Part shown: positions 1 to 64,000 of the stretch, piece after piece | How the letters are laid out: each line of letters begins with the position of its first letter | Numbering within the stretch: the stretch's first letter is position 1 | Origin: Anaeroplasmataceae bacterium | Lineage (GTDB): Bacteria; Bacillota_I; Bacilli_A; Acholeplasmatales; Anaeroplasmataceae | Reading direction: 5' to 3' | NCBI GenBank assembly: GCA_051874255.1 | Contig: JBJEFR010000113.1 | Span: forward strand, 421 to 64,420 | Length of the DNA: 64,000 nt | Translations under genes and position numbers: made by a program | Notes under the pieces: model-generated | The model's database searches: none | The model's input: the letters and a program-made list of their open reading frames with translations, nothing else | Told to the model about the DNA's origin: nothing

Positions 1-190
1 AAACTTAAAAATCCAATTACAAAAATTACAAAAATTATTTTTTTCTCATCTTATTTTCTCCCCACATTATATATTTAGTTTTACTTATGTTAAATTAAAA
101 TTATCTTACTAACTTAAATTCATGCTTCCCTAATTTAACAAACAACATTCGATATGATTATATCACTAGTAAAACGATAATGCAATATCA

Positions 191-441
191 TTAACAATAA
201 TATTTTTAGTTTCCCCAAAATTAAATTAAAGTGCTTAACTAAGCTATTTTTACAAATTAATTATTAATAAAAAAATATGTTAATATATAAAGTAATACGA
301 TAACCGAGCCATTTTTTTGATTGAAGTAAATGACTCGGTATTATTCAATATATAATATACATTGTAATTTTTTATGCTTGAATAAAAAAATGGGGAAACT
401 CAAACATTAACAATAATATAATATGCAATTAACAATAATAT
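191..441. repeat. Three dispersed copies of the 13-mer TTAACAATAATAT (191-203, 407-419, 429-441), each next to an ATGCAAT-like word
   Basis: Exact 13-nt matches read directly in the non-coding region downstream of the GGDEF gene. Confidence 0.6.
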
Positions 442-459
442 AATTTGCATGTTAATTGC
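425..459. repeat. Perfect 10-bp inverted repeat GCAATTAACA / TGTTAATTGC with a 15-nt spacer; weak terminator candidate for the GGDEF gene
   Basis: Arms at 425-434 and 450-459, about 25 nt past the stop at 484. No clean U-tract follows on the minus strand. Confidence 0.35.
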
Positions 460-483
460 TAAAGTAAATTCCGCTATTGATAG

Positions 484-1554
484 TTACTCTTCTATATATC
501 TCTCTACTCTATTTCTTCCATTATCCTTAGCTTTATATAATGCTTTGTCAGCTTGACTTAACGCAATATTATAATCAAATGCATCTTGATCCATAACAAT
601 AGTGAATCCTACACTTACTGTGACTTTATTATGATTAGATTTAATATGTTCAATATTTAAATCATAAACTTTTTTTCTAATATCCTCAGCTATATTATAA
701 ATAGATTCATCAAATATATTTTTTACTATACCAATAAATTCTTCTCCACCATAACGATAAAAGTTTACATCCTTATAAGTATTACTTATATCTAATAATA
801 CATTTGAAACGGCAATTAAACAGTCATCACCCATTTGATGAGAATAGGTATCGTTATACGTTTTAAAAAAATCTATATCAAGCATTATTACACTAGTAAT
901 ATTTTTATCAGTTTTTAAAACCTCAAAAAGCTCAATTCTATTACGTAATCCTGTTAAATAATCTGTCTTTGCAGATTCCTCTGCAAGTCTTTTTAAATCT
1001 ATATTATCGAGCATTATCTTATTTGAAAAATGAGATAAAAATAAGCATAATGATAATGTAGATAGTACATTAAAAATCTCATGAACCTTAGTATCATTAT
1101 TTTTAAATACTAATACTAAAACCATATAGATTATTGAATTCATAGCTGTGAATGTATCTATTCTCCACTCATAATCTAAAATAATAATAGGATTTAAAAA
1201 TAGGAAAAATAATATTGTCACACATACCATATCAGGCTGAAGAACAATACTTGAAAATGCTAAATATAAATAAAATGCAGTAAATAAAAAATATGAAAAA
1301 AATAATATATATTTCTTAAATACCTTTTTAAACAAAAATATAAAACCTAATATTATAGATAATACTCCTATAACTATCAAATAAGGAACAAACATAACCT
1401 TATATTCTGTAACAATAAGACTTACAGGAATACTACATATATATATTATTAATATAGCTATTAACGTAACTAGTAATATTCTATAATTTCTTTCATTTAT
1501 ATCTTTTCTATTTAGTTGTATCTTCTTTTTGTTTAACTCCATCATTATAATCAA
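484..1554 (-). CDS. Membrane-bound diguanylate cyclase (GGDEF domain)
   Basis: 356-aa ORF. The N-terminal ~180 aa is strongly hydrophobic (several TM helices). The C-terminal GGDEF domain has an intact RYGGEEF motif. No RxxD I-site is seen upstream of it. Confidence 0.8.
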   Translation of the reverse strand: MIIMMELNKKKIQLNRKDINERNYRILLVTLIAILIIYICSIPVSLIVTEYKVMFVPYLIVIGVLSIILGFIFLFKKVFKKYILFFSYFLFTAFYLYLAFSSIVLQPDMVCVTILFFLFLNPIIILDYEWRIDTFTAMNSIIYMVLVLVFKNNDTKVHEIFNVLSTLSLCLFLSHFSNKIMLDNIDLKRLAEESAKTDYLTGLRNRIELFEVLKTDKNITSVIMLDIDFFKTYNDTYSHQMGDDCLIAVSNVLLDISNTYKDVNFYRYGGEEFIGIVKNIFDESIYNIAEDIRKKVYDLNIEHIKSNHNKVTVSVGFTIVMDQDAFDYNIALSQADKALYKAKDNGRNRVERYIEE

Positions 1555-1671
1555 CTACTCTCGTGCGCTAATTATAACATAAATTAATCTATTATAGCAA
1601 ATTTACAATTTACACTTTTTTGCAAAAATAGATTTATATAAAAATTATTGTTCAATAAACATATTATTATT

Positions 1672-1707
1672 ACAAAATAAAAAGCTTAGGATTGGGAGTC
1701 CTAAGCT
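1672..1707 (-). terminator. Intrinsic terminator after rplM-rpsI
   Basis: 9-bp stem AGCTTAGGA/TCCTAAGCT (1683-1707) with a 7-nt loop, followed on the minus strand by UUUUUAUUUUG. Confidence 0.8.
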
Positions 1708-1756
1708 TTTCTTTATCCATATTAATTCTAATCTTATTATATAATCTAAACTGTAA

Positions 1757-2155
1757 TTATCTCTTAGAGAATTGAGGAGCACGACGAGCTTTCTTAAGAC
1801 CGTATTTCTTACGCTCTTTAGCACGTGGATCACGAGTTACTAATCCAGCTGGCTTTAAAGTTGCTCTATAGTCAGGATTTACTTCCATTAAAGCACGAGT
1901 GATTCCTAAACGGATTGCTCCTGCTTGACCTGTAGTTCCTCCTCCAAAAACATTAACACTAATATCAAACTTATCAGTATTTTCAGTTAACTCAAGTGGT
2001 TGTAAAACATCTAATCTAACAGCTGCAGATGGGATATAATCCTCAAAAGCTCTACCATTGATTGTGATATTTCCTTTACCTGCTTGTAAAACTACTCTTG
2101 CTACAGAACTCTTACGACGTCCTGTTCCGAAATATTGAACTTTCTTATTTGCCAT
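1757..2155 (-). CDS. rpsI: 30S ribosomal protein uS9
   Basis: 132 aa with the hallmark C-terminus [12 protein letters not shown]; lies immediately downstream of rplM. Confidence 0.97.
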
Positions 2156-2173
2156 AGTTGTTTTTCCTCCTTA

Positions 2174-2608
2174 TTAAGCCTTAACTACAAACTCAACTGG
2201 TTTTTGAGCTGTATGTGGATGAGTGCTTCCAGCATAAACATAAAGTTGCTTTCTCATTTGGTCACCTAACTTAGTGTGAGGTAGCATACCAAATACTGCA
2301 AGCTCTACCATTCTTGTTGGGAACTTAGTCATCATTGTTTCAGCATTAACTGCAGTTAATCCACCATTATAGTCTGAATGACGATAGTAGATTTTATCTT
2401 GCCACTTATTTCCTGTTAACTTGATCTTGTCAGCATTGATAACAATTACGTTATCTCCGCAGTTAACATGTGGAGTATAAGTAGGTTTGTGCTTTCCTCT
2501 TAATAAAGAAGCTACTTGAGTTGCTAAACGTCCTAGTGTTAAACCAGTTGCGTCTACAACATACCAATTGTGTTGTACAGTTTGATTATTTGCCATATAA
2601 GTATTCAT
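2174..2608 (-). CDS. rplM: 50S ribosomal protein uL13
   Basis: 144 aa with conserved NWYVVDA...GRLA...[22 protein letters not shown] upstream. Confidence 0.97.
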
Positions 2609-2674
2609 AGAATATTTTCCTCCTTAAATTTAATAATTAAGGGCATTGTGGATATATAAAATGTACCGTTAGGT

Positions 2675-2703
2675 ATTATATATGAAAAGGCAAAAGATGT
2701 CAA
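2675..2703 (-). promoter_or_regulatory. Sigma-A type promoter for rplM-rpsI
   Basis: Minus strand reads TTGACA - 17 nt - TATAAT, about 65 nt upstream of the rplM start. Confidence 0.7.
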
Positions 2704-2780
2704 GCATATTTTTTTGTATGAGATAATTTTAATATGGTATTTATAACATTTATGTTATAATTAAAAAGGAGCGTGATAAT

Positions 2781-4574
2781 ATGCCATTTTTACCATTAAC
2801 CTTAGATGAGATGAAACAATACGGTTGGGATAGACCAGATTTTGTATTTATTACTGGAGATGCTTATGTTGACCATCCTTCTTTTGGTCCTGCAATAATT
2901 ACAAGAGTACTAGAAAATTTTGGTTATAAATGCTGTATTATATCTCAACCAGATATAAACAAGGATGAGGACTTTAAGGTTTTCCCTACTCCAAAACTAG
3001 CATTTTTGGTTTCTAGTGGAAATATTGATTCTATGGTTAACCATTACACCGTATCTAAACGACGTAGAATGAAGGATTACTATACCCCAAATGGAGAAAT
3101 GGGAAAAAGACCTGATAGGGCTTTAATTAAGTATTGTAATAAGCTAAGGCATCTTTATCCTGAAAGTGATATTATCATAGGTGGTGTTGAAGCATCCTTA
3201 AGAAGACTAGGTCATTATGATTATTGGGATGATGCCGTACGTAAATCTATTTTACTTGATAGTAATGCTGATTTATTATTATATGGTATGGGAGAAAAAA
3301 CCATAGTTGAGGTAGCTGATGCCCTAGCATCAGGACTTAGAGCTCGTGATATTATATATATTAGAAATAGTGTATGGAAAACAACTGATAAAAGTATATT
3401 ACCCTACAATGGAGTATATCTACCTAAATTCAATGAAATTAAAACTAATCGCTTCAAATACGTTGAAGCCTTTCAAATACAATATAAAAATTGTGATGCA
3501 TTTATAGGAAAGCCCTTAATTGAAGAATATGAAAATGGTGTTTATGTTATACAAAATGAACCACAATTTCCACTAACACAAGATGAAATGGATCAAGTAT
3601 ATTCTCTACCTTTCATGAGAACAACTCATCCATTAATTGAAGCGAAGGGGCATGTTCCAGCGATTGATGAGGTACAATTTTCAATTGTATCTAATCGTGG
3701 ATGCTTTGGAAATTGCAATTTCTGTGCCATTACCTTCCATCAAGGCCAAATCATTCAATCACGTAGTAAGGAATCACTAGTTAATGAGGCAATAGAAATT
3801 ACTAAAATGCCAAATTTCAAAGGATATATACATGATGTTGGTGGTCCTTCTGCAAATTTTTACCATCCTGCATGTACTAAACAGCTAAAGGCTGGAGTTT
3901 GTCGTCACCAAAGATGCTTATCATTTAAGCCTTGTAAAAATCTAGTAGCTGATCATAGTGATTACCTTGATGCATTAAGAGAGATAAGGAAGGTTCCGGG
4001 TGTTAAAAAGGTCTTCGTGCGTTCAGGAATTAGATATGACTATGTCATGTATGACCATGATAAAACCTTCCTTGAAGAAATTATTAAATACCATGTTTCT
4101 GGTCAGCTTAAGGTTGCCCCAGAGCATGTTGATGATAGGGTACTTGTTCATATGGGAAAGCCATCAAGAGATTTATATGATAAATTCTGTGATTTATATT
4201 ATAAACTAAATGAAAAGAATAATATGAAGCAATATCTTGTTCCATATTTAATGTCTAGCCATCCAGGCTCAACTTTAGATTGTGCAATTAATTTAGCTTG
4301 TTATATAAGAGATACTGGCCATCAGCCAGAACAGGTTCAAGACTTCTATCCAACTCCTGGTACTGCCAGTACTTGTATGTTCTATACAGGAATAGATCCA
4401 TTTACAAATGAGCCTGTTTATGTCCCTAAAAAGCCTAGAGAAAAGGCTATGCAAAGAGCTCTTATGCAATATAAAAATCCTAAGAATTATGAATTAGTTA
4501 AGGAAGCTTTAATTAAGGCTGGTCGTACTGATTTAATAGGATACGGAAAGGAATGCCTAATAAAACCAAGATAA
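2781..4574 (+). CDS. ygiQ: YgiQ-family (UPF0313) radical SAM protein
   Basis: 597 aa. The N-terminus MPFLPLTLDEM...GWDRPDFVFITGDAYVDHPSFG is typical of YgiQ. CxxxCxxC-type cluster CFGNCNFC. Confidence 0.85.
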   Translation: MPFLPLTLDEMKQYGWDRPDFVFITGDAYVDHPSFGPAIITRVLENFGYKCCIISQPDINKDEDFKVFPTPKLAFLVSSGNIDSMVNHYTVSKRRRMKDYYTPNGEMGKRPDRALIKYCNKLRHLYPESDIIIGGVEASLRRLGHYDYWDDAVRKSILLDSNADLLLYGMGEKTIVEVADALASGLRARDIIYIRNSVWKTTDKSILPYNGVYLPKFNEIKTNRFKYVEAFQIQYKNCDAFIGKPLIEEYENGVYVIQNEPQFPLTQDEMDQVYSLPFMRTTHPLIEAKGHVPAIDEVQFSIVSNRGCFGNCNFCAITFHQGQIIQSRSKESLVNEAIEITKMPNFKGYIHDVGGPSANFYHPACTKQLKAGVCRHQRCLSFKPCKNLVADHSDYLDALREIRKVPGVKKVFVRSGIRYDYVMYDHDKTFLEEIIKYHVSGQLKVAPEHVDDRVLVHMGKPSRDLYDKFCDLYYKLNEKNNMKQYLVPYLMSSHPGSTLDCAINLACYIRDTGHQPEQVQDFYPTPGTASTCMFYTGIDPFTNEPVYVPKKPREKAMQRALMQYKNPKNYELVKEALIKAGRTDLIGYGKECLIKPR

Positions 4575-6178
4575 TGAAAACACTACTTTTAGGAATAAAT
4601 GCTAAATATATACATCCTAATTTAGCTATTAGATTATTAAAAGCTAACACTAGATATGAAACTGATATAAAGGAATTCACTATAAAAGAGGATATTAATA
4701 ATATTATTAATTATATTATAGATAATCATTATGAAATACTTGGTATATCCTGTTATATTTGGAATATAGAAATAGTAAAAAATATAATCAAGTTATTAAA
4801 GGAAAAGAATCCAAATCTTATTATAGTACTTGGTGGACCTGAGGTTTCATATAACGGAAATGAATATTTAAATTTAGTAGATTATGTTATTAAAAATGAA
4901 GGTGAAAGAGCATGGGATATGCTTCTTGATTATATCCATGGTAATGGGAACATATGTGAAATACCAAATTTATATTATAAAGATGGATTTACATATGATG
5001 AAATAGTTGATATTACTACTATCAAAACCGCATATCATTTAATTGAAGATGTGAAAAATCAAATAATTTATTTTGAAACATCAAGAGGATGTCCCTTCCA
5101 TTGTGCATACTGCATGGCATCCTTAGATAATCATGTAAGATTTTTTGATATTGACCAAATAAAAAAAGATTTAGATTTACTTCTAGCTAGGGGTGCTAGA
5201 GTAATTAAATTCTTAGATAGAACCTTCAATGCTAATAAAAAGAAATTTATTGATTTAATATTATTTTTAATTGAAAAGCATAAGCCATATAATTCATTCC
5301 AATTTGAAATAACAGGAGATTTATTAGATGAGGATATAATAGACTTTATTAACCAAAAGGCTCCTAAAAACCTATTTAGATTTGAAATAGGTATTCAATC
5401 TACAAATATTGAAAGTAATCGTCTTGTATATCGAATTCAAAATAATCAAAAATTATTTCATAACATTAGGCTAATCCAAAATGCGAATGTAATAGACCTA
5501 CATTTAGATTTAATAGCTGGATTACCAAAAGAAGATTATAAAAGCTTTCAAAATACCTTTAATGAAGTATTAAGTCTTAGACCTAAAGAGCTTCAGTTAG
5601 GATTCTTAAAGCTACTTCACGGTACAAAGCTAGAAAATGAAGCCTATAAATATAATTATATATTTAATAAAACAGCTCCTTATGAAATAAAATGTAATGA
5701 TTCATTATCTGAAGAGGATATACGGATGATACATATATGTGAGGATGCTTTTGAGAAATATTATAATTATGGATATATGAAAAATGCTATTAATTATATA
5801 TTAGACAATATAAATGATGCCTTCCATTTCTTTTTTAATTTAGGTATTTTTTACATGAATAATGAGCATGACGGGCTCCATGGACTATTTAATACCATAG
5901 ATCTATTTATTAAGAACAATTATAGCTTTTATGACGAGGCTCATGTATTGCTAATTGAGGATTACTTAAAATATAATAATGTAAAGGCTAAAACCTGGTG
6001 GGATAGGCCAAATAATAAAAATGAGTTAATTAGATATATTGATAGTATTAATCTTACACCATTTTCTATTGATATTTTATATAAATATAGTATGGTTGTT
6101 GAATATAAGGATTATATTATTGTCGCATTATATATTGATAATCAATCATATGTATATAAGCATAAAAGGAATAGCTAA
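4574..6178 (+). CDS. B12-binding-domain radical SAM protein (DUF4080-type C-terminus)
   Basis: Start moved to the ATG at 4574, which overlaps the ygiQ stop as TAATG and gives MKTLLLGINAKYIHPNLAIRLL. Radical SAM motif SRGCPFHCAYC. Confidence 0.75.
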   Translation: MKTLLLGINAKYIHPNLAIRLLKANTRYETDIKEFTIKEDINNIINYIIDNHYEILGISCYIWNIEIVKNIIKLLKEKNPNLIIVLGGPEVSYNGNEYLNLVDYVIKNEGERAWDMLLDYIHGNGNICEIPNLYYKDGFTYDEIVDITTIKTAYHLIEDVKNQIIYFETSRGCPFHCAYCMASLDNHVRFFDIDQIKKDLDLLLARGARVIKFLDRTFNANKKKFIDLILFLIEKHKPYNSFQFEITGDLLDEDIIDFINQKAPKNLFRFEIGIQSTNIESNRLVYRIQNNQKLFHNIRLIQNANVIDLHLDLIAGLPKEDYKSFQNTFNEVLSLRPKELQLGFLKLLHGTKLENEAYKYNYIFNKTAPYEIKCNDSLSEEDIRMIHICEDAFEKYYNYGYMKNAINYILDNINDAFHFFFNLGIFYMNNEHDGLHGLFNTIDLFIKNNYSFYDEAHVLLIEDYLKYNNVKAKTWWDRPNNKNELIRYIDSINLTPFSIDILYKYSMVVEYKDYIIVALYIDNQSYVYKHKRNS

Positions 6179-6198
6179 CGAACTAGCTACTCCTTTTT
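6161..6198. terminator. Bidirectional hairpin spanning the stop codons of two convergent genes
   Basis: GGAATAGCTA (6168-6177) / TAGCTACTCC (6184-6193), 9 of 10 positions complementary, with a 6-nt loop. TTTTT follows on the plus strand and UUUUAUG on the minus strand. The plus-gene stop is at 6176-6178 and the minus-gene stop at 6187-6189. Confidence 0.55.
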
Positions 6199-6858
6199 AT
6201 TATTATTTTCATCTTTTTGCTTCTCACTTAATATTTCTTTAAGTATTTCTTCTCGCATATCACTTAAAATCTCTGAACGAAGCTTATCCTTCTCTTCTTT
6301 TAGCTTTTTATTTTTACTACTATTTAAGAATAAATTAACTGATTCAAGGATTATAATACCTACAAAGAATACAACTAATAATCCATATATTAAAGTTTTA
6401 TTTGAAGCAATTTTCCCTAGGTTTAAGAAATTAAATGTTCTTACATACTTTCCTACAAGCATATCCTCAGTAACACGTTCTATATCAACAATACCATTAT
6501 TGTTGTCTCCAAGCATCTCAAATCCATCCGTATATACTTCATTAATTCTATGAACTATATACATTCCTTCTGTTGAACCTTTAGATGAACGATATACTAT
6601 TATATCTCCTTTTTTTAATGTGCTATAATCACACTTTTTAAATATAATAGTATCCCCAGCATTAATTGTAGGCTCCATACTACTAGTAGGAACATAAGAG
6701 TATGAATATCCAAAATAGCTAACAGGCTTTGAAGTTCTAACAGCAATTACATTACATATTAGCATATATAATACTAATAATACTATAGTAATAGTTAAGA
6801 CTGTTCCGGATATTGTAAATATTTTTTTTACTTTTTTATTCATCGTCATCAGAGCCAT
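6187..6858 (-). CDS. SipW-type (archaeal/ER-type) signal peptidase I with a C-terminal TM and Lys/Glu-rich tail
   Basis: 223 aa with an N-terminal TM. Ser box PTSSMEPT, His box IVHRI, GDNN box, then a second TM (LIYGLLVVFFVGIIIL) and the charged tail KKLKEEKDKLRSEIL...KQKDENNNKKE. Overlaps the preceding gene by 23 nt. Confidence 0.8.
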   Translation of the reverse strand: MALMTMNKKVKKIFTISGTVLTITIVLLVLYMLICNVIAVRTSKPVSYFGYSYSYVPTSSMEPTINAGDTIIFKKCDYSTLKKGDIIVYRSSKGSTEGMYIVHRINEVYTDGFEMLGDNNNGIVDIERVTEDMLVGKYVRTFNFLNLGKIASNKTLIYGLLVVFFVGIIILESVNLFLNSSKNKKLKEEKDKLRSEILSDMREEILKEILSEKQKDENNNKKE

Positions 6859-9568
6859 GACTATCTATAATTTTTTTTCTCTCCTCAGGACTAAGATCAG
6901 TCCATCCATCAGCCTTTTTCTCAGCTTCCTTAGCCTGAGCCTCTAGTGCTTTACGTCTTATAGCTTCTCTTCTTCGACGTAGTAGCTCTTTAGGATCAAT
7001 ACTTTCCTCAACTGGAGTATCCTCTTCATCCTCTTCCTCATGAGCCTGAGCATTTTGACGATTTTTAGCTTCTAAGGCTCTTTGTCTTATAGCCTCTCTT
7101 CGTTTACGAAGAGCTTCTTTTATTTCGTCATCATTTGATGGAGAATTGCTAGAGATATTTTCAGTATTAGTTTGCTCCTCTGAAGCCTTCTTTTGAGCCT
7201 CAAGGGCACGACGTCTAATTATATCCCTATTACGTTCAAACATAGATCTAGAATCCATTTGAGTTGAACGCATACTTGGTTGATGAGTGCTTTGTTCATC
7301 TGAAGACTGAACGATATCAGAATCTAAACTAAATAATTCATCACGCTGTTGACTTTCAAGAGCCTCTCTTCTTCGTCTAAGCTTAGTTCTTGCATCCTCT
7401 TCCTTATGCTCATTATCTTCATCATCTTCTTCAATTACGGCTGTGCTATTTTTGTTTGCTAGAGCCTTTTGTCTAATAGCTTCTCTTCTTCGACGTAATA
7501 ATTCTTTTGGATCAAGTGTTTGTGTTGAAGTTTCTTCATCATCGTCCTCATCTTCAACCATATCATTTTCATCCATAGAATCTAAGGCCTTTATTCTTTC
7601 ATCAATGCTTCTTACTAAAGAATCATCGTCTTCATCTTCATCATCCTCTAGTTCTGCATTCTTTAAAGCTTCTTCCTTCGCTTTAGCTGCCGCAGCCTTT
7701 TGTCTAATTATTTCTCTTCGACGACGTAATAATTCCTTAGCATCAAGATGTGCCTTTTCAGCCTCAAGCTTACGCTCTTCCTCAGCAATACGCTCTTCCT
7801 CAGCAAGTCTTGCCTTTTCTGCTTCTTCACGTTCTGCCTTCTTACGTGCACGTTCCTCAGCTCTCTTTGCCTTCGCAGCATCTTGTTCAGCCTTTATTGC
7901 TGCACGACGCTCCATAAGCTTTGCCTTGGCTTCAGCCATACGAGCTTTTTCTGCAGCTTTTGCTTGATCACTTGCAGCCTTCGCGGCCTCACGTTCTGCC
8001 TTTTTACGTGCCATTTCTTCCTCATGAAGCCTTTGAGCCTCTTCTCTTTCACGAGCACGTTTTTCAGCACGTTCTGCCTTTTCCTTAGCTAATTTAGCTA
8101 AACGAGCTTCTCTTGCCTCTTGTTGACGTATCTTTTCTTCAAGCATTTGAATTTCTGCAAGAGTGTCATCATATTCCTTTTTAGTATTGTTATAATCAAT
8201 TTCTTTTAATCTTGTAACAGTTTCTAATACTTCTGATTTTTTCTTTGCTCTTTCAAGCTTAATTGGAAGTGGAACCTCATCGAAGCTACCTTCAATAGGC
8301 ATTTCAAATAATGGAGGATAAATAGAATTTAATACCTCCTGCATTTCTCTAAATACAAGCTCTAAGGAATACTTTTTCTCCATTCCTGAATTAACCTTAT
8401 CATCTAATGATTGTTGATAAAATTCTTGAGTTTTATTTAAGAAATACTCACTCATCTCAAACTTTTCAAGCTTTTGACTTGTTGGATTAAACTTATACTC
8501 ATCATCCATTTTAGAAAGCATTTTTGCCTTACGAGTAGTAAATTCCTTATATGGGGTATTTTCAGGGTCTAAATCAGTATCGCCATTAAAATATAGCATT
8601 GTACCTACAGCCTCTGACATAATACCATCAACTGTTTTAGCTAATTCATCTGGATACTTATTCTTCTTTTCCTTAACATTAACATCAAACGCTAATTCGT
8701 TATAACGATCAAGGAAAACCCAAGTATTATAACATACCTTAAACTCAGCATTCTTTAAAATAATATTAGTTTTTAAAATAGGAGGTGTTACCTCTTTATA
8801 GTTCTTTAAATCCTGCATTAATTTAGAAGAACGTAGAGTCTTATAATTTTCATGTATTGCTTGAGCTTTTTCAAATGTTTCACGGGCAGCCTTGATTTGG
8901 GCATCAAGCTGACGTTCCATCTTAACTGAAAGCTCAACCTTTACTTTAGTTTTTTCAAACTTAAAGCTATTTGTTACTGTCGTATTTTTAGTCTCATAGC
9001 TATCAAGATTCTTTTTCATAATTTGAACTCTTAATGATAAGAACTTACAAATACGATTGATTAATGTTTTTATAAACCTATTTTCATAGATTCCAATTTC
9101 ATCCTCAGCAAATGTAGTTAATAGCTTAGATGGGATTATATCTCCCTCTTCAGTAACTAACTTAATATTTTGAGTATGACTAGCCAAATGACGTACTGTA
9201 TCTGAATTAACCTTTTTTACCTTTTCCATAGGAACAACATCTTGTTCATATCGAATAGCTTTTTTAGGATCCTTTAATATTTTTGAAATACTTTTAAAGC
9301 ATGTCTCCAAAATAGGTATAAAAGACTTTTCAAATATTTTAGTCTCTCTTATTGTTTTCGAATAAACTGTACGAGAACCACCTTTAATTTGATTAAATAG
9401 CATATCACCTAAAGATGATTTTTCTCTAGCACTATCGAAGTTTTCGCTGAGAATGCGGTAAAATTCACTTACAGAATCATCATTTTCTTCTTCAGTTGTA
9501 GGAGGAATTATCTCTTCACTAGCACTTTGTAAAGATTCCTTTTCATTTACTTCTGCCACATTACTCAC
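6836..9568 (-). CDS. 910-aa cytoplasmic protein: ~470-aa globular N-domain, ER/K-rich helix, and six RRRREAIRQKALEA-type basic repeats separated by poly-acidic linkers
   Basis: Uninterrupted ORF with no TM or signal peptide. The short YENRFIKTLINRI segment resembles the N-terminal region of McrC-like partners. No PD-(D/E)xK nuclease motif was recognised. Confidence 0.6.
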   Translation of the reverse strand: MSNVAEVNEKESLQSASEEIIPPTTEEENDDSVSEFYRILSENFDSAREKSSLGDMLFNQIKGGSRTVYSKTIRETKIFEKSFIPILETCFKSISKILKDPKKAIRYEQDVVPMEKVKKVNSDTVRHLASHTQNIKLVTEEGDIIPSKLLTTFAEDEIGIYENRFIKTLINRICKFLSLRVQIMKKNLDSYETKNTTVTNSFKFEKTKVKVELSVKMERQLDAQIKAARETFEKAQAIHENYKTLRSSKLMQDLKNYKEVTPPILKTNIILKNAEFKVCYNTWVFLDRYNELAFDVNVKEKKNKYPDELAKTVDGIMSEAVGTMLYFNGDTDLDPENTPYKEFTTRKAKMLSKMDDEYKFNPTSQKLEKFEMSEYFLNKTQEFYQQSLDDKVNSGMEKKYSLELVFREMQEVLNSIYPPLFEMPIEGSFDEVPLPIKLERAKKKSEVLETVTRLKEIDYNNTKKEYDDTLAEIQMLEEKIRQQEAREARLAKLAKEKAERAEKRAREREEAQRLHEEEMARKKAEREAAKAASDQAKAAEKARMAEAKAKLMERRAAIKAEQDAAKAKRAEERARKKAEREEAEKARLAEEERIAEEERKLEAEKAHLDAKELLRRRREIIRQKAAAAKAKEEALKNAELEDDEDEDDDSLVRSIDERIKALDSMDENDMVEDEDDDEETSTQTLDPKELLRRRREAIRQKALANKNSTAVIEEDDEDNEHKEEDARTKLRRRREALESQQRDELFSLDSDIVQSSDEQSTHQPSMRSTQMDSRSMFERNRDIIRRRALEAQKKASEEQTNTENISSNSPSNDDEIKEALRKRREAIRQRALEAKNRQNAQAHEEEDEEDTPVEESIDPKELLRRRREAIRRKALEAQAKEAEKKADGWTDLSPEERKKIIDSHGSDDDE
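6935..7745 (-). repeat. Dispersed in-frame coding repeats (~40 nt cores) encoding (P)KELLRRRREAIRQKA
   Basis: Similar DNA words such as tagcttctcttcttcgacgta(g/a)ta occur at ~6961, ~7477 and ~7711. More diverged copies lie at ~7081, ~7201 and ~7361. Confidence 0.7.
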
Positions 9569-9591
9569 CTTTCCCCTTCTAGCTTATAATA

Positions 9592-11154
9592 TTAGCTTAC
9601 CTTCTTTAAATCATTAATAAAATCAATTGATACCTTAAATGCATTCTTACCAAATAGCTTATCAAGTAATGTAATTAATTGATCTAGCTCATTACGTAAG
9701 AATGATAGATTTAAGCTTTCAAATTTACGTAAAATCTTGTTACATAGCATATAATCTAAACCTTGAATTTCAGTCATTCCACACGCAATGTATACAGGAA
9801 CGAATAGTTTAATTTGCTTCATAATACGGTTACCAAACGCAATTTTGAATTTTTCTTGAATAAATTCATCTAGTTTAGCAAAATTTTCCATTACACGCGT
9901 AGATAATTGAATATCTCTTTGTGCTTGTTTAAATAATTCGTCTAAATATTCAAATGACATTTGAACATTTTCAGTATATGGTGCATCTACCAATTCAGCC
10001 TTATGGTTAATTACAATAGGTAGAGCACGGTCATAAACCTTATCTGTGATTGTAAATGTTGAGTCGTCCTTATTGGCTGTACCAACAAACCAAATATTTT
10101 GATTAATTAATAGCTTACCATTAATTAATAGCTTAGGATCTAATGGATCTGTACCTGGAACCAAGTCAATTAACCATTGAGTTGGATCTGGCATTTCCAT
10201 TACAGACAAGAACTCTGCAAAATAATACTCAATACGTGCTAAGTTCATCTCATCAAGTACTATAAAGTTAGGCTTATCACTATAACCTGCCATATATACA
10301 CTTCTTAAGAAGTCTGTCTCATTAAATCTCTTAGTAAACTCATTTAAATAACCTAAAAGCTCAGCACGGTCACGCCATGATGGTTGAACAGAAATAATAC
10401 TTGTAGGCTTATTAAAGAATTTTCCCATCGCATATGGAAGTGATGTTTTTCCTGTTCCTGAAATACCTTCAAGAATAAGAACCTTAGTTGCACCCATTCC
10501 ACCAAAGAATCTCGCAATTATTTCCTTTGAATAATATAGCTTTAATTGACTTGCAGCATATCCAATAAATCTATCAATTAATCCAGGTAAATCTAACATA
10601 TCATCACTTGACATAATAGTATATTCTGGATTTGACTTATAATATGTATCAACCTGATTAAGCTTAATAAATCTTCCTTGGAATATTTCTTCTTCCTCAT
10701 CATCCTCAGGCTTACCTTGTGGGTTAAATAAGTCATCAGGATTAATATCAGTATCTCCACCAGATATTTGACTTACACGAAGTGCTAATATCTTATTCTT
10801 TTCATCAACTAAATCAATTACCTTTTTATTTAGTAATTGTACTTGGTCAACTAATTCATCTTTTTCAATTTCTCTTCTTCTAAAACGGAAATATCTCTTA
10901 AATAATACAACAATTAAAGTAACTAATAAAACCACAAAGGCAATATTAATAAACAATACTATAATATATGCAACCCAATCAGACCAATTCCAATACTGAT
11001 TATGAATACTTGCGTCCTTTAAATCTGAAATATATCCTTTAATATCTGTGTAAAAGGCATTTTTAAATGCTCTTCCGATCGTTTTGAAGAATTTTCCAAT
11101 ATTTTTAAAAATAGTTTTTAAAAATTCAGTATAATACTTCGCAAATTCCTTCAT
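9592..11154 (-). CDS. Membrane-anchored AAA+ ATPase of the AAA_5 / McrB-like type
   Basis: 520 aa. N-terminal amphipathic segment, one TM (WVAYIIVLFINIAFVVLLVTLIVVLF) followed by KRYFRFRRRE, and a coiled coil. Walker A LEGISGTGKTS, Walker B FIVLDEMNLARIEYYFAEFLS, then VGTANKDDSTF and QPSWRDRAELLGY. Confidence 0.7.
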   Translation of the reverse strand: MKEFAKYYTEFLKTIFKNIGKFFKTIGRAFKNAFYTDIKGYISDLKDASIHNQYWNWSDWVAYIIVLFINIAFVVLLVTLIVVLFKRYFRFRRREIEKDELVDQVQLLNKKVIDLVDEKNKILALRVSQISGGDTDINPDDLFNPQGKPEDDEEEEIFQGRFIKLNQVDTYYKSNPEYTIMSSDDMLDLPGLIDRFIGYAASQLKLYYSKEIIARFFGGMGATKVLILEGISGTGKTSLPYAMGKFFNKPTSIISVQPSWRDRAELLGYLNEFTKRFNETDFLRSVYMAGYSDKPNFIVLDEMNLARIEYYFAEFLSVMEMPDPTQWLIDLVPGTDPLDPKLLINGKLLINQNIWFVGTANKDDSTFTITDKVYDRALPIVINHKAELVDAPYTENVQMSFEYLDELFKQAQRDIQLSTRVMENFAKLDEFIQEKFKIAFGNRIMKQIKLFVPVYIACGMTEIQGLDYMLCNKILRKFESLNLSFLRNELDQLITLLDKLFGKNAFKVSIDFINDLKKVS

Positions 11155-11182
11155 ACGCTCTCTCCTCTCCTATAGATAGCTT

Positions 11183-12163
11183 TTATTCAACAGTTGAATC
11201 ATTTGAAGAATTATCTTCTCCATTTTCCTTCATCTTTTCTTCTTCACTAATACTTTCTTCTTTTTTCTTTTGTTCTTCTAAAGCTTCTTTTCTTAATTGT
11301 TCAAGTAATTCTTGCTTCATCTTTTCCTTTTCAGCCTCTAGCTCAGCTCTCATCTTTTCTTTTTCTTCTGTTGCATTTGCTGAAATCTTTTGTGTCTTAA
11401 TTGACATAACATTGAATATTACCATTACAAGTTCAAAAATCAAGAATAAGATAGTAGGTATTATTATTACAATAATAAATCCCTTTTTAGGATTAGAAAC
11501 CCATTTAATAGTTTTTCCAAATCCGCTAAGCTTTCCAGTATATACAGCCTCTATATCAGACAATGATACATTTTGTGCGTATCCCTTATAAACTAAATTA
11601 GCTGCGCCTCCATTACTTGGATCTGCAGTATAAATTGTATAATCATATTGTGTACCTAAATAACAATCTCCTTGTGTTACATATCCGGTAACAGCACCAC
11701 TACTATTCTTTACAACCTCTACGATTCTATGGGTATTTAAAAATCCAGTAGCAGCTCCTGTTGGATTTGGTGATATAGTATCCCAGAATGTAATAATATC
11801 TCCAACCTGGAATTTTGTTTTATCCTTCTCTTTTACAACCTTAACAAGAATTAAATCATTTACCGTAAATGAATCCTTTCTTGCCACAGCCCTAGATTCA
11901 TCAACAATAGCCTCATCTGTTGAACCAGGACTCATTGATTGTGACAATACTACTTCATATCCACGACCAAATATAGACTTTACAGAACGAGCGTCACTAC
12001 CTTTAATTTGTGTTATAGAAAATATCAATAACAAGAAAATAAAAATATAAAATATAGTATTTAGAGTTATATTAACAATTTTAATAATTTTATCTTTCTT
12101 ACTTAAAGGAAGCTTATCATTTTCATCATTAACTTTTACTTCATCAATAGTATTATTTTCCAT
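11183..12163 (-). CDS. Second SipW-type signal peptidase I paralog with a long insertion and a C-terminal TM plus charged coiled-coil tail
   Basis: 326 aa with an N-terminal TM. Ser box LSQSMSP, His box NTHRIVEV, QGD box, a second TM (GFIIVIIIPTILFLIFELVMVIF), then EEKEKMRAELEAEKEKMKQELLEQLRKEALEEQKKKEE. Confidence 0.7.
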   Translation of the reverse strand: MENNTIDEVKVNDENDKLPLSKKDKIIKIVNITLNTIFYIFIFLLLIFSITQIKGSDARSVKSIFGRGYEVVLSQSMSPGSTDEAIVDESRAVARKDSFTVNDLILVKVVKEKDKTKFQVGDIITFWDTISPNPTGAATGFLNTHRIVEVVKNSSGAVTGYVTQGDCYLGTQYDYTIYTADPSNGGAANLVYKGYAQNVSLSDIEAVYTGKLSGFGKTIKWVSNPKKGFIIVIIIPTILFLIFELVMVIFNVMSIKTQKISANATEEKEKMRAELEAEKEKMKQELLEQLRKEALEEQKKKEESISEEEKMKENGEDNSSNDSTVE

Positions 12164-12263
12164 GACTTACCTCCTGAATACAAACACTTTATTATATTTT
12201 AACACAAATGAAAAAAAAATAAAACACCTTAAATATATATATATTTAAATATAATATCTATGA

Positions 12264-12292
12264 ATAAAAAAAGCCGATGCTAAAACATCGAC
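12264..12292 (-). terminator. Intrinsic terminator after the 334-aa TasA-like gene
   Basis: Minus strand reads GUCGAUG-uuuuag-CAUCGGC followed by UUUUUUUAUU. Confidence 0.8.
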
Positions 12293-12332
12293 TCTTTTAT
12301 TCATTTTTAGATTAATTTAAATAATTAACAAA

Positions 12333-13337
12333 TTAAGCTCTTTCAGTTGTGAATGATAAATTAATTGTTAATGTTTGACCCATAATTGCATCGAAGCAGT
12401 CAGCATCAAATCCTTCTAACCAGAATGTGAATCTTACACGGTAAACTAAGTTAGAGGTATTAGCAGATGTATAAATAGCGTTTGCCTCTGTACCAAATCC
12501 TGTAGTTAAAGTTGGCTCTGTTGGATATGAAACACCATTTAAAGCACCATCACTAACAGCTGATAAGTATGCATTTGCAGCATTAGTTTCACCTAATGTT
12601 TGTCCAAAATTATATGCTAGGTCATCTGCAGTATTTGAACCATTTCCAGCTTTTAATGTTACACCATTATCAAATCCAAATATGTTAAGAACTCTTTCTG
12701 AGGTACCCCATTCAACTGCGTTTTCAGGTTTTTGACCACCCTTACATAACTTTTGCATAGTATCGCGCTCTTCACTACCTTCATATACTTCAACAATTGA
12801 TCTTAATGCATTTACAGCATCAACCTTAACTGCAGTACCTCCGATAAATGAACCATCATCATAACTAAAGTCATTTAATATAACATATGATTTATCAGCA
12901 TAATCACTTTCTACGGTATTTCCAGTTGATGAGAAATAAACACTTTGAGAAGGTCCACTTGTACATACATATAAATCAAATTGTAAATACATTGATGATG
13001 CACCAGTACCTGCCTCAACTATTGCATTATTAGAGAATTTCTTAAATGCAGTAGGTGTTGCAACTGGAGTAGTTGCATAATCATATGTTAGTGGTTGTAG
13101 TTCTAATCCTGTAAGAGCTTGATTTGAACTATCTGTAAGGATTGTTACATCTGAACTAAATGTCTTTCCATCAGTTGATAGTAATACTCCGTTTGTTCCA
13201 CCTTGAACGTTAACCTTTAAATCAGCTGTTGCAGTAGCGTTCATTGTAAACCAAGCGTAAGTTGTAGTTCCTAATGCTACGACTGCAAATGCCATAGATA
13301 GGATACTCATCAATAATTTTCTTGAAATTTTTTTCAT
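12333..13337 (-). CDS. TasA/camelysin-like secreted protein with a SipW-dependent-type signal peptide
   Basis: 334 aa. Signal anchor ends in GTTTYAWFTMNA (compare GGTWAAFND in B. subtilis TasA). C-terminal motif FWLEGFDADCFD and terminal strand TLTINLSFTTE. Strong AAAGGAG RBS. Confidence 0.65.
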   Translation of the reverse strand: MKKISRKLLMSILSMAFAVVALGTTTYAWFTMNATATADLKVNVQGGTNGVLLSTDGKTFSSDVTILTDSSNQALTGLELQPLTYDYATTPVATPTAFKKFSNNAIVEAGTGASSMYLQFDLYVCTSGPSQSVYFSSTGNTVESDYADKSYVILNDFSYDDGSFIGGTAVKVDAVNALRSIVEVYEGSEERDTMQKLCKGGQKPENAVEWGTSERVLNIFGFDNGVTLKAGNGSNTADDLAYNFGQTLGETNAANAYLSAVSDGALNGVSYPTEPTLTTGFGTEANAIYTSANTSNLVYRVRFTFWLEGFDADCFDAIMGQTLTINLSFTTERA

Positions 13338-13426
13338 AATTATTTTCTCCTTTTTTCTTTATATTTATTTGTTTTTTGTTTCCCTTTTTTAAATTTTTGC
13401 AATCTTCAACCGATTACTTTAGACTA

Positions 13427-13455
13427 ATTATAACATATTTGGAAATTATATTCAA
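13427..13455 (-). promoter_or_regulatory. Sigma-A type promoter for the 334-aa TasA-like gene (leader has no riboswitch)
   Basis: Minus strand reads TTGAAT - 17 nt - TATAAT, about 90 nt upstream of the start. Confidence 0.65.
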
Positions 13456-13460
13456 TACAG

Positions 13461-14903
13461 TTATTCCCAAATTGTTACAAAAGTCCATTTTAAGTCTTCT
13501 GGATTATCTGAACGAGCCCATACCTCTTCATCAAAATTCCATGGGGTAATTTCACCATTAGCGTCTAGCTTACCCCAGCCTTTAAATTTGTGGATTCCAT
13601 TTATTGAATAGATGTCCTTGATTGGACTTTGTTCACTGATTTTTTGACCTTGTATTTGATGAACAACCTTTGTTCCTGAATTAATATACACACCTTGCTC
13701 TTCATCATATACCTTGAATCCTGAATTTACTACCTCTCCTGTTTCAGGATTTGTAATCATGTATGTAAGTTCAACCGGTTCCGTTTGAATTTCAAATGAA
13801 GTGAAAGCCATCTTCATTTGAATTGTTTGATTCCAAATTGAATCCATACAGTCAGCATCCCAACCTTCAATCCATAGGAATATATTCATCTTAGCTGTAC
13901 CATTTTGACCATAATTATTTTCTTTGTTTAGATCAAGAATAGTAGCTCCCTCAAGAGTATCAAAACCCTTATAGGTTTGTGGAATTGACGAATAAGATAT
14001 TTCATTTAATACCTGACCTGTTTCATATCCACGAACATTATTGTAGTATGAAAATCCTGCATTTTTATTAAAATCATATCTCGCACCTATTGGCCCAACA
14101 TAATAATCTTCTGTTAAATCGGTTGCATAAGATCCAACTCCTGTACCAATCTCATAGATTTTGTAATTATTGTCTCTTACACCATTGTTTGTGATGCAGG
14201 TTGAAAACCTTATTGCATCAGACGCAAGAGTTTTGAATTCAAAATCAGGTTGGTTATCTTCAGATTTATCATATCTGAATAGCTCTCCTGTTAGGGGATT
14301 ATATGTATCAAATGAACCTGCTAATCTATTAGGGAAACCAATAGAATCAGCATTTTTAACAGTCAATTCAGTCTTGGGAACATATTCTCCATTGTAGACT
14401 AATTCTCTACTTGAAAAATATACCCTTCTATCTGACGCATCATCAGCCATGAAATACAAATCTAAATTAATAAATTCAGTATCTCTAACTGTCTTAACCT
14501 GGTTAAATAAATTTTTGAAATTTTCTCCATCTGTTGAGGTAACAGGCTCAAGAGACATTTTTTGAGCAAATTCTTCTTCATAGTTATCTGCATCTAGGTA
14601 TTCTGTTGTACCTGATGCATTCTTAAATGTGTAGCATGGCTCTTTATCTATATAACCAATACCATATCCATTAGCCTTAGCCAATATAGCCACCTTTATT
14701 TCTTTAGCAGATAACTGGTTTTTATAGTTTTTACCATCAATAGATATTTTTACACCATTCGCAGAATTAACCTCTAATTCCATATCATCAAACCAAGCGT
14801 TTGTGTTAAGCTTAAACCACGCAAATGTAACAGTCCCCGCTACTACTATAAGTAGTAATAGTGAAAATAAACTAATATAAAGTTTTTTAGACAAATTGAT
14901 CAC
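13461..14903 (-). CDS. TasA-like secreted protein with a C-terminal Listeria-Bacteroides-repeat-like extension
   Basis: 480 aa with a GTG start. Signal anchor ends in GTVTFAWFKLNT. Motif LWIEGWDADCMD, then IQMKMAFTSFE. The C-terminal ~110 aa ends in HKFKGWGKLD...PWNFDEEV...TFVTIWE. Confidence 0.6.
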   Translation of the reverse strand: MINLSKKLYISLFSLLLLIVVAGTVTFAWFKLNTNAWFDDMELEVNSANGVKISIDGKNYKNQLSAKEIKVAILAKANGYGIGYIDKEPCYTFKNASGTTEYLDADNYEEEFAQKMSLEPVTSTDGENFKNLFNQVKTVRDTEFINLDLYFMADDASDRRVYFSSRELVYNGEYVPKTELTVKNADSIGFPNRLAGSFDTYNPLTGELFRYDKSEDNQPDFEFKTLASDAIRFSTCITNNGVRDNNYKIYEIGTGVGSYATDLTEDYYVGPIGARYDFNKNAGFSYYNNVRGYETGQVLNEISYSSIPQTYKGFDTLEGATILDLNKENNYGQNGTAKMNIFLWIEGWDADCMDSIWNQTIQMKMAFTSFEIQTEPVELTYMITNPETGEVVNSGFKVYDEEQGVYINSGTKVVHQIQGQKISEQSPIKDIYSINGIHKFKGWGKLDANGEITPWNFDEEVWARSDNPEDLKWTFVTIWE

Positions 14904-14930
14904 TTGTTATCAACCCCTTTATTAGTTATA

Positions 14931-15034
14931 TTAAAAATAAAAGTTGCCACCTTTATTTTTACAAGAATGACAACTGGCTATCCTTTTTGGACCCTGTAGC
15001 TTTGCGTCACTAGATTACTCTAGTTTTGCCAACT
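14931..15034 (-). promoter_or_regulatory. c-di-GMP-I (GEMM-I) riboswitch candidate with intrinsic terminator, in the leader of the 480-aa TasA-like gene
   Basis: Minus-strand RNA: AGUUGGCAAAACUAGA-GUAA-UCUAGUGACGCAAAGCUACAGGGUCCAAAAAGGAUAGCCAGUUG, then GUUGUCAUU...GGUGGCAAC-UUUUAUUUUU. It shows the GCAAA, GNRA-capped hairpin and ACGCAAAGC signature of GEMM-I. Confidence 0.78.
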
Positions 15035-15049
15035 ATTAACACATAATGT

Positions 15050-15077
15050 ATTTTACCACATTGCCAAATGTTGTCAA
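15050..15077 (-). promoter_or_regulatory. Sigma-A type promoter driving riboswitch copy 1
   Basis: Minus strand reads TTGACA - 16 nt - (TGg)TAAAAT, ending about 15 nt upstream of the aptamer. Confidence 0.65.
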
Positions 15078-15086
15078 TAAATAATT

Positions 15087-15827
15087 TTAGATTATCTTTT
15101 CATCGTATGCACTAAATGACATACCTATTTTGATAGAACCACCACTAATTGAGTTTTCTCCTTCATCAGTACAATCAAGATCTTCACCATCAAGCCACAT
15201 TATAATAGAATATTTTATAACATCACCTGGCTTAAAGGTTTTAATTGTTTCTGTAAAAATAGTCATATCAGTAAAAGTTTTCACTGTATGAAGCTTTTCA
15301 AAGGTATAATGAGTTTCGTTTGCTGGATCTTCATACTTTTTATATACTATTCCTTCAGTATCATCACCCTCGAAAACCCAAAATCTTACGGCACTATCAA
15401 CATTTCTAGTAACTGAAGTAATATTTAGTGTTGCATCAATATTACAAACCTCAGTTCCTTCATTCTTTAAATAAAATGTATATCCTATATAATCCCCAGC
15501 CTTAGATTCATATCTACCACCACCGCTATTAATTATTGGATATTTATTAACGCTTCCCATTTCTATAGGCTGAGCATTAGCTAAAAGATTTCCAGTTAAA
15601 ACCTGTCTTGCTCCATTAGGATCATCTATTTTTTCATATAAACTAATACCAATTCCACTTAAATCATCAGGAACGCTAATAGTAAATCCTCCTGTGCTCG
15701 TACCATAGAAGGTTACAACTCCAATGGTTGCTGAAAGTAAAAGGAAAATTATTAGTAATATTATTAAGATTTTCTTTTTTCTAAACAATGATACTGATTT
15801 ATCAGTAACTACATCTCTTTTACTCAT
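15087..15827 (-). CDS. TasA-like secreted protein (divergent signal-peptide junction)
   Basis: 246 aa with a signal anchor ILIILLIIFLLLSATIGVVTFYGTSTGGFT. FYLKNEGTEVCNI segment, motif MWLDGEDLDCTD, and terminal strand SIKIGMSFSAY. Confidence 0.55.
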   Translation of the reverse strand: MSKRDVVTDKSVSLFRKKKILIILLIIFLLLSATIGVVTFYGTSTGGFTISVPDDLSGIGISLYEKIDDPNGARQVLTGNLLANAQPIEMGSVNKYPIINSGGGRYESKAGDYIGYTFYLKNEGTEVCNIDATLNITSVTRNVDSAVRFWVFEGDDTEGIVYKKYEDPANETHYTFEKLHTVKTFTDMTIFTETIKTFKPGDVIKYSIIMWLDGEDLDCTDEGENSISGGSIKIGMSFSAYDEKII

Positions 15828-15842
15828 AACTTTCCTCCTTCT

Positions 15843-15948
15843 TTAAAAAATAAAAGTTGCCATATCCTTAATATGATACAGCAACTGGCTATCCTTTTGG
15901 GACCCTATAGCTTTGCGTCACTAGATTACTCTAGTTTTGCTTTAACCA
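15843..15948 (-). promoter_or_regulatory. c-di-GMP-I (GEMM-I) riboswitch candidate with intrinsic terminator, in the leader of the 246-aa TasA-like gene
   Basis: Minus-strand RNA: GCAAAACUAGA-GUAA-UCUAGUGACGCAAAGCUAUAGGGUCCCAAAAGGAUAGCCAGUUGC, then an 11-bp terminator stem GUUGCUGUAUC/GAUAUGGCAAC followed by UUUUAUUUUUU. The aptamer core is nearly identical to the copy at 14972-15034. Confidence 0.78.
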
Positions 15949-15949
15949 T

Positions 15950-15978
15950 ATTATAGAATAATTTATTTTGATAGTCAA
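15950..15978 (-). promoter_or_regulatory. Sigma-A type promoter driving riboswitch copy 2
   Basis: Minus strand reads TTGACT - 17 nt - TATAAT, immediately downstream of the stop of the GGDEF-EAL gene. Confidence 0.7.
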
Positions 15979-15984
15979 TTATAA

Positions 15985-17679
15985 CTATTCTTCTTTGTCA
16001 TCATCTTCATCAGCTTCATCTTCATCTTCTTCCTCATCTTCATCAGCATCAGCCTCTTGAGGAGAAGGTGTTTTCTTATCATTATCTTCTTCATTAGCTA
16101 CATTTGTATCATCTTGTGATGTATTTACATCATCTTGTGTTGATGTATTTGTATCATCTTGTGATGTGTTCACATCATCAACTGTAGCTGCAGCATCATT
16201 TTCTTCATTATTAGCTGTAGGTGTATCCTCTACTTGTGAAGCCTCAGTCTTTGGTTTAGCTTCTTCGGCCTTCTTAGTATTTTCCTCCCACTTACGATAT
16301 CTAATGAAATCTAAAACCTCTGTCTCTGGCATAGGCTTTGAATAATAATAACCTTGACCATAAATAATATTTTGTGATTTAACATAGTCGACATTTTCCT
16401 TAGTTTCAATTCCCTCTGCAACAACTAAACGTTTTGTTAATTCAGCTGATTCAGTAAGCATTTTTACAAACTTTTCTCTTATTTCATCATTAGAATTTTC
16501 ATCAGCTAAGAATTTTCTATTAAGCTTAATCATGTCGATAGGTTCTTTTTGAATACGAGTTAATGTTGAATAGTCAAGCTCAAATCCATCAACAGCTGTC
16601 ATAAATCCGAAATCTCTTAGCTTCATTAGATTTTGCTTTACATTATCAACCTTTTCAAACATTGCAAATCCGCCAATTTCTAATATAACACTTTTTGGAT
16701 TTACTGATGCTTTTTTAGCAACTAAAATCAAATCATCAGCTAATGATTCATAGGTTAACTGCTTAATAGATAGGTTTAAGGAAATATGAGCATTTCCTTC
16801 CTCCATAAGCTTTTGAACATCACTTAGCATCTTTAATGCTAAAGTAAGTCCCCATTTACCTACCCAATATATATCACCTGATTGATCCATAATATTAATG
16901 AATTCTGCTGGTGGTAGAATACCACGCTTTGGATGGTTCCAACGCATTAGGGCTTCAAATCCATAAATATTATTGCTTTCAAGATTCATAATTGGTTGAT
17001 AATATAGGCAGAACTCTTTATTAGCAATAGCCTGCTTAACCTCTTTGAAGAACTTAAAGTTAGAAGTTTCTTCCTTAGTTAATGTATTATAGAAGACAGT
17101 ATATTTTGAACCGCCTTCTCTTTTTGAGATATATGTTGCAAGCTCAAGATTTTTAATTAAATCTGGAACAGTTTTACCACATGAAGGATATAAGCATACT
17201 CCTGCACTAGCTGTTAAAACGATTGACTCACTTGTAGATACAAACATTTTTTGTTTGACATCATTTAATAATGCCTCTGCAATCTTACAAGCATTTTCAT
17301 AGGTTAAATTTTCTTTAATAAAGATTAAAAACTCGTCATTGTTATACTTAGAAATTACAGTACGATATGGTAATCTTTTAGAAAATCGGTGTGCTAATTC
17401 CTGTAGGAATTCATCACATTGTTCTCTACCAAAAATTTCATTAATATTTGTAAAGTTATCTATATCAATATATATAAGTGTAAAATCACCAAATTTTCCA
17501 ACCTTTTTAATATATGAAGCGATAGCCTTATTCATATCATTTTTGGAAATAGTTTTATCATTAAGAACTTCATTTTCCTCTTTAAATCTCTTTACATTAT
17601 ATTTTATTAGGAAAAAGATTAGTACTGATATTAAAATTACTACTACTATAGCCACACATGCTAGGATTATTTCTTTCAT
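15985..17679 (-). CDS. Membrane-anchored GGDEF-EAL protein, degenerate in both domains, with an acidic repetitive C-terminal tail
   Basis: 564 aa with one N-terminal TM. The GGDEF position reads NNDEF. The EAL domain keeps FEALMRW, EGIE and QG, but has EIGG where E-x-T-E is expected and VDGFELDYS where DDFGTGYS is expected. The tail is rich in D/E/T/N. Confidence 0.75.
   Translation of the reverse strand: MKEIILACVAIVVVILISVLIFFLIKYNVKRFKEENEVLNDKTISKNDMNKAIASYIKKVGKFGDFTLIYIDIDNFTNINEIFGREQCDEFLQELAHRFSKRLPYRTVISKYNNDEFLIFIKENLTYENACKIAEALLNDVKQKMFVSTSESIVLTASAGVCLYPSCGKTVPDLIKNLELATYISKREGGSKYTVFYNTLTKEETSNFKFFKEVKQAIANKEFCLYYQPIMNLESNNIYGFEALMRWNHPKRGILPPAEFINIMDQSGDIYWVGKWGLTLALKMLSDVQKLMEEGNAHISLNLSIKQLTYESLADDLILVAKKASVNPKSVILEIGGFAMFEKVDNVKQNLMKLRDFGFMTAVDGFELDYSTLTRIQKEPIDMIKLNRKFLADENSNDEIREKFVKMLTESAELTKRLVVAEGIETKENVDYVKSQNIIYGQGYYYSKPMPETEVLDFIRYRKWEENTKKAEEAKPKTEASQVEDTPTANNEENDAAATVDDVNTSQDDTNTSTQDDVNTSQDDTNVANEEDNDKKTPSPQEADADEDEEEDEDEADEDDDKEE
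16105..16180 (-). repeat. Imperfect 21-24 nt tandem coding repeats (DDVNTSQ/DDTNTST units) in the acidic tail
   Basis: The word atcatcttgtg recurs at 16108, 16129 and 16153. Confidence 0.6.
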
Positions 17680-20138
17680 TAATTCCCACCTGCTTTTCCA
17701 CTTGTTTTATTTTCACTTGCAACTTTACCAGTTTTTAATAATGCAAAAGCATCTTCCTTTGATAAAGCTTTACCTATATAGTATCCTTGGATAATATCGG
17801 CACCAAACTTTGCAACGATATCCTTTTGAATCTTAGTTTCTACACCTTCACAAATTACCTTATCTCCTAATTCCTTAGCAAGAGATATAATTTTTGAAGT
17901 TAAAACCTTACTAAAACGGTCAGTTTCAATATGCTTAATAAATTCCTTATCAACCTTAATAGTATCAATAGGTAGCTCCTTTAAATACAACATTGATGAA
18001 TATCCAGTACCAAAGTCATCAAGATGCACAGAAATACCACGATTCTTTAAAATCTTTAATTTCTCAACAACAGTTTGGAAGTTTTCCATTAGGAATGTTT
18101 CTGTTACTTCCACTGCAATAGAACCTGGCTGAAGATTATTCTTTTCAAATTCATCAAGTAAATCAGCAACGAATCCAGCTTGAACGATTTGAGCAGGACT
18201 GACATTTACTGATATATGAATATCATATTGTTCCATTTCTTTTGCTGTTTTTAAAACATCCTTAGTAATAAAATTACCAACATCGATAATAAATCCATTT
18301 TTTTCAGCTAACTCAATATAAACCTGTGGAGATATTCCCGCATATTTTGGATTATTCCATCTTAATAAAGCTTCAAATCCACAAACTCTTTCTTGATTGA
18401 TTTCATATTGTGGTTGATAGAACATTACGAATTCGTTTTTAGCAATAGCTTGCTTCAAATCCTCTTCCATTTCTCTATCCTTTTGGGCCGCATTTTCTAG
18501 ATTAGTATCATATTTAGCAACCATTCTACCTGCAGAATTTTTAGCACGCTCACAAGCTATTCTTAGCTTATCAATTAGCATATCGTGAGTTGTTTCACAA
18601 TCTCCATCCATATCAGATCCTAAAAGACCTACAGCAGGACGAAGCATTATTTCATTATTATTTATTTCTATAGGTGCCTTTAATTCATTAATTAATGTAT
18701 CTGTTTTCATCATCGCATCAGCTTCATTATGCTCTGTAGTTAATAGTACAAACTCATCTGCACCTATATGAAATACATGGTATCCTTCATATATTTGATG
18801 TAATACATTAGAGAAAAATGCAAGTACATCATTTCCGGCCTTAAATCCTAATAGGGTATTTACATTTTTAAATCCCTTTAGATTAGTAATTAAAAGTAAA
18901 TATGGATCTCCTACAGCCTTATATTTAGCTTTAGCTTCTCTATAACATCTATCAAGAACAATAGCATTATCATCAGCTGTTACAGCACTCTTTGTAGAGC
19001 TTGAAATTAGTATTTGTTCATTATTATATTCTTCAGTTATTACTCTTCCTACGATAGAATAATCACCGCTTCTTTTTAATGACATAAATTCAAAATAAAC
19101 ATTCTCTTCTACCTTTTCACCATTTTCATCTACTGGTGGTACATATTCAAGTACAAAGGCTTTTTGTGCCTTTATTGCATCAACAAGATTAATTCCCTTT
19201 ACTAAATTAAGCTCCGCAAGGGACTTAATAGGAACAATATGATTTGGAAATGCTACTTTAAATGATTTATTATATTTGACAATACGACCATTACTCTTAG
19301 CAATCAAAACTATATTAGCTGTTTTGGTATTTACACCTGCATCAATTCCTGATGATTTAATTAATTTCTTAATTAGTAGTATAAGTACCACTGCAAATAA
19401 AATTAATACTAATGAAATTCCACCAATATACGCAAATCTTAATTTTGAAAGATTACTAGAAAATTGAGTAACTAACGTTTTATCAACAACTCTAACTAAA
19501 TTAAATCCCATGAAATCTTTTATCGCCATATATGCGTCTATTTCATTATTATCACCAACTAAAATATCTAATTCTATTGTAAATACTTCATCAGATGCTA
19601 ATCCTTCAATACATTTATTTACTAAAGCCTCATCATTTGATTTACTTAAGACAGTTATAAAGTTGTTTGTTAAATAACTAGGATTTGATCCTAAAATAGT
19701 ACCATTATCAGCTACAATAAGAATAGGATTAATGTTTTCTAAGCTACAATCTATAGCAACCTTATCTAATAGTTCATTTAGAGGAACCTTTACTACCTGT
19801 ATATCTTTTTTTAGGTATAAAAAATAACCTGATCCTGATTCTTCAACATCACTTGCACTAGCGATTATGTAATTTGATTCACCAAAGACATCAATATCAA
19901 CATTAGCAGACTCAAATTTAGTAGAATCCTCTAAAAATAAAGCATTGTAATTAGATATTTCTGAATATATCCATGATTCGGCAGTACTTAAATGACTAGA
20001 TGTTTGAGCAAGCGCATTATCATTAGAAATAGTTCCGACACCTACTTCATAAGTCACTGTACATCCCAAGAAACATAAGAATAAAAATATTAAGATTATT
20101 ATATACGTTTTTAAGTCCTTAACACGCAACTCGCCCAC
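17679..20138 (-). CDS. Sensor GGDEF-EAL protein with a canonical EAL phosphodiesterase domain and a degenerate GGDEF (GADEF)
   Basis: 819 aa. N-terminal hydrophobic segment, a ~220-aa extracytoplasmic region, then a TM. The EAL motifs FEALLRW, NVS, EVTE, DDFGTGYS, KVDK, EGVE and QGYY are all present. The track start is GTG at 20138; a TTG at 20129 preceded by AGGTGG is an alternative. The stop overlaps the next start as TAATG. Confidence 0.8.
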   Translation of the reverse strand: MGELRVKDLKTYIIILIFLFLCFLGCTVTYEVGVGTISNDNALAQTSSHLSTAESWIYSEISNYNALFLEDSTKFESANVDIDVFGESNYIIASASDVEESGSGYFLYLKKDIQVVKVPLNELLDKVAIDCSLENINPILIVADNGTILGSNPSYLTNNFITVLSKSNDEALVNKCIEGLASDEVFTIELDILVGDNNEIDAYMAIKDFMGFNLVRVVDKTLVTQFSSNLSKLRFAYIGGISLVLILFAVVLILLIKKLIKSSGIDAGVNTKTANIVLIAKSNGRIVKYNKSFKVAFPNHIVPIKSLAELNLVKGINLVDAIKAQKAFVLEYVPPVDENGEKVEENVYFEFMSLKRSGDYSIVGRVITEEYNNEQILISSSTKSAVTADDNAIVLDRCYREAKAKYKAVGDPYLLLITNLKGFKNVNTLLGFKAGNDVLAFFSNVLHQIYEGYHVFHIGADEFVLLTTEHNEADAMMKTDTLINELKAPIEINNNEIMLRPAVGLLGSDMDGDCETTHDMLIDKLRIACERAKNSAGRMVAKYDTNLENAAQKDREMEEDLKQAIAKNEFVMFYQPQYEINQERVCGFEALLRWNNPKYAGISPQVYIELAEKNGFIIDVGNFITKDVLKTAKEMEQYDIHISVNVSPAQIVQAGFVADLLDEFEKNNLQPGSIAVEVTETFLMENFQTVVEKLKILKNRGISVHLDDFGTGYSSMLYLKELPIDTIKVDKEFIKHIETDRFSKVLTSKIISLAKELGDKVICEGVETKIQKDIVAKFGADIIQGYYIGKALSKEDAFALLKTGKVASENKTSGKAGGN

Positions 20139-20150
20139 CTACTTTTTTTT

Positions 20151-20179
20151 ATTATAACACACTATTTTACTATTGTAAA
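20151..20179 (-). promoter_or_regulatory. Sigma-A type promoter for the GGDEF-EAL gene pair
   Basis: Minus strand reads TTTACA - 17 nt - (TGt)TATAAT. The -10 box lies only 12 nt upstream of the GTG, implying a very short leader or the downstream TTG start. Confidence 0.55.
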
Positions 20180-20235
20180 ATACTAAAAACGCCTCAGAAA
20201 CGAAGTAAAGCTTTTATTTTACTACTCTCTGAAGC
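20180..20235 (-). terminator. Candidate intrinsic terminator after metG
   Basis: Long imperfect hairpin GCUUCAGA...UCUGAGGC followed by GUUUUUAGUAUUUU on the minus strand. Confidence 0.45.
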
Positions 20236-20244
20236 ATTTTATTA

Positions 20245-22167
20245 TTATCTAACGATATCTCCTGGCATTCTTGATGTTTGTAATAATTCTAAATCATCCT
20301 TATCATTAGCTGCACATAACAGCATACCTTGTGATTCTACTCCTCTTAGGACAACAGGTTTTAAATTTTTTACTACAACAACCTTTTTACCAACTAAATC
20401 CTGTGGATTATACCATTTAGCTATCCCTGATACAATTTGTCTTATTTCCCTACCAATATTAACCTTAAAGACAAGTAATTTATCAGCTTTTGGATGCTTA
20501 TTAGCTTCAATAATCTCACCTACGCATAAATCCACCTTATCAAAATCTTCAATACTAATTTCTGGCTTAGATGGTTTAGCTATTTCTTCTTTTTCTTTAG
20601 CTTTTTCACTCGCTAAAACGACATCTAAAACATCCTTATTTAAGTCTAATCTCTTAAATAAAACCTTAGCCTCTCCTACGGTGTAGCTACTGCTAGTATT
20701 GAATTCTGTAATTGATTCATATGATGTAGCTTCTGTATTTAGTAAAGCATAAATATCTTTTGCAGTTTGTGGTAAGAATGCTTCTAATAATACAGCTGAA
20801 ATTCTTATACTTTCTAAAATATTATATAGTACATTTTCAAGTACATCCTTTAAAGATTCATCTCTAGCTAGAACCCATGGAGCGGTTTCATCAATGTATT
20901 TATTAGTTCTTCTTAATAATTTCATTATAGCCTCTAATGAATCACTTACCTTGAAGCTATCCATTAGCTTAAACACATTGTTAACTGTATCAATCGCCAT
21001 AGACTTTAAATCACTGTCAAATTCAGTCATATCACCCTTATATGAAACACTACCACCAAAATACTTATTTGCCATCGCAATAGTTCTATTTACTAAATTT
21101 CCTAAGGTATTAACTAAATCCGAATTATACTTTTCACATACTAATTCATATGTTAGGTTTCCATCCTGAGCAAAAGGAATTTCACTTAATACATAATATC
21201 TAACTCCATCCTTACCAAAGAATTTAATTAAATCATCTGTATAAATAACATTTCCTTTACTCTTACTCATCTTATTATGGTTCATTAAAACCCAAGGATG
21301 TCCAAATACCTGATGAGGTAATTCAACACCTAACGCCATTAATATTATTGGCCAATAAATAGTATGGAATCTTAATATATCTTTACCAATTACATGTACA
21401 TCGGCTGGCCAATACTTTTTATAAAGCTCTCCATGATTTCCATCGACATCATATCCGATACCTGTAATATAGTTCATTAAGGCATCAATCCAAACATAGG
21501 TAACATGACCTGGATCAAAATCAACAGGAATTCCCCATTTATATGATGTTCTAGATACACATAAATCTGGAAGAGGGTTTGCTAAGAAATTATTTAGCAT
21601 TTCATTTTTTCTACTTTCTGGCTGGATAAACTCAGGATGCGTCTTAATATGATTAATTAATCTATCCTGATATGTAGTAAGCTTTAAGAAATAACACTCT
21701 TCCTTAGCCTTACTAACCTTAGCTCCACAATCAGGGCAGCATCCATCAACTAAATCCTTTTCAGTATAATATGATTCACAATCAACACAATACCATCCTT
21801 CGTATGATCCTTTATAAATATCGCCTTGCTCATATAGCTTTTTAAAAGCCTTTTGAACCTGAAGCTCATGATATTTGTCAGTTGTTCTTACAAAATTATC
21901 ATATGAAACATCTACAGATTTATATATATCTTTTATCATCGTTGATATATTATCAACATGCTCCTTAGGAGATATATTTAAATCTAATGCTTTCTTTTCA
22001 ATCTTTTGTCCATGCTCATCGGTACCAGTTTGAAAATATACATCGTATCCACTTTTTCTTTTATATCTTACAATTGCATCTGATAAGATAGCCTCATAAA
22101 CATTTCCAATATGGGGCTTACTAGATGTATATGCAATTGCTGTTGTTAAATAAAATTTTTTATTCAT
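20245..22167 (-). CDS. metG: Methionine--tRNA ligase with a C-terminal tRNA-binding (EMAP/Trbp111-like) domain
   Basis: Start moved to MNKKFYLTTAIAYTSSKPHIGN, preceded by a GAGGTG RBS. Contains a KMSKS motif, a zinc knuckle CVDC...CPDC, and a C-terminal OB-fold segment DLCVGEIIEANKHPKADKLLVFKV. Confidence 0.93.
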   Translation of the reverse strand: MNKKFYLTTAIAYTSSKPHIGNVYEAILSDAIVRYKRKSGYDVYFQTGTDEHGQKIEKKALDLNISPKEHVDNISTMIKDIYKSVDVSYDNFVRTTDKYHELQVQKAFKKLYEQGDIYKGSYEGWYCVDCESYYTEKDLVDGCCPDCGAKVSKAKEECYFLKLTTYQDRLINHIKTHPEFIQPESRKNEMLNNFLANPLPDLCVSRTSYKWGIPVDFDPGHVTYVWIDALMNYITGIGYDVDGNHGELYKKYWPADVHVIGKDILRFHTIYWPIILMALGVELPHQVFGHPWVLMNHNKMSKSKGNVIYTDDLIKFFGKDGVRYYVLSEIPFAQDGNLTYELVCEKYNSDLVNTLGNLVNRTIAMANKYFGGSVSYKGDMTEFDSDLKSMAIDTVNNVFKLMDSFKVSDSLEAIMKLLRRTNKYIDETAPWVLARDESLKDVLENVLYNILESIRISAVLLEAFLPQTAKDIYALLNTEATSYESITEFNTSSSYTVGEAKVLFKRLDLNKDVLDVVLASEKAKEKEEIAKPSKPEISIEDFDKVDLCVGEIIEANKHPKADKLLVFKVNIGREIRQIVSGIAKWYNPQDLVGKKVVVVKNLKPVVLRGVESQGMLLCAANDKDDLELLQTSRMPGDIVR

Positions 22168-22236
22168 TAATAGCACCTCATTTTCAACATTACTATTATA
22201 TACCAAATGAACTATTAAAACAAATGTTTTAGTTTA

Positions 22237-24939
22237 CTATTCTTCTTTTACTTTCTTTTTATGATTATATATCCATAAGAAAGCATAAGCTATAGCATAT
22301 AATAGTGCTAATATTAAGAATATTATACACAACTTGCAAGACATTGCAATTCCAATAATAGATAATATAAGCTCTACTAATACCATTAATCCAGATACTA
22401 TTATAAATATAAGATTATCGTATTTCTTCTTTAACACTAAGATGAATACTAACACAAATATTATATATAGAACTATAATACCTATATTAATAAAATGTAG
22501 TATGCAAGAGCTACTATTATTTTCAATAAATACAAACTCAGATAAGCTAGTGACCATTGTTTTTAAGTTCCCATCTTCAATAACATATGTTCCAACCTCT
22601 AATGTATCAGATTTTATAATTTCTTTTGCTTCTCCAGCCACTACTAAAACCAATCTAAAGCTATTTAAATCAGCTGGTAGCTTAATGCTTAAACAAATTG
22701 GTTCATTTGTTATAGAGGATAAATTTATTTCAGTATTATTATCATCTACTAGCTTTATTTTATAAACATAGCTTACCTGCTCATTATTATTTAAAATAGC
22801 TTTGTAATTATCTGTTTTATCATTAGAAACACTTAAATTATATTGTGAAGGTAAACCATTAGAATAAATAATAGAAACATCATTACTCTCCATTTTAGTA
22901 GACATAATATCTAAAATAGCTTCCATTTTAGGTATTTCATTATAATTTATATCACCAACAAAACTTGCGATTACCTTGTAGCACCCAACCTCTCTTTGAC
23001 TATTTGACTCATATGTTACCTCTACTCCACTAGGAAGAGCTCCACTAATAAATATACTATGAATATTTCCATCATATAGGATTTTCTGTGATTCAAAGCT
23101 AATATTGGACATATCATAAGTAGCTTTATTTATAACGAATAAATAATTTAAATCTGCAAGAGTATTATCATTCCATATATAATTATCATTAATAGTTATA
23201 ATTACATATTGCTCTCCTGACTCAGTTCTTTTATTATTTTCTACATTGTATCCTTCGTGGTTATCAATTATATATATTTTTTCAGTACCATCATATGTAT
23301 AAATAGTTGTATCATATACTGGCTTTGATATAGGGCATCTATTAATTATAAAATCATATTCTATATCATCAATTTTACCATCATTCCATTGGTAGTTATT
23401 GTCAGTTAATGAAATTAATACCTTATAATTTCCAGCATTTGTTTGTTTATTATTAGATATTTTATATCCTGGATTTGAAGCAATAATATACTCTTGCTCC
23501 TGACCATTATATATATAATTATTTGTATTTTCCAATGGATACATTACACTACATCTACTAATTGTATATTCACTAAATATGCTATAGTTAACCTCATTAT
23601 ATAATACATTAACCTTAGCTTTATATTTTCCGGCAATAATGGGAGCACTAGATAATTTAGCATCAATTATTGAATAATATTCAATAGATAATCCTATTCC
23701 AAGCATTTTTTCAAGCTCTTCTTTTCCCTCTAATATGACATCAGCCTTAGCCCCATCATATTCCTTATCAGATACATTTAATGTAATAGTAACCTCGTCT
23801 TTATCATAATCACATAAATTATCAGTATTACTACAGCTTACTGTTAAAGATTTTTTATCTTCACTTATTTCAAAGGTCAAGTCATGAATATGTGAAGATG
23901 TTGTTATCTCTAATTCTGCTTCACTATTTACTTTAGCTATATATCTTAGTCCATCATTTAATACTGATGCATAATAGCTCGTTTTGGCGACAATATTATT
24001 GATTGAGGTACTATCTAGTATAGAAGCATTTTCTGTAATAGTACCACTAATTACTGTTGTTGTATCAAATAAAACCACTGACATTGTATCTAATATTTTA
24101 GCTCCTGAAAATATAACCATAGGAGTTTTTGTCATTAAGCCAATATTTTCTGAAGCCGCCTTTAATTCACCAAATAAATTAAAAGTACTTTCATTATAAA
24201 TATCATATTTAGTAGATTCTAATGATGCTTCATAAATATTTATAGTACCATTTTTATTATATATACCTATCTCATTTTGGCTAAATGAAGAATTATAAAC
24301 ATTTAATGTACCAGCTGCTAAATATATACCATTTTTACTATTTCTTATTATAGTATTATAAAGATTTATCACTCCACCATCAGCATAAATAACGGCTGCC
24401 TTTGATCCCTTATTTGAATTGCTTATATCTAAATTATATAAATTTACTACTCCAGCCTCCATATATATAAAATCACTATATGATGAAGAAATATTACCAT
24501 TAGAGATACAATCATAAATATTTAGAGTTCCATCATACATTACAATTTCCGTATCTCCTGAAATATTATGTCCATTTATATCAAGATATACATTTCCTGA
24601 TATTTCTTGATACTCACTATCAATATCAGAAGTTAAATAATAATAACCATCAGTGCCTATATTCGATAAAGAATTTATTGCCTCAAACTCATATTCATTA
24701 TCTTCTATAGTTCTTACTAATACCTCATAGCTGTCTTCACACTCACAAGTATAAGAAATAAAATAAGATCCATCTTCATTTACTCTTTTACTATTCTCAT
24801 CTAATACATAAGAATGCTCATGCATTGTATCAGATAATAAAGTTAAATTATTATTATTATCAAAACCAAATTCATTTAAAAAAATAGCGCAAGAAAAAAC
24901 ACAAAAAATTATAAAAATTAGCATTTTACACTTCTTCAT
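22237..24939 (-). CDS. 900-aa surface protein: signal peptide, parallel beta-helix-like repeats, ~4 MBG-like (YDG...AG.Y) repeats, and a C-terminal triple-TM anchor
   Basis: Repetitive N(L/V/I)YN...G(I/T)...N segments (for example GGVINLYNTIIRNSKNGIYLAAGTLNVYNSSFSQNEIGIYNKNGTINIYEASL). Repeats such as YTYDGTEKIYIIDNHEGYNVENNKRTESGEQYVIITI. The last ~100 aa contain three hydrophobic helices. No LPXTG. Confidence 0.6.
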   Translation of the reverse strand: MKKCKMLIFIIFCVFSCAIFLNEFGFDNNNNLTLLSDTMHEHSYVLDENSKRVNEDGSYFISYTCECEDSYEVLVRTIEDNEYEFEAINSLSNIGTDGYYYLTSDIDSEYQEISGNVYLDINGHNISGDTEIVMYDGTLNIYDCISNGNISSSYSDFIYMEAGVVNLYNLDISNSNKGSKAAVIYADGGVINLYNTIIRNSKNGIYLAAGTLNVYNSSFSQNEIGIYNKNGTINIYEASLESTKYDIYNESTFNLFGELKAASENIGLMTKTPMVIFSGAKILDTMSVVLFDTTTVISGTITENASILDSTSINNIVAKTSYYASVLNDGLRYIAKVNSEAELEITTSSHIHDLTFEISEDKKSLTVSCSNTDNLCDYDKDEVTITLNVSDKEYDGAKADVILEGKEELEKMLGIGLSIEYYSIIDAKLSSAPIIAGKYKAKVNVLYNEVNYSIFSEYTISRCSVMYPLENTNNYIYNGQEQEYIIASNPGYKISNNKQTNAGNYKVLISLTDNNYQWNDGKIDDIEYDFIINRCPISKPVYDTTIYTYDGTEKIYIIDNHEGYNVENNKRTESGEQYVIITINDNYIWNDNTLADLNYLFVINKATYDMSNISFESQKILYDGNIHSIFISGALPSGVEVTYESNSQREVGCYKVIASFVGDINYNEIPKMEAILDIMSTKMESNDVSIIYSNGLPSQYNLSVSNDKTDNYKAILNNNEQVSYVYKIKLVDDNNTEINLSSITNEPICLSIKLPADLNSFRLVLVVAGEAKEIIKSDTLEVGTYVIEDGNLKTMVTSLSEFVFIENNSSSCILHFINIGIIVLYIIFVLVFILVLKKKYDNLIFIIVSGLMVLVELILSIIGIAMSCKLCIIFLILALLYAIAYAFLWIYNHKKKVKEE

Positions 24940-24975
24940 ATTATCGCCCCCAATATTCTAATTTAAGTATATCAT

Positions 24976-25015
24976 AAAATAATAAAAAATCCCATTAAAA
25001 CTAGTTAATGGGATT
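24976..25015 (-). terminator. Intrinsic terminator after the giant gene
   Basis: 11-bp stem AATCCCATTAA/TTAATGGGATT (24988-25015) with a 6-nt loop, followed on the minus strand by UUUUAUUAUUUUA. Confidence 0.8.
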
Positions 25016-25021
25016 CATTTA

Positions 25022-28000
25022 TCATTCTTCATCACTACCAAAAATACCTTTATAGGTAGCTAAAGCATTATAGCTCTCTGTTGTCTTAATTCCCCAATTA
25101 GAAGAATCAACATTCTCACCCTCAGTAATAACAATACTTAGGGAAATATTTTGAGTAATGATTGATGAATATGGAACAAACGCACCACTTTCAGATTTAC
25201 CTGGCTCTATGGAAGAATCAATTTGATTTTGCTTATCAGTATATGATGAAGCAACATAAGCACTTGGAATACTTACATAGAAATAGAAATATCCTTGTGG
25301 CAGAGTTTGAAGCTTATACCTTAATGTATACATCTTTAATCCATCGCTTGATAGACCTGCATATGTAGCATAAGCACTTATTTGCTTATATCCTACATAT
25401 TCATTAAGTCTATTATACATATTTTCATAAATTGTTAAGTATATATCCTCAAGAGTAAAATCTGCAGGAGTATATATTGTTACATTAAAGTAAACATTAT
25501 TTGTTGAATCAATTATTGAAATATGAAAATATCTAATGTTTCCAGCACCCTCTGTATCTCCATGTAATGCTGATTCACTCATTACAAGATATGAAACATA
25601 CCAGAAGTGTCCATCAAGTGGAGTACCTATATAATCCATATATAATGATTGATTCTTAGTAGGATCTCCAGCAAATGAAGCAACCTTATATCCATTAAAT
25701 CCAGCATATCCTTCTTCTGCTATGCTAGTTGTGTTAGTAGCCGTATATGTAGTAGGTAATGTAGATGTATATGTATATAGCTTAGCATCCTCATTAGTAC
25801 CATCATAATCTGTAGTATAAACAGCTTGCCATTCATAGTTAGCATTTAATTTAACTAAGAATACGCTAATTTCACCACTTGCGTTTTCAAATGGAACATA
25901 TAATAATGTTTCGCTAGCAATATGGCTAGATAAAATATTAGTATCATATGTTGTTTGTGAAGAACCATATGTAGTTAATTTGGTAATAGTAGTATATTGA
26001 TATATTTGAGCATAATCATTAATTTTAAATGTTGGAGCATAGTATGATAAATCAGAATCAGCAACAGTACCAATTGTATAATAATCAGTTATATCAGTAC
26101 TATCACTTCCGTTATTATATACTATTCCATCTGTACGAATATTAATTGATCTTGATGATGAATTAAATACATCTGAATATAATACATCATTACTACTATA
26201 ATAATTTGGATCTCCATCGGTATTTGGTATCAACGCTATCTCTGGAAGCATAACTGTTGCGGTATTACCAATAACAATAGATTGATCTAGGAAGGTAAGT
26301 TGTTTTAATAAAGCATCTCTTGAGAATAGCTTTTCAACAACAAGCTCTGGGAATTCATAATATCTTTCATATTCTTCTCCTTCCCAAATTCCTGTATTTT
26401 GATATGTATAAACAAATGTATAGATACCTGGCTCATTATTATCTGATACTGTAACAGTCATACCAGCATAAGTAACATTACTTGCAGCATCTGTTGATGA
26501 TTTATCTAAATTGATATCAAATATTACATTCTCACCTAATGTATAGAAATTTGATAATACATATTTAATTCTATATTGTGGTTCAATACCACGGTTGAAA
26601 GCTACACCAATCTTCATATCGTCTGCTAAAGACCAGCTATATGAACCACTAGTTTCTGTGCAAGTGTCATCGTCAAGAGAATATGTAAATGTACCACTGC
26701 TTAATGTTGAGACAACATTACCATCTGCATATAACGATGCATATGTTGATCCTTCGTCAAAGAATTGTGACTCTTTAAGAACATGAACATATTCCATAGT
26801 ACTTCCAGATTCTGAAGTAACATTGTATGTTACAGTATATGTCATTAATCCCTTTGTATCAATAGATTTTTCAGCATATATACTAACTATTGCGTTATCA
26901 GAAATTTCAAATTTATATAGATAGAATGATTCAGAGGTTAATAGTGTTAAATCATCACTATTATAAGCCATACCAAATGGAATAATACTTGTTACAATCT
27001 TATTACTATTAATAGTATCCTTTAAATCTTCACCATCAAAATAGAACTCAACAATAGCATTTTCAGTATTAGCATTTTTAACTGCTGTTACACTTGCGAT
27101 ATCGCCATATACATTAACAGTAAACACTACATCACCTTGTGGCATTGACTTATCAATGTCAATAACTATTGTAGCTATACCATTTTTAATAATTCCATTA
27201 TTCTTAGCATTTACATTAAACATCCATGTATTATTTTCACCATCACCATTTACAGTTACAAATTGCTTCATATCCATACCATTAGGTAATGATGCTGTAT
27301 ATGTTAAGGTAACAGTATCTCCACTATACTCAATAACAGCCTTATCAATAGTAAGTGTTGGTGAAGTAGCTTCAACTAAAATGAATATAACATCATAATC
27401 TGTATAAATAGTTGTATCCTCGGCATATATTCTTATAGCCTTACTTGCAGTTATAGTATTTCCATCAATAGTCTTATTACTTAATGATATTATAGTACTA
27501 TTATTTCCTACACTAGCATTATCTGCAAGTACAATTTTATTAATATCAACAGATGATACTGATTTTAAATAATCAAACATACTCGAAGATACATAATATG
27601 TAATTTGATTTTCAGTTATTTGCTCTGAAGAAGAGTTAATTATTATATCATTATATTCTAAATCCAATGTAAAAATTGAAGTTGATATTGATAACAATAA
27701 TTGCTTCATATTTACATAAAATTGATAATTAATTGAATCCTCAGTTCTATTATTAGGATTATCTTCTGTTCCACCACGCCAAGTAGATGATAATTCCTCT
27801 GTTAGTACATATTCACCTAATTCTTCATTAACATCATAGTATGTATCCATACTAGATAATTCTAGATTATCTGGAATGAATATACCATTTTTAATACCCT
27901 TACTTGAAGCAAGTGCATAAATACCATAACCATCAATATTAGATGTTAATCCTAAATGCTGCATAAGCTCAAGGAATTTGTCTGAGTCTATAGATGTATC

Positions 28001-31000
28001 TGAAGTAATAAATTGATAATATCCCTGTGATCCACCTGCAGGTGTATAAAGATTTAAAATTTCATAAATCTTTGTCTTAGTTAACTGATTTGCCTTTGAA
28101 TATGTTAAATAATCATTTCCAAGGTAAGCTGCCTCAGATAATAAGTAAACATTAGAATAATTTATTTGATCATTTATACTAATACTTATCATTTCTTTAG
28201 CAATTATCTTCTTTATTGCTTCACTATCAATAGAAAGTATTAAATCATCCATTGAACCAGTAAAAGCATTTAATAGTCTACCAAAGGCTCCGTTAATATC
28301 AGTATAATCTGCTATTGCAAATAAATTAACTAAATCCTTTAAATTACTAGTGAATATATCATTTTTGAATAAATAATATCCATCTGTGCTATCCTTCATA
28401 GTAGGGAATAATAATAGTATAGTTTCCTTTATTTCCTCATCTGTATATAAATTAAATGTATATGAAGTAAGCTTTGTATACTCTAATCCTGTATAAATTA
28501 AGTCAGTAGATTCACCATCATTATACTCAATGGTAGCTTTATCAACAGATACTATAAGCTTAGAATCAATATTTACTATTAATATTTCATCAACTGTAGC
28601 ATTATTTATAGCTACTGTATATGTTCCAGCTATTGGTAAATAATATGCATAATAATAAGGAGTATCTGTAGTAGTTCTTGTATAATTATCTAATGTTATA
28701 CTTCCCACGCCGGTTGCATGTACAAATACAATAGATGGCTCAGTAATTGTAAATGTTGTACTATTATTTACATTAATTAAGTTTGAAGCAATATAATTAC
28801 CATAAGCTGAAAGCTGTGGATAATAATCATTATAATTCTTTTCAATTTCATCTAAATCTGCAACCTGTGAAACACTTGTTATATCCACTCTAGTAAAGAT
28901 ATTTGCTTCAATTGGTGTTGTTGAAGCACCTAAATCTGCAGGACTTACCTCTGTTCCTGAAGAACAAATAAATACACATGTATGATTTTGATTTGATAAT
29001 CCTGTGATTGATAGGCTATTATCAGAAATTTCTTGAGTTGAAGCATCATCTAATATATAGCTTGCAATATTTGAAGGGCTACCTGTAATACTTGTACTAT
29101 TGTTATTAGCACTACTAAATAAATATTGTGTATATGTGATAGTATCTGTTCCGTAAGGAAGAGTATAGACAAGCATTATTTGAGATATTGTTCTACTTCC
29201 TGCTGAACCTCTAAATAACCAAGACTCTCCAGAATAGCTATCAATGGTTGCAGTTGTAATTGTATTACTACCAAATGATGTCGTTGTGGTTATATTGAAG
29301 TTTCCGGAAGCTGTTAATGTTAACTCTATTTTTGCTCCACTAGGAACGTTACTAAAGCTTAAAGATCCATAAGTATAAACCGTATTACTATCCCTTGTAT
29401 ATGTTTGAGTTGCCGTAACAGGTAATGTTTGTTCTTCTCCTGATTCAAATGAAACATTTGACCCTGTTCCTGAAGCATTTCCCATACGATATGTAACCTG
29501 TGGTAAATGGTAAATAGTTGGATAGAATAAATATTCAATTGTAGTACCCTCAGCTATTGTAACAGGATAGCTTCCTGCTTCAAGCTCCCAGCTATATTCT
29601 GCCGAGCTACTATTAGTATGACTTATTCCGTTTATTGAAACAGTTCCTGAATATTTAACCTGAACTATCGCATCAGCTTCTAGCTCAATAATATTCTTTT
29701 CATACATATTAACATTTGTTATAGCTGGCTTATTTGTTGTTGTAATAGGATATGTTTTATTACATTCTAATACCCATTGTGCTGTAATTTCTTCATTTTC
29801 TGCCGCAAGCTGTCTATTTCCATTTATAGTAATATTACCATTACTAAATGTTAATTCAAGAAGATAATACATTGAGCTTGTACCTGTTGTAATAGAGTTT
29901 ACTCCATATAATTCGCAATCAGATACGAGTCCACTACCAGATATTTCGATAGCAGTATTAGCTGGAATAATCCATGATGATATGCCTTGGGCTGAACCAA
30001 AATCATCAGATTCTTCGCCATTTACATATATTATTCCATTATGAGTAACCTCAAATTTATAAAAAATATAATCCGTACCAGTGATGCTTGCAATATCATC
30101 AACAGATAATATATATGTAAAGTCTAATTTAGATAGTATTTCAAATGCTTCTAAATCTACTTCCTTAACACTATTTATCATGCTTAGTATTTCAGCATTT
30201 GTTTTACCTATAGCCTTTAAATAATTAGCATATTCATATATAAAGTATGCTAAATCCTTATTTGATGCTGTATTTGTTCCAGTATCATTATCTACTGGAT
30301 TTAATAGCATTAATAATAGGGTTCTAAACAGCTCCTGATCGGTAGCCGCCGACATGGATAACAATTGCTTTGATGAATATACCTCATCCTTAATTAAATT
30401 ATCTAAATATTCCTTTAAAGTAACCGTATCAGATGTCATTATAGACTCTATGCTTGAAGTTTGCAATCCTGCAAATACGTCTTGAACTGAATTTTGTGCG
30501 AATAATGTATTATCAAGAGCACTAATTAACATTGAAGCTGAAGCGCTTTGAGAGGCTGTAAAATCATTAGTATTAGAGTACTCTGCCAAAGCCTTTAATA
30601 CAACCTTTTTACCAGCAGTTGTTGATAATATTTGAGTCATTAAAGCTGATATAATCGCCTTTTCATCTGCATCCTCTATATTACCTGATAATCCTTTTGT
30701 ACGTATACCATCAAGATTAACTAAATCAGATATTTGATAATATGTATATTGAGTAGTTTGTACTCCATTGTAGCTTGTACCTGAAATACTATCTCCACTC
30801 TTACTTGTCAAATAGCATCCAACAATGGTGTTTCCACTCTTCCATATATCTAATATACTCCATAATCCTGTTATCATAGAGGTTGTACAGTATGCCTTTA
30901 AATAATAATCTCTTAACGGATGGTTTTGAGTCCCAGAACCATTTAAATTAGAGAAACTTTGGTTTCTATTAGATGCCAAACTAATTGTTACACTTGACCC

Positions 31001-34000
31001 ATTATAGGTAATAGTTGTATTTGTTGCGCTAGTATCCTGATTTGTAGTTGGATAATAATTAGGCCTAAAATCAAAATAGTCTGTAACGTATGTACCTGTT
31101 GTGTAGTTTTTATATAAATAAGCATAACCATCATTGGCAGAGTTATCCAAAATATAATCTGAAACCCATTGGTTAGCTGAGTCTCCTCCTCCACCATAAT
31201 CATTCCAATAGAAAGGATAATAATTTTTATTAGTAGCTGTTGTGTTAGAAGCTAGTATCTTATCCTTTGTAATATTTTCATTAGTTGAAATGAACATTGG
31301 AACATAGTTTCTTTGAGTACTTGTAATTAAAGCAGCATTATAAATATCTCTTCCTAGATAATTTGTATCACTAATATTTACAGCAAAGGTATTTCCATTT
31401 GCCATAAATGGTCCATAATAATATGTTCCCTCATTAGCTACACTATCTGGTGTATAAATATATCTATTTTTGATTTGTGAGGATGCATTTGTAACACGAT
31501 ATACTCCTTCTGTGTTATTCAATCCGTTGGTTGTTCCTGAGGGCTCATCCTGTGATTGATAAGTATTATTATACTCTGTTGCCTTTGCAATCAAAGCACT
31601 ATATACAATCGAAGATGTTGGATCAGTAACATTTCTAAAATAATTTGTAGCAATATAGCTTTGTAATTCTGTATTATTTTTTACAATATTCCACAATTCT
31701 GTATAATCCTTAGAATATGAAATAGATGTACCATTTATATATGTACTTCCTGTGAGTTCTGTAAATGTATCATTTACTGTTGTATAGGTATTTTCTTCAA
31801 TAATATCTATAGTCTGATATTTTTGTAAGCTCTTATTTATTGCATTTCTATATGCTTCATTTGTTCCAATATTATTATATTGAATCAATAATGTATATAA
31901 TTCCTTAGCATCCTCTGGATGTGCAGTTAAATATGCTGAATATTTTAGTGAATCTGCAGCACTTGAGCTAGTAGATTCTAATAGCTTATTCATTACATCA
32001 TCACTTAGTCCGTCGATTAATAGCTCTATTACATTCATCTTTTTAGTAATGTAATAATCTCCTAATTCCTCACTAAACACAGGATCTAATAAGGTTAGAT
32101 CATTTTGCAATACTTCTAAATAATTTTCAAGAATTACCCCTAAATTATCTGAAGATGATAATATTTCATCTATCTTAGTTAAAATGTTCTTATAGTTTGA
32201 ATTATCTTCAGCAACTACCTTCGCAAGTAGCTCATCATATAATAATGCTTGTAATACATCGTAATAATCAGCATTAACACTATCATAATAATTAAGTATT
32301 GATGTTATAACACTCTGACGAATTGATGAGGTTATACTTGAATAATTAGTTTGGTCAAAGAAAACATAATTTAAAATATCTAATAAATCACTTGATAACT
32401 CGTTTGATTTTAATGCTTCTTCTATAAATGAATCTAATAAGGTAGTATCAATAGAATCTACCCAGGTTCTACTTGTAAACTCATCTGATATAATATCATT
32501 TGATGTTATAACACTATTAGTTTTATTAATTAATTCGCTTACACCTAGGATATTTCTAGCAAATGCCTCAGCTGCATCAGCATAAGCAATTGTTCTCCAG
32601 CCTATTAAATCAAGTAGATAAGTATTTACCTTATCAAATCTAACAAATTGGAAGAAATCTGCAATATAAGAATCGGTTATTATATTTTCATCGATTCCTA
32701 TTCCATCAATAGCTTTACGGAAAACAAATTCTTTACTAAATACTCCAATATTACCTAAATCATCTGATATTGTTGATAATGGAGCGTATTTTACACTTCC
32801 CTTACCAAAGGTATCAGTTGATCCATTAATAGTAATGAATGTAGATGTATCAACTGCTGTAGATGGTACATTTAATTCGCTTGCTGATATTGTTGATCCA
32901 TTAAAGAAGTTAATTAAGTATCTAATGTTAAAATTATTTCTACTGTTAAAATCAATGATACCAACCATCGCACCACAATATTGATATACATTTCTATCTG
33001 AATTATATTCTCCATATGTATAGTATCTTAAATTACTAACATCATCAAATGTTGGATAATAAATAGTAGCTTGATCATAATGGTGCTTCTCTAGGGCATA
33101 AATATTACCATAATTAATAGTATTGGCTAATGATACTGATACATTATCAAATCCACTTAAGCCTACTAATCCTATTAAAGAACCAGCAACCTCTGATGTG
33201 TAAATTGTACCATAATTAACAACGTTTACCGCATTACATATACCATTTGCAATAATACCTGAGGCTATTGCATGGGCACCTGCTATAGTAGGTGAGGTCA
33301 TACTTGTTGTACCATTAAAGCAAATAATTGTACCATAATTAATAGTGAAGGCTATTAATCCATTAATATTGCTAGAATCTGATGTATTAGTAGCTATAAT
33401 ACCTCCTACATTCATTGTTGTTGAATATGAATTAGACATATTAATAGCCTTTAATGTTCCATTATTAGCTGAATCTCTTATTTGCGAATAATTACCGCTA
33501 CTAACACATGCAATTCCACCAATAGAATATATTGATGAAGCTTTTTTAGAGAAGGCCTCTAATACTATATCTCCTAAATTGAAGGAATTAGATATAATTC
33601 CCGAATTCATGTAAGAAATACCACCCGCATAAATGCTTGCCATTAGATTATCACTTACTGATTGTGATCCATTAGTAGATAGGCTTGTATTAAGATTATC
33701 AGATGTAACTAAAATATCTCCATCATTAATTACAGTATCAAGAGTTCCCTTTAATGTATTATCGAAATCTCTATATAATGGATTTTGTTCATTTGTGCTA
33801 TTTACTGATAAATTTTCTTTACATATACCTGATATATATAAATTAGCTGTGAGAGTTGCTGTACCATATTTAATAGTAATATCACCACCATTAAATATTG
33901 AATAAGCATTACATCCATTTGAAAGGGTATTAAATACTCCATTTATACTAATATTAGTTGAACTATTATTAGGAGCATATGAAGAAAAATCAAATGTCAT

Positions 34001-36571
34001 ATTTCCTTCATTTCTAATATCTGTATAACTAATATATTCTCCATTAATTACTCCTGAATATATCATATCAGTAGCTGTTGTATTATTAGCTGACATAGTA
34101 TAATTTATATCTCTTAAATTATATACTGTTTCTAATTTTACATCATTTGTAGATGTCGCACCATTTACACTAACAACACCTGCATAATTTGGCGCAAATC
34201 TCATATTAATGCTTTGTGCGGCTAAAGCTGTGCTTTGCTTAGTTGTACTATTATTATATTTTTTAGTATATGATACATTATAAATACCATTTATTTCTGT
34301 CTTAAATCCGTTTTCTGAGTTAATATTAACTCCACTTGAATATACTAGACTTCTTGATATTGATTGTATATTAATACTTGCTCCATTTACTAATGAGGAT
34401 GCATAGTATATATAGTTTCCAGAACCATTCTTTAAGGATGATGCTACACCTGAGGTTTGAATATCAACATTTACTATTCCACAAACCATTGTTTTTAAAT
34501 TTGCAGCTCTATTATATACATAAACATTTATTTCACCTTGATTAGTAAAATAATTTACTTGTTCTGTTATTCCTAAATGTCTACCAATAACTCCTGAAAC
34601 ATATAGACTACTATAAGCTGGTGTAATTGAGGAATCACCTATCGAAATAGTTCCTTGATTTTCAAGCTTCTCACATTTTTTAGTATATCCAGCTCCAATA
34701 ACTCCACCTATTGCATAAGTCACACTATCAGTACCAAGATTAGAATTAATATTAACAGCTGATAGTATCTCATATACATTTCCAAGTGATGATTCAATAT
34801 ATCCAATAGCTCCACCAATCGCAATTCCCTTCATATATGATGAGGTTGCCCCAATTACTGTTGAATCGACCTCATCTAAGGTTATATTTCCTGATGCAGT
34901 TGAATTTCTAATAGTTCCATTACCACCAAGAATACCAGTGATACCACCAATGTAATATTCACCTAAATAATCAGCATTTAAAACATTAAGGTATACATTA
35001 ACATTATCAATTGTACCACCCTCAACATATCCTGATAATGCTCCGATTGCCTTAATATTTGCATTTGATGTGCTATTGTCAGCATCAGTTAAATTCATAT
35101 TTGCAGGTATAACATTTAAATTTGATATTGTACCTGTAACATAATTGAACATACCATAGCAATCTACTCCAGTAGTTGTTACTACTCTTGTAGTATTCAT
35201 TACATCGGCATTATAAATAGTCGGATACTTTGAATTAGATGTTGTACTTAATATTGGGCTACCAGCTGCTTGCTCTTTACCTGTAATTGTGGCACCAATT
35301 GCCTTATTATAGGTATAAGCAGTTGCTGGAACAGATAATAAATTAATATCTGATGTAATTTCATATGTAATAGCATTTGAAGCCATAAAATCATCAATAT
35401 TAAATAATTCATACATGTATAAGAAATCTTTTATATTATTTATTTCAAATTTATTACTATTATTTGTATAGCTAATTCCTCTTCTTATAGCAAATTCAAG
35501 TCCTATATGTTTACTTAAATTTCCATATGAATCTGGTGTATACCATCCTGCTAGAGTTTTGTATGCATCAATTAGATCATCTTTAGAGCTAGCATATGTT
35601 CCTTGATAATTAGTTCTTACAACTGATTGGAAGCCAGATTCTAATACATATGAAAACTCCCCGTTTGCCACATTAGAATTAGCATCATCAATTGTTGCAT
35701 TATAAAAATAACAATTTGTAATATTAGAGCTAGCGGTTACGTCTAGGGCTATTTCACTCCATTCAATCGCATCAGTAATTGAATAGTTTAATAAAGTTGA
35801 ACAAATTATATAATCTTCTATCATATTTCCAGAATTAGTATGTACTAATCCTGCAATACGATATCCACCTGCTGCAACTATACCTGACTCTTCCTCTTGG
35901 GCATTACCTAAGTCAACAACAAATGAATAAGATACAGTTCCCTTATTATTTCCTACTAAAAATGATACTCCACCATTTTCTCTTAGCTTTGTAAGTGGAT
36001 AAGCTACAGTTGCTGTAGGCTCAACAAGACCTAAGTTAGTTATAGTTCCACTATTAACTGAAAACATTGCATAATATGTCATATTAGCATAGGTATCGTA
36101 ATTATTACCCGCTATATTTAATAATGATAATGATTTAATTTCATATCCATTACCATTAAATGTTCCACTAAATTCTCCAGAAGCCCAGGCAATAGGTATA
36201 AAGTCTCCTACACCATCATAATCAATATTACACATTAGCTCATAATTATATGTTAAGAACTGTGAATATGAATTAGCATACACTGAAAAAGCATATAGCT
36301 CCTCGGCTGTTCTAATAGTAATAATCTTACTACTATATGATACATCTGGACTAGCAATCGCATCAGTCATTGATATATATGATACATTAGTTCCAGCATC
36401 TGATGAAACAATTTGAGCCTGATCACTATTATAATATGATGAGCTAGGAACAAGCTTAGTATTAACTTTTTTATTATTAGGCACAAATAATAAAGAAACT
36501 ATCACAACTATAACAGATAAAAACGTTAAAAGTAATGAAATCTTTATTATAATTGACTTTTTAGTTTTCAT
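25022..36571 (-). CDS. 3849-aa giant surface protein with an N-terminal signal anchor, a GLUG-like repeat beta-solenoid region, and alternating helical and beta-rich modules
   Basis: Single uninterrupted 11.5-kb ORF with N-terminal KKSIIIKISLLLTFLSVIVVIVSLLF. Many GLUG-like units in the first ~1100 aa (YIGGITGILGGNGTIRNSTASGNI, AIGGVIGAGY, SIGGIACVSSGN, NVGGIIATN). No LPXTG or choline-binding motif was seen. Confidence 0.7.
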   Translation of the reverse strand: MKTKKSIIIKISLLLTFLSVIVVIVSLLFVPNNKKVNTKLVPSSSYYNSDQAQIVSSDAGTNVSYISMTDAIASPDVSYSSKIITIRTAEELYAFSVYANSYSQFLTYNYELMCNIDYDGVGDFIPIAWASGEFSGTFNGNGYEIKSLSLLNIAGNNYDTYANMTYYAMFSVNSGTITNLGLVEPTATVAYPLTKLRENGGVSFLVGNNKGTVSYSFVVDLGNAQEEESGIVAAGGYRIAGLVHTNSGNMIEDYIICSTLLNYSITDAIEWSEIALDVTASSNITNCYFYNATIDDANSNVANGEFSYVLESGFQSVVRTNYQGTYASSKDDLIDAYKTLAGWYTPDSYGNLSKHIGLEFAIRRGISYTNNSNKFEINNIKDFLYMYELFNIDDFMASNAITYEITSDINLLSVPATAYTYNKAIGATITGKEQAAGSPILSTTSNSKYPTIYNADVMNTTRVVTTTGVDCYGMFNYVTGTISNLNVIPANMNLTDADNSTSNANIKAIGALSGYVEGGTIDNVNVYLNVLNADYLGEYYIGGITGILGGNGTIRNSTASGNITLDEVDSTVIGATSSYMKGIAIGGAIGYIESSLGNVYEILSAVNINSNLGTDSVTYAIGGVIGAGYTKKCEKLENQGTISIGDSSITPAYSSLYVSGVIGRHLGITEQVNYFTNQGEINVYVYNRAANLKTMVCGIVNVDIQTSGVASSLKNGSGNYIYYASSLVNGASINIQSISRSLVYSSGVNINSENGFKTEINGIYNVSYTKKYNNSTTKQSTALAAQSINMRFAPNYAGVVSVNGATSTNDVKLETVYNLRDINYTMSANNTTATDMIYSGVINGEYISYTDIRNEGNMTFDFSSYAPNNSSTNISINGVFNTLSNGCNAYSIFNGGDITIKYGTATLTANLYISGICKENLSVNSTNEQNPLYRDFDNTLKGTLDTVINDGDILVTSDNLNTSLSTNGSQSVSDNLMASIYAGGISYMNSGIISNSFNLGDIVLEAFSKKASSIYSIGGIACVSSGNYSQIRDSANNGTLKAINMSNSYSTTMNVGGIIATNTSDSSNINGLIAFTINYGTIICFNGTTSMTSPTIAGAHAIASGIIANGICNAVNVVNYGTIYTSEVAGSLIGLVGLSGFDNVSVSLANTINYGNIYALEKHHYDQATIYYPTFDDVSNLRYYTYGEYNSDRNVYQYCGAMVGIIDFNSRNNFNIRYLINFFNGSTISASELNVPSTAVDTSTFITINGSTDTFGKGSVKYAPLSTISDDLGNIGVFSKEFVFRKAIDGIGIDENIITDSYIADFFQFVRFDKVNTYLLDLIGWRTIAYADAAEAFARNILGVSELINKTNSVITSNDIISDEFTSRTWVDSIDTTLLDSFIEEALKSNELSSDLLDILNYVFFDQTNYSSITSSIRQSVITSILNYYDSVNADYYDVLQALLYDELLAKVVAEDNSNYKNILTKIDEILSSSDNLGVILENYLEVLQNDLTLLDPVFSEELGDYYITKKMNVIELLIDGLSDDVMNKLLESTSSSAADSLKYSAYLTAHPEDAKELYTLLIQYNNIGTNEAYRNAINKSLQKYQTIDIIEENTYTTVNDTFTELTGSTYINGTSISYSKDYTELWNIVKNNTELQSYIATNYFRNVTDPTSSIVYSALIAKATEYNNTYQSQDEPSGTTNGLNNTEGVYRVTNASSQIKNRYIYTPDSVANEGTYYYGPFMANGNTFAVNISDTNYLGRDIYNAALITSTQRNYVPMFISTNENITKDKILASNTTATNKNYYPFYWNDYGGGGDSANQWVSDYILDNSANDGYAYLYKNYTTGTYVTDYFDFRPNYYPTTNQDTSATNTTITYNGSSVTISLASNRNQSFSNLNGSGTQNHPLRDYYLKAYCTTSMITGLWSILDIWKSGNTIVGCYLTSKSGDSISGTSYNGVQTTQYTYYQISDLVNLDGIRTKGLSGNIEDADEKAIISALMTQILSTTAGKKVVLKALAEYSNTNDFTASQSASASMLISALDNTLFAQNSVQDVFAGLQTSSIESIMTSDTVTLKEYLDNLIKDEVYSSKQLLSMSAATDQELFRTLLLMLLNPVDNDTGTNTASNKDLAYFIYEYANYLKAIGKTNAEILSMINSVKEVDLEAFEILSKLDFTYILSVDDIASITGTDYIFYKFEVTHNGIIYVNGEESDDFGSAQGISSWIIPANTAIEISGSGLVSDCELYGVNSITTGTSSMYYLLELTFSNGNITINGNRQLAAENEEITAQWVLECNKTYPITTTNKPAITNVNMYEKNIIELEADAIVQVKYSGTVSINGISHTNSSSAEYSWELEAGSYPVTIAEGTTIEYLFYPTIYHLPQVTYRMGNASGTGSNVSFESGEEQTLPVTATQTYTRDSNTVYTYGSLSFSNVPSGAKIELTLTASGNFNITTTTSFGSNTITTATIDSYSGESWLFRGSAGSRTISQIMLVYTLPYGTDTITYTQYLFSSANNNSTSITGSPSNIASYILDDASTQEISDNSLSITGLSNQNHTCVFICSSGTEVSPADLGASTTPIEANIFTRVDITSVSQVADLDEIEKNYNDYYPQLSAYGNYIASNLINVNNSTTFTITEPSIVFVHATGVGSITLDNYTRTTTDTPYYYAYYLPIAGTYTVAINNATVDEILIVNIDSKLIVSVDKATIEYNDGESTDLIYTGLEYTKLTSYTFNLYTDEEIKETILLLFPTMKDSTDGYYLFKNDIFTSNLKDLVNLFAIADYTDINGAFGRLLNAFTGSMDDLILSIDSEAIKKIIAKEMISISINDQINYSNVYLLSEAAYLGNDYLTYSKANQLTKTKIYEILNLYTPAGGSQGYYQFITSDTSIDSDKFLELMQHLGLTSNIDGYGIYALASSKGIKNGIFIPDNLELSSMDTYYDVNEELGEYVLTEELSSTWRGGTEDNPNNRTEDSINYQFYVNMKQLLLSISTSIFTLDLEYNDIIINSSSEQITENQITYYVSSSMFDYLKSVSSVDINKIVLADNASVGNNSTIISLSNKTIDGNTITASKAIRIYAEDTTIYTDYDVIFILVEATSPTLTIDKAVIEYSGDTVTLTYTASLPNGMDMKQFVTVNGDGENNTWMFNVNAKNNGIIKNGIATIVIDIDKSMPQGDVVFTVNVYGDIASVTAVKNANTENAIVEFYFDGEDLKDTINSNKIVTSIIPFGMAYNSDDLTLLTSESFYLYKFEISDNAIVSIYAEKSIDTKGLMTYTVTYNVTSESGSTMEYVHVLKESQFFDEGSTYASLYADGNVVSTLSSGTFTYSLDDDTCTETSGSYSWSLADDMKIGVAFNRGIEPQYRIKYVLSNFYTLGENVIFDINLDKSSTDAASNVTYAGMTVTVSDNNEPGIYTFVYTYQNTGIWEGEEYERYYEFPELVVEKLFSRDALLKQLTFLDQSIVIGNTATVMLPEIALIPNTDGDPNYYSSNDVLYSDVFNSSSRSINIRTDGIVYNNGSDSTDITDYYTIGTVADSDLSYYAPTFKINDYAQIYQYTTITKLTTYGSSQTTYDTNILSSHIASETLLYVPFENASGEISVFLVKLNANYEWQAVYTTDYDGTNEDAKLYTYTSTLPTTYTATNTTSIAEEGYAGFNGYKVASFAGDPTKNQSLYMDYIGTPLDGHFWYVSYLVMSESALHGDTEGAGNIRYFHISIIDSTNNVYFNVTIYTPADFTLEDIYLTIYENMYNRLNEYVGYKQISAYATYAGLSSDGLKMYTLRYKLQTLPQGYFYFYVSIPSAYVASSYTDKQNQIDSSIEPGKSESGAFVPYSSIITQNISLSIVITEGENVDSSNWGIKTTESYNALATYKGIFGSDEE

Positions 36572-36588
36572 AACATGCCCCTCCCATC

Positions 36589-37707
36589 TTATAAAGTACT
36601 AGGATCAAGTCCCCAAACTGCAACTACACGATTAGCTTGAACAGCTTCTGCTTCAAAGGAAATACCAACCTCAATATATTGCTTATAAATTGATGTTGAT
36701 TCATCCGCATAAAAATATGCTTGATTTACATTAAAAATAAATGATGTTGCCTCTGTTGAGTCAATCATAGTCTTCAAATATACATAATTGTTTTGAGAAT
36801 CAAAGTACCAATCCTCACTAGCGTTTTGGAAAGGTGAAGCACCTGATATTTGATCCTTTAAAATATAATTCCTTTGTACTGAAGATGCATATATTCTTGT
36901 TCTAATCCATGCATCCTTAATACTTATTCTTACATACACAGGTATTTCAGCCTGTACAGTAAATTTTAATCCTAATTGATTTAAATAATAATTACTATTA
37001 TCTTGTCTATTTTCTGTTGCGCTACATACGAATTCCTCTCTAGCCTCAATTTGGGTATAGGCATCCTCTGAAGAAGTTATAGCATCATCTAAAATCACCA
37101 TACCTAATCCATTTGGTCTTATGACTGCAGTATATGTTTTAGTGGCTTCTCCACTTACATTAGCGCTTGTAATTAAACCACTATCAGCCACAACAGTCGT
37201 TACTTCATAGCTAATAGCTGATATCACAAATGTCATTTTAAAGGTATTAATAGTTATATCTAAAGTATTTAAGTTCAAATCATAAGCTGTTGAAACACTT
37301 GAAATTCCCGTATATTCCTTAGACTCTACATAATAACCACTAGTAATTGTATTACCTATTGTTACATCGGCAATAACATAATTGTCTCCATCCTTGACAT
37401 AATACTTAACACCTGACTGGAAGGTTCCTGATGCTGCAACATATGATGAATTATAGGATAATTTAATTCCATCAATCACAGCTACGGTATCAGTTCTAAG
37501 CTTTGATGCATCACCATCAGTTGAAGCTGGATTTTTAGCATAATTAACATAGTATTTTTCTATACTTGCTATATTTCCTACCTCTGTATCTACATCAATA
37601 TTTCTATTGAATGTATACGCTGCAAAGGCAATAGATGTTGATACTAAAAGAAGTAATATCATGCTAATTACTATTATAGACTTTATTGACTTTTTATTTT
37701 TTAGCAT
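36589..37707 (-). CDS. TasA-like secreted protein
   Basis: 372 aa. Signal anchor ends in STSIAFAAYTFNRN; terminal strand YIEVGISFEAEAVQ. Lies 17 nt upstream of the giant gene. Confidence 0.5.
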   Translation of the reverse strand: MLKNKKSIKSIIVISMILLLLVSTSIAFAAYTFNRNIDVDTEVGNIASIEKYYVNYAKNPASTDGDASKLRTDTVAVIDGIKLSYNSSYVAASGTFQSGVKYYVKDGDNYVIADVTIGNTITSGYYVESKEYTGISSVSTAYDLNLNTLDITINTFKMTFVISAISYEVTTVVADSGLITSANVSGEATKTYTAVIRPNGLGMVILDDAITSSEDAYTQIEAREEFVCSATENRQDNSNYYLNQLGLKFTVQAEIPVYVRISIKDAWIRTRIYASSVQRNYILKDQISGASPFQNASEDWYFDSQNNYVYLKTMIDSTEATSFIFNVNQAYFYADESTSIYKQYIEVGISFEAEAVQANRVVAVWGLDPSTL

Positions 37708-37729
37708 ACTATTACCCCTTTCTTTTATA

Positions 37730-38329
37730 TTACTTAGATAAATCTGCTTTAATATTAATAGTTAAATTATAAGTTTCGCTTAAAAAATCATTTGTAGCAT
37801 CATCATCTGGCTGTACTCCATAAACATATAAATATACAACTGATGCATCTACTACAGCCGTTTCCTGTGATACTACATTTTTAATGGTATATGAATTAGT
37901 TAAACTATTATCACTTAAATAATCAAGTACTGATTTATTATAAGTGCTACTATCTATTTCTTCATTTGTAACTACTGCTTCTACGTATGGGCTATTTGCT
38001 GAATTATTACCTGTAGAAACAGTAATATCTACATCCTTCTTACTATGATTTTCTAAATTGAGTTGAATAACTACTGCCATAGTTGTAAAATATTTTCCCT
38101 CATGTTCACTATCCACATCAAAAAATGATATGTTATCAAGTGTATACTCTAGGGTATTAACATCATCTTCATCATTTATGGTATATGATAATACAATACC
38201 ATTAGTAGATACATCTACTGATTCGGTTTTCTTAGCATTAATAAACCAAGCATATGTTATTCCACCAATAAGTCCGGCAATCAAAAATGCAGAAATCAAA
38301 TAAAATATGACATAAAATCTATTCTTCAT
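37730..38329 (-). CDS. Small TasA-like secreted protein
   Basis: 199 aa. Signal anchor ends in GGITYAWFINAKK; terminal strand YNLTINIKADL. Confidence 0.5.
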   Translation of the reverse strand: MKNRFYVIFYLISAFLIAGLIGGITYAWFINAKKTESVDVSTNGIVLSYTINDEDDVNTLEYTLDNISFFDVDSEHEGKYFTTMAVVIQLNLENHSKKDVDITVSTGNNSANSPYVEAVVTNEEIDSSTYNKSVLDYLSDNSLTNSYTIKNVVSQETAVVDASVVYLYVYGVQPDDDATNDFLSETYNLTINIKADLSK

Positions 38330-38339
38330 ATTATCCCTC

Positions 38340-39062
38340 CTACATTAATGAAATTACAATTGATGAAATCTTTAATGATTGATATTGATAATAGCTATCT
38401 AAAATATCATCACCTGATTCATCAAATGATAGAGTAAAATATTTCAATACAGAGGATGAGGTTGTTTGCTCTGAAATAATTGAATCTGTAAGCTTATCTA
38501 AAGAGCTAGTCCCTTTATCAACAGGAATATCATCTTCGATAGTTGGATTAGTATAAATCTTAAATACGTCTTCAATCTTATAATCAGCTAAATTTACTAA
38601 ATAACCACTACTTATTTCAGTTAGCTCATAAAGAACCTTGCCCCCTGCAGTAAAGGTTGTAGTTTCCGATTCATAATATTTAATATTATTATATAATACC
38701 TCATATTGAGCTTTAGTTTTATTATAAGCTCCCGTTACTATAGTGGTATTAAGCTCTGAGCTGCATCCTGCTAAATTAACATTTAAGCTTTTATCAATTG
38801 CAACATTATTTCCAACAAGCTTAAAATAAACACTCTCACCTGGCCATAAATTATCAACTGATATTGAATCATTACACATCATCCATCTTGATGATGTATC
38901 ATTCCAATAAAATAAAGTAAAATCGCCTGTACTACCAATTACTGAAACAGTTGTTTTTGCATTCGCAACGCTATTAAGCGTAAACCAAGCATATGACGTA
39001 AAAATAAGTAAAAGAGTCGCAAGACATAATGAAACAATTGAAAATATTAAGTTTTTCTTCAC
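38340..39062 (-). CDS. TasA-like secreted protein, first gene of operon B
   Basis: 240 aa with a GTG start and an AGAGGGGAG RBS. Signal anchor ends in FTSYAWFTLNS. LWPGESVYFKLVGNN resembles the TasA/camelysin PGD...N.G segment. Confidence 0.55.
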   Translation of the reverse strand: MKKNLIFSIVSLCLATLLLIFTSYAWFTLNSVANAKTTVSVIGSTGDFTLFYWNDTSSRWMMCNDSISVDNLWPGESVYFKLVGNNVAIDKSLNVNLAGCSSELNTTIVTGAYNKTKAQYEVLYNNIKYYESETTTFTAGGKVLYELTEISSGYLVNLADYKIEDVFKIYTNPTIEDDIPVDKGTSSLDKLTDSIISEQTTSSSVLKYFTLSFDESGDDILDSYYQYQSLKISSIVISLM

Positions 39063-39130
39063 TTATATCAAACTCCCCTCTTATTTTTTGTTTGATATGA
39101 TAGTACGTATAAATTCACCATCTCATTATA

Positions 39131-39159
39131 ATTATACGCTTTTTAGTTTTGGTTTTCAA
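39131..39159 (-). promoter_or_regulatory. Sigma-A type promoter for operon B
   Basis: Minus strand reads TTGAAA - 17 nt - TATAAT, about 70 nt upstream of the GTG start. Confidence 0.65.
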
Positions 39160-39229
39160 TATAAATGGATAATAAGCACCCTATAATAAGTGTTTTTATA
39201 AGAAGCATTTTTTAATATTTTATAATATT

Positions 39230-39269
39230 ATGAAAAAAACTGACTAAATTTTAAAAAAATAGTCAGTTT
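39230..39269 (-). terminator. Intrinsic terminator after rsmI
   Basis: 10-bp stem AAACTGACTA/TAGTCAGTTT followed on the minus strand by a U-run. Confidence 0.7.
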
Positions 39270-39291
39270 AAATTATATATATAATATATAA

Positions 39292-40146
39292 TTAAGAATT
39301 CTTATGATTTATATATTCTTTATATAACTCATGCTTATCCATATTTACTATTTTAGCTACCTCTTTTATAGCATCTTTAGGCTTATATCCTATGGCTATA
39401 AGCTTATCTATTTGATCACATGGATTAATATCTTCTATATTATCAGACTCACCTTTATATCCACTTACAATTAATACCATTTCACCCTTAAGTAAGCTTG
39501 GATCATTTAGGATTTCACTAATATTACCTCTAATTATCTCCTCAAACTTTTTAGTTAGCTCTCTTGATAAAACAATATATCTATCTCCTAATATCTCAAG
39601 CATATCAGATAATGTATCTAATATTCTATGAGGTGCCTCATAAAAAATCATAGTTGATTCATTATATTTTAAATCATTTAATTGCTCTCTTCTTTTATTA
39701 TACTTACTATCTAAAAATCCATAGAAGGTATTAGGCATAGGTGAAATACCTGATGAAACAAGAGCTGATATATATGCACATGGCCCTGGAATAGTTGTGA
39801 CTGGTATATCATTTTCAATGCAAGATAAAGCTATATTATATCCAGGATCAGATATAACAGGGTTACCAGCATCTGAAATAATAGCTATATTTTTACCACT
39901 TTTTAAATGATTTATAATTTCATCATTTTTTAATTCCTTATTGTACTCATGATAAGAAAATAGAGGAGTATGTATATCATAATGATTTAATAATACAGAA
40001 GAGTTTCTAGTATCCTCAGCATATATATAATCTACTTCCTTAAGTATTCTTATAGCTCTAAAGGTAATGTCTTCAAGATTACCAATGGGAGTTGCGACTA
40101 GATAAAGAATTGAATTATTATGATTATAGCTATATTGTCTTTTCAT
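39292..40146 (-). CDS. rsmI: 16S rRNA (cytidine1402-2'-O)-methyltransferase
   Basis: 284 aa with LYLVATPIGNLEDITFRAIRILKEVDYIYAEDTRNS, typical of RsmI. Confidence 0.9.
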   Translation of the reverse strand: MKRQYSYNHNNSILYLVATPIGNLEDITFRAIRILKEVDYIYAEDTRNSSVLLNHYDIHTPLFSYHEYNKELKNDEIINHLKSGKNIAIISDAGNPVISDPGYNIALSCIENDIPVTTIPGPCAYISALVSSGISPMPNTFYGFLDSKYNKRREQLNDLKYNESTMIFYEAPHRILDTLSDMLEILGDRYIVLSRELTKKFEEIIRGNISEILNDPSLLKGEMVLIVSGYKGESDNIEDINPCDQIDKLIAIGYKPKDAIKEVAKIVNMDKHELYKEYINHKNS

Positions 40147-40882
40147 TTACCTCATCCCTTTTATTATATATTTCTAATATTTCTTTAGTGTGAGTTCCGT
40201 CACTATTATGAATAATAATCGGTGGTAGACACTTTAAGCCCCCCTGCTGGCTTGTCCTTTTAGCTTCAATTAAAACATGATTAGCCTCACTATTTTGCTT
40301 AGGATATACTAATCTAAATCTTTTAGGCTCAAGTCCGTATTTTCTCATTGTAGAAAATATATCAGTTAACCTATCAGGCCTATGAACCATTGCAAATAGG
40401 CCTCCATTATTTAGTAGCTGGCTAACCTCGTAGCATAGCTCATCTAAATTAAGCATAACCTCATGTCTAGCAATAGTTTTAGCATTTGATTTATTAGTAT
40501 TACTTCCTCTTTGATATTTAAAAAAAGGGGGATTACATATTACTAAATCATATTTTTGAAAGCCAAGCTTTTTATTGATACCTCTAATGTCATCATTATA
40601 AAGAGTAATTTGCTCTCCCTTATTATTGATATTCACGCTTTCAACCGCTAACTCATATAATTCTTTCTGCAATTCTACTGCATCAATATGAGCCTTAGTT
40701 CTAAGCGTTAAAAACAAGGGAATCGGTGCATTACCCGTTCCTAAATCAACAATGTTTTTTGTATTATACTTAATAGTTACAAAATCAGCTAAAAGCATTG
40801 AATCAACAGAAAAATTAAATAATTCAGGATCCTGAATTATTTTAAGATATGGATATCCTAACAGCTCATTAGTTACCTTCAT
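40130..40882 (-). CDS. N6-adenine methyltransferase of the YabB/TrmN6 type (tRNA m6A37-like)
   Basis: Start moved to MKVTNELLG (GAAGG RBS). SAM motif VDLGTGNA and NPPF motif ICNPPFF. Position matches yabB in the Bacillus gene order. Confidence 0.75.
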   Translation of the reverse strand: MKVTNELLGYPYLKIIQDPELFNFSVDSMLLADFVTIKYNTKNIVDLGTGNAPIPLFLTLRTKAHIDAVELQKELYELAVESVNINNKGEQITLYNDDIRGINKKLGFQKYDLVICNPPFFKYQRGSNTNKSNAKTIARHEVMLNLDELCYEVSQLLNNGGLFAMVHRPDRLTDIFSTMRKYGLEPKRFRLVYPKQNSEANHVLIEAKRTSQQGGLKCLPPIIIHNSDGTHTKEILEIYNKRDEVNEKTI

Positions 40883-41705
40883 TTTTGTTAACCTTCTTTT
40901 TTTCAAAAGTAACATCCTCAAATTTAAGGAAACCAAAGCCCTCTGTATCTAGATATTTTACCTTTAAATTTCTATTTAATACATCACTTGATAAAACCTT
41001 AGCCTTACCATTTTCGGTATCAACAATATCCCCAACATCAGGAGCATTAACTCGAAGCTTTGTATAGGTATCATTTTCATAATTAATACAGCATAAAAGT
41101 TTGCCACAGTTACCTGATATTTTAACAGGATTCAAGCTTAAATTTTGATTTTTAGCCATTTTAACTGATACATTTTCAAATTCAACAAGGAAGGTTTGGC
41201 AGCATACTACAAGACCACATGGACCTATTCCTCCAAAGAATTTAGCTCCATCTCTACTTCCTACTTGTCTAAGTTCTATACGAGTTCTATAAATTTCAGC
41301 TAGCTCCTTAACAAGCTCTCTGAAATCAACTCTTTCCTCAGCCTCAAAATATACAATAAGCTTACTTTTATCTAAGGTATATTCTGCACCAAGTACCTTC
41401 ATATCAAGTTCATTTTGTTTGGCTAGCTTTTTTGTTTCCTCTAGAATTTCTGGTTCTAAGGCTTTATTACTTTCGTAGTTTTTTATATCTTCCTTAGTAG
41501 CCTTTCTTATAACTTCCTTAAGCTCTCCAGTAACATCACTTTGTTTAAGATCAAATACATCCTCACATACAAATCCTAGCTCAATACCTCTTATGGTATT
41601 AACAACAACCGCATCCTTATTATGTATATCGATACCCTCACATGAGAAATAATATTTTTTTCCAAGCTTTTTAAATTGTACCTTACATGCCTTCAATTTA
41701 GTCAC
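40869..41705 (-). CDS. ricT: PSP1-domain protein (YaaT/RicT family)
   Basis: 278 aa with Cys-rich segments GPCGLVVCCQTF and GNCGKLLCCINYE; lies downstream of holB. Confidence 0.85.
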   Translation of the reverse strand: MTKLKACKVQFKKLGKKYYFSCEGIDIHNKDAVVVNTIRGIELGFVCEDVFDLKQSDVTGELKEVIRKATKEDIKNYESNKALEPEILEETKKLAKQNELDMKVLGAEYTLDKSKLIVYFEAEERVDFRELVKELAEIYRTRIELRQVGSRDGAKFFGGIGPCGLVVCCQTFLVEFENVSVKMAKNQNLSLNPVKISGNCGKLLCCINYENDTYTKLRVNAPDVGDIVDTENGKAKVLSSDVLNRNLKVKYLDTEGFGFLKFEDVTFEKKKVNKNEGN

Positions 41706-41710
41706 CTACC

Positions 41711-42658
41711 CTAAAATAGTTCAATAAATAGATTAGTAACAATGTTTTTTGGTGTAACATTACTATCTATTTTCTTTCTTAAATCTAATATTGTTTTTAG
41801 ATCATCTTTTATTTTCTTATCATCTAATTTTTCTTTATATTTAATAATCTTATCTCTTAATACCTTAAATCTATTACTATTGCTAAATAGCATTTCCTCA
41901 TATACTAACGCTAATAATTCTAAGAATAGCTTTAAAGTATTAGCATTTGATAACTCATCTATATTTTTTCTTAAATATACTATTGATTCATAGGAATTAT
42001 TTATACTTAGAAATTCCTCAATAAGCGCCTTAACACTAACAAAAATTTCTTTTGTTGATAGCTCTATACCATCATTTATACTATTTGTTAATTCCTTAAT
42101 TATTTCAGCGTCAGCCTCTGTTAGACCTTTATCAACTAGCATATTTAATAAAATATCCTTTGACATACTTTTAAAGTGAATATGACCACATCTTGATATA
42201 ATAGTTGGAAGAATATTAGTAATATCAGTTGTTAGTAGTATAGCATATACCTCATCACTACTAGGCTCTTCTATAAATTTAAGCAAGCTATTAGCACTAC
42301 TCACATTCATTTTATCAGCATCATCAATAATATACACTCTAGGTCCAGAGACCAGTGAGGTTTTACTAAATTCCTCCTGTAGAGCTTCTATTTGTCCTTT
42401 TTTTATATTATTTCCATCTGGAGATATTTCATAAACATTAACATGCTCATGGTTAAATATTTGCTTACAGCTTTGACATGTATAGCATGGCTCATCATCC
42501 TTACAATACAGCATAGCAGCAAAATATAGGGCCATTTCTTTTTTTCCTACGCCCTTTTCTCCTGAAAAAATATAGGCGTGTGTTAATCTATTATTATGAC
42601 GTAAGGATAATAATAGCTTCTTAATATTAGGTTGTGATTCTACATAATCCTTAATCAT
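41711..42658 (-). CDS. holB: DNA polymerase III subunit delta'
   Basis: 315 aa with HAYIFSGEKGVGKKEMA, the zinc module CYTCQSC and YIIDDADKM; tmk neighbour. Confidence 0.88.
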   Translation of the reverse strand: MIKDYVESQPNIKKLLLSLRHNNRLTHAYIFSGEKGVGKKEMALYFAAMLYCKDDEPCYTCQSCKQIFNHEHVNVYEISPDGNNIKKGQIEALQEEFSKTSLVSGPRVYIIDDADKMNVSSANSLLKFIEEPSSDEVYAILLTTDITNILPTIISRCGHIHFKSMSKDILLNMLVDKGLTEADAEIIKELTNSINDGIELSTKEIFVSVKALIEEFLSINNSYESIVYLRKNIDELSNANTLKLFLELLALVYEEMLFSNSNRFKVLRDKIIKYKEKLDDKKIKDDLKTILDLRKKIDSNVTPKNIVTNLFIELF

Positions 42659-42670
42659 AATAGTCCTCCT

Positions 42671-43285
42671 TTAAAATCTTTTATCTAATAAATCATTGAT
42701 TTCCTTTAAAACTACCTCAGGTGAATTTTCACCATTAATAGTAACAATTCTATCCTTAAACATATTAGCTATTTCTTTATATCCATTATACACCTTATCA
42801 TGGAATTCCTTTTTCTCTAAATCTAATCTATCTAAGGCACCTCTATTTTGTATTCTTTTTAAGCCTATTTCTGGTCTAACATCTAAAAATATAGTTAAAT
42901 CAGGTAAATAGCTTAAGGCAAAATGATTTGCCATTTCAACATTCTTTATACCTACACCTCTAGCTATACCCTGATATACATAGGAGCTATCAATATATCT
43001 ATCACATATTACAACATCTCCCTTTTCTAATGCAGGAATGATTTTTTCTGCTAAATGCTGCATACGAGCTGCCGCATATAACAAGGTTTCAGTTTCCTTT
43101 GTCATACTAACATTTTTAACATCTAATATAATATTTCTTATTTCCTCAGAAATAACTATTCCACCAGGTTCTCTTGTAGTAATAACATTTCTACCTTTAT
43201 TTATAAAATAATCTCTTATGTTATTAATTACTGTAGTTTTTCCACTACCCTCTCCACCTTCAAGGGTTATAAATATTCCTTTCAT
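42671..43285 (-). CDS. tmk: Thymidylate kinase
   Basis: 204 aa with P-loop FITLEGGEGSGKTT, plus a DRY motif. Confidence 0.93.
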   Translation of the reverse strand: MKGIFITLEGGEGSGKTTVINNIRDYFINKGRNVITTREPGGIVISEEIRNIILDVKNVSMTKETETLLYAAARMQHLAEKIIPALEKGDVVICDRYIDSSYVYQGIARGVGIKNVEMANHFALSYLPDLTIFLDVRPEIGLKRIQNRGALDRLDLEKKEFHDKVYNGYKEIANMFKDRIVTINGENSPEVVLKEINDLLDKRF

Positions 43286-43294
43286 AAATCCTCC

Positions 43295-44026
43295 TTAATA
43301 TGTCACCTTATATAAATATAAGCCTGACGCAGAAGCCTTTTTATGTGAAAGGCTTGGATCCTTTGTTTCAAATACTAAATCAATTTTATCTAGCGTGTCT
43401 CTATGAAGTCCTATATCTATTATAAGCCCCATCATACGTCTTATTTGATATTTTAGGAAACCATCACCTTCGAATATAACTTCAATAACATCATCTACTA
43501 CCTTAAGCTCTGCTTTATAAATAGTTTTATTAAAGTCCTTTCTTTTATCTACACTAGCACTACAAAAGCCTTCAAAATTATGACTTCCAACTAATTTTTC
43601 TAAGCCCTTTTTCATTAACTCAATATCTAAATTACTATAAAATGCATAGTAGTTTCTACTAAATACATCATATCCACTAGTTTTAATATAGTAGCGATAT
43701 TCCTTCTTTATAGCACTAAATCTTGCATGAAAGCTATTATCTACAATAAAAGCCTCTAATACTCTAATATCATCTGGAAGATATGAATTAATACCCTTTA
43801 CCCATCCAATTGGAGGTATAGAGATAGAAGTATCAAAGTGGAGAACTTGTCCTTTAGCATGAACTCCCTTATCAGTCCTTCCAGAACCATATATTTTAAT
43901 ATCCTCACCAGTTAGCTTCTTTAAAGCCTCAATAAGCCTTAGCTCAATTGTAGGGAGATTATCCTGCACCTGGAATCCCATATAATTAGAGCCATCATAG
44001 CTTATAATACATTTTACTCTATACAA
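43295..44026 (-). CDS. truA: tRNA pseudouridine38-40 synthase
   Basis: 243 aa with YDGSNYMGFQVQ and GSGRTDKGVHA containing the catalytic Asp. Confidence 0.93.
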   Translation of the reverse strand: MYRVKCIISYDGSNYMGFQVQDNLPTIELRLIEALKKLTGEDIKIYGSGRTDKGVHAKGQVLHFDTSISIPPIGWVKGINSYLPDDIRVLEAFIVDNSFHARFSAIKKEYRYYIKTSGYDVFSRNYYAFYSNLDIELMKKGLEKLVGSHNFEGFCSASVDKRKDFNKTIYKAELKVVDDVIEVIFEGDGFLKYQIRRMMGLIIDIGLHRDTLDKIDLVFETKDPSLSHKKASASGLYLYKVTY

Positions 44027-44990
44027 TTACTCTATACCATATACTAAAGCCTAAAACGCCTAGTACAACAATCAAACTAATATAATCTAAAGCCTTTAGC
44101 TTCAATAGATCGTACTTAGTACGAGGTGCATCTATTTCATATCCTCTTGCAATCATCGCATTAGATAATTCCTCCGCTCTTTTAAATGATATAACAAACA
44201 TAGGAATTAAAAGAGAAATAATTTGAGTTACCTTATCCTTAAGGCTTCCCTCATTAAAATCAACTCCTCGTGATGATTGTGCATTCATTATTTTTTTAGT
44301 TTCAGCAAGTAGAGTAGGTATAAATCTTAAGGTTAATGACATCATCATACTTAAAATACCAACTGGTATTTTAATAACCTTAAGAGGACTTAATACCGAA
44401 GATATACCATTATTAATATCCATATTACTTGTAGTGAATGTTAATAACGATGTAATAATTATCATTAATATTACTCTTATTCCTACATATAATCCTTTAT
44501 TCAATCCACCCTCATATATTTTAAGTCTATAATCAAAACTAAAAAATTTATCAAAATGGAAAAAATATTGTACTGCAAACAAAGAAATTACAAAAACTAA
44601 AAAATATATCATTTTAAATGGTATATATTTTTTAGTAAGAAAATAAAATAATATAATTCCTATTATCATAAGCATTGTATAAAAATTAAAGCTAAAATTA
44701 AGCGTTGCCTTAAGATCACCTGTTTTTGTATAGATAACCTGTAAAACAAAGGTAAATAAAACAAGATATACTATTGGCTTTAATCCCTTAATAACCTTCA
44801 TTAATGGTACTCTTGAAGAAATTATTAGTAAAAACACAACACCTAAGGCTATTGTAATACTAAGCAAAGTAGGTAATACAAAGATAATAACCATCATTAA
44901 AAATACTAATATAATTTTCATTCTAGGATCCATTTTATATATCCAGGAATTACCTGGTATATATTGACCAAGTGTAATATTATCAAGCAT
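44019..44990 (-). CDS. ecfT: ECF transporter transmembrane (T) component
   Basis: 323-aa polytopic membrane protein downstream of two EcfA ATPases; conserved ARG...R motifs near the C-terminus. Confidence 0.85.
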   Translation of the reverse strand: MLDNITLGQYIPGNSWIYKMDPRMKIILVFLMMVIIFVLPTLLSITIALGVVFLLIISSRVPLMKVIKGLKPIVYLVLFTFVLQVIYTKTGDLKATLNFSFNFYTMLMIIGIILFYFLTKKYIPFKMIYFLVFVISLFAVQYFFHFDKFFSFDYRLKIYEGGLNKGLYVGIRVILMIIITSLLTFTTSNMDINNGISSVLSPLKVIKIPVGILSMMMSLTLRFIPTLLAETKKIMNAQSSRGVDFNEGSLKDKVTQIISLLIPMFVISFKRAEELSNAMIARGYEIDAPRTKYDLLKLKALDYISLIVVLGVLGFSIWYRVIV

Positions 44991-44991
44991 A

Positions 44992-45870
44992 CTATAAATT
45001 ACCTCCTAATGTTAATTCTCTTAAAGCATCAAGAAGTTCGGTTTGATTAAAGTAATTATAATCTAAATTATAACCTAGTTTTTTATTTATCTCATCAATT
45101 GTATGTAGGATTTCTGGCTTATCTAAAAAATAATCCTTATATTTATCATTTGAGAATAAATTTACCTTATCTCCATCATAAACAATACGAGCATCCTTCA
45201 TTACTACTACTCTAGTTGAATATCTATATACTAAATTCATATCATGAGATATTAGAATAATAGTTTTATGTAGTTCCTTATGAATACGTAGAAATATCTC
45301 CATTAATTCCTCAGCCCCAATAGGGTCTAATCCTCTAGTTGGCTCATCAAGAACTAATATATCAGGGTTATATGCTAAAATACCAGCTACAGCTACCTTT
45401 CGCATCTGACCTCCACTTAAATTAAAGGGAGATTTTTGTAGAATGTCTTCATTAATTCCTAAAATATTACAAACCTCGGAAACATTTTTCTTAATTTCTT
45501 CTTCCTTAAAGCCAAAATTTTTAGGTGCGAAACATATATCTTTATAAACAGTTTCCTCGAATAATTGATATTCTGGAAATTGAAAGACAAAACCTACTCT
45601 TTTTCTTATTGGCTTTAGCTTAGGATTCTTATTTTTCTTAGGAGTTAATATTTCATTAAATATAGAAACTGTCCCTGAGCTAGGAAGTAAAATACCATTC
45701 ATATGACTAATTAATGTTGATTTTCCACTTCCAGTTCTTCCTACTATTGAAACAAACTCATCACATTCCTCAATATTAAGATTTATATCCTTTATTGCCG
45801 TAATAACATCCTTTTTTTTATATCCTTTATAAGAATGTGTTACTTCTTTAAACTCAATTCCCATAGGCAT
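44992..45870 (-). CDS. ecfA2: ECF transporter ATPase EcfA2
   Basis: 292 aa with Walker A GRTGSGKST, signature LSGGQMRK and Walker B ILVLDEP. Confidence 0.88.
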   Translation of the reverse strand: MPMGIEFKEVTHSYKGYKKKDVITAIKDINLNIEECDEFVSIVGRTGSGKSTLISHMNGILLPSSGTVSIFNEILTPKKNKNPKLKPIRKRVGFVFQFPEYQLFEETVYKDICFAPKNFGFKEEEIKKNVSEVCNILGINEDILQKSPFNLSGGQMRKVAVAGILAYNPDILVLDEPTRGLDPIGAEELMEIFLRIHKELHKTIILISHDMNLVYRYSTRVVVMKDARIVYDGDKVNLFSNDKYKDYFLDKPEILHTIDEINKKLGYNLDYNYFNQTELLDALRELTLGGNL

Positions 45871-46658
45871 TCCATTAGCTTCTTATTATTACTGATAACC
45901 TCATCCTCTAATGCCTTAGAATATAATCTTAAACTAAATGGCTTTTTTAAATTAGAGCTCTCTAATATTTTATTATCAGCATACACCTCTTCAGGAGTTC
46001 CTGAAGCTATTATTTTTCCTTCCTTAAGTACTATAATTCTATCACTTAATCTTGCAAAATTTAAATCATGTGTAATAGTAATAATAGTTTTATGATATTC
46101 GCTTTTTAAAGCTTTAATTAATTCAATAATCTCATGACACCCCTCAGGGTCTAGCATCGATGTAGCCTCATCAAGAATTATAATATCTTGATTTAAAGCT
46201 AAGATACCTGCAATGGCAACTCTTTGTTTTTGACCGCCAGATAAGGTTTGAGGCTCACGCTCTAAGCTTTCATACATTCCAACCTTCCTAGCATATTCAT
46301 CAACTAAGGGAATCATTTTATCTCTAGGTACCCTTAAATTTTCAAGTCCAAAGGCAATATCATATTTTACATTAACTCCAACAAATTGATTATCGGGATT
46401 TTGAAATACAATACCAATTTTTTTTCTTATTTCATGAGCTGTTTTTTCAGTTAATAATACATCATCAAATTTAATTGTACCCTTTTGTGGTTCGATTAAA
46501 CCAACTAGTAATTTTGAAATGGTTGATTTTCCACTTCCATTATGACCTATAATAGATATCCATTCACCATCATTTATATCAAATGATACACCATTTAAGG
46601 CATGATCATTTTTGGTATATGAATAATACAAATCACGAACCTCTATCACAGGTTTCAC
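45840..46658 (-). CDS. ecfA1: ECF transporter ATPase EcfA1
   Basis: 272 aa with a GTG start. Walker A GHNGSGKST, signature LSGGQKQR and Walker B IIILDEA. Confidence 0.88.
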   Translation of the reverse strand: MKPVIEVRDLYYSYTKNDHALNGVSFDINDGEWISIIGHNGSGKSTISKLLVGLIEPQKGTIKFDDVLLTEKTAHEIRKKIGIVFQNPDNQFVGVNVKYDIAFGLENLRVPRDKMIPLVDEYARKVGMYESLEREPQTLSGGQKQRVAIAGILALNQDIIILDEATSMLDPEGCHEIIELIKALKSEYHKTIITITHDLNFARLSDRIIVLKEGKIIASGTPEEVYADNKILESSNLKKPFSLRLYSKALEDEVISNNKKLMECLWELSLKK

Positions 46659-46721
46659 CTACCTTTACACTTATACTATTTTATTATATCACATAATGGA
46701 GATAAATATTTTTATGTTTTT

Positions 46722-46753
46722 CAAAAAATAAAAAAAGCCAACATAAGTTGGCT
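46722..46753 (-). terminator. Intrinsic terminator after rplQ
   Basis: Minus strand reads AGCCAAC-uuau-GUUGGCU followed by UUUUUUUAUUUUUU. Confidence 0.85.
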
Positions 46754-46764
46754 TTTAAGTGTTA

Positions 46765-47127
46765 TTACTCTACGAATGAAATAATAGCCATTTGAGTTGC
46801 ATCTCCACGACGAACACCAGTCTTAATTACTCTAGTGTATCCACCATTACGATTTGCAAATTTTGGAGCGATTTCATTGAATAACTTTTGGATAGCGAAG
46901 TTTCCTTCAGCATCTTTTTCAAAACGGATAAATGAAGCTGCTTGACGACGAGCATGAAGAGTATTAGTCTTACCAAGAGTTACCATCTTGTCAGCTAATC
47001 TCTTTAATTCTTTAGCCTTTGCTTCAGTTGTTTCGATTGATCCATTAAGAATTAAATCTGTAATTAAATCACGTAATAAAGCTTTTCTTTGAGCTGAATT
47101 ACGGCGTAATCTACTATAACTTGCCAT
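46765..47127 (-). CDS. rplQ: 50S ribosomal protein bL17
   Basis: 120 aa with [15 protein letters not shown]...TTEAKAKE. Confidence 0.96.
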
Positions 47128-47154
47128 AAATAAAGTCCTCCTTCTATAAATGAA

Positions 47155-48108
47155 TTAGTCTTTTCTAAATCCTAATCCCATGCTTTCTAATTTTTCTTTA
47201 ATTTCCTTTAATGATTTACGTCCTAAATTACGAACCTTCATCATATCTTCTTCAGATTTAGCAGTTAATTCTTGTACTGTATTAAGAGTAGCTCTCTTTA
47301 AACAATTATAAGAACGAACAGAAAGGTCTAACTCATCAATAGACATTCCAAGCTTGCTGTTTTGAGAGTTGTTCTCTTGCTCAATCATATAATCTGTAGA
47401 TGATGCTTTTTCGCTTAATTCAACTACAACCTTTAAATGCTCAATCATCATCTTAGAAGCTACAGCGATAGCTTCCTTAGCTGTAATTGAACCATTTGTT
47501 GTAACTTCCATAATAAGCTTATCATGGTTAGCTTCATTTTCAACACGTGTTTTTTCAACATTGAAGCATACGTTAACAATTGGAGTGTAAATTGAATCAA
47601 TAGCAATTACACCTACAGTGTTGCTGAATTTTTTATTCTTATCAGCAGATACATATCCAACTCCGCGGCGAACAGTTAAGAACATGCTTAAATTTCCACC
47701 CTTAGCTACAGTTGCAATATGTTGATCAGGGTTAACGATACTAATTTCGTTACCGTGAATAATATCTGCAGCAGTTACTTCTCCTTCACCCTTGTGAATT
47801 TCAACTGTACATTCAAAATTTGGATCTTCTGAATCAGTTTTTAAAATAACACGCTTAAGATTTAAGATAATAGTAATAACATCCTCAACTACACCATCAA
47901 CTGACATGAACTCATGTTGAGCTCCATCAATTTTTACATTAACAAATGCAGTACCTGGTAATGAAGATAATAATACTCTTCTTAATGCATTTCCAAGTGT
48001 TAATCCGAAACCTCTTTCAAGTGGAGAAATTTCGAACTTTCCATAATTTCCATCTTGTGATAATTCTTCAACACTAGTATTTGGTTTTTCAAATTTTAAA
48101 TCCTTCAT
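47155..48108 (-). CDS. rpoA: DNA-directed RNA polymerase subunit alpha
   Basis: 317 aa with PLERGFGLTLGNALRRVLLSSLPG and the C-terminal domain LDLSVRSYNCLKRA. Confidence 0.97.
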   Translation of the reverse strand: MKDLKFEKPNTSVEELSQDGNYGKFEISPLERGFGLTLGNALRRVLLSSLPGTAFVNVKIDGAQHEFMSVDGVVEDVITIILNLKRVILKTDSEDPNFECTVEIHKGEGEVTAADIIHGNEISIVNPDQHIATVAKGGNLSMFLTVRRGVGYVSADKNKKFSNTVGVIAIDSIYTPIVNVCFNVEKTRVENEANHDKLIMEVTTNGSITAKEAIAVASKMMIEHLKVVVELSEKASSTDYMIEQENNSQNSKLGMSIDELDLSVRSYNCLKRATLNTVQELTAKSEEDMMKVRNLGRKSLKEIKEKLESMGLGFRKD

Positions 48109-48150
48109 AATGATATGGGACCTCCTTTAAGATAATCTTTCTTTGTAAAA

Positions 48151-48534
48151 CTATCCGCGTGGGCGCTTTGGTGGACGACATCCATTATGCGGAACTGGTG
48201 TAACATCTTTAATTGCAGTAATTTCAAGACCTGCAACTTGTAATGAACGAATAGCTGCTTCTCTTCCTGGTCCTGGACCCTTAACAGAAACTTCTACCTT
48301 TACAACTCCTTGATCCATTGCAGCCTTTGCAGCAGCTTCACTTGCTAATTGTGCAGCAAATGGAGTTGACTTACGGCTACCCTTGTATCCTAAAGCTCCA
48401 GCGCTTGACCACGCTAATGCGTTTCCAGCTGGATCTGTAATTGTAACGATTGTATTATTAAATGTTGAGTGAATATGAGCAATTCCAAATGGAACATTCT
48501 TCTTCACACGACGTTTAGTTACTTTACGTGCCAT
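48151..48534 (-). CDS. rpsK: 30S ribosomal protein uS11
   Basis: 127 aa with [18 protein letters not shown]. Confidence 0.97.
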
Positions 48535-48558
48535 AAATTATATACCTCCTGTCGGTTA

Positions 48559-48927
48559 TTAAGCTTTCTTCTTATTTGCAATTGTATGTTTAGGACCCTT
48601 ACGAGTACGAGCATTATTTCTAGTATTTTGTCCACGAACTGGTAAGTTTCTACGATGACGCATACCTCTGTAGCTTCCAATTTCCATTAATCTCTTAATG
48701 TTTAGGGCTACTTCTCTACGTAAATCTCCTTCAACCTTAATCTTAGATACTTCTGAACGAATAGCTCCAAGTTGCTCTTCTGTTAAGTCCTTAGTACGAA
48801 TATCTTCAGAAACACCTGCAGCCTTTAAAATCTTTTGAGATGTTGGTAGTCCAATTCCATATACATATGTTAAAGCTACAACAATTCTCTTGTCTCTAGG
48901 AATATCAATTCCAGCAATACGTGCCAT
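48559..48927 (-). CDS. rpsM: 30S ribosomal protein uS13
   Basis: 122 aa with [14 protein letters not shown]. Confidence 0.97.
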
Positions 48928-48948
48928 ATAATCGCACCTCCTATAATT

Positions 48949-49062
48949 CTATCCTTGTCTTTGTTTATGCTTTGGGTTTTCGCAAATGACCATTACACGG
49001 CCTTTTCTTTTGATGACTTTACATTTGTCACACATTGGTTTTACTGACGGTCTAACTTTCAT
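48949..49062 (-). CDS. rpmJ: 50S ribosomal protein bL36 (absent from the ORF track)
   Basis: Manual translation of the minus strand gives [37 protein letters not shown] plus a stop. GGAGG RBS upstream. Confidence 0.93.
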
Positions 49063-49084
49063 TTTAATACCTCCGAGTGTAAAA

Positions 49085-49309
49085 TTACTTACGTCTGTAA
49101 GTTATACGTCCACGTGTTAAATCGTATGTTGACATTTCAACAGTTACATTGTCACCTGGTAAAATGCGAATGTTATTCATACGGATTTTACCAGAAACGT
49201 GGGCTAGAACTTGATGTCCGTTATCAAGTTCAACTATAAATTGAGTATTAGGAAGTACATCAAGTACCTTTCCCTCCATCTCAATAATATTATCCTTTTC
49301 TTTTGCCAT
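49085..49309 (-). CDS. infA: Translation initiation factor IF-1
   Basis: 74 aa with [31 protein letters not shown]. Confidence 0.97.
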
Positions 49310-49529
49310 TAGATTGCCTCCTTATATAAAGCCTTAAACATCATAACTACTTCGAAATAAGTAGTATTTATTTATTGGAAATAGTTTAATGCATAACTCT
49401 AAAGTTTGAGCACATTTCATCAAATTAATGACTGGCATAGCCAAACTAAATCATGCTAATGATTATTCATTGACTAAACTGATCCACCTTAGCTACTCAT
49501 AAGAGTAACTAAGTTTATCAATTATTTTT

Positions 49530-50174
49530 TTATTTAGCAAGAACTGCCTTAATATCAGCAAATACCTTATCAAAATCTTGATCTCCATTTACTGTCTTAA
49601 GTAATCCTTGTTTTTCATAATATGCTAATAATGGTGCTGTATTTTCTTCATAAACAGCTAAACGATTAATAGCAGTAGCTTCTGTATCATCTGGTCTTTG
49701 GATTAGTGGTGAACCACAGTTATCACAAACACCTTCAACCTTTGGAGCGTTGAATTCAACATGGTATGTTGCACCACATTGCTTACAAACACGACGTCCA
49801 ACCATTCTTCTTACAAGTATTTCGTTTGCTACATCAACGTCTAATACTGCATCTAGAGTGATACCATTCTTTTTTAAGAATGCATCTAAAGCCTCAGCTT
49901 GAGCTAGATTACGAGGGAATCCATCAAGTAAGAATCCAGCCTTACAATCAGCCTCAAGAAGTCTATCCTCAACGATTCCGATTGTTACTTCATCAGGAAC
50001 AAGCTTTCCTTGCTCCATATAGCTCTTAGCTAAAAGACCCATTTTAGTTCCAGCCTTCATGGCTGCTCTAAACATATCTCCAGTAGAAATATGTGGAATA
50101 TTATAGTATTCCTTAATATTTACAGCTTGTGTACCTTTTCCGGCACCAGGCTTTCCAGTAATTAATAATTTCAT
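49530..50174 (-). CDS. adk: Adenylate kinase (zinc-lid type)
   Basis: 214 aa with P-loop GKPGAGKGTQ and lid CKQCG...CDNCG. Confidence 0.96.
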   Translation of the reverse strand: MKLLITGKPGAGKGTQAVNIKEYYNIPHISTGDMFRAAMKAGTKMGLLAKSYMEQGKLVPDEVTIGIVEDRLLEADCKAGFLLDGFPRNLAQAEALDAFLKKNGITLDAVLDVDVANEILVRRMVGRRVCKQCGATYHVEFNAPKVEGVCDNCGSPLIQRPDDTEATAINRLAVYEENTAPLLAYYEKQGLLKTVNGDQDFDKVFADIKAVLAK

Positions 50175-50189
50175 ACTAACTTACCTCTA

Positions 50190-51497
50190 CTATAAAATAC
50201 CTTTATAAGTTTCTGTATCAGAATCAGTCTCTAATTGTTTAACTGTTTCAATGGCAACACCTACTATGATAAGTAAGCTTGTTCCTCCTACAGTAATTAC
50301 AGACTTTTCTGAAGATGTAAATCCAAATGCTGTTGAAACTATAATTGGAACTAATGCTAGGAATGCTAAATATGTAGCACCTATTAATGTAATTCTAAAT
50401 AATAGTTTTGATAATTGGACCTTTGTATCCTCACCTGGTCTATATCCTGGGATATATGCTCCTTGCTTTGATAAATTATCAGCCATTTTATCAGGATCCA
50501 TTTGAAGGAATGAATAAAAGAAAGCAAAGAAATAGATAAGTACTACATAGATTACCAAACCAATTGGTTGTTGGTAATTAAATATTTGATCAAACCATTT
50601 AGCTACATCTGATGTTTCTGTAGATAATCCCATCATACCAATAACTGTAAGTGGAATACTTAAAATTGTTGATGCGAAGATTACTGGGATAACTCCAGCA
50701 CAGTTAAGCTTAATTGGAATGTCAGAACTTGCATTTCCTTGACGGTTAGCATATTGTATTGGAACTCTACGCTTAGCACCCTCCATGAAAATTACAAGTA
50801 ATATCATAATGATATAAAGTAGAATAATTACGATAAAGCATATAACTGATGATACTGAAACACCATCTGTGATATACTTTGACCATAATGTTGTAAACAT
50901 AGATGGAATAGATGTAACGATACCAGCTGTGATTATCATAGATGAACCGTTTCCAACTCCATGTCTTGTTATTAAATCTGCAAGCCACATTGTAAATGCA
51001 GAACCAGCAGTTATTACTATAGCCATATAGATATAGAATAACCAGAATAATCCCTTATCTGCAAGAACATCAGCTTGAAGTATGTTTTCAGGTCTAGCTC
51101 CTAATCCAAATAATAAAGCTAATGCCTGTACAAATGCGATAACAACTGTAACATATCTTGTTACTCGATTTGATTTTGCTTTACCTGTTTCACCTTGCTC
51201 TGACCATTCCTTAAGCTTAGGAATAACCATTTGAAGCATTTGCACAACAATTTCTGCTGTGATATAAGGTGAGATACCCAAAGCTAGAATAGAGAATGAA
51301 CTTAATCCTCCACCACTAAATGTATTTAGTATTGTAAGGAAGCTGTTTCCATCTAGCATTTGCTTAACACCAACAGTGTCAATCAAAGGTATTGGTAAGT
51401 ATGTACCTAATTTGAAAACTAAAAGTATTAAGAATGTGAATAGTATCTTACGAACAATGTCCGGATTACTAAAGATTCTTTTAATCTTACTTAACAA
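50190..51497 (-). CDS. secY: Preprotein translocase subunit SecY
   Basis: 435-aa polytopic membrane protein between rplO and adk. Confidence 0.96.
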   Translation of the reverse strand: MLSKIKRIFSNPDIVRKILFTFLILLVFKLGTYLPIPLIDTVGVKQMLDGNSFLTILNTFSGGGLSSFSILALGISPYITAEIVVQMLQMVIPKLKEWSEQGETGKAKSNRVTRYVTVVIAFVQALALLFGLGARPENILQADVLADKGLFWLFYIYMAIVITAGSAFTMWLADLITRHGVGNGSSMIITAGIVTSIPSMFTTLWSKYITDGVSVSSVICFIVIILLYIIMILLVIFMEGAKRRVPIQYANRQGNASSDIPIKLNCAGVIPVIFASTILSIPLTVIGMMGLSTETSDVAKWFDQIFNYQQPIGLVIYVVLIYFFAFFYSFLQMDPDKMADNLSKQGAYIPGYRPGEDTKVQLSKLLFRITLIGATYLAFLALVPIIVSTAFGFTSSEKSVITVGGTSLLIIVGVAIETVKQLETDSDTETYKGIL

Positions 51498-51498
51498 A

Positions 51499-51936
51499 TT
51501 AGATCACCTCAACAGTTCCGCCTGCAGCTTCGATTGCTTCTTTTGCTGCTGCTGAAAACTTATGAGCTTGAACAGTTAACTTCTTAGTTAAAGTTCCTTC
51601 ACCTAAAACTTTAATTCCGTTGAATACTTTCTTAACAAGACCTGTTTCAAAATACATCTCTAATGTAACCTTTGTTCCATTTTCAAATTGCTCAAGATCT
51701 GCTAAGTTAACGATTGCATATTCTTTGCGGTTAACGTTCTTAAATCCTCTTTTAGGTAAACGTTGGAAGAATGGAATTTGTCCTCCTTCGAATCCAGGAC
51801 GTACTCCACCACCAGAACGAGCATTTTGTCCCTTATTACCTTTTCCAGAAGTCTTTCCAAGTCCGCTTCCAGTTCCACGTCCAAGGCGCTTTCTTGAATG
51901 TCTAGCACCTTCAACTGGCTTTAACTCATTTAACAT
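51499..51936 (-). CDS. rplO: 50S ribosomal protein uL15
   Basis: 145 aa with a Gly-rich N-terminus [15 protein letters not shown]. Confidence 0.96.
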
Positions 51937-51953
51937 AGTAAGGCACCTCCTTA

Positions 51954-52136
51954 TTACTTTTCAATTTCAACTACTTTTACTAAGTGAGCTATTGTTATAA
52001 TTTGACCTTTAATAGCTTCGTTTTCCTCTTTAACTACAGTAGAACCAATTTTTGTTAGCCCTAATGCTTTTGCTGTTTTAACTTGATTAGGTTTGCGACC
52101 AATTAAACTTTTTACTAGTGTAATTTGATATTTCAT
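51954..52136 (-). CDS. rpmD: 50S ribosomal protein uL30
   Basis: 60 aa with [14 protein letters not shown]. Confidence 0.93.
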
Positions 52137-52137
52137 A

Positions 52138-52650
52138 TTATTCTAAAATCTCAGCTACAGTCTTACCACGACGTGCAGCAACACTTTCTACAGTTTGAAG
52201 GCTCTTTAATCCTTCGAAAGTCGCTCTAACCATGTTAATAGGCGTTCTTGATCCTTGACACTTAGAAAGGATATCAGAAATACCTGCTAATTCTAAAACA
52301 GCACGTACTGGACCTCCAGCAATGATTCCAGTTCCGGCAGCAGCTGGCTTAAGGAAAACTTGACCAGCACCATATACACCTGTAATTTCATGAGGAATTG
52401 TTGTATTAACAGTAGGAACACTTATCATGTTCTTTTTAGCACTTTCGATGGCTTTCTTAATTGCATCTGGTACTTCTAGTGCTTTTCCAGTACCGAATCC
52501 AACATTTCCTTTTCTGTCTCCAATAACTACTAGAGCAGCAAAACGGAAACGTCTACCACCTTTAACAACCTTAGTTACACGATTAATTGTAACAACTGTT
52601 TCTTCAAACTCAGGTTGTTCTTTTACATTACGTTCACGTTCTTGACGCAT
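52138..52650 (-). CDS. rpsE: 30S ribosomal protein uS5
   Basis: 170 aa with [24 protein letters not shown]. Confidence 0.97.
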
Positions 52651-52668
52651 GTTGAAATCCTCCTTCTA

Positions 52669-53031
52669 TTAGAATTCTAATCCAGCAGCTCTTGCTGCTT
52701 CAGCTAATGCCTTAACACGTCCGTGATATAAATATCCACCACGATCGAATACGACATTCTTAATATTTGCTTCTAATGCACGTTGTGCAACAAGAGTACC
52801 AACCTTAGCAGCAGCCTCTACGTTACCACCGTTAGTTAGTCCTAGCTCTTTATCTAGAGAAGAAGCACTGCATAATGTTTTACCATTAACATCATCAATA
52901 ATTTGAGCATAAATTTGCTTGTTTGAACGGAAAACATTTAAACGAGGTTTTTCAGTAGTTCCTGAAATATTTTTACGAATACGTAAATGTCTCTTTAGAC
53001 GCTTTACATTACTTGAAACTTTACTAATCAT
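52669..53031 (-). CDS. rplR: 50S ribosomal protein uL18
   Basis: 120 aa with [19 protein letters not shown]. Confidence 0.96.
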
Positions 53032-53051
53032 ATTACGAGCACTCCTTTCTA

Positions 53052-53594
53052 TTACTTCTTAGCTGTCTTTCCTTCTTTACGACGTACATTTTCATCAGTA
53101 TAACGAATTCCCTTACCTAGATATGGTTCAGGCTTACGTACTGCACGAATTTCTGCCGCAAATTGTCCAACAACTTGCTTGTCGATTCCTGATACAATGA
53201 TAATTGTATTCTTTGGAAGTTCAACCTTAATTCCTTCTGGAATTTCGAATTCAACATCATGAGAATATCCAGCAGATACAACTAAAGTATTTCCCTTTAA
53301 TTGAGCACGATATCCAACTCCAATGATGTCTAATTGCTTTTTAAATCCTTCAGATACACCAACTACCATGTTATTGAAGTTAGCACGTGAAGTACCATGA
53401 ATTGTCTTCATTTCCTTTGTATCATCAGGACGAATAACTGTAACAACATCTCCATCAACATCAAATTTAATGTTTTTATTGAATGGAGCACTTAATTCTC
53501 CTTTAGGTCCTTTTACAGTTACATTATTGTTTTCATCAACATTAAATGTTACTCCAGCAGGTAATGTAACCTTCTTATTACCAATACGAGACAT
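53052..53594 (-). CDS. rplF: 50S ribosomal protein uL6
   Basis: 180 aa with [15 protein letters not shown]. Confidence 0.96.
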
Positions 53595-53621
53595 TTTTAG
53601 AACACCTCCTGTTTTATATTA

Positions 53622-54017
53622 TTACCAAATGTAAGCTATTACTTCTCCACCGATTTTTTGCTTACGAGCTTCTTTATCTGTCATAACACCCTTTGATGTA
53701 GAGATAACAGCTATACCTAAACCATTTAAAACCTTAGGTAGATTATCAGCCTCAGCGTAAACTCTTAATCCTGGCTTACTTATTCTCTTAAGTCCCTTAA
53801 TAACTGATTCGTTATTGTAGTACTTTAATGTTACTGTTGTAACACCCTTATTATCAGTTGTAACAGTTGTATAATCTGCAATAAATCCCTCATTCTTAAG
53901 AACTTCTAATATATTTGTCTTAACTGAAGATGCAGGCATTTCAACTGTTTCATGTTTCATTTTGCTCGCATTTCTAATACGAGTTAACATATCCGCAATT
54001 GGATCTGTCATAACCAT
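53622..54017 (-). CDS. rpsH: 30S ribosomal protein uS8
   Basis: 131 aa with [13 protein letters not shown]. Confidence 0.96.
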
Positions 54018-54065
54018 ACGCTTGTTCCTCCTTCCATAGCCTGGAAAAATATTTTTCTATAAATA

Positions 54066-54251
54066 TTACCAGCTTGCTTTCTTAACACCAGGGATTTGCC
54101 CTTTATATGCTAATTCACGAAAACAAACACGGCATAATTTGAATTTGCTAATAACTGCATGTGGACGTCCACAACGTTCGCAACGTGTATATTCACGAGC
54201 AGAATATTTAGCTTTTCTATGATTCTTTGCGATTAAAGATTTCTTTGCCAT
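54066..54251 (-). CDS. rpsN: 30S ribosomal protein uS14, zinc-binding short (type Z) form
   Basis: 61 aa with CERCGRP...CRVCFRE. Confidence 0.95.
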
Positions 54252-54266
54252 ATTAGATTTCCCTTT

Positions 54267-54806
54267 CTACTTTTTGTAAGGCATACCCATAAGTGTAAGT
54301 AGGGCACGTCCTTCTTCGTCAGTCTTAGCTGTAGTAACGATTACAACATCTAGTCCACGAATCTTTTTAACTTGGTCAAAGTTGATTTCAGGGAAAATAA
54401 GTTGTTCCTTAATACCTAAAGTGTAGTTACCACGACCATCAAATGCATCGGCAGAAATACCATGGAAATCACGTACACGAGGAAGTGCAATAGAAATAAG
54501 CTTATCTAAAAACTCATACATTTTTTCTCCTCTTAGTGTTGCCTTACATCCGATAGGCATTCCTTCACGAAGCTTAAAGCTAGCGATTGACTTCTTAGCT
54601 TTTGTAACAACTGGCTTTTGTCCAGCAATTAACTTCATTTCTTCAACGGCATCATCTAATACCTTTGAATTTGCAACAGCATCACCAACTCCCATATTTA
54701 ATACGATTTTTTCAATCTTAGGGATTTCCATTGATGAAGAATAGTTAAATTGTTTTTGTAATTCTGCTTTAACAGAAGTATTATACTTTTCTTGTAAACG
54801 ATTCAT
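54267..54806 (-). CDS. rplE: 50S ribosomal protein uL5
   Basis: 179 aa with [15 protein letters not shown]. Confidence 0.96.
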
Positions 54807-54834
54807 AATATCAGTTTACCTCCTCTCTAAAAGA

Positions 54835-55176
54835 TTATTTGAATTCATAACCAGATTTCTTAGAGACTCTGATTTTTTCGCCTTTTTCATTTATTTTAAT
54901 AGAAACACGGCAAGGTTTATTAACCTTTGGATCTAGTAACATAACATTTGAAACTGAAATTGGAGCTTCAACTTCAATGATGCTTCCTGATTGTTGAGCT
55001 TGGTTAGGCTTAACGTGCTTCTTAACAATATTTACACCCTCAACTATTACTTGATTAGTTTTAGGTAAAGCTTTAATTACTTTACCAGTAGTTTGAGTTT
55101 TATTTCCCTTCTTATCAACAGTATATTTGTTTTTTCCTGCGATAACTACTACTGTATCACCTGTTTTAATAAGCAT
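54835..55176 (-). CDS. rplX: 50S ribosomal protein uL24
   Basis: 113 aa with a KOW motif IKTGDTVVVIAGKNK. Confidence 0.93.
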   Translation of the reverse strand: MLIKTGDTVVVIAGKNKYTVDKKGNKTQTTGKVIKALPKTNQVIVEGVNIVKKHVKPNQAQQSGSIIEVEAPISVSNVMLLDPKVNKPCRVSIKINEKGEKIRVSKKSGYEFK

Positions 55177-55190
55177 TCAAGTGCACCTCC

Positions 55191-55559
55191 TTATAGAACT
55201 TCTGGAGCTAAAGATACGATCTTCATGAAGTTTTTATCACGAAGCTCTCTAGCAACAGGTCCGAAAATACGAGTACCACGTGGAGTTAAATCTTCACGGA
55301 TGATTACTGCTGCATTTTCGTCAAATTTAATATATGAACCATCATCTCTTCTAAGTCCTTTCTTAGAACGAACGATAACAGCTTTAACTACATCACCTTT
55401 CTTAACTGAACCGTTAGGTAATGCTTTCTTTACTGAGCATACTACTACATCACCAACATTAGCATATCTGTGTAGTGCTCCACCTAATACTTTTATTATT
55501 AATAACTCACGAGCACCTGAGTTGTCAGCTACTGCAAGTCTAGTTTCTTGTTGAACCAT
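55191..55559 (-). CDS. rplN: 50S ribosomal protein uL14
   Basis: 122 aa with [18 protein letters not shown]. Confidence 0.97.
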
Positions 55560-55587
55560 ATGAGTACCTCCTTTCAGGAACTAGTGA

Positions 55588-55848
55588 TTAAAGGATTTCT
55601 TTAGTCTTTACGACTTCTACTAAACGGAAACGTTTCATCTTTGATAAAGGTCTAGTTTCCATAATTTTTACAACATCACCGATTTTTGCTGTATTATTTT
55701 CATCATGCGCATGAAGTTTTGTAGTTTTCTTAACACGCTTTCCGTATAATCTGTGCTTTCTATATGTATCTACAGCAACAGTGATTGTCTTATCCATTTT
55801 ATCTGATACAACTGTACCAGTGAATGTCTTACGAGTATTACGTTCCAT
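55588..55848 (-). CDS. rpsQ: 30S ribosomal protein uS17
   Basis: 86 aa with [16 protein letters not shown]. Confidence 0.96.
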
Positions 55849-55858
55849 GTTATTCCTC

Positions 55859-56053
55859 CTACTTATTGCTTTCGCGCTCGCTTAGAATTGTCTTCATTCT
55901 AGCGATTGTCTTTCTAACTTGCCCGATGCGAGCAGTGTTTTGAACTTGTCCAAGTGCATTTTGAAACTTTAAGTTGAATAATTCAGCCTTAAGCTCTGCA
56001 ATTTGAGCATTGATTTCTTCAGTTGATAAGGCTCTGATATCCTTATTTTTCAT
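55859..56053 (-). CDS. rpmC: 50S ribosomal protein uL29
   Basis: 64 aa with [12 protein letters not shown]. Confidence 0.93.
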
Positions 56054-56472
56054 TACTCAGCACCTTCCTTTTTAATAAACTTTGTCTTAATTGGAAGCTT
56101 GTGAGAAGCAAGTCTTAATCCTTCACGTGCAACTTCTTCAGATACACCTGCTACTTCGAATAATACTAATTGCTCCTTAACAACAGCAACCCAAGATTCA
56201 GGAGATCCTTTTCCTGATCCCATACGTACCTCTAGAGGCTTCTTAGTCTTAGAAATATGTGGGAAAACCTTAATCCAAACCTTACCATTACGTGCAAAAT
56301 AACGAGTAATTGCAATACGTGCAGCTTCGATTTGTCTATTAGTTAACCAGCATCCCTCTAGTGCAACTAATCCATATTCACCAAAAGTTAATTCTGTACC
56401 AGCTTTTGCTTTTCCTTCATAATAAACACGGTGAGGACGTCTATATTTTGTTCTCTTTGGAATCATTAACAT
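56053..56472 (-). CDS. rplP: 50S ribosomal protein uL16
   Basis: 139 aa with [15 protein letters not shown]. Confidence 0.96.
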
Positions 56473-56474
56473 AA

Positions 56475-57272
56475 TTAGTTACCTCCCTTAGAACTTTTTT
56501 CTGCTTTTTCAGCATTCTTTTCTGTAGATTTAGGAGCCTTTTGAGCTCTTGGTCTTTCAGACTTTGTATTTCTTTCAGCTTTATCTGCTTCTTGACGGTT
56601 CTTTAAGTTAAGAATTTCTCCCTTATAGATCCAAACCTTAACTCCAAGCTTTCCATAAGTTGTATCAGCCTCAGCTGTTGCATAATCAACATCAGCACGA
56701 AGAGTTTGTAAAGGTACTTGACCTTCATTATATCCTTCGCTACGAGCCATTTCAGCTCCCCCTAAACGTCCAGAGATAAGAGTCTTAACTCCCTTAGCTC
56801 CAGCCTTTAAAGCTCTTTGCATTGCTAACTTTTGAACACGTCTAAATGATGCACGTGCCTCTAATTGTTCAGCAATTGATTTTGCTACTAATGTAGCATC
56901 TAATTCTGGCTTCTTAATTTCTACAACATTAAGAATAATTTCTTTCTTAGTCATATACTCTAGCTTAGAAACCACTGCATTTCTAGTTTCAGCATTTTTA
57001 CCGATAACTACACCTGGCTTAGCAGTGTATAATGCAATTTTAACACGATCCTTATTATTTGATCCCTTAACACGTTCGATTACGATACGAGAAATTGCTG
57101 CTTTCTTATAATCAACATTATTTGCTTTATCAGTATAAGTCTCTAAGAATTTACGAATTCTTAAATCTTCATGTAATAAGTCAGCAACTTCGTTCTTGTC
57201 TGCATACCAAGATGCATCCCAATCACGGTTGATTCCTACACGTAATCCAACTGGACTAACCTTTTGACCCAT
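56475..57272 (-). CDS. rpsC: 30S ribosomal protein uS3 with a ~45-aa Lys/Glu-rich C-terminal extension
   Basis: 265 aa with [14 protein letters not shown]. The tail reads [41 protein letters not shown]. Confidence 0.95.
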
Positions 57273-57288
57273 GTTTGTTCCTCCTTAA

Positions 57289-57624
57289 TTATTCTTTTTC
57301 AGCAACTACGATAGTGATGTTGCAAGTTCTCTTAATAATAACGTCTCCACGTCCCTTAGCACGAGGTAACATTCTCTTCATTCTCATTCCATCATTAACG
57401 TAAGCTTCCTTAACGTATAGATTATTTACATCCATACCATTATTGTTTTCTGCATTAGCGCATGCAGACTTTAAAACTTTGTATACTGCCTCATTAGCAT
57501 TCTTGTTTGTATACTTTAAGATTGCAAAGGCTTCCTTAACATCCTTTGAACGAATCATATCAACAACAAGACGAGCCTTACGAGGAGTAATTCTTACAGT
57601 ATTTGCTATAGCTTTTGCTTCCAT
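57289..57624 (-). CDS. rplV: 50S ribosomal protein uL22
   Basis: 111 aa with VRITPRKARLVVDMIR. Confidence 0.96.
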   Translation of the reverse strand: MEAKAIANTVRITPRKARLVVDMIRSKDVKEAFAILKYTNKNANEAVYKVLKSACANAENNNGMDVNNLYVKEAYVNDGMRMKRMLPRAKGRGDVIIKRTCNITIVVAEKE

Positions 57625-57639
57625 CTTTAGTTCCTCCTG

Positions 57640-57921
57640 TTATCTTTTTGATGCCTTTTTATCTTCTTTTTCATGTCCATGATAGTTTCTTGTTGGAGCG
57701 AATTCTCCTAACTTATGTCCTACCATATCCTCTGTTACATAAACAGGTGTGTGTTCGCGACCATTGTATACCCCAAATGTATGTCCTACGAATTGAGGGA
57801 AAATAGTTGAACGACGTGACCATGTTTGAATTACTTTATTTTCACCAGCGGCATTTTGTGCTTCAACTTTCTTCATTAAGCTTTCATCACAAAATGGTCC
57901 CTTCTTTACTGAACGTGCCAC
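57640..57921 (-). CDS. rpsS: 30S ribosomal protein uS19
   Basis: 93 aa with [10 protein letters not shown]...[11 protein letters not shown]. Confidence 0.97.
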
Positions 57922-57946
57922 AGTGTTTCCTCCTTCCGATTAGAGA

Positions 57947-58780
57947 TTATCTATCATTTCTTCTACGAACAATTAGTTTGTTTGTAGACTTCTTATGTTT
58001 TCTAGTCTTAAGACCAAGAGCAGGTTTACCCCAAGGTGTAACTGGATTTGAACGTCCAATTGGACATTTTCCTTCTCCTCCTCCATGAGGGTGGTCATTA
58101 GGGTTCATAACTGAACCACGTACTTCAGGACGAAGTCCCATATGACGAGCTCTACCAGCTTTACCGATCTTAACTAATTCATGCTCAGCGTTTCCAACAA
58201 CACCGATAGTTGCTTTACAAGTTCCTAATACCTTACGAACCTCTCCACTACATAATCTAATTAAAACGTATTTTTCTTCACGTCCTAAGATTTGTGCAGA
58301 TGTACCAGCACTACGTGCCATTTGTCCACCCTTTCCAGGATGTAACTCAATATTGTGAATTACTGTACCAACTGGGATTAATGCGATAGGTAATGCATTA
58401 CCAACCTTAATATCAACGTTGCTTCCAGAAACAATCTCTTGACCAACTGTTAATCCTTCTGGTGCAATAATATATCTCTTTTCACCGTCAGCATAAACAA
58501 CTAATGCAATGTTTGCACTTCTGTTAGGATCGTACTCGATAGTTGCTACGCGTCCTACTATATCGTCTTTATTTCTCTTGAAATCAATAATACGATATTT
58601 TCTCTTAACTGCTCCACCTTTATGGCGAACAGTAATCTTTCCACTATTATTACGTCCTGCATTCTTTTTAACAGGTGCTAATAATGACTTCTCAGGAGTG
58701 CTAGTTGTAATTTCATCAAATGTTAAAACTGACATGTTACGTCTACCATTTGTGGTAGGCTTATATGTTCTAACTGCCAT
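57947..58780 (-). CDS. rplB: 50S ribosomal protein uL2
   Basis: 277 aa with [13 protein letters not shown]. Confidence 0.97.
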
Positions 58781-58818
58781 ATTATTTCAATCTCCTATAA
58801 TAATCTATATTTTTTTAA

Positions 58819-59109
58819 TTAGTCAATGCTAAATGCATCAATCTTTTGTCCATCAGCTACTTTACAGATTGCCTTCTTGTAAGCTGAAGTATATCCAGCA
58901 TACTTTCCAACTCTCTTAGCCTTTGGTAAAACGTTAATAGTTGCTACATCAAGAACCTTAACATTGAATAATTGCTCTACAGCATTCTTAATTTCAATCT
59001 TATTAGCTCTCTTATCAACCTTAAAAGTATACTTATTGTAAGTTTCCTTTAATGCCATTGTCTTCTCAGTGATGATTGGCTCTTTAATAATTTCATAAAT
59101 CTTTAACAT
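58819..59109 (-). CDS. rplW: 50S ribosomal protein uL23
   Basis: 96 aa with [10 protein letters not shown]...YTFKVD. Confidence 0.94.
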
Positions 59110-59110
59110 A

Positions 59111-59734
59111 TTACTTCAAAGCCTCCTCAAAATAAGAAATAACTCCACTAGTAACAACTAGCTTATCATAACATAAAATGTCATATACTGAAGTATGCTC
59201 AACTGGGCATACGAATACGCTGCTTAAGTTTCTAGCGCTTAATGCAGTGTTTGCATCTAATTCATTTACTAAAACTAATGTCTTAGCATTTGCATTAATG
59301 TTGTTTAAGAACTCAATGAAGTTCTTAGTCTTGATTGTGTCGAACTTAATATCATCAACAGCAATCATCTTTTCATTTAATACTTTATAAGATAATGCAG
59401 ATTTTAAACCTAATTGTTTAACCTTCTTGTTAACCTTAACATCATACTTTCTTGGAGTAGGTCCAAATGCTTGACCTCCACCACGCCATTGAGGAGCACG
59501 AATAGATCCTTGACGAGCACGTCCTGTACCCTTTTGTCTCCAAGGCTTTCTTCCTCCACCGCTAACCTCAGTACGAGTCTTAACGTCATGAGTTCCTTGA
59601 CGCATTGCAGCTCTTTGAGCATTTACAACGTCATAAATAACTTGTTGATTAGGTTCAATCCCAAAGATATCATCTGATAAAGTAATATCTTTTACCTTTT
59701 TACCAGCTTGATTTAATAATGCGATTTTTGGCAT
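59111..59734 (-). CDS. rplD: 50S ribosomal protein uL4
   Basis: 207 aa with [19 protein letters not shown]. Confidence 0.97.
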
Positions 59735-59761
59735 AATAAATCTCCTTTCCTAATTCAAATA

Positions 59762-60409
59762 CTACTTAGCAGCCTTAACAGCTGTCTTAATTTCTACTAA
59801 ACCTTTTTTAGGTCCTGGAACATTACCCTTAATTAAAATTAAGTTTCTTTCTACATCAACCTTAGCGATTGTTAGATTTTGTAATGTTACAACTTCGCAT
59901 CCCATATGTCCAGGCATTTTCTTACCCTTCATATTTCCTTTGATTGGTCCCATTGAACCAACTTCTCTGTGTGATGCTGAAACACCGTGTGTCATTCTTT
60001 GTCTACGAGCATTGTAACGCTTGATTGTTCCGGCATATCCTTTACCTTTTGAAACTCCAGTAACGTCAACAATTTCTCCTTCTGTAAATATATCACACTT
60101 AACTTCTTGACCAACGTTATAAGATACTAAATCGTTTCCTCCATTAGCTTCTGAGAAACGAAATTCTCTTATGAAGCGCTTAGGAGCAGTACCAGCCTTA
60201 GCAACATGTCCCATTTCTGGTTTGTTAGCTAGACTTTCACGTTTGTCTTCATAACCAACTTGAACAGCTACATATCCGTCATTTTCAACAGTCTTTTGTT
60301 GAAGAACAACGTTTGGTGTACAGTCGATTACTGTTACAGGGATTAAATCACCTGCTGCATTGAAAATTTGAGTCATTCCCAATTTTCTACCTAAGATTCC
60401 CTTAGCCAT
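59762..60409 (-). CDS. rplC: 50S ribosomal protein uL3
   Basis: 215 aa with [16 protein letters not shown]. Confidence 0.97.
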
Positions 60410-60447
60410 GAGTTACACCTCTTTCTTAAAATTTAATAAATATTTTT

Positions 60448-60756
60448 TTACTTCTTTAAAGCAATATCAACACCACTAGGTAGTGCAATGTGCATTAAAG
60501 CTTCAATTGTTTGTGGATTTGGCTCCACAATCTCGATTAATCTCTTATGAGTTCTACGTTCGAATTGCTCACGAGAGTCCTTGTTTACGTGTGGAGAACG
60601 TAAGATTGTGAAAATCTCCTTCTCTGTTGGAAGAGGAATTGGTCCATTTACTGTAGAACCTGCCTTCTTTACACTTTCAACAATTTTCTTCGCAGCCTCA
60701 TCTAATAATCTGTGATCATAAGACTTTAAACGAATTCTAATTTTTTCTTTTGCCAT
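60448..60756 (-). CDS. rpsJ: 30S ribosomal protein uS10
   Basis: 102 aa with [14 protein letters not shown]. Confidence 0.97.
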
Positions 60757-60890
60757 TTTTAATTACTCCTTTCGCCTATAATCCTTTATAGACTTGCTCC
60801 ATGGAAAAACCCTACACATCGACTGACAACGTATATCGGTGTATCGGCAACCTCCCACTTCACAGCCAACTCTTGACCTGAGTCTTTTCT

Positions 60891-60919
60891 ATTATATAAC
60901 AACTAATTTTTAAATGCAA
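60891..60919 (-). promoter_or_regulatory. Sigma-A type promoter of the S10 operon
   Basis: Minus strand reads TTGCAT - 17 nt - TATAAT, about 135 nt upstream of the rpsJ start. Confidence 0.7.
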
Positions 60920-60939
60920 TACCTAAATTTAAAAAAATT

Positions 60940-60971
60940 CAAAATAAAAAAATCACCAAATTTTTGGTGAT
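60940..60971 (-). terminator. Intrinsic terminator after the EI-like gene
   Basis: ATCACCA-aatttt-TGGTGAT (60952-60971) starts right after the stop and is followed on the minus strand by UUUUUUUAUUUUG. Confidence 0.8.
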
Positions 60972-60972
60972 T

Positions 60973-62481
60973 TTATTCCTCTATTTCTTCTAATAATGCC
61001 TGATTAATATTCTTTACAAAAGCAGGACTAACACTAAAATTTCTTATTCCAACTCTATATAACCTTTTTACTACTGCTTTAACACTTGCAAGCTCTCCAC
61101 AAATAGATAAATAAATATTATTCTCCTTACAATGCTTTGCTACTAATGATAATTTTATTAATAAATCTCTAATATAAGGAGCATAATTCATTCCCTCTTC
61201 CCTATTTACATGATATAAATCAGCTATTAAATCATTAGTACCAATTGAAATAAACTCAACATCTTTAAATTCATTAATACTATCAATTGCCTTCTTCGTT
61301 TCAAGCATCATTCCGATTTTTAATTCACTATTATCATTCATATTCCTTTTTATATTTAAAACCCAAGATTTTAAATATTGATATTCATCATAGGTTTCAA
61401 TCATAGGAAACATTATTTTTAAAGTATTATTTTTATTAGCAGCTATTAAAGCTCTTATTTGAGTTTCAAATATATCTTTATTATTTATATAATTATCTAT
61501 ACCTTTACTAAAGGTATTAATATAGCTTAATTTTTTATCATCGCCAATATCAAAGGTTCTTATAGTAATAGGCTTATTATCCATTAAAGCTACTGCCTCG
61601 CTATAAATCTTATATTGCTCCTCATAACTCATAGGTCTATCTAAATTCATAAATATAATTTCACTTCTATATAAGCCTATACCATCCATATTGTACTTAA
61701 GAGCCTTTTTTATATCATCATTACTACTAACATTAGCTAAAATATTTATACCAAATGAACTAAAGTCGTTAATTGTAAAAGAATCACTATATTTTTTTTC
61801 ATTATCATACTTATTAATAATATTCTCATCTGGATTTATAATTATCTCTTTACTTCTAGTATCGATAATAGCTTGTCCATCTATATTATCAAATGAACTC
61901 ACTAATACATAAGGTATTTCTCTTGACTTACATAAAATAGCACTATGTGATGTAAAGCCACCCTTTAAAGCAATTACTCCTACAATTTGTTCTTTATAGC
62001 TCATAAGAAGTGAAGGATACAATTCTTCAACTACTAATATAAATTTGCCTTCTATCTTTATATTATTCCTTTCATCAATATGCAATAATACTCTTCTTTT
62101 AATATCCTCCATATCAGCTACTCGTTCAAGTAAGTAAACACTTCTAGCCTCATTTATTTTATTTATAAAGCTATCAACAGCTTCTATAAATGCCTTTCTG
62201 GCTGTTTTTCCTTTTTTTATGTCATCACATACCATATTATTTAGCATAGGATCTAATATAAGAGCAATATGAATATCAATAAATTCTTTATCATTATCCT
62301 TAAGCTCATTCTTTAAATCATTAAGCTCATCAACTGATTTACTTATAGCATTATTAAATTTAAAAATTTCAGATTCTTCATCAATATAAATATCATCATT
62401 TATATTATTAGATAAATCTAAATATACTATTCTACCATAAGCTACTCCTTCACTTATAATATCATTAATTCTAATATTCAT
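60973..62481 (-). CDS. ptsI: PEP-utilising enzyme resembling PTS Enzyme I (short, divergent)
   Basis: Start moved to MNIRINDIISEGVAYG (AGGAAG RBS). Phospho-His segment GGFTSHSAILCKSREIPYV. TIM-barrel segments RTFDIGDDK and FISIGTNDL. No ptsH is adjacent. Confidence 0.6.
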   Translation of the reverse strand: MNIRINDIISEGVAYGRIVYLDLSNNINDDIYIDEESEIFKFNNAISKSVDELNDLKNELKDNDKEFIDIHIALILDPMLNNMVCDDIKKGKTARKAFIEAVDSFINKINEARSVYLLERVADMEDIKRRVLLHIDERNNIKIEGKFILVVEELYPSLLMSYKEQIVGVIALKGGFTSHSAILCKSREIPYVLVSSFDNIDGQAIIDTRSKEIIINPDENIINKYDNEKKYSDSFTINDFSSFGINILANVSSNDDIKKALKYNMDGIGLYRSEIIFMNLDRPMSYEEQYKIYSEAVALMDNKPITIRTFDIGDDKKLSYINTFSKGIDNYINNKDIFETQIRALIAANKNNTLKIMFPMIETYDEYQYLKSWVLNIKRNMNDNSELKIGMMLETKKAIDSINEFKDVEFISIGTNDLIADLYHVNREEGMNYAPYIRDLLIKLSLVAKHCKENNIYLSICGELASVKAVVKRLYRVGIRNFSVSPAFVKNINQALLEEIEE

Positions 62482-62488
62482 TAATACA

Positions 62489-63232
62489 TCACTTCCTATT
62501 TTGTGTTGTCTTATTAATTCCTGCACTTATAATAGTACATAATATAGCTAATAATAAAAAGCATGCAGAAATATAAAAAAACACTTGAGATACCTTACTT
62601 CTAATACTAGGTATAGTTGAAATAACAAAAGCTATTATAAAACATAAAATACATATAGAATATCCAATAAATGATGAAATTAAAAACTTTTTCTCTCTAA
62701 CAAAGATACTTCCTCTTGGCATTTCTATTCTTGATGAAATACTATCATATTCTAAATTAGCTTTAATAGCTTCCTTAACTTTTTCTTCCTGACATCTTGA
62801 AATAGCATTATATAATAAAAGCTTTCCTTCCTTTTTATTATTACCTTTATAGTTTAAATATGCTTTAAGCTTTCTATCATATAAATATACATTTACATAT
62901 ATATCAAGCACATTATCTTCAATATTAAGGATATTTAATATTTCATTATAATCATTATCAATTTGATCCTTATTTTCTATATATTTCTTAGCATTTTCAT
63001 TGTTTATATATACTAAATCCTCAACTAAATCCTCAACTGATGTCATATTTTTAAATATTAACAGCATTGAATCATTAGCTATTTTCATGGCTACATCTTT
63101 ACTACCTACAATACGTATGGCATTATAAAATAACAAATCAATATATTTATCATAAATAGAATTAAAGCATTCATTTATTTTAGTTCTGTTTCTAGTATTT
63201 AATGCTTCTATCAATTCTTTAGTTAGATTCAT
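62489..63232 (-). CDS. Hypothetical membrane protein: N-terminal helical domain faintly resembling sigma-70 region 2, plus two C-terminal TM helices
   Basis: 247 aa. The N-terminus is FNSIYDKYIDLLFYNAIRIVGSKDVAMKIANDSMLLIF. The C-terminus is FLISSFIGYSICILCFIIAFVI...VFFYISACFLLLAILCTIISA. Confidence 0.35.
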   Translation of the reverse strand: MNLTKELIEALNTRNRTKINECFNSIYDKYIDLLFYNAIRIVGSKDVAMKIANDSMLLIFKNMTSVEDLVEDLVYINNENAKKYIENKDQIDNDYNEILNILNIEDNVLDIYVNVYLYDRKLKAYLNYKGNNKKEGKLLLYNAISRCQEEKVKEAIKANLEYDSISSRIEMPRGSIFVREKKFLISSFIGYSICILCFIIAFVISTIPSIRSKVSQVFFYISACFLLLAILCTIISAGINKTTQNRK

Positions 63233-63307
63233 AAATAATAATCACCATTTATATTATACATCATATTCAATTAATAATAAAACAAAAGGATTACAAAACT
63301 GTAATCC

Positions 63308-64000
63308 TTAACTTAATATTTCCCACTTAGCATATAATGCTGTTTCCTTATATTGATATTCATCATCAATATATTCTTTAGATTCTACCTTATCAGTAGT
63401 AAAATCCCATTTATTTATACATTCACTTTCCTTATACCATCCTTTGAATGTATATCCTTCTCTTATTGGGTCTTCTGGTATATAGCTTATTAGCTCATTA
63501 TCATAATCATCTAAAAAATAATACCCTCCATTTGGTGAATCTTCATAGTTATAATAATAATTTACATTAGCATATCTTCTAACATTCCTATAGCTTTTTA
63601 ATTCCATATATTCCTTACACTTGTATGTATTTTGCTTTAGATTAACTATATATGAATCTTCTAAAGAATAATCTATTTCGTCTGGCATTTTAAAATAAAT
63701 CACTTTTAAAGCACGAGTTAAAAAAGGACCTATTATGTCTTGGTATTGAATATCAGCTGGAACATATACTACCTTACCATCAAAATTACCAATCTTGTCA
63801 AAATATGTATCATATCCTAATATTACTTTCTTTCCTTTATATGTTGATGGCATTAAAATTCGGTCCTTTTTTAATCCTTCCTCTGATAAATCAAATACAT
63901 AATATACATCTTCACTTGAAAGTCTATTAACTGCATATACAAAATCTCCATCTACTATTTCTTTTCTACAACTACATAGAAATGTAATAGGGAGGATTAA
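63308..64000 (-). CDS. Secreted or lipoprotein-like protein with a Listeria-Bacteroides repeat; 5' end runs off the window
   Basis: The frame stays open from the track's Met (63853) to position 64000, reading LILPITFLCSCRKEIVDGDF... like the end of a signal peptide. The C-terminus GYTFKGWYKESECINKWDFTTDKV...TALYAKW matches the Flg_new-type repeat. Confidence 0.5.
   Translation of the reverse strand, partial: LILPITFLCSCRKEIVDGDFVYAVNRLSSEDVYYVFDLSEEGLKKDRILMPSTYKGKKVILGYDTYFDKIGNFDGKVVYVPADIQYQDIIGPFLTRALKVIYFKMPDEIDYSLEDSYIVNLKQNTYKCKEYMELKSYRNVRRYANVNYYYNYEDSPNGGYYFLDDYDNELISYIPEDPIREGYTFKGWYKESECINKWDFTTDKVESKEYIDDEYQYKETALYAKWEILS

Follow-up and report, generated by a model that had tools for sequence, protein, structure and literature searches.

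Organization of the four-gene block

The window, i.e., the whole 64,000-nucleotide stretch of Anaeroplasmataceae DNA that we analysed, carries four tightly packed minus-strand genes, here named S1, B, C and S2 in the direction of transcription. The first-pass annotation had placed them at 6187-12163, and its coordinates were exact. S1 and B are separated by 28 nt and B and C by 23 nt, and S2 overlaps C. The features of the block are as follows:

12262-12298, minus strand: intrinsic terminator separating S1 from the last subunit gene (A-tract, 14-bp hairpin at ~12267-12298, U7)
12164-12261, minus strand: putative promoter and leader region of the presumed operon, read by eye
11183-12163, minus strand: S1, 326 aa, divergent SipW/ER-type (S26) signal peptidase
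9592-11154, minus strand: B, 520 aa, membrane-anchored McrB-like AAA+ NTPase
6836-9568, minus strand: C, 910 aa, GTG start, McrC-like, nuclease-less partner
6187-6858, minus strand: S2, 223 aa, SipW/archaeal-type signal peptidase I
6166-6195, minus strand: 3′ hairpin common to the block and the convergent radical-SAM gene, covering both stop codons

S2 begins within the 3′ end of C, and the two share 8-23 nt depending on the S2 start codon; the overlap of 23 nt reported previously holds for the first ATG, while two later in-frame ATGs reduce it to 14 or 8 nt. The exact 910-aa and 223-aa sequences were absent from the protein collection searched; thus, the public gene calls of C and S2 probably use other start codons.

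Both hairpins that had been proposed to delimit the block were recovered. The upstream terminator folds with -15.8 kcal/mol (z = -5.7; 0 of 200 shuffles fold as well) and, based on its A-tract, hairpin and U7, is potentially bidirectional, while the convergent 3′ hairpin folds with -15.6 kcal/mol (z = -4.1). In the window, the upstream terminator divides the subunit genes from the four-gene module. Of 39 related loci, a crude scan detected a comparable hairpin with a T-tract at the corresponding position in only ~12; therefore, it is not a general feature, and we discarded it as a conserved one. The promoter of the block would be located within 12164-12261, where a putative extended -10-like sequence, TGTTAAAAT, was read by eye at ~12195-12205 upstream of S1, and an AGGAGG RBS lies 6 nt 5′ of the S1 ATG. 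A promoter scan of this interval yielded a single weak 9/12 site, at 12260-12232.

B, a membrane-anchored McrB-like NTPase

The N-terminus of B is basic and amphipathic and precedes a TM helix (~62-85); between this helix and the AAA+ core, which begins at ~200, lies a basic juxtamembrane stretch that includes a helical segment (~86-125). The core includes the Walker A motif G230-x-S-G-T-G-K-T, the Walker B motif L-D301-E-M-N304-L-A-R307 and the NxD motif N361-K-D363-D. The Walker A and Walker B motif residues are invariant across the B family, all of 35 diverse homologues have N361 and D363, and the sequence GTAN-x-DDS was present in 73 of 84 homologues. B matches AAA_5 with an E-value of 9e-4, and 32 of 35 family members also match this model. 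Single-sequence PDB searches with B and with C returned nothing useful, and McrB was reached only with the B family profile, whose sole PDB match was E. coli McrB (6hz4, E 2e-6). A TM segment was predicted in every one of the homologues (84/84). The motifs, the TM helix and the profile match all agree with the previous description of B as an McrB/AAA_5-type ATPase with an N-terminal TM helix and, judged by its motifs, B is an NxD-clade McrB-like GTPase.

In an HMMER comparison of the B N-terminus with FtsB/DivIC, DivIC was matched by 1 of 35 members (E 0.012), and a heptad-like helical stretch at 95-125 was read from the sequence; no DNA-binding family was matched in this region. By analogy with McrB, B is presumably a hexameric ring, which the single N-terminal TM helix and the short helical stalk would hold beneath the membrane.

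C, a nuclease-less McrC-like partner

C has an acidic N-terminus, a DUF2357 core at ~88-290 (with RHLASH, IYENRF and KTNIILKN) and a helical region that extends to ~470. The Pfam DUF2357 model scores 37.1 bits against a cut-off of 23.3 and is matched by 42 of 62 C homologues. Using hhalign, residues 94-286 were aligned to a DUF2357 protein of a plasmid CoCoNuT-like system with a probability of 98.5% (E 4e-15). No TM segment was predicted in 67 of 76 homologues.

The earlier remark that the partner has no recognisable nuclease motif was borne out. None of the 62 homologues matched a nuclease Pfam family, and no conserved D...(D/E)xK catalytic columns were found in the family alignment; a cryptic PD-(D/E)xK nuclease, which the first-pass annotation had named as an observation that would speak against its reading, was thus not found by sequence in these 62 proteins. 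The shortest members of the family, moreover, are 363-390 aa long, which leaves no room for a nuclease. An AF2 model of the C N-domain built from 22 sequences was weak (pLDDT 67.6, pTM 0.39), and its Foldseek matches, to TolC and kinesins, are meaningless; hence, the conclusion rests on sequence evidence, according to which C appears to have lost the McrC nuclease.

The C-terminal tail of 440 aa is 51% charged and rich in A/E/K/R. It is formed by an A/E/K/R-rich helix (~475-612) followed by six LLRRRREAIRxKAL-type repeats with acidic spacers (613-880), and the full-length C family profile matched only low-complexity K/E-rich proteins. The giant charged tail noted previously is therefore present in this C; nevertheless, it is a lineage-specific elaboration, given that tail length across the family ranges from 0 to 976 aa and the tail sequence is not conserved. 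The repeat itself was restricted to this genome and to L004, the relative closest to it, and was ruled out as a feature of the C family.

In McrBC, the McrC N-domain (DUF2357) plugs into the McrB ring and stimulates GTP hydrolysis. C would keep this ring-plugging domain, in an McrC-like geometry assumed by analogy, with a long charged helical tail in place of the nuclease.

S1 and S2, the flanking signal peptidases

In the predicted topology of S1, two TM helices, one N-terminal and one C-terminal, enclose an extracellular catalytic domain, and a charged cytoplasmic tail of 80 aa follows. Its catalytic Ser and His are located in SQSMSP and THRI, respectively. S1 scores 48.4 bits with the SipW model and 31.8 bits with TIGR02228, both below the cut-off. 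Among the peptidases at the S1 position of related loci, which share the two-TM and charged-tail topology, 65 of 67 have retained the catalytic Ser and 65 of 67 the catalytic His. S2, with predicted N-terminal and C-terminal TM helices and a charged tail of ~45 aa, carries its Ser in SSMEP and its His in VHRI; it scores 75.3 bits with TIGR02228 (cut-off 51.85) and 31.5 bits with Peptidase_S26, and 59 of 60 peptidases at its position keep the Ser, and as many the His.

Both proteins fall below the Bacillus SipW equivalog cut-off of 190 (61.6 bits for S2 and the above 48.4 bits for S1); consequently, they are SipW-type peptidases and not SipW orthologues. With this qualification, the pair of SipW-type peptidases proposed initially stands, S2 passing TIGR02228 and S1 being divergent with intact Ser/His boxes. 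Based on the retained Ser/His pairs and the predicted topologies, S1 and S2 are both catalytically intact, with their active sites outside and their charged tails in the cytoplasm.

The neighbouring secreted subunit genes and their riboswitches

Upstream of the block, beyond the terminator, the minus strand carries three genes for secreted proteins and two riboswitches:

12333-13337, minus strand: t334, secreted, beta-rich; T26-Y-A-W-F30 and W306-L-E-G-F-D-A-D-C314
13461-14903, minus strand: t480, paralogue of t334; T-F-A-W-F and W-I-E-G-W-D-A-D-C
14966-15040 (aptamer) and 14942-14975 (terminator), minus strand: c-di-GMP-I riboswitch upstream of t480, RF01051 55.8 bits
15087-15827, minus strand: t246 (class I); basic N-terminus, TM helix, T-F-Y-G-x-x-x-G-x-F replacing A-W-F
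15877-15951 (aptamer) and 15855-15886 (terminator), minus strand: c-di-GMP-I riboswitch upstream of t246, RF01051 57.7 bits

The subunits form one superfamily, characterised by the signal motif T-x-A-W-F and by the motif W-x-E-G-x-D-x-D-C; in the t334 family alignment, T26, A28, W29, F30, G309 and D311 are invariant. These genes had been labelled TasA-like, with TIGR04088-type signal peptides, and this label was not sustained. None of the 83 subunit homologues matched Peptidase_M73 (TasA/camelysin), and the T-x-A-W-F motif resembles the TIGR04088 model but remains below its membership cut-off of 19 bits, with 11.4 bits for t334, 9.2 bits for a 199-aa protein encoded elsewhere in the window, no match for the others and a single match among the 83 homologues (E 0.005). 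For t334, no Pfam, NCBIfam or PDB sequence match was obtained, and the subunit family profile also gave 0 PDB sequence matches. The AF2 model of t334 is mostly beta (mean pLDDT 83.7). With this model, Foldseek gave no match at E<=1e-3, and TasA was not among the top 50; the best E-value was 0.08, and the weak top matches were mostly donor-strand filament subunits (FimA, the Sulfolobus thread, CanA and AbpA). We therefore rejected the TasA-like assignment; by these sequence comparisons, the neighbouring genes are a new family and not detectable TasA homologues.

The class I gene, here t246, typically occurs once per locus and is the first of the subunit array in Acholeplasmatales-type loci; the motif regexes sort class I proteins cleanly only within Acholeplasmatales. 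These features make t246 a candidate for a base or initiator subunit anchored in the membrane.

A second cluster in the window, at 25022-39062, encodes proteins of 240 aa and 199 aa with S/T-Y-A-W-F signal motifs, adjoined by the genes of a 372-aa secreted protein and of a 3849-aa giant protein that lacks the A-W-F motif. In three Acholeplasmataceae loci (L016, L018 and L024), an equivalent set of ~250, 217, 222 and 2329 aa directly follows B, replacing C.

The riboswitches of the neighbouring genes, as claimed earlier, were confirmed: both aptamers cover positions 1-87 of RF01051 and exceed its gathering score of 35. Each terminator overlaps the 3′ end of its aptamer, that of t480 with -11.2 kcal/mol (z = -4.3) and a subsequent U-run, and that of t246 with -15.9 kcal/mol (z = -3.8). 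Riboswitches of this class lie 5′ of subunit genes in the window and likewise in each of the related Acholeplasmatales-type loci (7 of 7), a lineage in which c-di-GMP would switch the subunit genes. GGDEF/EAL genes adjoin the locus. Alongside the B-C pair itself, the domains in the four genes and their neighbours are peptidase, subunit, GGDEF/EAL and radical-SAM only, in a housekeeping chromosomal setting that comprises metG, a ribosomal operon and c-di-GMP enzymes.

Conservation of the module across genomes

Relatives of B were found in at least 594 species genomes, and one homologue was present on more than 1000 metagenomic contigs. In the 82 non-redundant loci examined, the order peptidase, NTPase, McrC-like protein, peptidase was encountered repeatedly, in taxa as far apart as Acholeplasmatales, Ruminococcus and Lachnospiraceae. 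Downstream of B, C was present in 68 of the 71 loci with room for it to be seen; it is absent from three Acholeplasmataceae loci and is thus not strictly obligatory. S1 lies within 700 nt upstream of B in 55 of 68 loci, and S2 follows C in 57 of 64, being fused to C in 3 more, all from Ruminococcus genomes (L061, L069 and L080). The median S1-B, B-C and C-S2 gaps are 44, 23 and 1.5 nt, respectively, and 22 of 48 C-S2 pairs overlap. Dozens of distant genomes share this gene order; hence, the packing of the four genes is not due to chance.

The first-pass annotation had proposed a neighbourhood survey as a check, and co-occurrence with such peptidases and with secreted subunits was observed: at least one S26/TIGR02228-type peptidase was present in 80 of 84 loci (146 in all), and subunit genes, usually 1-6 paralogues encoding secreted beta-rich proteins, in 56 of 62. 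Of the observations it had listed as contrary to its reading, neither of the two addressed here, a defence-island location and a nuclease in the partner, was found. Based on this synteny, the B-C pair is a conserved, integral part of a locus with peptidases and subunits and not a defence-island passenger.

Comparison with known systems

The first-pass annotation knew of no description of such an arrangement. This was incorrect, because the architecture found here matches the one named CoCoPALM in one paragraph by Bell et al. (eLife 2024; PMC11090510), in which a link to pilus assembly was suggested. That paragraph describes an NxD-clade McrB-like GTPase with an N-terminal FtsB-like TM and coiled-coil domain (identified via HHpred), an adjacent DUF2357 McrC homologue with a coiled coil and associated signal-peptidase-family genes, and defers the analysis to a "forthcoming publication" (PMC11090510). 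We found no CoCoPALM accession entries in the article or its text supplements (PMC11090510), and our literature search retrieved no later paper on CoCoPALM; a search for SipW together with McrB returned only an E. coli genotype string.

The module studied here shares with CoCoPALM the NxD McrB-like GTPase with an N-terminal TM and helical segment, the adjacent DUF2357 partner with a long charged or coiled-coil sequence (here by composition) and the nearby signal-peptidase-family genes, located here on both sides of the pair. Beyond that description, we observed two flanking, catalytically intact peptidases, C-S2 fusions, a co-encoded subunit family with two signal-motif classes and c-di-GMP riboswitches. 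On these shared sequence features, the four-gene module belongs to the CoCoPALM class, which is named in the literature and uncharacterised. To our knowledge, no experimental work on the class has been published.

With canonical McrBC (E. coli; PDB 6hz4, 6ut6 and 7vsr), the module has in common the AAA_5/McrB GTPase core, the D-E-x-N-x-x-R Walker B region, the sensor Asn and an McrC N-domain partner gene directly downstream. Canonical McrBC, however, has NxxD instead of NxD, an N-terminal DNA-binding domain instead of a TM anchor and a PD-(D/E)xK nuclease, whereas the module has flanking peptidases and a non-defence context. CoCoNuTs (CnuB/CnuC with HEPN or other nucleases) share the NxD GTPase branch and coiled-coil elaborations; they lack both the TM anchor and the peptidases, and their nuclease partner, which according to Bell et al. 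2024 (PMC11090510) is always present, is absent from the four-gene module. The GTPase core of B shares 36-39% identity with CnuB homologues of CoCoNuT-like systems on plasmids (order AAA, hypothetical, AAA, DUF2357), and the closest mobile relatives of the B-C pair lie in CoCoNuT-like operons. Together with the NxD McrB motif and the DUF2357 partner, these relatives indicate that the pair is clearly McrBC-derived by sequence descent.

As in the B. subtilis tapA-sipW-tasA and C. perfringens sipW-bsaA operons, an ER/archaeal-type signal peptidase is located beside secreted substrates, which form fibres in those systems. The TasA-type signal-peptide end T-W-A-A-F-N-D resembles T-Y-A-W-F-T here, and TapA may correspond to the accessory paralogue, a possible anchor or initiator. 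The differences are that the substrates here are not of the TasA/camelysin type, that there are two peptidases and not one, and that an NTPase pair and c-di-GMP riboswitch regulation are present. Type IV pilus and Tad systems follow the same logic, with a dedicated peptidase, a cytoplasmic hexameric NTPase (the hexamer being presumed for B) and several pilin paralogues per locus, but share no homologous component with the module: here, the peptidase cuts on the outer face, the NTPase is of the McrB type and not of the PilB/secretion-ATPase type, and the subunits are beta-rich, while pilins have an N-terminal hydrophobic helix.

Proposed function of the module

We propose, with a probability of roughly 0.6, that the four products constitute one CoCoPALM-type membrane complex, an exapted McrBC module that processes the co-encoded subunits and couples or gates their assembly at the cell surface. 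The tail of C would lead directly into the N-terminal TM helix of S2, a link that is literal in the genomes in which the two genes are fused. The physical complex thus envisaged would process the beta-rich subunits, probably cleaving after T-x-A and before W-F, and most likely would couple or gate, through GTP, their assembly into a surface fibre or pilus, in which the single class I paralogue, with its signal-anchor N-terminus, would be the membrane-proximal subunit. The first-pass annotation had offered two alternatives, an energy-dependent machine for fibres and a captured McrBC module. Both seem to apply to one and the same system. McrBC descent and integration into the locus have held; the fibre-machine role is drawn from context, as is fibre formation in general, because no subunit significantly matches TasA or a known pilin. 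We know of no precedent for energy coupling in this setting, since SipW-dependent fibres such as TasA need no NTPase. The terminator between the subunit genes and the module in the window and the three loci devoid of C also speak against the proposal, as do the poor AF2 model of the C N-domain and the single DivIC match of the B N-terminus.

If the proposed function is correct, the McrBC restriction motor was rebuilt into part of a cell-surface assembly machine. SipW-type fibre biogenesis would thereby gain an energy-dependent branch, the subunits would constitute a new family of fibre components or adhesins and, in Acholeplasmatales-type genomes, the system would be tied to c-di-GMP signalling.

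A more detailed version of this proposal is conceivable, and we advance it only tentatively: a GTPase ring with its McrC plug would be tied to the two peptidases, GTP would drive or gate the cleavage-coupled polymerisation of donor-strand-type subunits, each peptidase may be specialised for one signal-motif class, and c-di-GMP riboswitches would control the subunit genes in Acholeplasmatales. It would then be a hitherto uncharacterised type of surface-filament machine, the first relative of the TasA/SipW paradigm to depend on NTP, and would clearly exemplify the exaptation of a restriction module for surface biogenesis.

Alternatively, although this seems unlikely to us, B-C could be a regulatory GTP switch and not a motor, whose coiled-coil tails turn the peptidases on and off or recruit them to the pole or septum, timing the release of subunits that then assemble spontaneously outside. 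SipW/TasA-type fibres reportedly assemble without energy, and a tail as variable and unconserved as that of C is more easily reconciled with a tether or scaffold than with an element that transmits force; the N-terminal region of B, moreover, is nearly constant in length, whereas C may be of any length. On the other hand, the full McrB-type catalytic set is invariant, and the DUF2357 partner, which in McrBC stimulates repeated hydrolysis, is kept. The sequence data do not separate the switch from the motor.

It is improbable that the module instead exports or anchors giant surface proteins, along with small A-W-F proteins encoded elsewhere, the small paralogues being adhesin adaptors or anchors and no homopolymeric fibre being formed. 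The pairing of A-W-F proteins with the 3849-aa protein in the 25022-39062 cluster, and the equivalent sets found directly after B in the three Acholeplasmataceae loci, would fit such a role, but in most loci no giant gene lies within 10 kb, whereas the small paralogues are always present, and the 3849-aa protein lacks the motif.

We consider very improbable, and rejected on context and domain content, the reading of the block as a McrBC/CoCoNuT-type system for defence against phages or plasmids that merely happens to lie here, with membrane peptidases that could act as abortive-infection effectors. B does match the PADLOC candidate PDC-M26A (E 1e-35), and its core resembles those of the plasmid CnuB homologues. 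The match, however, aligns residues 203-322 with profile positions 312-432 of 724, i.e., the AAA+ core only (~120 positions); C, S1 and S2 match no defence model in PADLOC, and neither the whole-protein match nor the partner that defines PDC-M26 was found. Neither a nuclease nor a DNA- or RNA-binding domain is present, the genes for secreted subunits accompany the block stably in different classes of Bacillota, the chromosomal setting is a housekeeping one, and no full-length match was found in 72,556 plasmids and 50,697 phages. Finally, that the four genes are unrelated neighbours packed by coincidence is a general possibility alone, with a negligible probability, already refuted by the overlapping or near-abutting order in dozens of species-level genomes and by the C-S2 fusions.

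The carriers of the module are widespread and include gut and rumen Bacillota and the wall-less Acholeplasmatales. The Ruminococcus flavefaciens locus that we found comes from a metagenome-assembled genome. Cultured carriers exist, including Acholeplasma granularum ATCC 19168 and Eubacterium ruminantium FB3002, so the function of the module is directly testable.

Organization of the module

The module occupies 6187-12163 on the minus strand, where we recovered all four ORFs proposed in the first-pass annotation. They lie downstream of three genes for secreted subunits, named here by their lengths in amino acids:

15087-15827, minus strand: t246, subunit gene
13461-14903, minus strand: t480, subunit gene
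12333-13337, minus strand: t334, subunit gene
11183-12163, minus strand: S1, upstream peptidase, 326 aa
9592-11154, minus strand: B, McrB-like NTPase, 520 aa
6836-9568, minus strand: C, McrC-like partner, 910 aa, GTG start
6187-6858, minus strand: S2, downstream peptidase, 223 aa

The claimed gaps of 28 nt (S1-B) and 23 nt (B-C) were found, each with a good ribosome-binding site. The claimed 23-nt overlap between C and S2 holds with the first ATG of S2, but two later in-frame ATGs would reduce it to 14 or 8 nt. B, S1 and t334 are exact matches to the NCBI MAG proteins ACI35W_07155, ACI35W_07160 and ACI35W_07165, respectively. The exact 910-aa and 223-aa products have no match in the public protein collection; thus, the deposited gene calls of C and S2 probably start elsewhere. 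In a word-indexed protein search, residues 1-480 of C returned a best identity of at most 42%, compared with 82-89% for relatives of B and 64% for C of L004 (UBA3206), the nearest relative of this genome; this poor return is likely due to differing start-codon calls or to saturation of the candidate list.

The hairpins expected at both ends were also detected. Between t334 and S1, a 14-bp intrinsic-terminator hairpin on the minus strand (-15.8 kcal/mol, z = -5.7) is followed by U7, while a 3′ hairpin of -15.6 kcal/mol holds the stop codons of two convergent genes, S2 and a radical-SAM gene. Since this strong terminator after t334 is followed by an extended -10-like element and a ribosome-binding site ahead of S1, the arrangement suggests abundant, c-di-GMP-controlled subunit transcripts and machinery that would be expressed separately or weakly. 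In a set of 39 loci, a similar terminator could be detected in only about 12.

Two radical-SAM genes, located on the plus strand at 2781-6178, converge on the module. One is YgiQ-like (Radical_SAM_N and DUF3362), and the other, whose stop codon lies 8 nt from that of S2 within the shared hairpin, carries B12-binding and DUF4080 domains. No functional link to the module is evident.

Conservation of the locus

The module is a system and not an accident of gene order. The B family comprises 736 clusters (50% identity) at E ≤ 1e-30 in a representative library, and relatives of B were confirmed in at least 594 species-representative genomes (594 of the 600 pattern matches listed). The comparison covered the 80 best-ranking loci together with three metagenomic ones and the window; we called ORFs in all of them and searched these with HMMs derived from the window proteins. 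The order (subunit genes)n-S1-B-C-S2 recurs in Anaeroplasmataceae, Acholeplasmataceae, Izemoplasmatales, Erysipelotrichaceae, Ruminococcus, Lachnospiraceae, Oscillospiraceae and Christensenellaceae.

Table. Module features among the surveyed loci, each counted only in loci with enough flanking sequence
C directly after B: 68/71 loci
Peptidase at most 700 nt upstream of B: 55/68 loci
Peptidase downstream of C: 57/64 loci
C and S2 fused in one ORF: 3 loci, beyond the 57/64 with a downstream peptidase
Subunit genes present: 56/62 loci

The median gaps across loci are 44 nt for S1-B, 23 nt for B-C and 1.5 nt for C-S2, the last two genes overlapping in 22 of 48 pairs. In three Ruminococcus genomes, C and S2 form single ORFs of about 990 aa (L061, 11787-14765; L069, 9828-12824; L080, 11595-14564), with the DUF2357 region at about 5-440 and the S26 domain at about 766-944. 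These fusions indicate that the C tail continues into the S2 transmembrane helix at its cytoplasmic N-terminus, which is topologically consistent. They probably go back to one evolutionary event in one clade; as they come from three independent assemblies, frameshift artefacts of assembly are unlikely to explain them.

The window, part of an Anaeroplasmataceae metagenome-assembled genome, is chromosomal and includes metG and the S10/spc/alpha ribosomal operon. Among 72,556 plasmids and 50,697 phage records, none had the full-length architecture; the AAA+ core alone was matched, at 36-39% identity, within CoCoNuT-like operons (AAA-hypothetical-AAA-DUF2357) that contain no peptidases. Among plasmids, the NTPase core finds its closest relatives in Rhodoferax antarcticus (plasmid NZ_CP019242.1, 42576-55484) and Deinococcus sp. 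AJ005 (plasmid p96k), within four-gene operons encoding a large AAA protein, a hypothetical protein, a second AAA protein (~790 aa) and a DUF2357 protein. These operons resemble CoCoNuT type II/III systems and could usefully serve as an outgroup.

The NTPase and its McrC-like partner

The McrB-type Walker boxes and the N-terminal transmembrane helix that had been attributed to B were borne out by motifs, profile and topology. Its Walker A (G230-x-S-G-T-G-K-T) and Walker B (L-D301-E-M-N304-L-A-R307) motifs, the latter in the form typical of McrB, are accompanied by a third motif, T-A-N361-K-D363-D-S-T. Residues G230, G233, G235, K236, D301, N304, R307, N361 and D363 do not vary among 35 diverse homologues; since D363 is fixed and D364 is not, the signature of B is NxD, as opposed to the canonical NxxD. 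Searched against 177,635 PDB sequences, the family profile matched only E. coli McrB (E 2e-6), in an alignment that spans Walker A to the sensor Asn. The single transmembrane helix (~62-85), present in all 84 homologues examined, is preceded by a W-rich interfacial stretch and followed by KRYFRFRRRE, which puts the AAA+ domain on the cytoplasmic side. Judged by these motifs, B is a cytoplasmic McrB-type NTPase with intact catalytic residues and a one-helix membrane anchor.

C matches Pfam DUF2357, the N-terminal domain of McrC (37.1 bits, threshold 23.3), as do 42 of its 62 homologues. Profile-profile comparison aligned residues 94-286 to a DUF2357 protein encoded on a Rhodoferax plasmid (98.5% probability, E 4e-15), with which C shares the motifs RHLASH, IYENR and TNI. 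The invariant residues of the C family are H126, L127, P145, Y160, E161, N162 and P262. The statement that C carries no recognisable nuclease stands: none of the 62 homologues matches any nuclease family, an Asp...(Asp/Glu)-x-Lys pattern is not conserved in the family alignment, and several members are so short (363-390 aa) that they hold little beyond the DUF2357-like region. For residues 1-480, AF2 gave a weak model (pLDDT 67.6, pTM 0.39) that is mostly helical with one long beta-hairpin (191-220) and had no meaningful Foldseek match, a model weak enough to leave room for a cryptic fold. By sequence, C is a nuclease-less, cytoplasmic partner with an McrC N-terminal domain, translationally coupled and sometimes fused to a peptidase predicted to face outward.

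The giant charged tail emphasized in the first-pass annotation is present in C, although it is not a defining part of the family. Tail length ranges from 0 to 976 aa (median 188 aa, ~47% charged residues), which makes it a variable elaboration. In the window, the tail consists of a helix rich in A, E, K and R (~475-612) and a segment (residues ~613-880, window 6836-8000) of six (DP)KELLRRRREAIRxKALEA copies with acidic, Asp/Glu-rich spacers between them. This repeat is confined to this genome and L004.

The peptidases

SipW is a member of the TIGR02228 family of archaeal/ER-type signal peptidases I. S2 passes the cut-off of this family (75.3 bits, cut-off 51.85) and that of Pfam Peptidase_S26, while S1 is a divergent relative with insertions that reaches 48 bits against the Bacillus SipW model, under every cut-off. 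In related loci, 65 of 67 upstream peptidases retain the catalytic Ser, and as many retain the His; for downstream peptidases, the figure is 59 of 60 for either residue. On these residues, both peptidases look catalytically competent. S1 and S2 share an N-terminal transmembrane helix, a catalytic domain, a C-terminal transmembrane helix and a tail of 40-70 aa that is about 50% charged. S1 places a second such peptidase upstream of B, and both peptidases bear charged cytoplasmic tails.

The secreted subunits

The subunits t246, t480 and t334 match no Pfam or NCBIfam family and belong to one superfamily with one to six copies per locus, co-inherited with the module. Their earlier description as TasA-like was not established: none of 83 subunits matches Peptidase_M73, the TIGR04088 signal scores 11.4 bits (cut-off 19), and the family profile finds no PDB sequence.

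In most members, the signal peptide ends in (S/T)-(Y/F)-A-W-F, and a C-terminal W-x-E-G-x-D-x-D-C motif is frequent as well. The t334 family keeps T26, A28, W29, F30, G309 and D311 invariant. A second class, of the t246 type, occurs about once per locus and is first in the subunit array of Acholeplasmatales-type loci. Its members combine a longer basic N-terminus with a transmembrane helix and have (F/Y)-Y-G-x-x-x-G-x-F where the others have A-W-F; they are candidates for a signal-anchored base or initiator subunit.

The AF2 model of t334 is confident and beta-rich (pLDDT 83.7), with low confidence just past the predicted cleavage site. Foldseek found no PDB match at E ≤ 1e-3, and TasA was absent from the list. 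Its weak top matches are mainly donor-strand-complemented filament subunits (FimA, Sulfolobus thread, Pyrodictium CanA, Pyrobaculum AbpA, CfaB and FaeG), which is suggestive only.

Copy number varies among strains of one abundant gut Acholeplasmatales species (L001-L003). At ~5000-9000 of these loci, subunit paralogues of ~290-300 aa occur as one or three tandem copies in an otherwise unchanged locus, which looks like copy-number or antigenic variation of an exposed subunit.

Small secreted proteins with the same S/T-Y-A-W-F motif also adjoin a giant protein elsewhere in the window:

38340-39062, minus strand: 240-aa protein
37730-38329, minus strand: 199-aa protein
36589-37707, minus strand: 372-aa protein
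25022-36571, minus strand: 3849-aa giant surface protein, no Pfam match

L016, L018 and L024 have an equivalent set (~250, 217, 222 and 2329 aa) directly after the NTPase gene, in the place of C, which suggests that the module may have the giant proteins as clients or partners.

Relation to described systems

Contrary to the first-pass annotation, which knew of no description of such an arrangement, Bell et al. (eLife 2024, PMC11090510) devoted one paragraph to a large clade of NxD McrB GTPases with coiled coils on McrB and McrC homologues alike, noted its association with signal-peptidase-family genes, suggested a link to pilus assembly, named it CoCoPALM and deferred its analysis to a forthcoming paper; our literature search found no later paper on it. 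All features in that paragraph are present here except the FtsB homology, which HMMER did not reproduce (DivIC was matched in 1 of 35 B family members). The locus is a member of a named, uncharacterised class whose function remains inferential. This class, flagged earlier in the literature (PMC11090510), is abundant in gut and rumen bacteria and is carried by cultured species, among them Acholeplasma granularum ATCC 19168 (L021) and Eubacterium ruminantium FB3002 (L076).

The locus falls outside four other systems by their defining features: canonical McrBC (no nuclease or DNA-binding domain, and an NxD motif), CoCoNuT (no linked nuclease), TasA/TapA/SipW (non-homologous substrates, and an NTPase present) and PADLOC PDC-M26 (only the AAA+ core of B matched). 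New here are the dual peptidases, catalytically intact as judged by Ser and His, the C-S2 fusions, the subunit superfamily with two signal-motif classes, the c-di-GMP riboswitch gating in Acholeplasmatales-type loci and the variability of the C tail.

Proposed function

A fibre-assembly machine and an McrBC-derived module had been posed as alternatives, but both describe the same object: descent from McrBC is upheld, and the fibre function is an inference. We consider, with a probability of roughly 0.6, that the module is dedicated to processing and assembling a surface fibre or adhesin. TasA is cleaved within T-W-A/A-F-N-D; by analogy, the peptidases would cleave the subunits near T-x-A/W-F. 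An McrB-like ring of B would be engaged by the DUF2357 domain of C and anchored beneath the peptidase platform by the charged helices of B, C, S1 and S2. GTP hydrolysis may drive or gate cleavage-coupled assembly of the surface fibre, whose base the t246-type paralogue may form. A true motor role for the NTPase is much less probable than the general function.

The main rival, in which the NTPase acts as a GTP switch or scaffold, is unlikely. Less probable still is service to giant adhesins, for which the second A-W-F cluster beside the 3849-aa protein (25022-39062) and the equivalent cluster in place of C in three genomes speak. A defence role is very improbable; PADLOC matches the AAA+ core of B to candidate PDC-M26A and finds no match for C, S1 or S2.

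Control of the subunit genes by c-di-GMP

The neighbouring genes are riboswitch-associated, as first proposed: c-di-GMP-I aptamers precede t246 (15877-15951, 57.7 bits) and t480 (14966-15040, 55.8 bits). The 3′ end of each is overlapped by a terminator hairpin, a sequence arrangement that would fit an ON switch. Such aptamers were found in all seven related Acholeplasmatales-type loci tested (L001, L004, L011, L016, L017, L021 and L026), some in tandem and directly upstream of subunit genes wherever coordinates were compared, and in none of six Clostridia loci, indicating that riboswitch control is lineage-specific.

Immediately upstream of the riboswitch-controlled genes, two tandem GGDEF-EAL genes (15985-20138, minus strand) encode one protein with an N-terminal transmembrane helix and another with a large extracytoplasmic region. 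L001-L003 carry this pair as well (positions 1-2430), in a species whose NTPase is just 67% identical; thus, c-di-GMP enzymes may belong to the conserved neighbourhood. In L001, a purine riboswitch on the opposite strand (4665-4768, minus strand), just upstream of the subunit cluster, is probably unrelated to it.

Follow-up and report, generated by a model that had tools for sequence, protein, structure and literature searches.

The window analyzed here, a stretch of 64,000 nucleotides from contig JBJEFR010000113.1 of an Anaeroplasmataceae bacterium, contains an open reading frame for a protein of 910 amino acids at positions 6836..9568. The reading frame, which had been listed in a preliminary description of this DNA, is real and lies on the minus strand, as do all features described below. 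It starts with a GTG codon with GAAGGGG just 5' of it, ends with the stop codon at 6836-6838, and its 3' end shares 23 nt with the next gene. The encoded McrC-like (DUF2357) protein does not contain a nuclease and consists of an N-domain of about 440 residues, a stretch of 142 residues rich in A, E, K and R, and a tail in which acidic linkers separate six LLRRRREAIRQKA-like helices.

The first gene of the operon encodes secreted protein 3 (15087..15827) and is followed by the genes of its paralogues, secreted protein 2 (13461..14903) and secreted protein 1 (12333..13337), the latter with a signal segment ending in GTTTYAWFT and a C-terminal WLEGFDADC motif. Next come a SipW-like signal peptidase of the ER/archaeal type with two transmembrane segments and an E/K-rich cytoplasmic tail (11183..12163), a McrB-like GTPase of 520 amino acids (9592..11154), the McrC-like protein, and a second SipW-like signal peptidase, again with two transmembrane segments and an E/K-rich tail (6187..6858), which matches TIGR02228 with 75.3 bits at a cut-off of 51.85. 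Both peptidases also match the SipW model NF046067, below its cut-off. A c-di-GMP-I riboswitch aptamer (RF01051; 57.7 bits, gathering threshold 35) with promoter-like and terminator-like sites forms the operon leader (15877..15951), and a second one (14966..15040; 55.8 bits, gathering threshold 35) is located in front of the gene of secreted protein 2. Two GGDEF-EAL genes lie directly upstream of the operon (15985..20138), an arrangement that is kept in many relatives; the protein encoded by the proximal one of them has a C-terminal tail that is very acidic. The two SipW-like peptidases, the three secreted proteins, the two c-di-GMP riboswitches and the GGDEF-EAL genes are a context that goes beyond the preliminary description.

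The same gene order on one strand, i.e. 3-7 secreted proteins, SipW-like peptidase, GTPase, McrC-like protein and second SipW-like peptidase, was found in 80 loci, each from a genome of the Acholeplasmatales, which span the range from Anaeroplasmataceae to Peloplasma aerotolerans. The locus often adjoins rplM-rpsI, and its position and gene order are fixed across the whole order. Both signal peptidases are kept in related loci, and c-di-GMP-I riboswitches were present in all seven related loci tested, with 14 further matches there.

A dedicated SipW-type peptidase encoded together with several paralogous secreted proteins is also found in the sipW-tasA operon of B. subtilis and the sipW-bsaA-bsaB-bsaC operon of C. 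perfringens, and as in these matrix-fibre operons the signal regions of the secreted proteins terminate with a motif resembling T-x-A-[WYF]-F (PMC11580942). However, these operons do not contain an NTPase module (PMC11580942), whereas the window does, and its two peptidases with long charged cytoplasmic tails as well as its secreted proteins, which stay below the Pfam Peptidase_M73 threshold, likewise differ from the sipW-tasA type. Family searches did not yield a TasA/camelysin (Peptidase_M73) match for the secreted proteins of the window. Among those of relatives, 2 of 25 match at E 0.084; the best match obtained has 17.2 bits (cut-off 22.5) and covers the signal region only, and a PDB profile search with the secreted proteins did not return TasA. 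Since an assignment of these proteins to TasA/camelysin thus did not succeed, with sub-threshold Peptidase_M73 matches only, the label 'pilus' or 'fibre' is unproven for them.

The GTPase is composed of an amphipathic N-terminus, one hydrophobic segment (approximately residues 64-90), a coiled coil, a poly-E linker and the NTPase domain with the motifs GISGTGKT, LDEMN and GTANKDD (NxD). Its profile aligned to E. coli McrB (hhalign 94.9%, E 4.5e-8), and McrB structures were the only specific matches in a PDB search with this profile. In the sequence GTANKDDS, the residues N361, D363 and D364 are invariant among 33 sequences. According to PMC11090510, the residue after NxD is usually E or another D, with which this sequence agrees; NKDD would also satisfy the NxxD pattern, however, and in the hhalign alignment D364 is the residue opposite the Asp of McrB. 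The hydrophobic segment reaches a KD19 value of 3.26 at residue 64, and C-terminal to it lies a heptad coiled coil (a/d occupancy 0.6). Thus, the DNA-binding specificity domain is absent from the N-terminus, and in contrast to E. coli McrBC a predicted membrane anchor takes its place; the GTPase is assumed to face the cytoplasm via the single hydrophobic segment. The GTPase gene is located directly upstream of the McrC-like gene, in the window with a gap of 23 nt, and the two are direct neighbours in each of the 72 related loci with a full-length GTPase gene, in line with the earlier proposal that the 910-aa protein is the partner of this NTPase.

The only part of the 910-aa protein common to the whole family is the N-domain (residues 30-470, 8159..9481), for which end-to-end profile matches were obtained in 1886 clusters at 50% identity. 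Residues 88-202 (8963..9307) match Pfam DUF2357 (PF09823) with 37.1 bits for the full protein and 40.6 bits for the N-domain alone at a cut-off of 23.3, and the same family is matched by 46 of 46 relatives (best E 1e-14). Within this match falls the segment DEIGIYENRFIKTLINRICKFL, which holds the most conserved motif of the family, IYENRF; its residues Y, E, N and R show no or almost no variation among 103 sequences. DUF2357 was assigned to the McrC N-terminus by Bell et al. (PMC11090510). An AlphaFold2 model of the N-domain (pLDDT 88.1) was compared with 350,542 PDB chains by Foldseek, and the top two matches were both E. coli McrC (6hz4_M and 6ut6_G), although neither is significant (E 0.086 and 0.096, TM 0.14-0.27, probability 0.94 for 6ut6_G). 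An earlier, poorer model did not match McrC, and an hhalign comparison of the family with E. coli McrC as a single sequence gave no match, i.e. sequence similarity between the two proteins is undetectable. In the model, a long beta-hairpin is predicted between two long helices (residues 191-220, 8909..8998); by analogy to the known McrC (PMC11090510) it is a candidate for the 'stalk' or 'finger' entering the GTPase ring.

A PD-(D/E)xK nuclease is absent from the 910-aa protein. No nuclease family match was found in any of the 46 relatives, the C-half of the N-domain model consists of helices apart from a single short pair of strands, and a conserved D...(D/E)xK motif was not found, since D287 and E300 are conserved to 69% and 54%, respectively, without a conserved K. 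The hydrophobicity maximum of the protein is only 0.86 (KD19), and therefore neither a signal peptide nor a transmembrane helix is present. Thus, the McrC-like nature of the N-domain, the lack of a nuclease and the cytoplasmic location, all of them suggested in the preliminary description, are supported by these analyses. Like E. coli McrC (PDB 6hz4, 6ut6), the protein is encoded directly after a McrB-type NTPase, but it differs by the missing nuclease, by an additional helical half that roughly doubles the length of the N-domain, and by a charged tail of 440 residues. A further parallel is CnuC of the CoCoNuT systems, e.g. of Type III-A, for which PMC11090510 gives an NxD-clade partner, loss of the nuclease and coiled coils outside the DUF2357 bundle. 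On this evidence, the 910-aa protein is a nuclease-free McrC relative and the McrC-type subunit of what appears to be a repurposed McrBC module.

The descent of both core proteins from McrBC raises the question of whether the locus is a defence system, either of the Type IV restriction or a CoCoNuT-like kind. In that case the pair would recognize incoming nucleic acid, with the Arg-rich helices as the RNA- or DNA-binding part and with effectors among the other proteins encoded at the locus. The GTPase indeed matches the PADLOC defence-candidate family PDC-M26A (1.2e-35), and the Arg-rich helices appear to resemble RNA-binding arginine-rich motifs. Furthermore, RNA is the predicted target of the CoCoNuTs, the closest relatives described so far (PMC11090510). 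However, the CoCoNuT operons described there have HEPN or other nucleases, RNA-binding CSD and Hsp70-like domains, none of which is present in the window operon, where secreted proteins and signal peptidases are found instead. In fact, neither the pair nor the operon encodes any nuclease or other nucleic-acid enzyme, the GTPase is predicted to be membrane-anchored, only one clade has the Arg-rich motif, and the fixed position and gene order across the whole order are unlike those of mobile defence islands. The co-orientation of the pair with peptidases and secreted proteins under c-di-GMP riboswitches, next to the GGDEF-EAL genes, argues against restriction or defence, which we regard as improbable, and favours a function on the cell surface.

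Judged by its sequence, the window operon fits the 'CoCoPALM' class, which was named in one paragraph by Bell et al. (2024, eLife 13:RP94800; PMC11090510) with its analysis deferred. In accordance with that paragraph, the operon has an NxD-clade McrB-like GTPase whose N-terminal part carries a transmembrane segment and a coiled coil, a McrC homologue without nuclease but with a long charged helical extension, which in the window is SAH-like rather than heptad-like, and signal peptidase genes. The same paragraph of PMC11090510 does not mention order-wide conservation in Acholeplasmatales, c-di-GMP-I riboswitches or GGDEF-EAL genes, nor the secreted families with 'YAWFT' signals and the clade-specific Arg-rich repeat tail.

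Mollicutes do not have a cell wall, and from the taxonomy of the loci the hosts of this operon are wall-less as well. A membrane-associated cytoskeletal or division scaffold, built from the GTPase with its transmembrane and coiled-coil segments and from long charged helices, with the secreted proteins as unrelated cargo of the peptidases, would suit such cells, and charged helical segments occur in all four membrane or cytoplasmic components. The N-terminus of the GTPase has the architecture of FtsB-type proteins, and the CoCoPALM GTPases are described as FtsB-like transmembrane plus coiled-coil fusions in the paragraph on this class (PMC11090510). However, this homology was not reproduced for the GTPase of the window: hhalign of its N-terminus to E. 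coli FtsB gave a probability of 0.3, and no DivIC/FtsB Pfam match was obtained. Moreover, the operon does not contain division genes, and the c-di-GMP riboswitch control together with the strict linkage to secreted paralogues points to a surface structure. We regard a scaffold as improbable.

We consider it reasonably probable that the 910-aa protein is the McrC-type cytoplasmic partner of the McrB-like NxD GTPase with its predicted membrane anchor, and that this module serves the secreted surface proteins. By analogy to E. coli McrBC, the helical bundle and the long beta-hairpin of the N-domain would insert into the ring formed by the hexameric GTPase and activate GTP hydrolysis. The effector would be something other than a nuclease: on the cytoplasmic side of the membrane, the complex may cooperate with both signal peptidases in the processing, export, assembly or anchoring of the secreted proteins as a surface fibre, pilus or matrix. 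Transcription of the operon would be permitted by c-di-GMP.

The N-domain is followed by the A/E/K/R-rich helix region (residues 471-612, 7733..8158), whose composition resembles that of single alpha-helices. The ER/K composition noted earlier for residues ~475-610 is real: 80% of the residues are A, E, K or R and 11% are bulky hydrophobics, and opposite-charge pairs at i/i+3 and i/i+4 are enriched with 0.40 per residue as compared to 0.30 in shuffles (z = 2.85). The charges are well mixed (segregation z = -1.6), and the hydrophobic a/d occupancy is 0.12-0.38. ER/K single alpha-helix (SAH) domains are known from e.g. myosin VI, myosin X and caldesmon. The window stretch shares with them the abundance of E, K and R, the scarcity of hydrophobics, the enriched i/i+4 pairs and the well-mixed charges, but it is unusually rich in Ala (27%), and in other clades the tails are more hydrophobic and resemble ordinary coiled coils. 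Thus, the sequence statistics are compatible with a single-alpha-helix state, while Ala at the a/d positions could allow a coiled coil. Within the proposed module, this helix of ~140 residues could be a rigid spacer that holds the flanking parts roughly 20 nm apart.

The remaining residues 613-910 (6839..7732) form a clade-specific tail with six basic helices that alternate with acidic linkers: helix 1 (KELLRRRREIIRQKAAAAKA, 7679..7738), helix 2 (KELLRRRREAIRQKALAN, 7454..7507), helix 3 (KLRRRREALESQQRDELF, 7331..7384), which is degenerate and poorly conserved among relatives, helix 4 (SMFERNRDIIRRRALEAQKK, 7187..7246), helix 5 (KEALRKRREAIRQRALEAKN, 7061..7120) and helix 6 (KELLRRRREAIRRKALEAQAKEA, 6929..6997). 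The six repeats claimed earlier are indeed present, with motif copies beginning near residues 613, 690, 729, 777, 819 and 862, of which copies 3 and 4 are degenerate (KLRRRREALESQ and FERNRDIIRRRALEA), and with linkers of net charge -3 to -21. The pattern R[RKN]R[ED][AI][IL] occurs five times in the tail, whereas at least one occurrence was seen in only 111 of 20000 shuffles. Four of the copies belong to a 57-nt DNA repeat family with 65-84% identity. Across the family, a charged helical tail is found in nearly all relatives (median 180 aa, ~47% charged residues). No charge complementarity of the tail with the GTPase linker was found family-wide.

The whole tail, ER/K region and repeats alike, might be neutral, fast-evolving low-complexity sequence, with only the N-domain of importance. 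Its length is indeed variable, with a range of 33-478 aa in the 80 genome loci that widens to 2-924 aa for the cluster representatives, some members being almost tail-less; its content differs between clades, and three near-identical tandem copies in one relative (L007) are a sign of repeat turnover. However, within the clade of the window the basic cores are conserved at 0.72 as compared to 0.33 for the linkers, with most core positions at >=0.9 while the linkers drift, and the codons that differ between repeat copies are mostly synonymous (7/10 and 9/14). The blockiness of charge is also far beyond that of shuffled sequences (z = 6.2, reached by 0 of 500), and another protein encoded at the locus acquired the motif independently. 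A neutral tail is therefore rather unlikely. The preliminary description had linked absence of the repeats from otherwise conserved homologues to dispensable low complexity: the Arg-rich motif has no copy in 71 of the 80 related loci, and thus the repeat tail lies outside the core mechanism of the family, but in the window's own clade, to which the motif is confined, it is conserved.

In two relatives (L009 and L004), the Arg-rich motif also forms the end of the neighbouring GGDEF-EAL protein, which suggests that the repeat is a docking motif. Added to the McrC-type module favoured above, the Arg-rich helices of this clade would provide multivalent docking to some partner, with flexible acidic linkers between them. 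More tentatively, and with some doubt, the McrBC-derived pair of GTPase and plug, once part of a restriction enzyme, could now be the cytoplasmic motor or checkpoint of a new machine for export or assembly of surface fibres in wall-less bacteria, gated by c-di-GMP riboswitches, in which the fast-evolving tail of the McrC-like protein would be a docking array that recruits components, in some species also the neighbouring c-di-GMP enzyme with its copy of the motif. In other clades, different short motifs are repeated at the same position of the tail.

The 910-aa open reading frame proposed at window positions 6836-9568 in the preliminary description is real and lies on the minus strand, with a GTG start codon and the sequence GAAGGGG just 5' of it. 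All three regions that had been read in this McrC-like protein, a globular N-terminal part, an ER/K stretch and a series of basic repeats, were found, and hydropathy analysis of the whole protein detected no hydrophobic segment. The N-terminal part had been likened to McrC, and correctly so. The Pfam domain DUF2357, which is equated with the N-terminal domain of McrC in a passage of Bell et al. (PMC11090510), covers residues 88-202 above the curated cut-off and is matched by all 46 aligned relatives (46/46). The segment DEIGIYENRFIK, singled out earlier, contains the invariant Y-E-N-R of this family. A profile of residues 30-470 gave end-to-end matches in 1886 clusters (50% identity), with values below 1e-30 for 660 clusters, and at the profile level this conserved unit, here termed N-domain, extends beyond DUF2357.

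A structural model of the N-domain was obtained with AF2 from an alignment of 103 sequences (pLDDT 88.1); it replaced a first model built from nine sequences, which was poor (pLDDT 62) and gave meaningless Foldseek matches. The predicted fold comprises a helical bundle and a second half that is mostly helical; two long helices flank a long beta-hairpin (residues 191-220). The top two of 350,542 PDB chains in a Foldseek search with this model were both E. coli McrC (6hz4_M and 6ut6_G). Because the E-values are about 0.09 and the TM-scores low, these matches corroborate the assignment of the modelled N-domain short of proving it. No match was obtained by hhalign when the N-domain family was compared with the E. 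coli McrC sequence alone, nor by a PDB search with the N-domain sequence profile. Furthermore, no nuclease family was matched in the scans of the 46 relatives, and the PD-(D/E)xK-like sheet sought in the N-domain model is absent. The sole candidate acidic pair for a hidden PD-(D/E)xK site, D287...E300-K, was ruled out by its poor conservation. Family scans, model and conservation of D287 and E300 thus agree with the earlier failure to find a PD-(D/E)xK motif, and the McrC-like protein is without a nuclease.

The gene directly upstream encodes the 520-aa McrB-like GTPase (9592-11154, minus strand). The alignment of this protein to E. coli McrB (hhalign 94.9%, E 4.5e-8) extends from Walker A to the signature motif inclusive, and McrB chains were the only specific matches of its profile in the PDB; a PDB search with the single GTPase sequence gave no match. 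The motifs GISGTGKT, LDEMNLAR and GTANKDDS are invariant across 33 GTPase sequences, and the GTPase matches the PADLOC candidate family PDC-M26A. The NKDD element, alternatively readable as NxxD, agrees with the NxD clade as described by Bell et al., who state in one passage that NxD is 'usually followed by E or a second D' (PMC11090510). At the N-terminus, a single strongly hydrophobic segment is followed by a heptad coiled coil; FtsB homology of this N-terminus was sought and not detected. The GTPase is much better conserved than its partner, with about 67% identity to the same distant relatives as compared to about 39% for the partner N-domain. Close relatives of the McrC-like protein that a first search with this protein had missed were recovered via the GTPase.

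In one paragraph, Bell et al. describe NxD GTPases that form a large clade and carry a fused FtsB-like transmembrane and coiled-coil domain (PMC11090510). There, the clade is named CoCoPALM and its analysis deferred to a later paper; the same source states that no NxD-type McrB GTPase has been characterised so far (PMC11090510). No follow-up on CoCoPALM was found in the literature, and no matching text was found in the supplements of Bell et al. The window locus shows three of the four stated CoCoPALM features and, for the fourth, the architecture with no detectable homology; for this reason it is best filed, judging from sequence features, as a putative member of this named, uncharacterised class. 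In contrast to canonical McrBC, the pair in the window lacks the nuclease and DNA-binding features.

The operon is the larger story. Relatives were sought in one genome per species, 163 genomes were positive, and the loci of the best 80 of these 163 were compared; nearly all of these 80 belong to Anaeroplasmataceae, Acholeplasmataceae, Mariniplasma and Peloplasma, i.e. to the wall-less order Acholeplasmatales. At 93% identity, the genome closest to the window is that of an uncultured member of the Anaeroplasmataceae. In every sufficiently long locus the genes follow each other on one strand in the order secreted proteins, SipW-like peptidase, GTPase, McrC-like protein and second SipW-like peptidase, and two GGDEF-EAL genes often precede those for the secreted proteins, of which there are three to seven paralogues per operon. 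Each SipW-like peptidase (6187-6858 and 11183-12163 in the window) has two transmembrane segments followed by an E/K-rich helical cytoplasmic tail; the upstream one is 216 to 525 aa long, depending on the relative. Common to the secreted proteins are a signal segment with T-x-A-W-F at its end and a C-terminal WLEGxDxxC motif. An identity as TasA/camelysin found no support from Pfam, NCBIfam or PDB profile searches, and therefore the only name given to them here is that of secreted proteins whose signal regions are of the SipW type. An additional protein with a 'YAWFT' signal is encoded, in Acholeplasmataceae and Peloplasma, between the genes for the McrC-like protein and the second peptidase.

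Two c-di-GMP-I riboswitches were identified with Rfam on the minus strand, one in the leader of the first secreted-protein gene (15877-15951, 57.7 bits) and one in that of the second (14966-15040, 55.8 bits). Just upstream of each, promoter-like sites match 11 of 12 positions (15978-15950 and 15077-15050, minus strand), and a terminator-like hairpin (15886-15855, minus strand) overlaps the first aptamer. Riboswitches of this type, one to three in tandem, stand ahead of the operon in all seven related loci tested, including that of Peloplasma aerotolerans. In Acholeplasmataceae and Peloplasma, a further c-di-GMP-I riboswitch follows the operon, ahead of more 'YAWFT'-signal proteins, one of which gave the best match to Peptidase_M73 (camelysin/TasA), below threshold. 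The additional and further proteins with this signal correspond to 11870-12622, 13466-14158 and 14158-14841 in the Peloplasma aerotolerans M4Ah locus L087 and to 13404-14060 in the related locus L083.

McrBC is known from textbooks as a restriction enzyme. A defence role of the GTPase/McrC-like module is unlikely, as the absence of the nuclease, the fixed position and vertical inheritance of the locus, the predicted membrane anchoring of the GTPase and the c-di-GMP control indicated for the operon all argue against it. By analogy to E. coli McrBC, the N-domain would plug the GTPase hexamer and stimulate GTP hydrolysis. The genomic context suggests that the complex would act at the membrane alongside the two peptidases, that its task would be to process, export, assemble or anchor the secreted proteins, and that it would be expressed under c-di-GMP control. 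A cytoskeletal or division scaffold, as another role of the module, finds no direct support. If the proposed action on secreted proteins is true, this nuclease-free McrBC, coupled to signal peptidases and their secreted partners, would clearly exemplify how a defence motor can be recruited to build a cell-surface structure. GGDEF/EAL proteins are numerous in Acholeplasmatales, with 14 encoded by A. laidlawii (PMC2408644), and no description of an output for them was found in the literature. An order-wide operon behind c-di-GMP riboswitches provides a concrete, testable target of this signalling, and through it common Mollicutes of the gut and rumen might adhere or form biofilms.

In the tail of the McrC-like protein (residues 471-910), residues 471-612 are rich in A (27%), E (25%), K (15%) and R (14%), and the charges of this ER/K stretch are well mixed (segregation z = -1.6). 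The basic motif, whose consensus is xLRRRREAIRxxA, is present in six copies that begin close to residues 613, 690, 729, 777, 819 and 862, and the linkers between them have net charges of -3 to -21. Charge segregation in residues 613-910 is above that of 500/500 shuffles (z = 6.2), and the motif, with five occurrences in the real sequence, occurs at least once in just 0.6% of shuffles. The pattern is not explained by chance from composition. Four of the copies also constitute a 57-nt DNA repeat family (65-84% identity), and differences between the repeat copies are mostly synonymous.

The N-domain is the sole family-wide part of the McrC-like protein, and the tails are 33 to 478 aa long in the 80 genome loci; cluster representatives have tails of 2 to 924 aa. 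The preliminary description had taken a lack of repeats in conserved homologues as a mark of dispensability. The Arg-rich repeats are indeed confined to the clade of the window (nine genome loci in which the N-domain is at least 75% identical, plus metagenomic relatives), which goes halfway towards that refuting outcome, but within this clade the basic cores form conserved islands (mean 0.72, most core positions at least 0.9; linkers 0.33). A neutral tail devoid of a specific role is contradicted within the clade, where the sequence evidence points to a function. A database search with residues 602-910 gave no match at E <= 0.001 and missed the known relatives too, low-complexity candidates having probably swamped the word index. 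In other clades (L027, L035, L044 and L032), the same tail position carries other short repeats, with four to five copies of DDLSDEELEALM and three of DEEFMQALGDIPEGKE; these different motifs suggest that a charged stalk with repeated short helices is a general design in which the motif depends on the lineage. At L007 11579-14122, a related locus, three near-identical tandem copies of a unit of about 40 residues (EEEEAPKAQGAKSAKDLLAERRAAIAAKAKTVEPDEDDD) point to a recent expansion of the repeats in this tail.

The simplest reading of the tail is a rigid charged helix that would bear a lineage-specific array of short docking helices, and the repeats supply a small defined peptide (DPKELLRRRREAIRQKALEA) for partner hunting. 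The sequence LRRRRE(A/L)(I/L) also forms the very C-terminus of the GGDEF-EAL protein whose gene lies immediately ahead of the operon in two relatives (L009 1523-3568; L004/L005 3379-5220); the LRRRRE motif is absent from the GGDEF-EAL protein of the window itself (15985-17679). In the clade of the window, the C-terminal tail of this upstream protein is very acidic, with a net charge between -25 and -41 in its final 110 residues. The riboswitch link and this shared motif make the named but mechanistically uncharacterised class directly testable. Between coiled coil and NTPase domain of the GTPase, the linker (window positions about 10686-10778, residues about 126-156) is poly-E in the same clade, where its net charge is -6 to -11; its counterpart in neighbouring clades is close to neutral and has a KKK patch. 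The poly-E linker is a possible docking partner of the Arg-rich helices in the clade of the window. Family-wide, linker charge and tail charge are not correlated (rho -0.05, p = 0.71), a comparison in which this clade counts as one evolutionary event.

Elsewhere in the window, a single open reading frame of 3849 aa (25022-36571) and an S10-Clostridia ribosomal protein leader (RF03136, 60772-60871, 39.8 bits) were found, both on the minus strand. Among the related loci, contigs L013, L014, L060, L064, L069, L076 and L088 carry an operon of the Acholeplasmatales type and were deposited as Parabacteroides distasonis, Elusimicrobiaceae, Treponema, Anaerotignum, Bacteroidales and Alistipes finegoldii; these unrelated names are probably binning errors.

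Follow-up and report, generated by a model that had tools for sequence, protein, structure and literature searches.

The window (the whole 64,000-nucleotide stretch of Anaeroplasmataceae DNA analyzed here) encodes a membrane-anchored, McrB-like GTPase and a nuclease-less McrC homologue, which lie between the genes for two SipW-type signal peptidases and downstream of secreted β-rich proteins preceded by c-di-GMP riboswitches. We interpret this locus, with a probability of roughly 60%, as a CoCoPALM GTPase module coupled to the SipW-dependent biogenesis of surface fibres or adhesins. The system type is not a new idea; it was named CoCoPALM by Bell et al. (eLife 2024; PMC11090510) for the combination of an McrB-like GTPase bearing a transmembrane (TM) segment and a coiled coil, a coiled-coil McrC and signal peptidases (their account is a single paragraph without experiments, in which the analysis is deferred). 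The original prediction for this DNA was made without knowledge of the name.

The 520-aa product of the GTPase gene is identical to the NCBI protein ACI35W_07155 from an Anaeroplasmataceae metagenome-assembled genome, and all components of the system carry the annotation “hypothetical protein.” Retrieval yielded 8000 homologues of the GTPase, with relatives in at least 597 species-level genomes that include abundant Acholeplasmatales of the human and animal gut and Clostridia of the rumen; the system is thus widespread.

Table 1. Positions in the window of the genes, protein segments and RNA elements discussed in the text.
Feature	Position	Strand	Basis
Two tandem GGDEF-EAL genes, directly upstream of the cluster	15985..17679 and 17679..20138	-	
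c-di-GMP-I riboswitch 1	15877..15951	-	RF01051, 57.7 bits (gathering score 35)
246-aa protein related to the secreted proteins; N-terminal signal-anchor, C-terminal WLEGxDxDC module	15087..15827	-	alignment, hhalign
c-di-GMP-I riboswitch 2	14966..15040	-	RF01051, 55.8 bits (gathering score 35)
Secreted β-rich paralogue, 480 aa, GTVTFA↓WF	13461..14903	-	sequence, family alignment
Secreted β-rich protein, 334 aa, GTTTYA↓WF	12333..13337	-	sequence; AlphaFold2 all-β, pLDDT 78.6
SipW-type (ER/archaeal-type) signal peptidase I, paralogue 1	11183..12163	-	NF046067 SipW, E 7.7e-13, under curated cutoff
McrB-like (NxD-type) GTPase, membrane-anchored	9592..11154	-	520-aa ORF, ATG start
GTPase: cationic amphipathic N-terminal helix, aa 1-35	11050..11154	-	hydrophobic moment, AlphaFold2 helix
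GTPase: single TM helix, aa 59-85	10900..10980	-	Kyte-Doolittle peak, position kept in homologues
GTPase: KRYFRFRRRE basic cluster, cytoplasmic side, aa 86-95	10870..10899	-	sequence and homologue alignment
GTPase: heptad-like helical stalk, continuous with TM helix, aa 96-129	10768..10869	-	AlphaFold2
GTPase: acidic linker of variable length, predicted disordered, aa 130-157	10684..10767	-	pLDDT, homologue lengths
GTPase: core and helical lid, aa 158-520	9595..10683	-	invariant columns, McrB alignment, pLDDT ~90
McrC homologue, 910 aa	6836..9568	-	DUF2357, E 2.7e-9
SipW-type signal peptidase I, paralogue 2	6187..6858	-	TIGR02228, 75.3 bits (cutoff 51.85)

The GTPase core is of the McrB type

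The sequence motifs quoted in the original prediction (four in the ATPase core, together with KRYFRFRRRE) were all recovered from the GTPase ORF, the core segments being the Walker A motif LEGISGTGKTS beginning at aa 228, QPSWRDRAELLGY at aa 257, FIVLDEMNLARIEYYFAEFLS at aa 297 and VGTANKDDSTF at aa 357. The landmarks of the core are thus the Walker A residues G230-T237, the Walker B pair D301-E302 (within DEMNLAR), an N361-x-D363-D364 signature, R376 and R443. Among 16 aligned homologues G230, G233, G235, K236, T237, D301, N304 and R307 are invariant, as are N361, D363, R376 and R443 in the homologue alignment, and AlphaFold2 predicts a confident AAA+ core from aa ~160 onward.

The assignment to McrB-type NTPases made from the letters alone was supported by a profile search: the family profile returned three significant matches from all PDB sequences, each of them E. 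coli McrB (6hz4, 6ut6, 7vsr; E 5e-6 to 1.2e-5), and the gene directly downstream encodes a DUF2357 partner. The alignment spans McrB residues 176-350 (~175 residues) and covers Walker A, the DExN-A Walker B (LDEMNLAR in the window protein, “IIDEINRAN” in McrB), the N..D signature and the arginine region; single-sequence phmmer against the same PDB sequences gave noise only. Members of the NxD clade are marked by an N-x-D signature, after which E or another D usually comes (PMC11090510), and this signature is present here as N361-K-D363-D364, with an invariant Asp at N+2 and D, E or Q at position 364 in homologues. HMMER aligns it with NTAD of E. coli without a gap, which equally allows a reading as NxxD, and a “deletion” is not demonstrable from that alignment. 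The sequence evidence supports placing the window protein among the McrB-family GTPases of the NxD/CoCoNuT-like clade, and GTP would be its expected substrate.

A MoxR/GvpN/RavA-type chaperone that matures a membrane or secreted complex, unrelated to McrBC, would also carry an AAA+ core of this clade. Pfam's sole result for the GTPase is a sub-threshold match to AAA_5 (19.7 bits against a cutoff of 22), and Foldseek with the full-length AlphaFold2 model returned a top 50 made up of the MCM, dynein, MoxR/RavA, BchI, NorQ and BrxL AAA+ group, in which the MoxR-family structures (2r44, RavA, CbbQ, NorQ; the MoxR/RavA/GvpN/NorQ fold matches at E 1e-5 to 1e-4) and BchI are present and McrB is absent. 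The long N-terminal helices may be what keeps McrB out of these top 50. In the PDB search, however, the profile picked out McrB without any MoxR protein, the DExN-AR and N-x-D signatures are of the McrB kind, and the partner is a DUF2357/McrC homologue instead of a VWA-domain protein. We therefore rejected the MoxR/GvpN assignment, for want of a VWA partner and in view of the McrB-specific profile matches, and regard such a chaperone as very improbable. The structure search itself neither refutes nor specifically supports McrB.

A membrane module in place of the DNA-binding domain

The GTPase differs from E. coli McrB in carrying a membrane anchor where the latter has its N-terminal DNA-binding domain. 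The module opens with the predicted N-terminal amphipathic helix, which we could reproduce: aa 1-35 are cationic (8 K/R), reach a hydrophobic moment of 2.26 on the Kyte-Doolittle scale and fall within an AlphaFold2 helix of aa 2-50 (pLDDT 55-75). Relatives have a more hydrophobic, less charged segment at this place than the window protein. A 58-aa N-tail that contains 10 K/R is poorly suited to an N-out arrangement, and the amphipathic helix may lie on either side of the membrane.

The single TM anchor that had been placed at residues ~58-85 corresponds to the sole hydrophobic segment of the protein (19-residue Kyte-Doolittle maximum of 3.26 at aa ~59-85, all other windows ≤1.6), is followed directly by KRYFRFRRRE and is kept in position in 16/16 aligned homologues. 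Its N-side flank has a charge of -2 and its C-side flank one of +5, and the C-flank is likewise positive (≥ +2) in 21 of 25 single-TM representatives. Variant relatives bear on orientation too: in them the same GTPase is preceded by a cleavable signal peptide and an ectodomain, then by a TM segment with an RRRKKK cluster, and DUF2357 genes follow here as well. Flanking charges and variant relatives alike support one N-out/C-in helix that places the P-loop domain in the cytoplasm, in agreement with the facing originally proposed.

Beyond the basic cluster, AlphaFold2 models TM helix and stalk as one unbroken helix (aa 57-130). The heptad-like character of the stalk is confirmed, with a register common to 12 of 16 homologues and an invariant L108; the coiled coil that had been proposed may form, although the stalk comprises only ~4 heptads and a shuffle test of a/d-position hydrophobicity gave no significance for single sequences. 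The acidic linker is present as predicted, disordered in the model (pLDDT <50 at aa 129-152) and from 0 to more than 100 aa long in homologues. Homologues with as little as 30% identity retain the complete architecture, which is therefore no chance feature.

The combination of a TM helix with a coiled coil raises the alternative of a cell-division or morphogenesis factor, in which an FtsB/DivIC-like element fused to an NTPase could matter to wall-less Mollicutes; the host is itself a wall-less Anaeroplasmataceae bacterium, and the N-terminal module of CoCoPALM has been called homologous to FtsB (PMC11090510). This homology was not reproduced for the window family with HMMER/Pfam, where the N-terminal 160 aa of five homologues gave no DivIC/FtsB match even at E ≤ 10 and, at that sensitivity, only generic TM-helix families under their cutoffs. 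The coiled coil of FtsB is periplasmic, whereas the stalk of the window family lies on the opposite, positively charged cytoplasmic side; walled Clostridia carry the same cluster, and the conserved neighbourhood is without division genes. A division role thus seems to us highly unlikely.

The McrC homologue has lost its nuclease

McrBC is the textbook GTP-dependent restriction motor. The window resembles E. coli McrBC in its AAA+ GTPase core and in the DUF2357 partner encoded directly downstream, a partner that, with the operon around it, was missed in the original prediction. DUF2357, the N-terminal domain of McrC, scores 37.1 bits against a Pfam cutoff of 23.3, with its core at aa ~46-320 (nt 8609-9433), and was detected in 17 of 20 McrC-like homologues. 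Of 70 loci, 66 have an McrC-like gene no more than 1 kb downstream of the GTPase gene, and 3 have no adjacent McrC gene.

The two systems part company in the remainder of the protein. No nuclease Pfam domain, and no PD-(D/E)xK nuclease, was found in the 20 McrC homologues; the last conserved column is W283, and since nothing is conserved past aa ~300 and some members are just 363-390 aa in length, the homologue is without the nuclease of E. coli McrBC. The C-terminal half of the window protein is a charged, helical tail of ~450 aa (aa ~460-910) that carries roughly six ELLRRRREAIRQKALEA-like repeats; such a tail is variable in most homologues and missing in 5/20 (those of 363-390 aa). A full-length profile search drew low-complexity charged proteins only, and the trimmed DUF2357 core matched nothing among PDB sequences. 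The window differs from E. coli McrBC, further, in the invariant Asp at N+2 followed by D/E/Q, and in a context that is secretory and not one of restriction-modification.

SipW-type peptidases and their candidate substrates

The secretory context consists in the first place of two ER/archaeal-type signal peptidases. Paralogue 1 has SQSMSP and THRI motifs, TM segments at aa 32-50 and 230-248 and a charged cytoplasmic tail of 78 aa; paralogue 2, whose gene shares a 23-nt overlap with the end of the McrC gene, has TM segments at aa 20-38 and 160-178 and a charged cytoplasmic tail of 45 aa. The family has 133 members in 76 of 80 loci, usually two each, and a SipW gene lies directly upstream of the GTPase gene in 51/65 loci and downstream in 43/57. 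This layout, in which two TM segments are combined with a charged tail in the cytoplasm (tail median 45-56 aa, ~45% K/R/D/E), recurs in 124 of 130 SipW homologues; a regular expression for the catalytic Ser/His motifs matched 70/130, an undercount, given that the inspected “misses” keep the SM motif and a downstream His.

The secreted β-rich proteins present a cleavage context of the SipW type, in which P2 is aromatic, P1 is Ala and P2' is Phe, the TasA site being GGGTWA↓AF (PMC10269814). Across 39 homologues of the secreted protein A28, W29 and F30 do not vary, and A28, W29, G309 and D311 are invariant in the family. The 246-aa protein, first of the series and found as a family in 48/80 loci, is without a TasA-type cleavage motif but is related to the 334-aa family by hhalign (probability 96.6%, E 6.5e-10). 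Searches of the secreted proteins against Pfam, NCBIfam and PDB sequences gave no match, and an AlphaFold2 model of the 334-aa protein (built from an alignment of database homologues) found nothing significant in Foldseek, the best hit being FimA (E 0.16), with Sulfolobus threads (7pnb) at E 0.26 and TasA-like archaeal pili (7ueg) at E 4.2. We therefore refrain from naming these TasA homologues, there being no significant relative by fold or profile search, and the label “fibre subunit” rests on signal-peptide motif, β-rich fold and gene context.

Parallels in organization are the matrix-fibre operons tapA-sipW-tasA of B. subtilis and sipW-bsaA-bsaB-bsaC of C. perfringens, in which a dedicated ER/archaeal-type peptidase also sits beside secreted substrates with the same aromatic P2, Ala P1 and Phe P2'. 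Those operons are without an NTPase or McrC-like gene, however, whereas the window has these, two long-tailed peptidases and direct riboswitch control, and homology of its substrates to TasA or BsaA is not demonstrable by sequence or fold. TasA-type fibres of Bacillus are not known to need an NTPase for their assembly, and the use of a motor for fibres of this kind is therefore not self-evident.

This leaves room for a regulatory GTP switch that performs no mechanical work: the GTPase/McrC pair would sense nucleotide or energy status (or c-di-GMP, via the Arg-rich McrC tail) and license SipW activity or signalling through the tails. Charged helical cytoplasmic segments on all four core proteins could build a signalling complex, and work by Terra et al. 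from 2012 is said to have given B. subtilis SipW a signalling role dependent on its C-terminal region. Against a simple switch stands the strict conservation both of the McrC activator domain and of the residues with which an AAA+ ring catalyses hydrolysis, which fits repeated hydrolysis cycles better; a c-di-GMP-binding domain was not detected. We consider such a switch rather unlikely; it is also a sub-variant of coupling to SipW-dependent surface biogenesis and not its true opposite.

c-di-GMP control and a conserved gene order

Both riboswitches precede secreted-protein genes. Riboswitch 1 has a promoter-like site (11/12) upstream at 15950-15978 and an overlapping terminator at 15855-15886, the 3' strand of P1 being the 5' arm of that terminator; riboswitch 2 has a promoter-like site at 15050-15077. 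The tandem genes upstream encode EAL (E 1e-53 and 2e-63) and GGDEF (E 4e-20 and 2e-10) domains, and of 30 fully flanked loci, 20 have GGDEF/EAL genes no more than 10 kb away. The same riboswitch arrangement recurs in three further loci, L009, L015 and L019 (Acholeplasma granularum among them), at 53-64 bits; a search of four Clostridia loci detected none. Control by c-di-GMP is typical of adhesion and biofilm loci. No paper in the literature searched ties c-di-GMP riboswitches to SipW/McrBC-like clusters or to surface structures of Acholeplasma.

As many as 80 related loci were compared, their hosts being Acholeplasmatales, which are wall-less, and Clostridia, which have a wall; the comparison reveals a kept order of GGDEF/EAL, secreted β-rich proteins (some with a TasA-type SipW motif), SipW, McrB-like GTPase, McrC-like protein and SipW. 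The sole conserved neighbour families across Acholeplasmatales, Clostridia and Erysipelotrichaceae are SipW, two secreted-protein families and GGDEF/EAL, and the GTPase is probably co-transcribed with the McrC homologue and both peptidases. The loss of the DNA-binding domain, the gain of a membrane anchor and this conserved, c-di-GMP-controlled cluster of secreted proteins together make a role in a surface structure probable, and not the cutting of foreign DNA. The non-restriction role argued earlier from the membrane tether is supported by the gene neighbourhood and by a McrC partner devoid of nuclease.

The same evidence bears on the possibility of a membrane-tethered anti-phage or anti-plasmid defence, a CoCoNuT-like derivative of type IV restriction that senses nucleic acid or infection at the membrane, with SipW and the secreted proteins as effectors or as an unrelated operon. 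The GTPase core is homologous to McrB and matches the PADLOC defence-candidate model PDC-M26A (E 1e-35), which also matches soluble coiled-coil relatives (“PDC-M26” received no mention in the literature searched); its closest GTPase-domain relatives are CoCoNuT CnuB/CnuC and PDC-M26, cores 40-47% identical to it occur in coiled-coil proteins of 700-870 aa, and Bell et al. list CoCoPALM in their census of type IV restriction systems (PMC11090510). CoCoNuT shares with the window the coiled-coil fusions on both partners. The CoCoNuT GTPases, though, are soluble with long N-terminal coiled coils, where the window protein has a TM anchor and a four-heptad stalk (67 of 150 GTPase representatives have no TM segment), and they pair with nucleases or HEPN domains (PMC11090510), whereas neither the McrC homologue nor any of the conserved neighbours contains a nuclease or other nucleic-acid effector, and the window GTPase is without a DNA/RNA-binding domain. 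PADLOC has no match for the McrC homologue or for either SipW, the order of SipW and secreted-protein genes is fixed over class-level distances (66/70, 51/65 and 29/30 loci), c-di-GMP riboswitches and GGDEF/EAL genes control the cluster, and the GTPase is both abundant among the Acholeplasmatales of the gut and highly conserved, with a single sequence present on at least 1000 contigs. A defence function is in our judgement improbable.

The locus agrees with CoCoPALM in having an NxD-type McrB-like GTPase with TM and helical/coiled-coil segments, an McrC (DUF2357) homologue with a coiled-coil extension and signal-peptidase-family genes nearby. The main text of the CoCoPALM account, by contrast, is without the c-di-GMP riboswitches, GGDEF/EAL genes and secreted proteins with TasA-type motifs that the window possesses, and without the charged peptidase tails and the abundance in wall-less Acholeplasmatales seen here.

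A working model for GTP-driven surface biogenesis

Coupling of the CoCoPALM module to SipW-dependent surface biogenesis can be pictured as follows. The DNA-reading domain of McrB would have been swapped for the membrane module of amphipathic helix, TM helix, basic cluster and short stalk. High c-di-GMP would turn on the secreted subunits; a hexameric GTPase ring at the membrane would, after the pattern of McrBC, have the DUF2357 domain of its McrC homologue as activator; and the charged cytoplasmic helices would tie the ring to both peptidases, in what may be a physical GTPase/McrC/SipW complex. GTP hydrolysis could then gate or drive the processing, anchoring or polymerization of SipW substrates into a surface fibre or adhesin, with stalk and TM helix relaying conformational change through the membrane; a part in fibre assembly is what we infer from this arrangement.

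A wider reading, which we offer as tentative, is that CoCoPALM constitutes an unrecognized class of prokaryotic surface-filament machinery, in which the McrB hexamer and its McrC “camshaft” were exapted as a GTP-driven platform, embedded in the membrane, that assembles or anchors the subunits processed by SipW; it would be switched on by c-di-GMP riboswitches and work even in wall-less Mollicutes. More speculatively still, six amphipathic N-terminal helices and six TM helices might make up a GTP-gated transmembrane bundle.

A nuclease-less, membrane-anchored McrBC derivative that operates with peptidases and secreted proteins would represent a defence motor recruited to surface biogenesis, or the reverse, and CoCoPALM could account for adhesive surface structures of wall-less bacteria. 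The c-di-GMP riboswitches provide an experimental handle on the timing of expression, and cultured hosts exist in Acholeplasma granularum and Eubacterium ruminantium.

Architecture and family of the GTPase

The 520-aa product of the McrB-like gene is identical to 'hypothetical protein ACI35W_07155' from an Anaeroplasmataceae MAG; the host, of the Acholeplasmatales lineage, is wall-less and has a GC content of ~30%. All motifs quoted in the original prediction of a membrane-tethered McrB-type ATPase were found where it had placed them. The sole strongly hydrophobic segment (aa ~59-85, Kyte-Doolittle 19-mer maximum 3.26) corresponds to the proposed hydrophobic helix, lies C-terminal to a WNWSDW aromatic belt and is followed directly by the basic stretch KRYFRFRRRE. 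The N-terminal amphipathic helix (35 residues, cationic, hydrophobic moment up to 2.26) and the acidic linker were likewise recovered, and both agree with an AlphaFold2 model built from an alignment of 16 sequences (mean pLDDT 79, pTM 0.67; Table). The proposed coiled coil held in part: aa 96-129 carry heptads in a register common to 12 of 16 homologues, but in single sequences the pattern did not differ statistically from composition, and we therefore refer to this segment as a heptad-like stalk. The overall architecture is kept in homologues as low as 30% identity.

Features of the window and of the GTPase (GTPase segments in aa, all others in window nucleotides)
Feature	Position	Strand	Basis or detail
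S10-Clostridia ribosomal-protein leader	60772-60871	(-)	RF03136, 39.8 bits
Small protein	38340..39062	(-)	SipW-type N-terminus TSYAWF
Small protein	37730..38329	(-)	SipW-type N-terminus ITYAWF
Small protein	36589..37707	(-)	SipW-type N-terminus
Giant protein, after three small proteins	25022..36571	(-)	3849 aa, no Pfam domain
Two GGDEF-EAL genes, tandem	15985-20138	(-)	
c-di-GMP-I riboswitch	15877-15951	(-), coding strand	RF01051, 57.7 bits (gathering score 35)
Secreted protein, 246 aa	15087..15827	(-)	
c-di-GMP-I riboswitch	14966-15040	(-), coding strand	RF01051, 55.8 bits (gathering score 35)
Secreted protein, 480 aa	13461..14903	(-)	GTVTFA|WF
Secreted protein, 334 aa	12333..13337	(-)	GTTTYA|WF
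SipW paralogue 1	11183-12163	(-)	78-aa tail
GTPase	9592..11154	(-)	520 aa, ATG start
GTPase, helix	aa 2-50		AlphaFold2
GTPase, single continuous helix (TM segment + stalk)	aa 57-130		AlphaFold2
GTPase, acidic linker, disordered	aa 129-152		AlphaFold2
GTPase, AAA+ core + helical lid, confident	aa ~160 to 520		AlphaFold2
McrC homologue	6836..9568	(-)	910 aa
McrC homologue, repeat tail	6836-8191	(-)	~six ELLRRRREAIRQKALEA-like copies
SipW paralogue 2	6187-6858	(-)	45-aa tail

Pfam returned only a sub-threshold AAA_5 match (19.7 bits vs 22). A family profile run against all PDB sequences gave three significant matches, all of them E. coli McrB (6hz4, 6ut6, 7vsr; E 5e-6), in an alignment spanning Walker A, Walker B, the N..D signature and the arginine region; the Walker B motif is of McrB type (DEMNLAR, compared with DEINRAN in E. 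coli McrB). N361 and D363 do not vary across the family, and residue 364 is D, E or Q; we read this as the clade signature of CoCoNuT-like GTPases, NxD with E or D usually next (PMC11090510), although HMMER aligns it to E. coli NTAD without gaps, so that NxxD is an equally possible reading. The PADLOC model PDC-M26A fits the GTPase (E 1e-35) and also soluble coiled-coil relatives, and so marks the CoCoNuT-like GTPase clade. Foldseek did not single out McrB: it placed the full-length model among MCM, dynein, MoxR, BchI, NorQ and BrxL AAA+ folds with McrB unlisted, an outcome that neither contradicts nor specifically favours the McrB assignment. The decisive context is the downstream gene carrying DUF2357, which together with the exclusive PDB match to McrB upholds the proposed McrB-type NTPase.

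Bell et al. (eLife 2024, PMC11090510) named CoCoPALM systems, whose GTPase carries a fused module of TM segment and coiled coil, likened to FtsB, and which also include a coiled-coil McrC and signal peptidases; they put off the analysis to a future paper. The window locus fits that description, and the GTPase is very probably a CoCoPALM McrB-like protein. A literature search found no follow-up publication; prior knowledge of CoCoPALM is a computational naming without characterisation. Similarity of the N-terminal module to FtsB was not reproduced with Pfam HMMs, and the FtsB coiled coil sits on the side of the membrane opposite to the GTPase stalk.

Membrane topology

Flanking charges of -2 (N side) and +5 (C side) favour an N-out/C-in orientation, in line with the cytoplasmic ATPase proposed from the positive-inside rule, and 21 of 25 single-TM representatives have a positive C-flank charge of at least +2. 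Three relatives (P0130, P0134, P0137) begin with a cleavable-looking signal peptide, continue with an ectodomain (~170 to 290 aa) and a TM segment, and have a basic cluster immediately ahead of the same GTPase domain; DUF2357 genes come after the P0134 and P0137 genes. The charge flanks, the signal-peptide relatives, the dependence on GTP from the cytosol and the signal-less partner together place the GTPase domain in the predicted topology on the cytoplasmic side. The amphipathic helix, which is scored as a second TM segment in some, more hydrophobic, relatives, could occupy the outer leaflet, the inner leaflet or an oligomeric bundle.

Membrane anchoring recurs among the closest relatives: in the best 150 representatives at 50% identity, 82 carry one or more TM segments N-terminal to the GTPase (one, n=25; two, n=17; three, n=2; four or more, n=38), and 67, most of them long coiled-coil proteins, have none. 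Bell et al. do not mention in their main text the multi-pass variant with four or more predicted TM segments (among P0152-P0265).

The McrC homologue

The partner gene lies 24 nt downstream of the GTPase gene and encodes DUF2357, the McrC N-terminal domain (37.1 bits vs cutoff 23.3), detected in 17 of 20 homologues. This domain of McrC activates McrB. Across the 20 homologues, the conserved part of the window protein does not extend beyond aa ~46-300, with H127, L128, P146, L150, Y161, E162, N163, L169, P263, T267, K272, N273 and W283 invariant. The five shortest homologues (363-390 aa) leave no space for a PD-(D/E)xK domain, and a nuclease family was found in none of the 20, indicating a partner that has lost its nuclease. 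These analyses establish the GTPase as a predicted membrane-anchored McrB-family ring component, its motor in the cytoplasm, paired with a nuclease-less McrC that is predicted to activate it.

The window homologue ends in a ~450-residue charged tail, in which the repeat copies, separated by acidic linkers, carry the arginine-rich motif (D/E)xKELLRRRREAIRQKALEA. The motif is also present in one related locus, L001 (82% identical), and absent from more distant homologues; a helix that binds protein, lipid or nucleotide is one possible role.

A conserved cluster with two signal peptidases

Scanning 185,579 species-representative genomes yielded at least 597 relatives, from which 80 loci were kept, in Acholeplasmatales, Anaeroplasma, Izemoplasmatales, Erysipelotrichaceae and many Clostridia (including Ruminococcus, Lachnospiraceae, Eubacterium ruminantium FB3002, R. 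flavefaciens and the cultured Acholeplasma granularum ATCC 19168). Comparing the window's proteins with every ORF in these loci revealed a near-universal order: GGDEF/EAL, one to four secreted proteins, SipW, McrB-like, McrC-like, SipW. Counting only loci with enough flanking sequence, the McrC-like gene lies <=1 kb downstream of the GTPase gene in 66/70, SipW directly upstream in 51/65 and downstream in 43/57, with secreted-protein genes (29/30) and GGDEF/EAL (20/30) within 10 kb. Unsupervised clustering of all 2360 ORFs of the loci gave no other conserved family. The pair is thereby established as genetically fixed between two dedicated signal peptidases.

Both window peptidases are of the ER/archaeal (SipW) type and keep the S-M-x-P Ser and H-R motifs; paralogue 2 exceeds the TIGR02228 cutoff and paralogue 1 is divergent. 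Like the two window peptidases with their highly charged tails, 124 of 130 SipW homologues in the loci have two TM segments and then a charged tail in the cytoplasm (median 45-56 aa, ~45% K/R/D/E), a feature that we did not find in Bell et al.'s main text. All four core proteins would thus show charged helices to the cytoplasm.

Secreted proteins and c-di-GMP control

The signal peptides of the 334-aa and 480-aa proteins end in a site sharing the aromatic P2, Ala P1 and Phe P2' of the SipW-specific TasA site GGGTWA|AF (PMC10269814), and 39 homologues all share A28, W29 and F30. The 246-aa protein, first of the three, has a signal-anchor lacking the A|WF motif; a C-terminal WLEGxDxDC module is common to all three (hhalign probability 96.6%). 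The secreted proteins match no known sequence family. The 334-aa model is beta-rich (AlphaFold2, pLDDT 78.6, pTM 0.78) and has no significant structural neighbour, the best being FimA (E 0.16), followed by Sulfolobus thread 7pnb (E 0.26) and the TasA-like pilus 7ueg (E 4.2). Motif and context point to SipW-type substrates, which we infer to be fibre subunits.

Upstream of each riboswitch is a strong sigma-70-like promoter-like site (11/12 match), and downstream a secreted-protein gene. In both, a terminator hairpin with a T-run behind it draws its 5' arm from the P1 3' strand (AGTTGC or AGTTGT), so that ligand binding should prevent termination and both are probably ON switches. The two riboswitches are placed to control the genes for secreted proteins that lie upstream of the McrBC-like cluster. 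The tandem GGDEF-EAL genes lie immediately upstream of this region; by eye, the 564-aa product has a degenerate GGDEF (NNDEF), an intact EAL and DGFELD in place of a DDFGTG-like motif, and may be a phosphodiesterase or c-di-GMP receptor, not a cyclase.

Counterparts of these riboswitches stand ahead of the first secreted-protein gene in three related loci (L009, L015 and L019, in tandem in A. granularum), with more copies after the second SipW, ahead of further proteins with the A|WF motif (AWF proteins). In four Clostridia loci no riboswitch was detected and GGDEF/EAL-related genes are adjacent. The GTPase-McrC pair is established downstream of c-di-GMP-switched secreted proteins, a new link for CoCoPALM-type clusters, for which we found no publication. 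In the A. granularum locus (L019, 13928-16969), the riboswitch after the second SipW is followed by two AWF proteins, one of which (767 aa) has many W/Y/G-rich repeats resembling carbohydrate-binding repeats and is thus a candidate tip adhesin.

Function

The most economical function for the GTPase is in surface fibre or adhesin biogenesis, and we put its participation in SipW-dependent assembly of such a structure at roughly 60%. TasA-type fibres are not known to need an NTPase, which weakens this reading, as does the secreted substrates' lack of a fold assignment. The nearest GTPase relatives are defence candidates, which weakens it further and would favour a defence role for the cluster; we nevertheless disfavour defence, given a cluster without an effector, secretory synteny fixed across classes and control by c-di-GMP. 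The last two features and the nuclease-less partner also support the non-restriction role originally proposed. Within surface-structure biogenesis, one tentative and rather doubtful mechanical model is that the GTPase would gate, anchor or drive assembly, GTP hydrolysis being passed on via the stalk and TM helix and also via coiled-coil contacts with the SipW tails. The cluster would represent an exaptation of an McrB-family GTPase with a new c-di-GMP link, its novelty tempered by the prior description.

Other features of the window

The window holds a second surface-protein module (25022-39062, (-); Table). Homologues of its giant protein directly adjoin the McrB-like gene in three related loci (L014, L016, L022), where the McrC gene is not adjacent, and lie near it in two others (L008, L009). 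The ribosomal-protein leader is ordinary, upstream of a ribosomal protein operon occupying ~46-60 kb. GC skew is negative in nearly all 2-kb bins from ~6 kb onward and nearly all long ORFs are on the (-) strand, which fits a single replichore with the strong gene-strand bias usual in Firmicutes and Mollicutes.

Follow-up and report, generated by a model that had tools for sequence, protein, structure and literature searches.

The minus strand of the 64,000-nt stretch of Anaeroplasmataceae DNA analysed here (the window) carries two very similar leaders within a single gene cluster, and the second of these, ahead of the gene for a 480-aa protein, raises the question of whether it is a working riboswitch, what it would sense and in which direction it would act, or whether it is just an inert repeat of the first. 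Along this strand the cluster reads in the order of two GGDEF-EAL genes, switch a (copy 1), a 246-aa gene, switch b (copy 2), the 480-aa gene, a 334-aa gene, a SipW-like signal peptidase gene and the genes of an AAA_5 ATPase and a DUF2357 protein. Copy 2 is, in our view, probably a class I c-di-GMP riboswitch that has a sigma-70-type promoter of its own within this Anaeroplasmataceae secreted-protein cluster, and its likeliest mode of action is that of a transcriptional ON switch.

Class and structure of the second aptamer

An Rfam scan of the whole window returned two c-di-GMP-I matches, both over the full model and both with E-values of about 1e-8. Copy 2 (14966-15040, minus strand), which the first-pass annotation had proposed to be a second c-di-GMP-I (GEMM-I) aptamer, matches the RF01051 covariance model from position 1 to 87 of 87 with an E-value of 3.4e-8, far below chance, and with 55.8 bits against a gathering score of 35 the model does not fail; copy 1 (15951-15877) reaches 57.7 bits. 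The P2 hairpin of copy 2 (15029-15004) has a GUAA loop and thereby the GNRA tetraloop feature, P3 occupies 15001-14972, and the two helices align to the model with one non-standard pair. Both are kept in seven b copies, that is, copy 2 and its counterparts in related loci, with compensatory changes at positions 25-40 and 29-36. Like other members of RF01051, copy 2 combines the GNRA-loop P2 with the junction GACGCAAAGC, which holds the intercalating A47 and is invariant in 27 of the 27 aptamers collected; the intercalating-A feature (Vc2 A47) in GACGCAAAG is present with an A at 15003, and all invariant aptamer positions, A47 included, are intact. All testable RF01051 features are present in copy 2 apart from the C at position 92, where a U is aligned and a C comes next. 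Judged from its sequence, copy 2 is therefore a genuine member of the c-di-GMP-I riboswitch class, and its class, fold and likely mechanism would be those of the textbook.

Both copies and the alignment of the b leaders were searched for a P1 helix joining the 5' flank to the stretch behind the pocket, and no conserved pairing was found. Since the predicted transcript start, at about 15044-15042, also lies only some 12-14 nt ahead of the G20-equivalent base, we treat the aptamer as P1-less, like the Cd1 aptamer of Clostridioides difficile, which is devoid of P1 (PMC9262584). Two other pairings were dropped: that of UAGUU in the 5' flank with AGCUA of P3, seen in the single-sequence MFE structure, is absent from the other b leaders and was abandoned as a mechanism, and a slipped P3 (GCU with AGC), which alifold placed in the terminator state, is unsupported, as all of its pairs are invariant.

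The promoter that had been read as TTGACA-16-(TGg)TAAAAT is indeed present on the minus strand (15050-15077), with the -35 element TTGACA at 15077-15072, a 16-nt spacer and the extended -10 element TGgTAAAAT at 15058-15050, and a consensus scan, which places TAAAAT at 15055-15050, gives it an 11/12 match in addition to the TG. It begins 10 nt beyond the stop codon of the 246-aa gene (15089-15087, minus strand). Between 11000 and 18000 there are only two 11/12 promoter sites, each of them directly upstream of one aptamer. A third promoter-like site of 10/12 (13427-13455, minus strand; TTGAAT, 17-nt spacer, TATAAT with TG) falls into the 123-nt gap ahead of the 334-aa paralogue, where an aptamer is absent. 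At the other end of the b leader, a Shine-Dalgarno sequence, AAAGGGG (14920-14914), and the GTG start codon of the 480-aa gene (14903-14901; together 14901-14920, minus strand) were read from the sequence and are conserved in relatives. The leader as a whole folds with z = -3.8 compared to dinucleotide shuffles.

Related loci and the ligand pocket

By means of the 480-aa protein, 25 related loci were collected, and each was scanned with Rfam. A b copy resides immediately upstream of the 480-aa orthologue in L001/L014/L016, L002, L006, L020, L021/L022 and L025, hence in six lineages besides the window, with regulated proteins that are 41-59% identical; the L025 cluster has it as its sole riboswitch. 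The Rfam scan detected no b copy in L017, L018 and L023/24 or in the more distant L003-L005 and L007-L011, and BLAST revealed no degraded extra or remnant copies in any related locus. Neighbour joining of the orthologues places every b-positive locus in one clade that also has two b-negative members, a topology that fits one gain of the b copy followed by losses. The promoter box TTGACAA... occurs in the six leaders with upstream sequence and has the form TTGACAAC in five of the six, with TAAAAT or TATAAT as the -10 element (the L021/L022 leaders are truncated on the 5' side and stand outside this comparison), and the tail CCAGUUG-UCA is common to every b copy. At the same intergenic position of L017 (3850-4010) and L023 (960-1120) there is no b aptamer, yet a strong TTGACA...TATAAT promoter, so that the internal promoter has been kept in more relatives than the riboswitch.

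The cores of the two copies in the window (GCAAAAC to CCAGUUG, 59 nt; 14971-15029 and 15882-15940) differ at 2 positions, and alignment identified exactly those two differences, GCUACAGGGUCCA versus GCUAUAGGGUCCC, that the first-pass annotation had quoted. Its wording that the aptamers differ at only a few positions is accurate for the core, but both ligand-contact positions just outside the core differ as well, copy 2 having G where copy 1 has A (position G20) and U where copy 1 has C (position C92). In copy 2, the G at the position of Vc2 G20 is 15030 (model position 11) and the U aligned to Vc2 C92 is 14970, followed by a C at 14969; in copy 1, an A (15941) takes the G20 position and a C the C92 position. 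The contact made by G20 is of the Hoogsteen type and that made by C92 of the Watson-Crick type. In Vc2, G20 reads one guanine of the ligand while C92 pairs with the other (PMC6140456, PMC5888326).

How unusual these bases are was gauged on 99 unique aptamers from metagenomes, sampled arbitrarily among those that share the ...AGCCAGUUG core. A C directly follows GUUG in 98 of them and a U in one, the UC tail occurs in none, and A at position 20 is found in 21 of the 99. By contrast, every b copy, like the third aptamer of another related locus (L013_3), has a U aligned to C92. Position 20 is G throughout the b copies and alternates between A and G in the a copies of the relatives. In terms of sequence, then, A20 of copy 1 is a common variant and the U of the b copies a rare one, yet conserved in all of them. 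In two further loci (L010, L011) the distance from P3 to the first C varies by one U, and spacers of 2-3 nt before that C are tolerated, which suggests that the tail is flexible. Natural variants at position 92 reportedly still bind c-di-GMP through alternative pairings. In Vc2, the C92U substitution weakens the response to and the binding of c-di-GMP but does not abolish it (bioRxiv 10.1101/617340), and in Cd1, where the pairing base is C87 of G86-C87-C88, C87A retains residual binding (PMC9262584). By analogy, the U at the ligand-pairing position probably lowers the c-di-GMP affinity of copy 2 relative to that of copy 1. Read conservatively, copy 2 is a c-di-GMP sensor of lower affinity, with the ligand accommodated either by a G-U wobble or by the next C shifting in; if so, the two gates would have different thresholds.

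The best surviving alternative leaves the fold untouched and changes the ligand or the threshold. The G20/U92 b copy would prefer 3',3'-cGAMP, its G read by G20 and its A paired with U92, or would need far more c-di-GMP, the A20/C92 copy 1 would respond to cGAMP or to both dinucleotides, and the operon would integrate two signals or two thresholds. What speaks for it is that the copies differ precisely at both contacts, yet at just 2 positions of the core, that the U is so consistently kept in the b copies and L013_3 compared to the metagenomic relatives, and that G20 and C92 are base-specific contacts whose substitution is known to matter: G20A makes Vc2 a bispecific aptamer (c-di-GMP 53 nM, cGAMP 120 nM; PMC6140456), and Vc2 G20A/C92U binds c-di-AMP (PDB 3MUV, PMC7288161). 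We nevertheless regard this alternative as unlikely. The C one nucleotide on (G-U-C) could pair, the more so as L010 and L011 tolerate spacers of that kind, Vc2 C92U still responds to raised c-di-GMP, and the free change between A20 and G20 in the a-type copies of close relatives argues against a strict change of ligand.

The enzymes in the window bear on the same point. A membrane GGDEF protein (484-1554, minus strand) has GGEEF and the canonical Asp, and is thus an ordinary diguanylate cyclase and not of the Hypr type, and a cGAMP synthase was not seen within the window, where this canonical GGEEF enzyme is the only cyclase. The two GGDEF-EAL proteins (15985-17679 and 17679-20138, minus strand) have degenerate GGDEF motifs (NNDEF and GADEF) and intact EAL motifs; the pair is located directly upstream of the riboswitch-controlled cluster, an arrangement kept in L014, L017 and L020. 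With a cyclase and intact EAL proteins in the window, the organism can plausibly make and degrade c-di-GMP, which we infer to be the ligand of copy 2.

A more specific form of the alternative takes the two switches as a conserved pair with complementary pocket changes, A20/C92 upstream and G20/U92 internally, the internal one being a natural C92U-type variant that reads another cyclic dinucleotide or c-di-GMP at a very different threshold. The other ligand may, for example, be 3',3'-cGAMP bound in the orientation opposite to that in GEMM-Ib. This proposal is decidedly improbable in our judgement; if true, the cluster would base its decision on two inputs or two thresholds. The A20 signature of GEMM-Ib is absent from copy 2, which has G, and present in copy 1 (15941), where A20 would be the mark of GEMM-Ib/cGAMP or bispecific variants. 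As to engineered counterparts, copy 2 resembles the Vc2 C92U mutant in its U92 and copy 1 the G20A mutant in its A20 (PDB 3MUR, 3MUM; Smith et al. 2010), but Vc2 is a P1-containing Vibrio aptamer, while copy 2 is built on a P1-less, Cd1-like scaffold.

Terminator overlap and the direction of switching

The expression platform is an intrinsic terminator at 14933-14975 (minus strand) that was defined by folding and by comparison across 7 leaders. Its 5' arm AGUUGUCAUU (14975-14966) forms 10 pairs with the 3' arm GGUGGCAACU (14951-14942), which is directly followed by the U-tract UUUAUUUUU (14941-14933). The loop is A-rich and, at 14 nt, larger than the limit of 8 in the consensus terminator scan, which for this reason missed the hairpin; on its own the hairpin has -11.1 kcal/mol and three G-U pairs and is relatively weak. 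The first four nucleotides of the 5' arm (AGUU) are also the end of the P3 3' strand, and they are followed by the nucleotide that aligns to C92 and the bases behind it. The terminator forms when the full leader is folded freely and is lost once the aptamer pairs are imposed on the fold. Across the 7 orthologous b leaders the terminator pairs are formed in 98.6% of cells, as opposed to 36-69% with the partner strand slid. Covariation is thin, with one pair changed on both sides, three on one side and 6 of 10 invariant, and in these leaders it does not exceed the shuffle control, which is explained by the 5' arm belonging to, and being constrained by, the aptamer. Pairwise alignment confirmed that the outer pairs of the stem (AGUUG/CAACU) and the U-tract are common to both copies and that the inner stem and the loop are unrelated. 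The description of copy 2 as having a different expression platform applies to these inner parts; in kind the platforms are the same, since in both copies the 5' arm of the terminator is the 3' strand of P3.

With its 5' arm shared with P3, the terminator cannot coexist with the aptamer. Such mutual exclusion is also found in the GEMM-Ib ON switch of Geobacter pilM, in which ligand binding leads to read-through (PMC9262584), and not in Cd1, and from this we infer an ON switch for copy 2, a direction that rests on thermodynamic folding and architecture. The pilM switch differs in that it has an A at the G20 position, senses cGAMP and possesses P1, whereas copy 2 has G. Without ligand, AGUU of the P3 3' strand and the following GUCAUU would pair with GGUGGCAACU, the terminator would form ahead of the U-tract and transcripts would end at about 14933. 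Binding of c-di-GMP would keep the shared bases in P3 and the ligand pocket and thereby block the terminator, so that at high c-di-GMP RNA polymerase would read into the 480-aa gene and would probably go on to transcribe the genes of the 334-aa paralogue and the SipW-like peptidase.

The opposite direction, a transcriptional OFF switch in which c-di-GMP binding promotes termination, appears very unlikely. Among the studied aptamers Cd1 is the nearest in sequence (AGCCAGUUGCC tail, no P1), and it is indeed an OFF switch (PMC9262584), but its terminator can form together with the aptamer and the competition comes from a separate antiterminator (PMC9262584), whereas the b terminator uses aptamer bases directly, such that no terminator remains beside the U-tract once the aptamer is enforced, and alifold revealed no conserved alternative antiterminator in the b alignment. 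Copy 2 shares with Cd1 (C. difficile, RF01051) the lack of an evident P1, the control by a transcription terminator and a P3 ending in AGCCAGUUG, as in the Cd1-like Firmicutes subfamily (PMC9262584). It differs from it in the U that replaces the ligand-pairing C (C87 in Cd1, C92 in Vc2), with a C one nucleotide later, in the predicted ON direction, since the terminator overlaps P3, and in its location within an operon, behind an internal promoter, in a MAG of the Mollicutes-related Anaeroplasmataceae.

Least probable of all is a reading in which copy 2 is decaying or inert, a recent repeat or gene-converted copy with a pocket damaged by C92U and a hairpin that would be a constitutive weak attenuator: its 2 core differences within the genome, against 4-7 to the b copies of other genomes, are compatible with recent conversion, a U sits at a ligand-contact position, and L017, L018 and L023 have lost the b copy but kept promoter and gene, yet G20, the UCA tail, the TTGACAAC promoter and the paired terminator are common to seven lineages, the invariant positions are intact, the covariance score is as high as that of copy 1, and the L025 cluster has no other riboswitch. 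That the b element was kept while the regulated protein diverged to 41-59% identity argues for function and against a recent inert repeat, and its promoter, tail and terminator in six other lineages support the original suggestion that copy 2 is a retained, functional duplicate. Within genomes, a and b copies differ on average at 5.2 core positions compared to 7.0 between b copies, which, together with the count for the window, is suggestive of gene conversion between copies about 900 nt apart, albeit as a weak signal and in this genome only. In AGUGAC, the b copies of the window, L002 and L021 carry the U of the a type; the remaining b copies have C there.

Some further features of the terminator were noted. 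Its loop AAAAAUAAAG (14951-14962) is complementary to its own U-tract CUUUUAUUUUU (14933-14943), and in L002_b the base that interrupts this complementarity shifts on both sides to match. With the aptamer enforced, loop and U-tract pair with each other, and the feature is present in 5 of the 7 b leaders. The loop also resembles the Shine-Dalgarno region AAUAAAGG (14914-14923).

The regulated cluster and its setting

The copy 1 element (15855-15978, minus strand) comprises a promoter (15978-15950), the aptamer (15951-15877) and a terminator (15886-15855), and controls the 246-aa gene (15087-15827). The consensus scan found no terminator between this gene and the b promoter, and transcripts that pass switch a would thus meet switch b as a second gate, while those from the internal promoter would see switch b only. 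More than one c-di-GMP-I switch gating the same downstream genes in series, as proposed here, resembles the triple tandem c-di-GMP-I riboswitches Bc3-Bc5 of Bacillus thuringiensis (Zhou et al. 2016, as cited in PMC12452182). In the window, however, a gene and a second promoter separate the switches; a true adjacent triple exists in the related locus L013. There, three c-di-GMP-I aptamers of 55.8, 58.3 and 71.3 bits (1129-1370, plus strand) follow each other at 4-6 nt, with a homologous cluster of secreted-protein genes downstream of them; the locus belongs to a MAG of an uncultured Bacillales bacterium. At position 20 the three aptamers carry A, A and G, a terminator follows the third only, and the third has the same GUUGUCAUU tail as the b copy. 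The series layout with an internal promoter and the paired pocket differences are features of interest, and neither is without precedent. The succession of promoter, switch, gene, promoter, switch and genes represents a natural case of serial switches with different pocket bases, which could be used for testing how threshold or specificity depends on variants at positions 20 and 92 when the scaffold lacks P1.

The gene regulated by copy 2 (13461-14903, minus strand) encodes a 480-aa predicted secreted, beta-rich protein of an uncharacterised family, as judged from the ORF, a structural model and homologues. It matches a protein from an Anaeroplasmataceae MAG with 100% identity. The probably co-transcribed genes (11183-13337, minus strand) are those of the 334-aa protein (12333-13337), a paralogue of the 480-aa protein (E 2e-18), and of the SipW-like signal peptidase (11183-12163), and L014, L020 and L021 have the same gene order. 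The peptidase matches the NCBIfam SipW model NF046067 with an E-value of 7.7e-13 and 48 bits, below the curated cut-off of 190. The 246-aa protein, likewise a paralogue, shares the C-terminal motif W-x-[ED]-G-x-D-x-D-C with the 480-aa and 334-aa proteins. Pfam and NCBIfam yielded no match for any of these three, and Pfam none for 27 homologues of the 480-aa protein.

The first-pass annotation had called the 480-aa gene TasA-like, a designation that the data do not support. The search of the PDB with a profile of the 27 homologues gave no match, Foldseek against the PDB with an AlphaFold model (pLDDT 85) gave TM values of about 0.1 with TasA not among the matches, and hhalign of the 480-aa family against TasA returned a probability of 6.8%. 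Homology to TasA/camelysin (Pfam Peptidase_M73) finds no support in sequence, profile or fold and was rejected. The only pointers towards TasA are the SipW-like neighbour and the signal-peptide motif GT.T.AWF, the N-terminal signal of the 480-aa protein carrying AGTVTFAWF, of which GTVTFAWF is invariant in the homologues. What the sequence data allow is to describe it as a putatively secreted protein of an uncharacterised family beside a SipW-like peptidase. A search for literature linking c-di-GMP riboswitches with TasA or SipW found none in the library searched, and among the titles listed by a search on Acholeplasma, Anaeroplasma and Mollicutes none concerned c-di-GMP riboswitches in these organisms. 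The locus would place c-di-GMP riboswitch control in the Anaeroplasmataceae, barely studied gut relatives of the Mollicutes, and the riboswitch link makes this secreted family near a SipW-like peptidase a candidate surface or matrix system.

Several other features of the window may be mentioned. Downstream of the cluster (6187-6858 and 6836-11154, minus strand) lie the genes of a second signal peptidase (Peptidase_S26), the DUF2357 protein and the AAA_5 ATPase; the DUF2357 protein has 910 aa with a long charged repeat region, and its pairing with the ATPase is reminiscent of McrBC-like systems. An ORF of 3849 aa (25022-36571, minus strand) and its neighbours of 900 aa (22237-24939, minus strand) and 372 aa (36589-37707, minus strand) gave no Pfam match. 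Finally, an S10-Clostridia ribosomal protein leader (RF03136; 60772-60871, minus strand; 39.8 bits against a gathering score of 35.1) is located ahead of a ribosomal protein operon.
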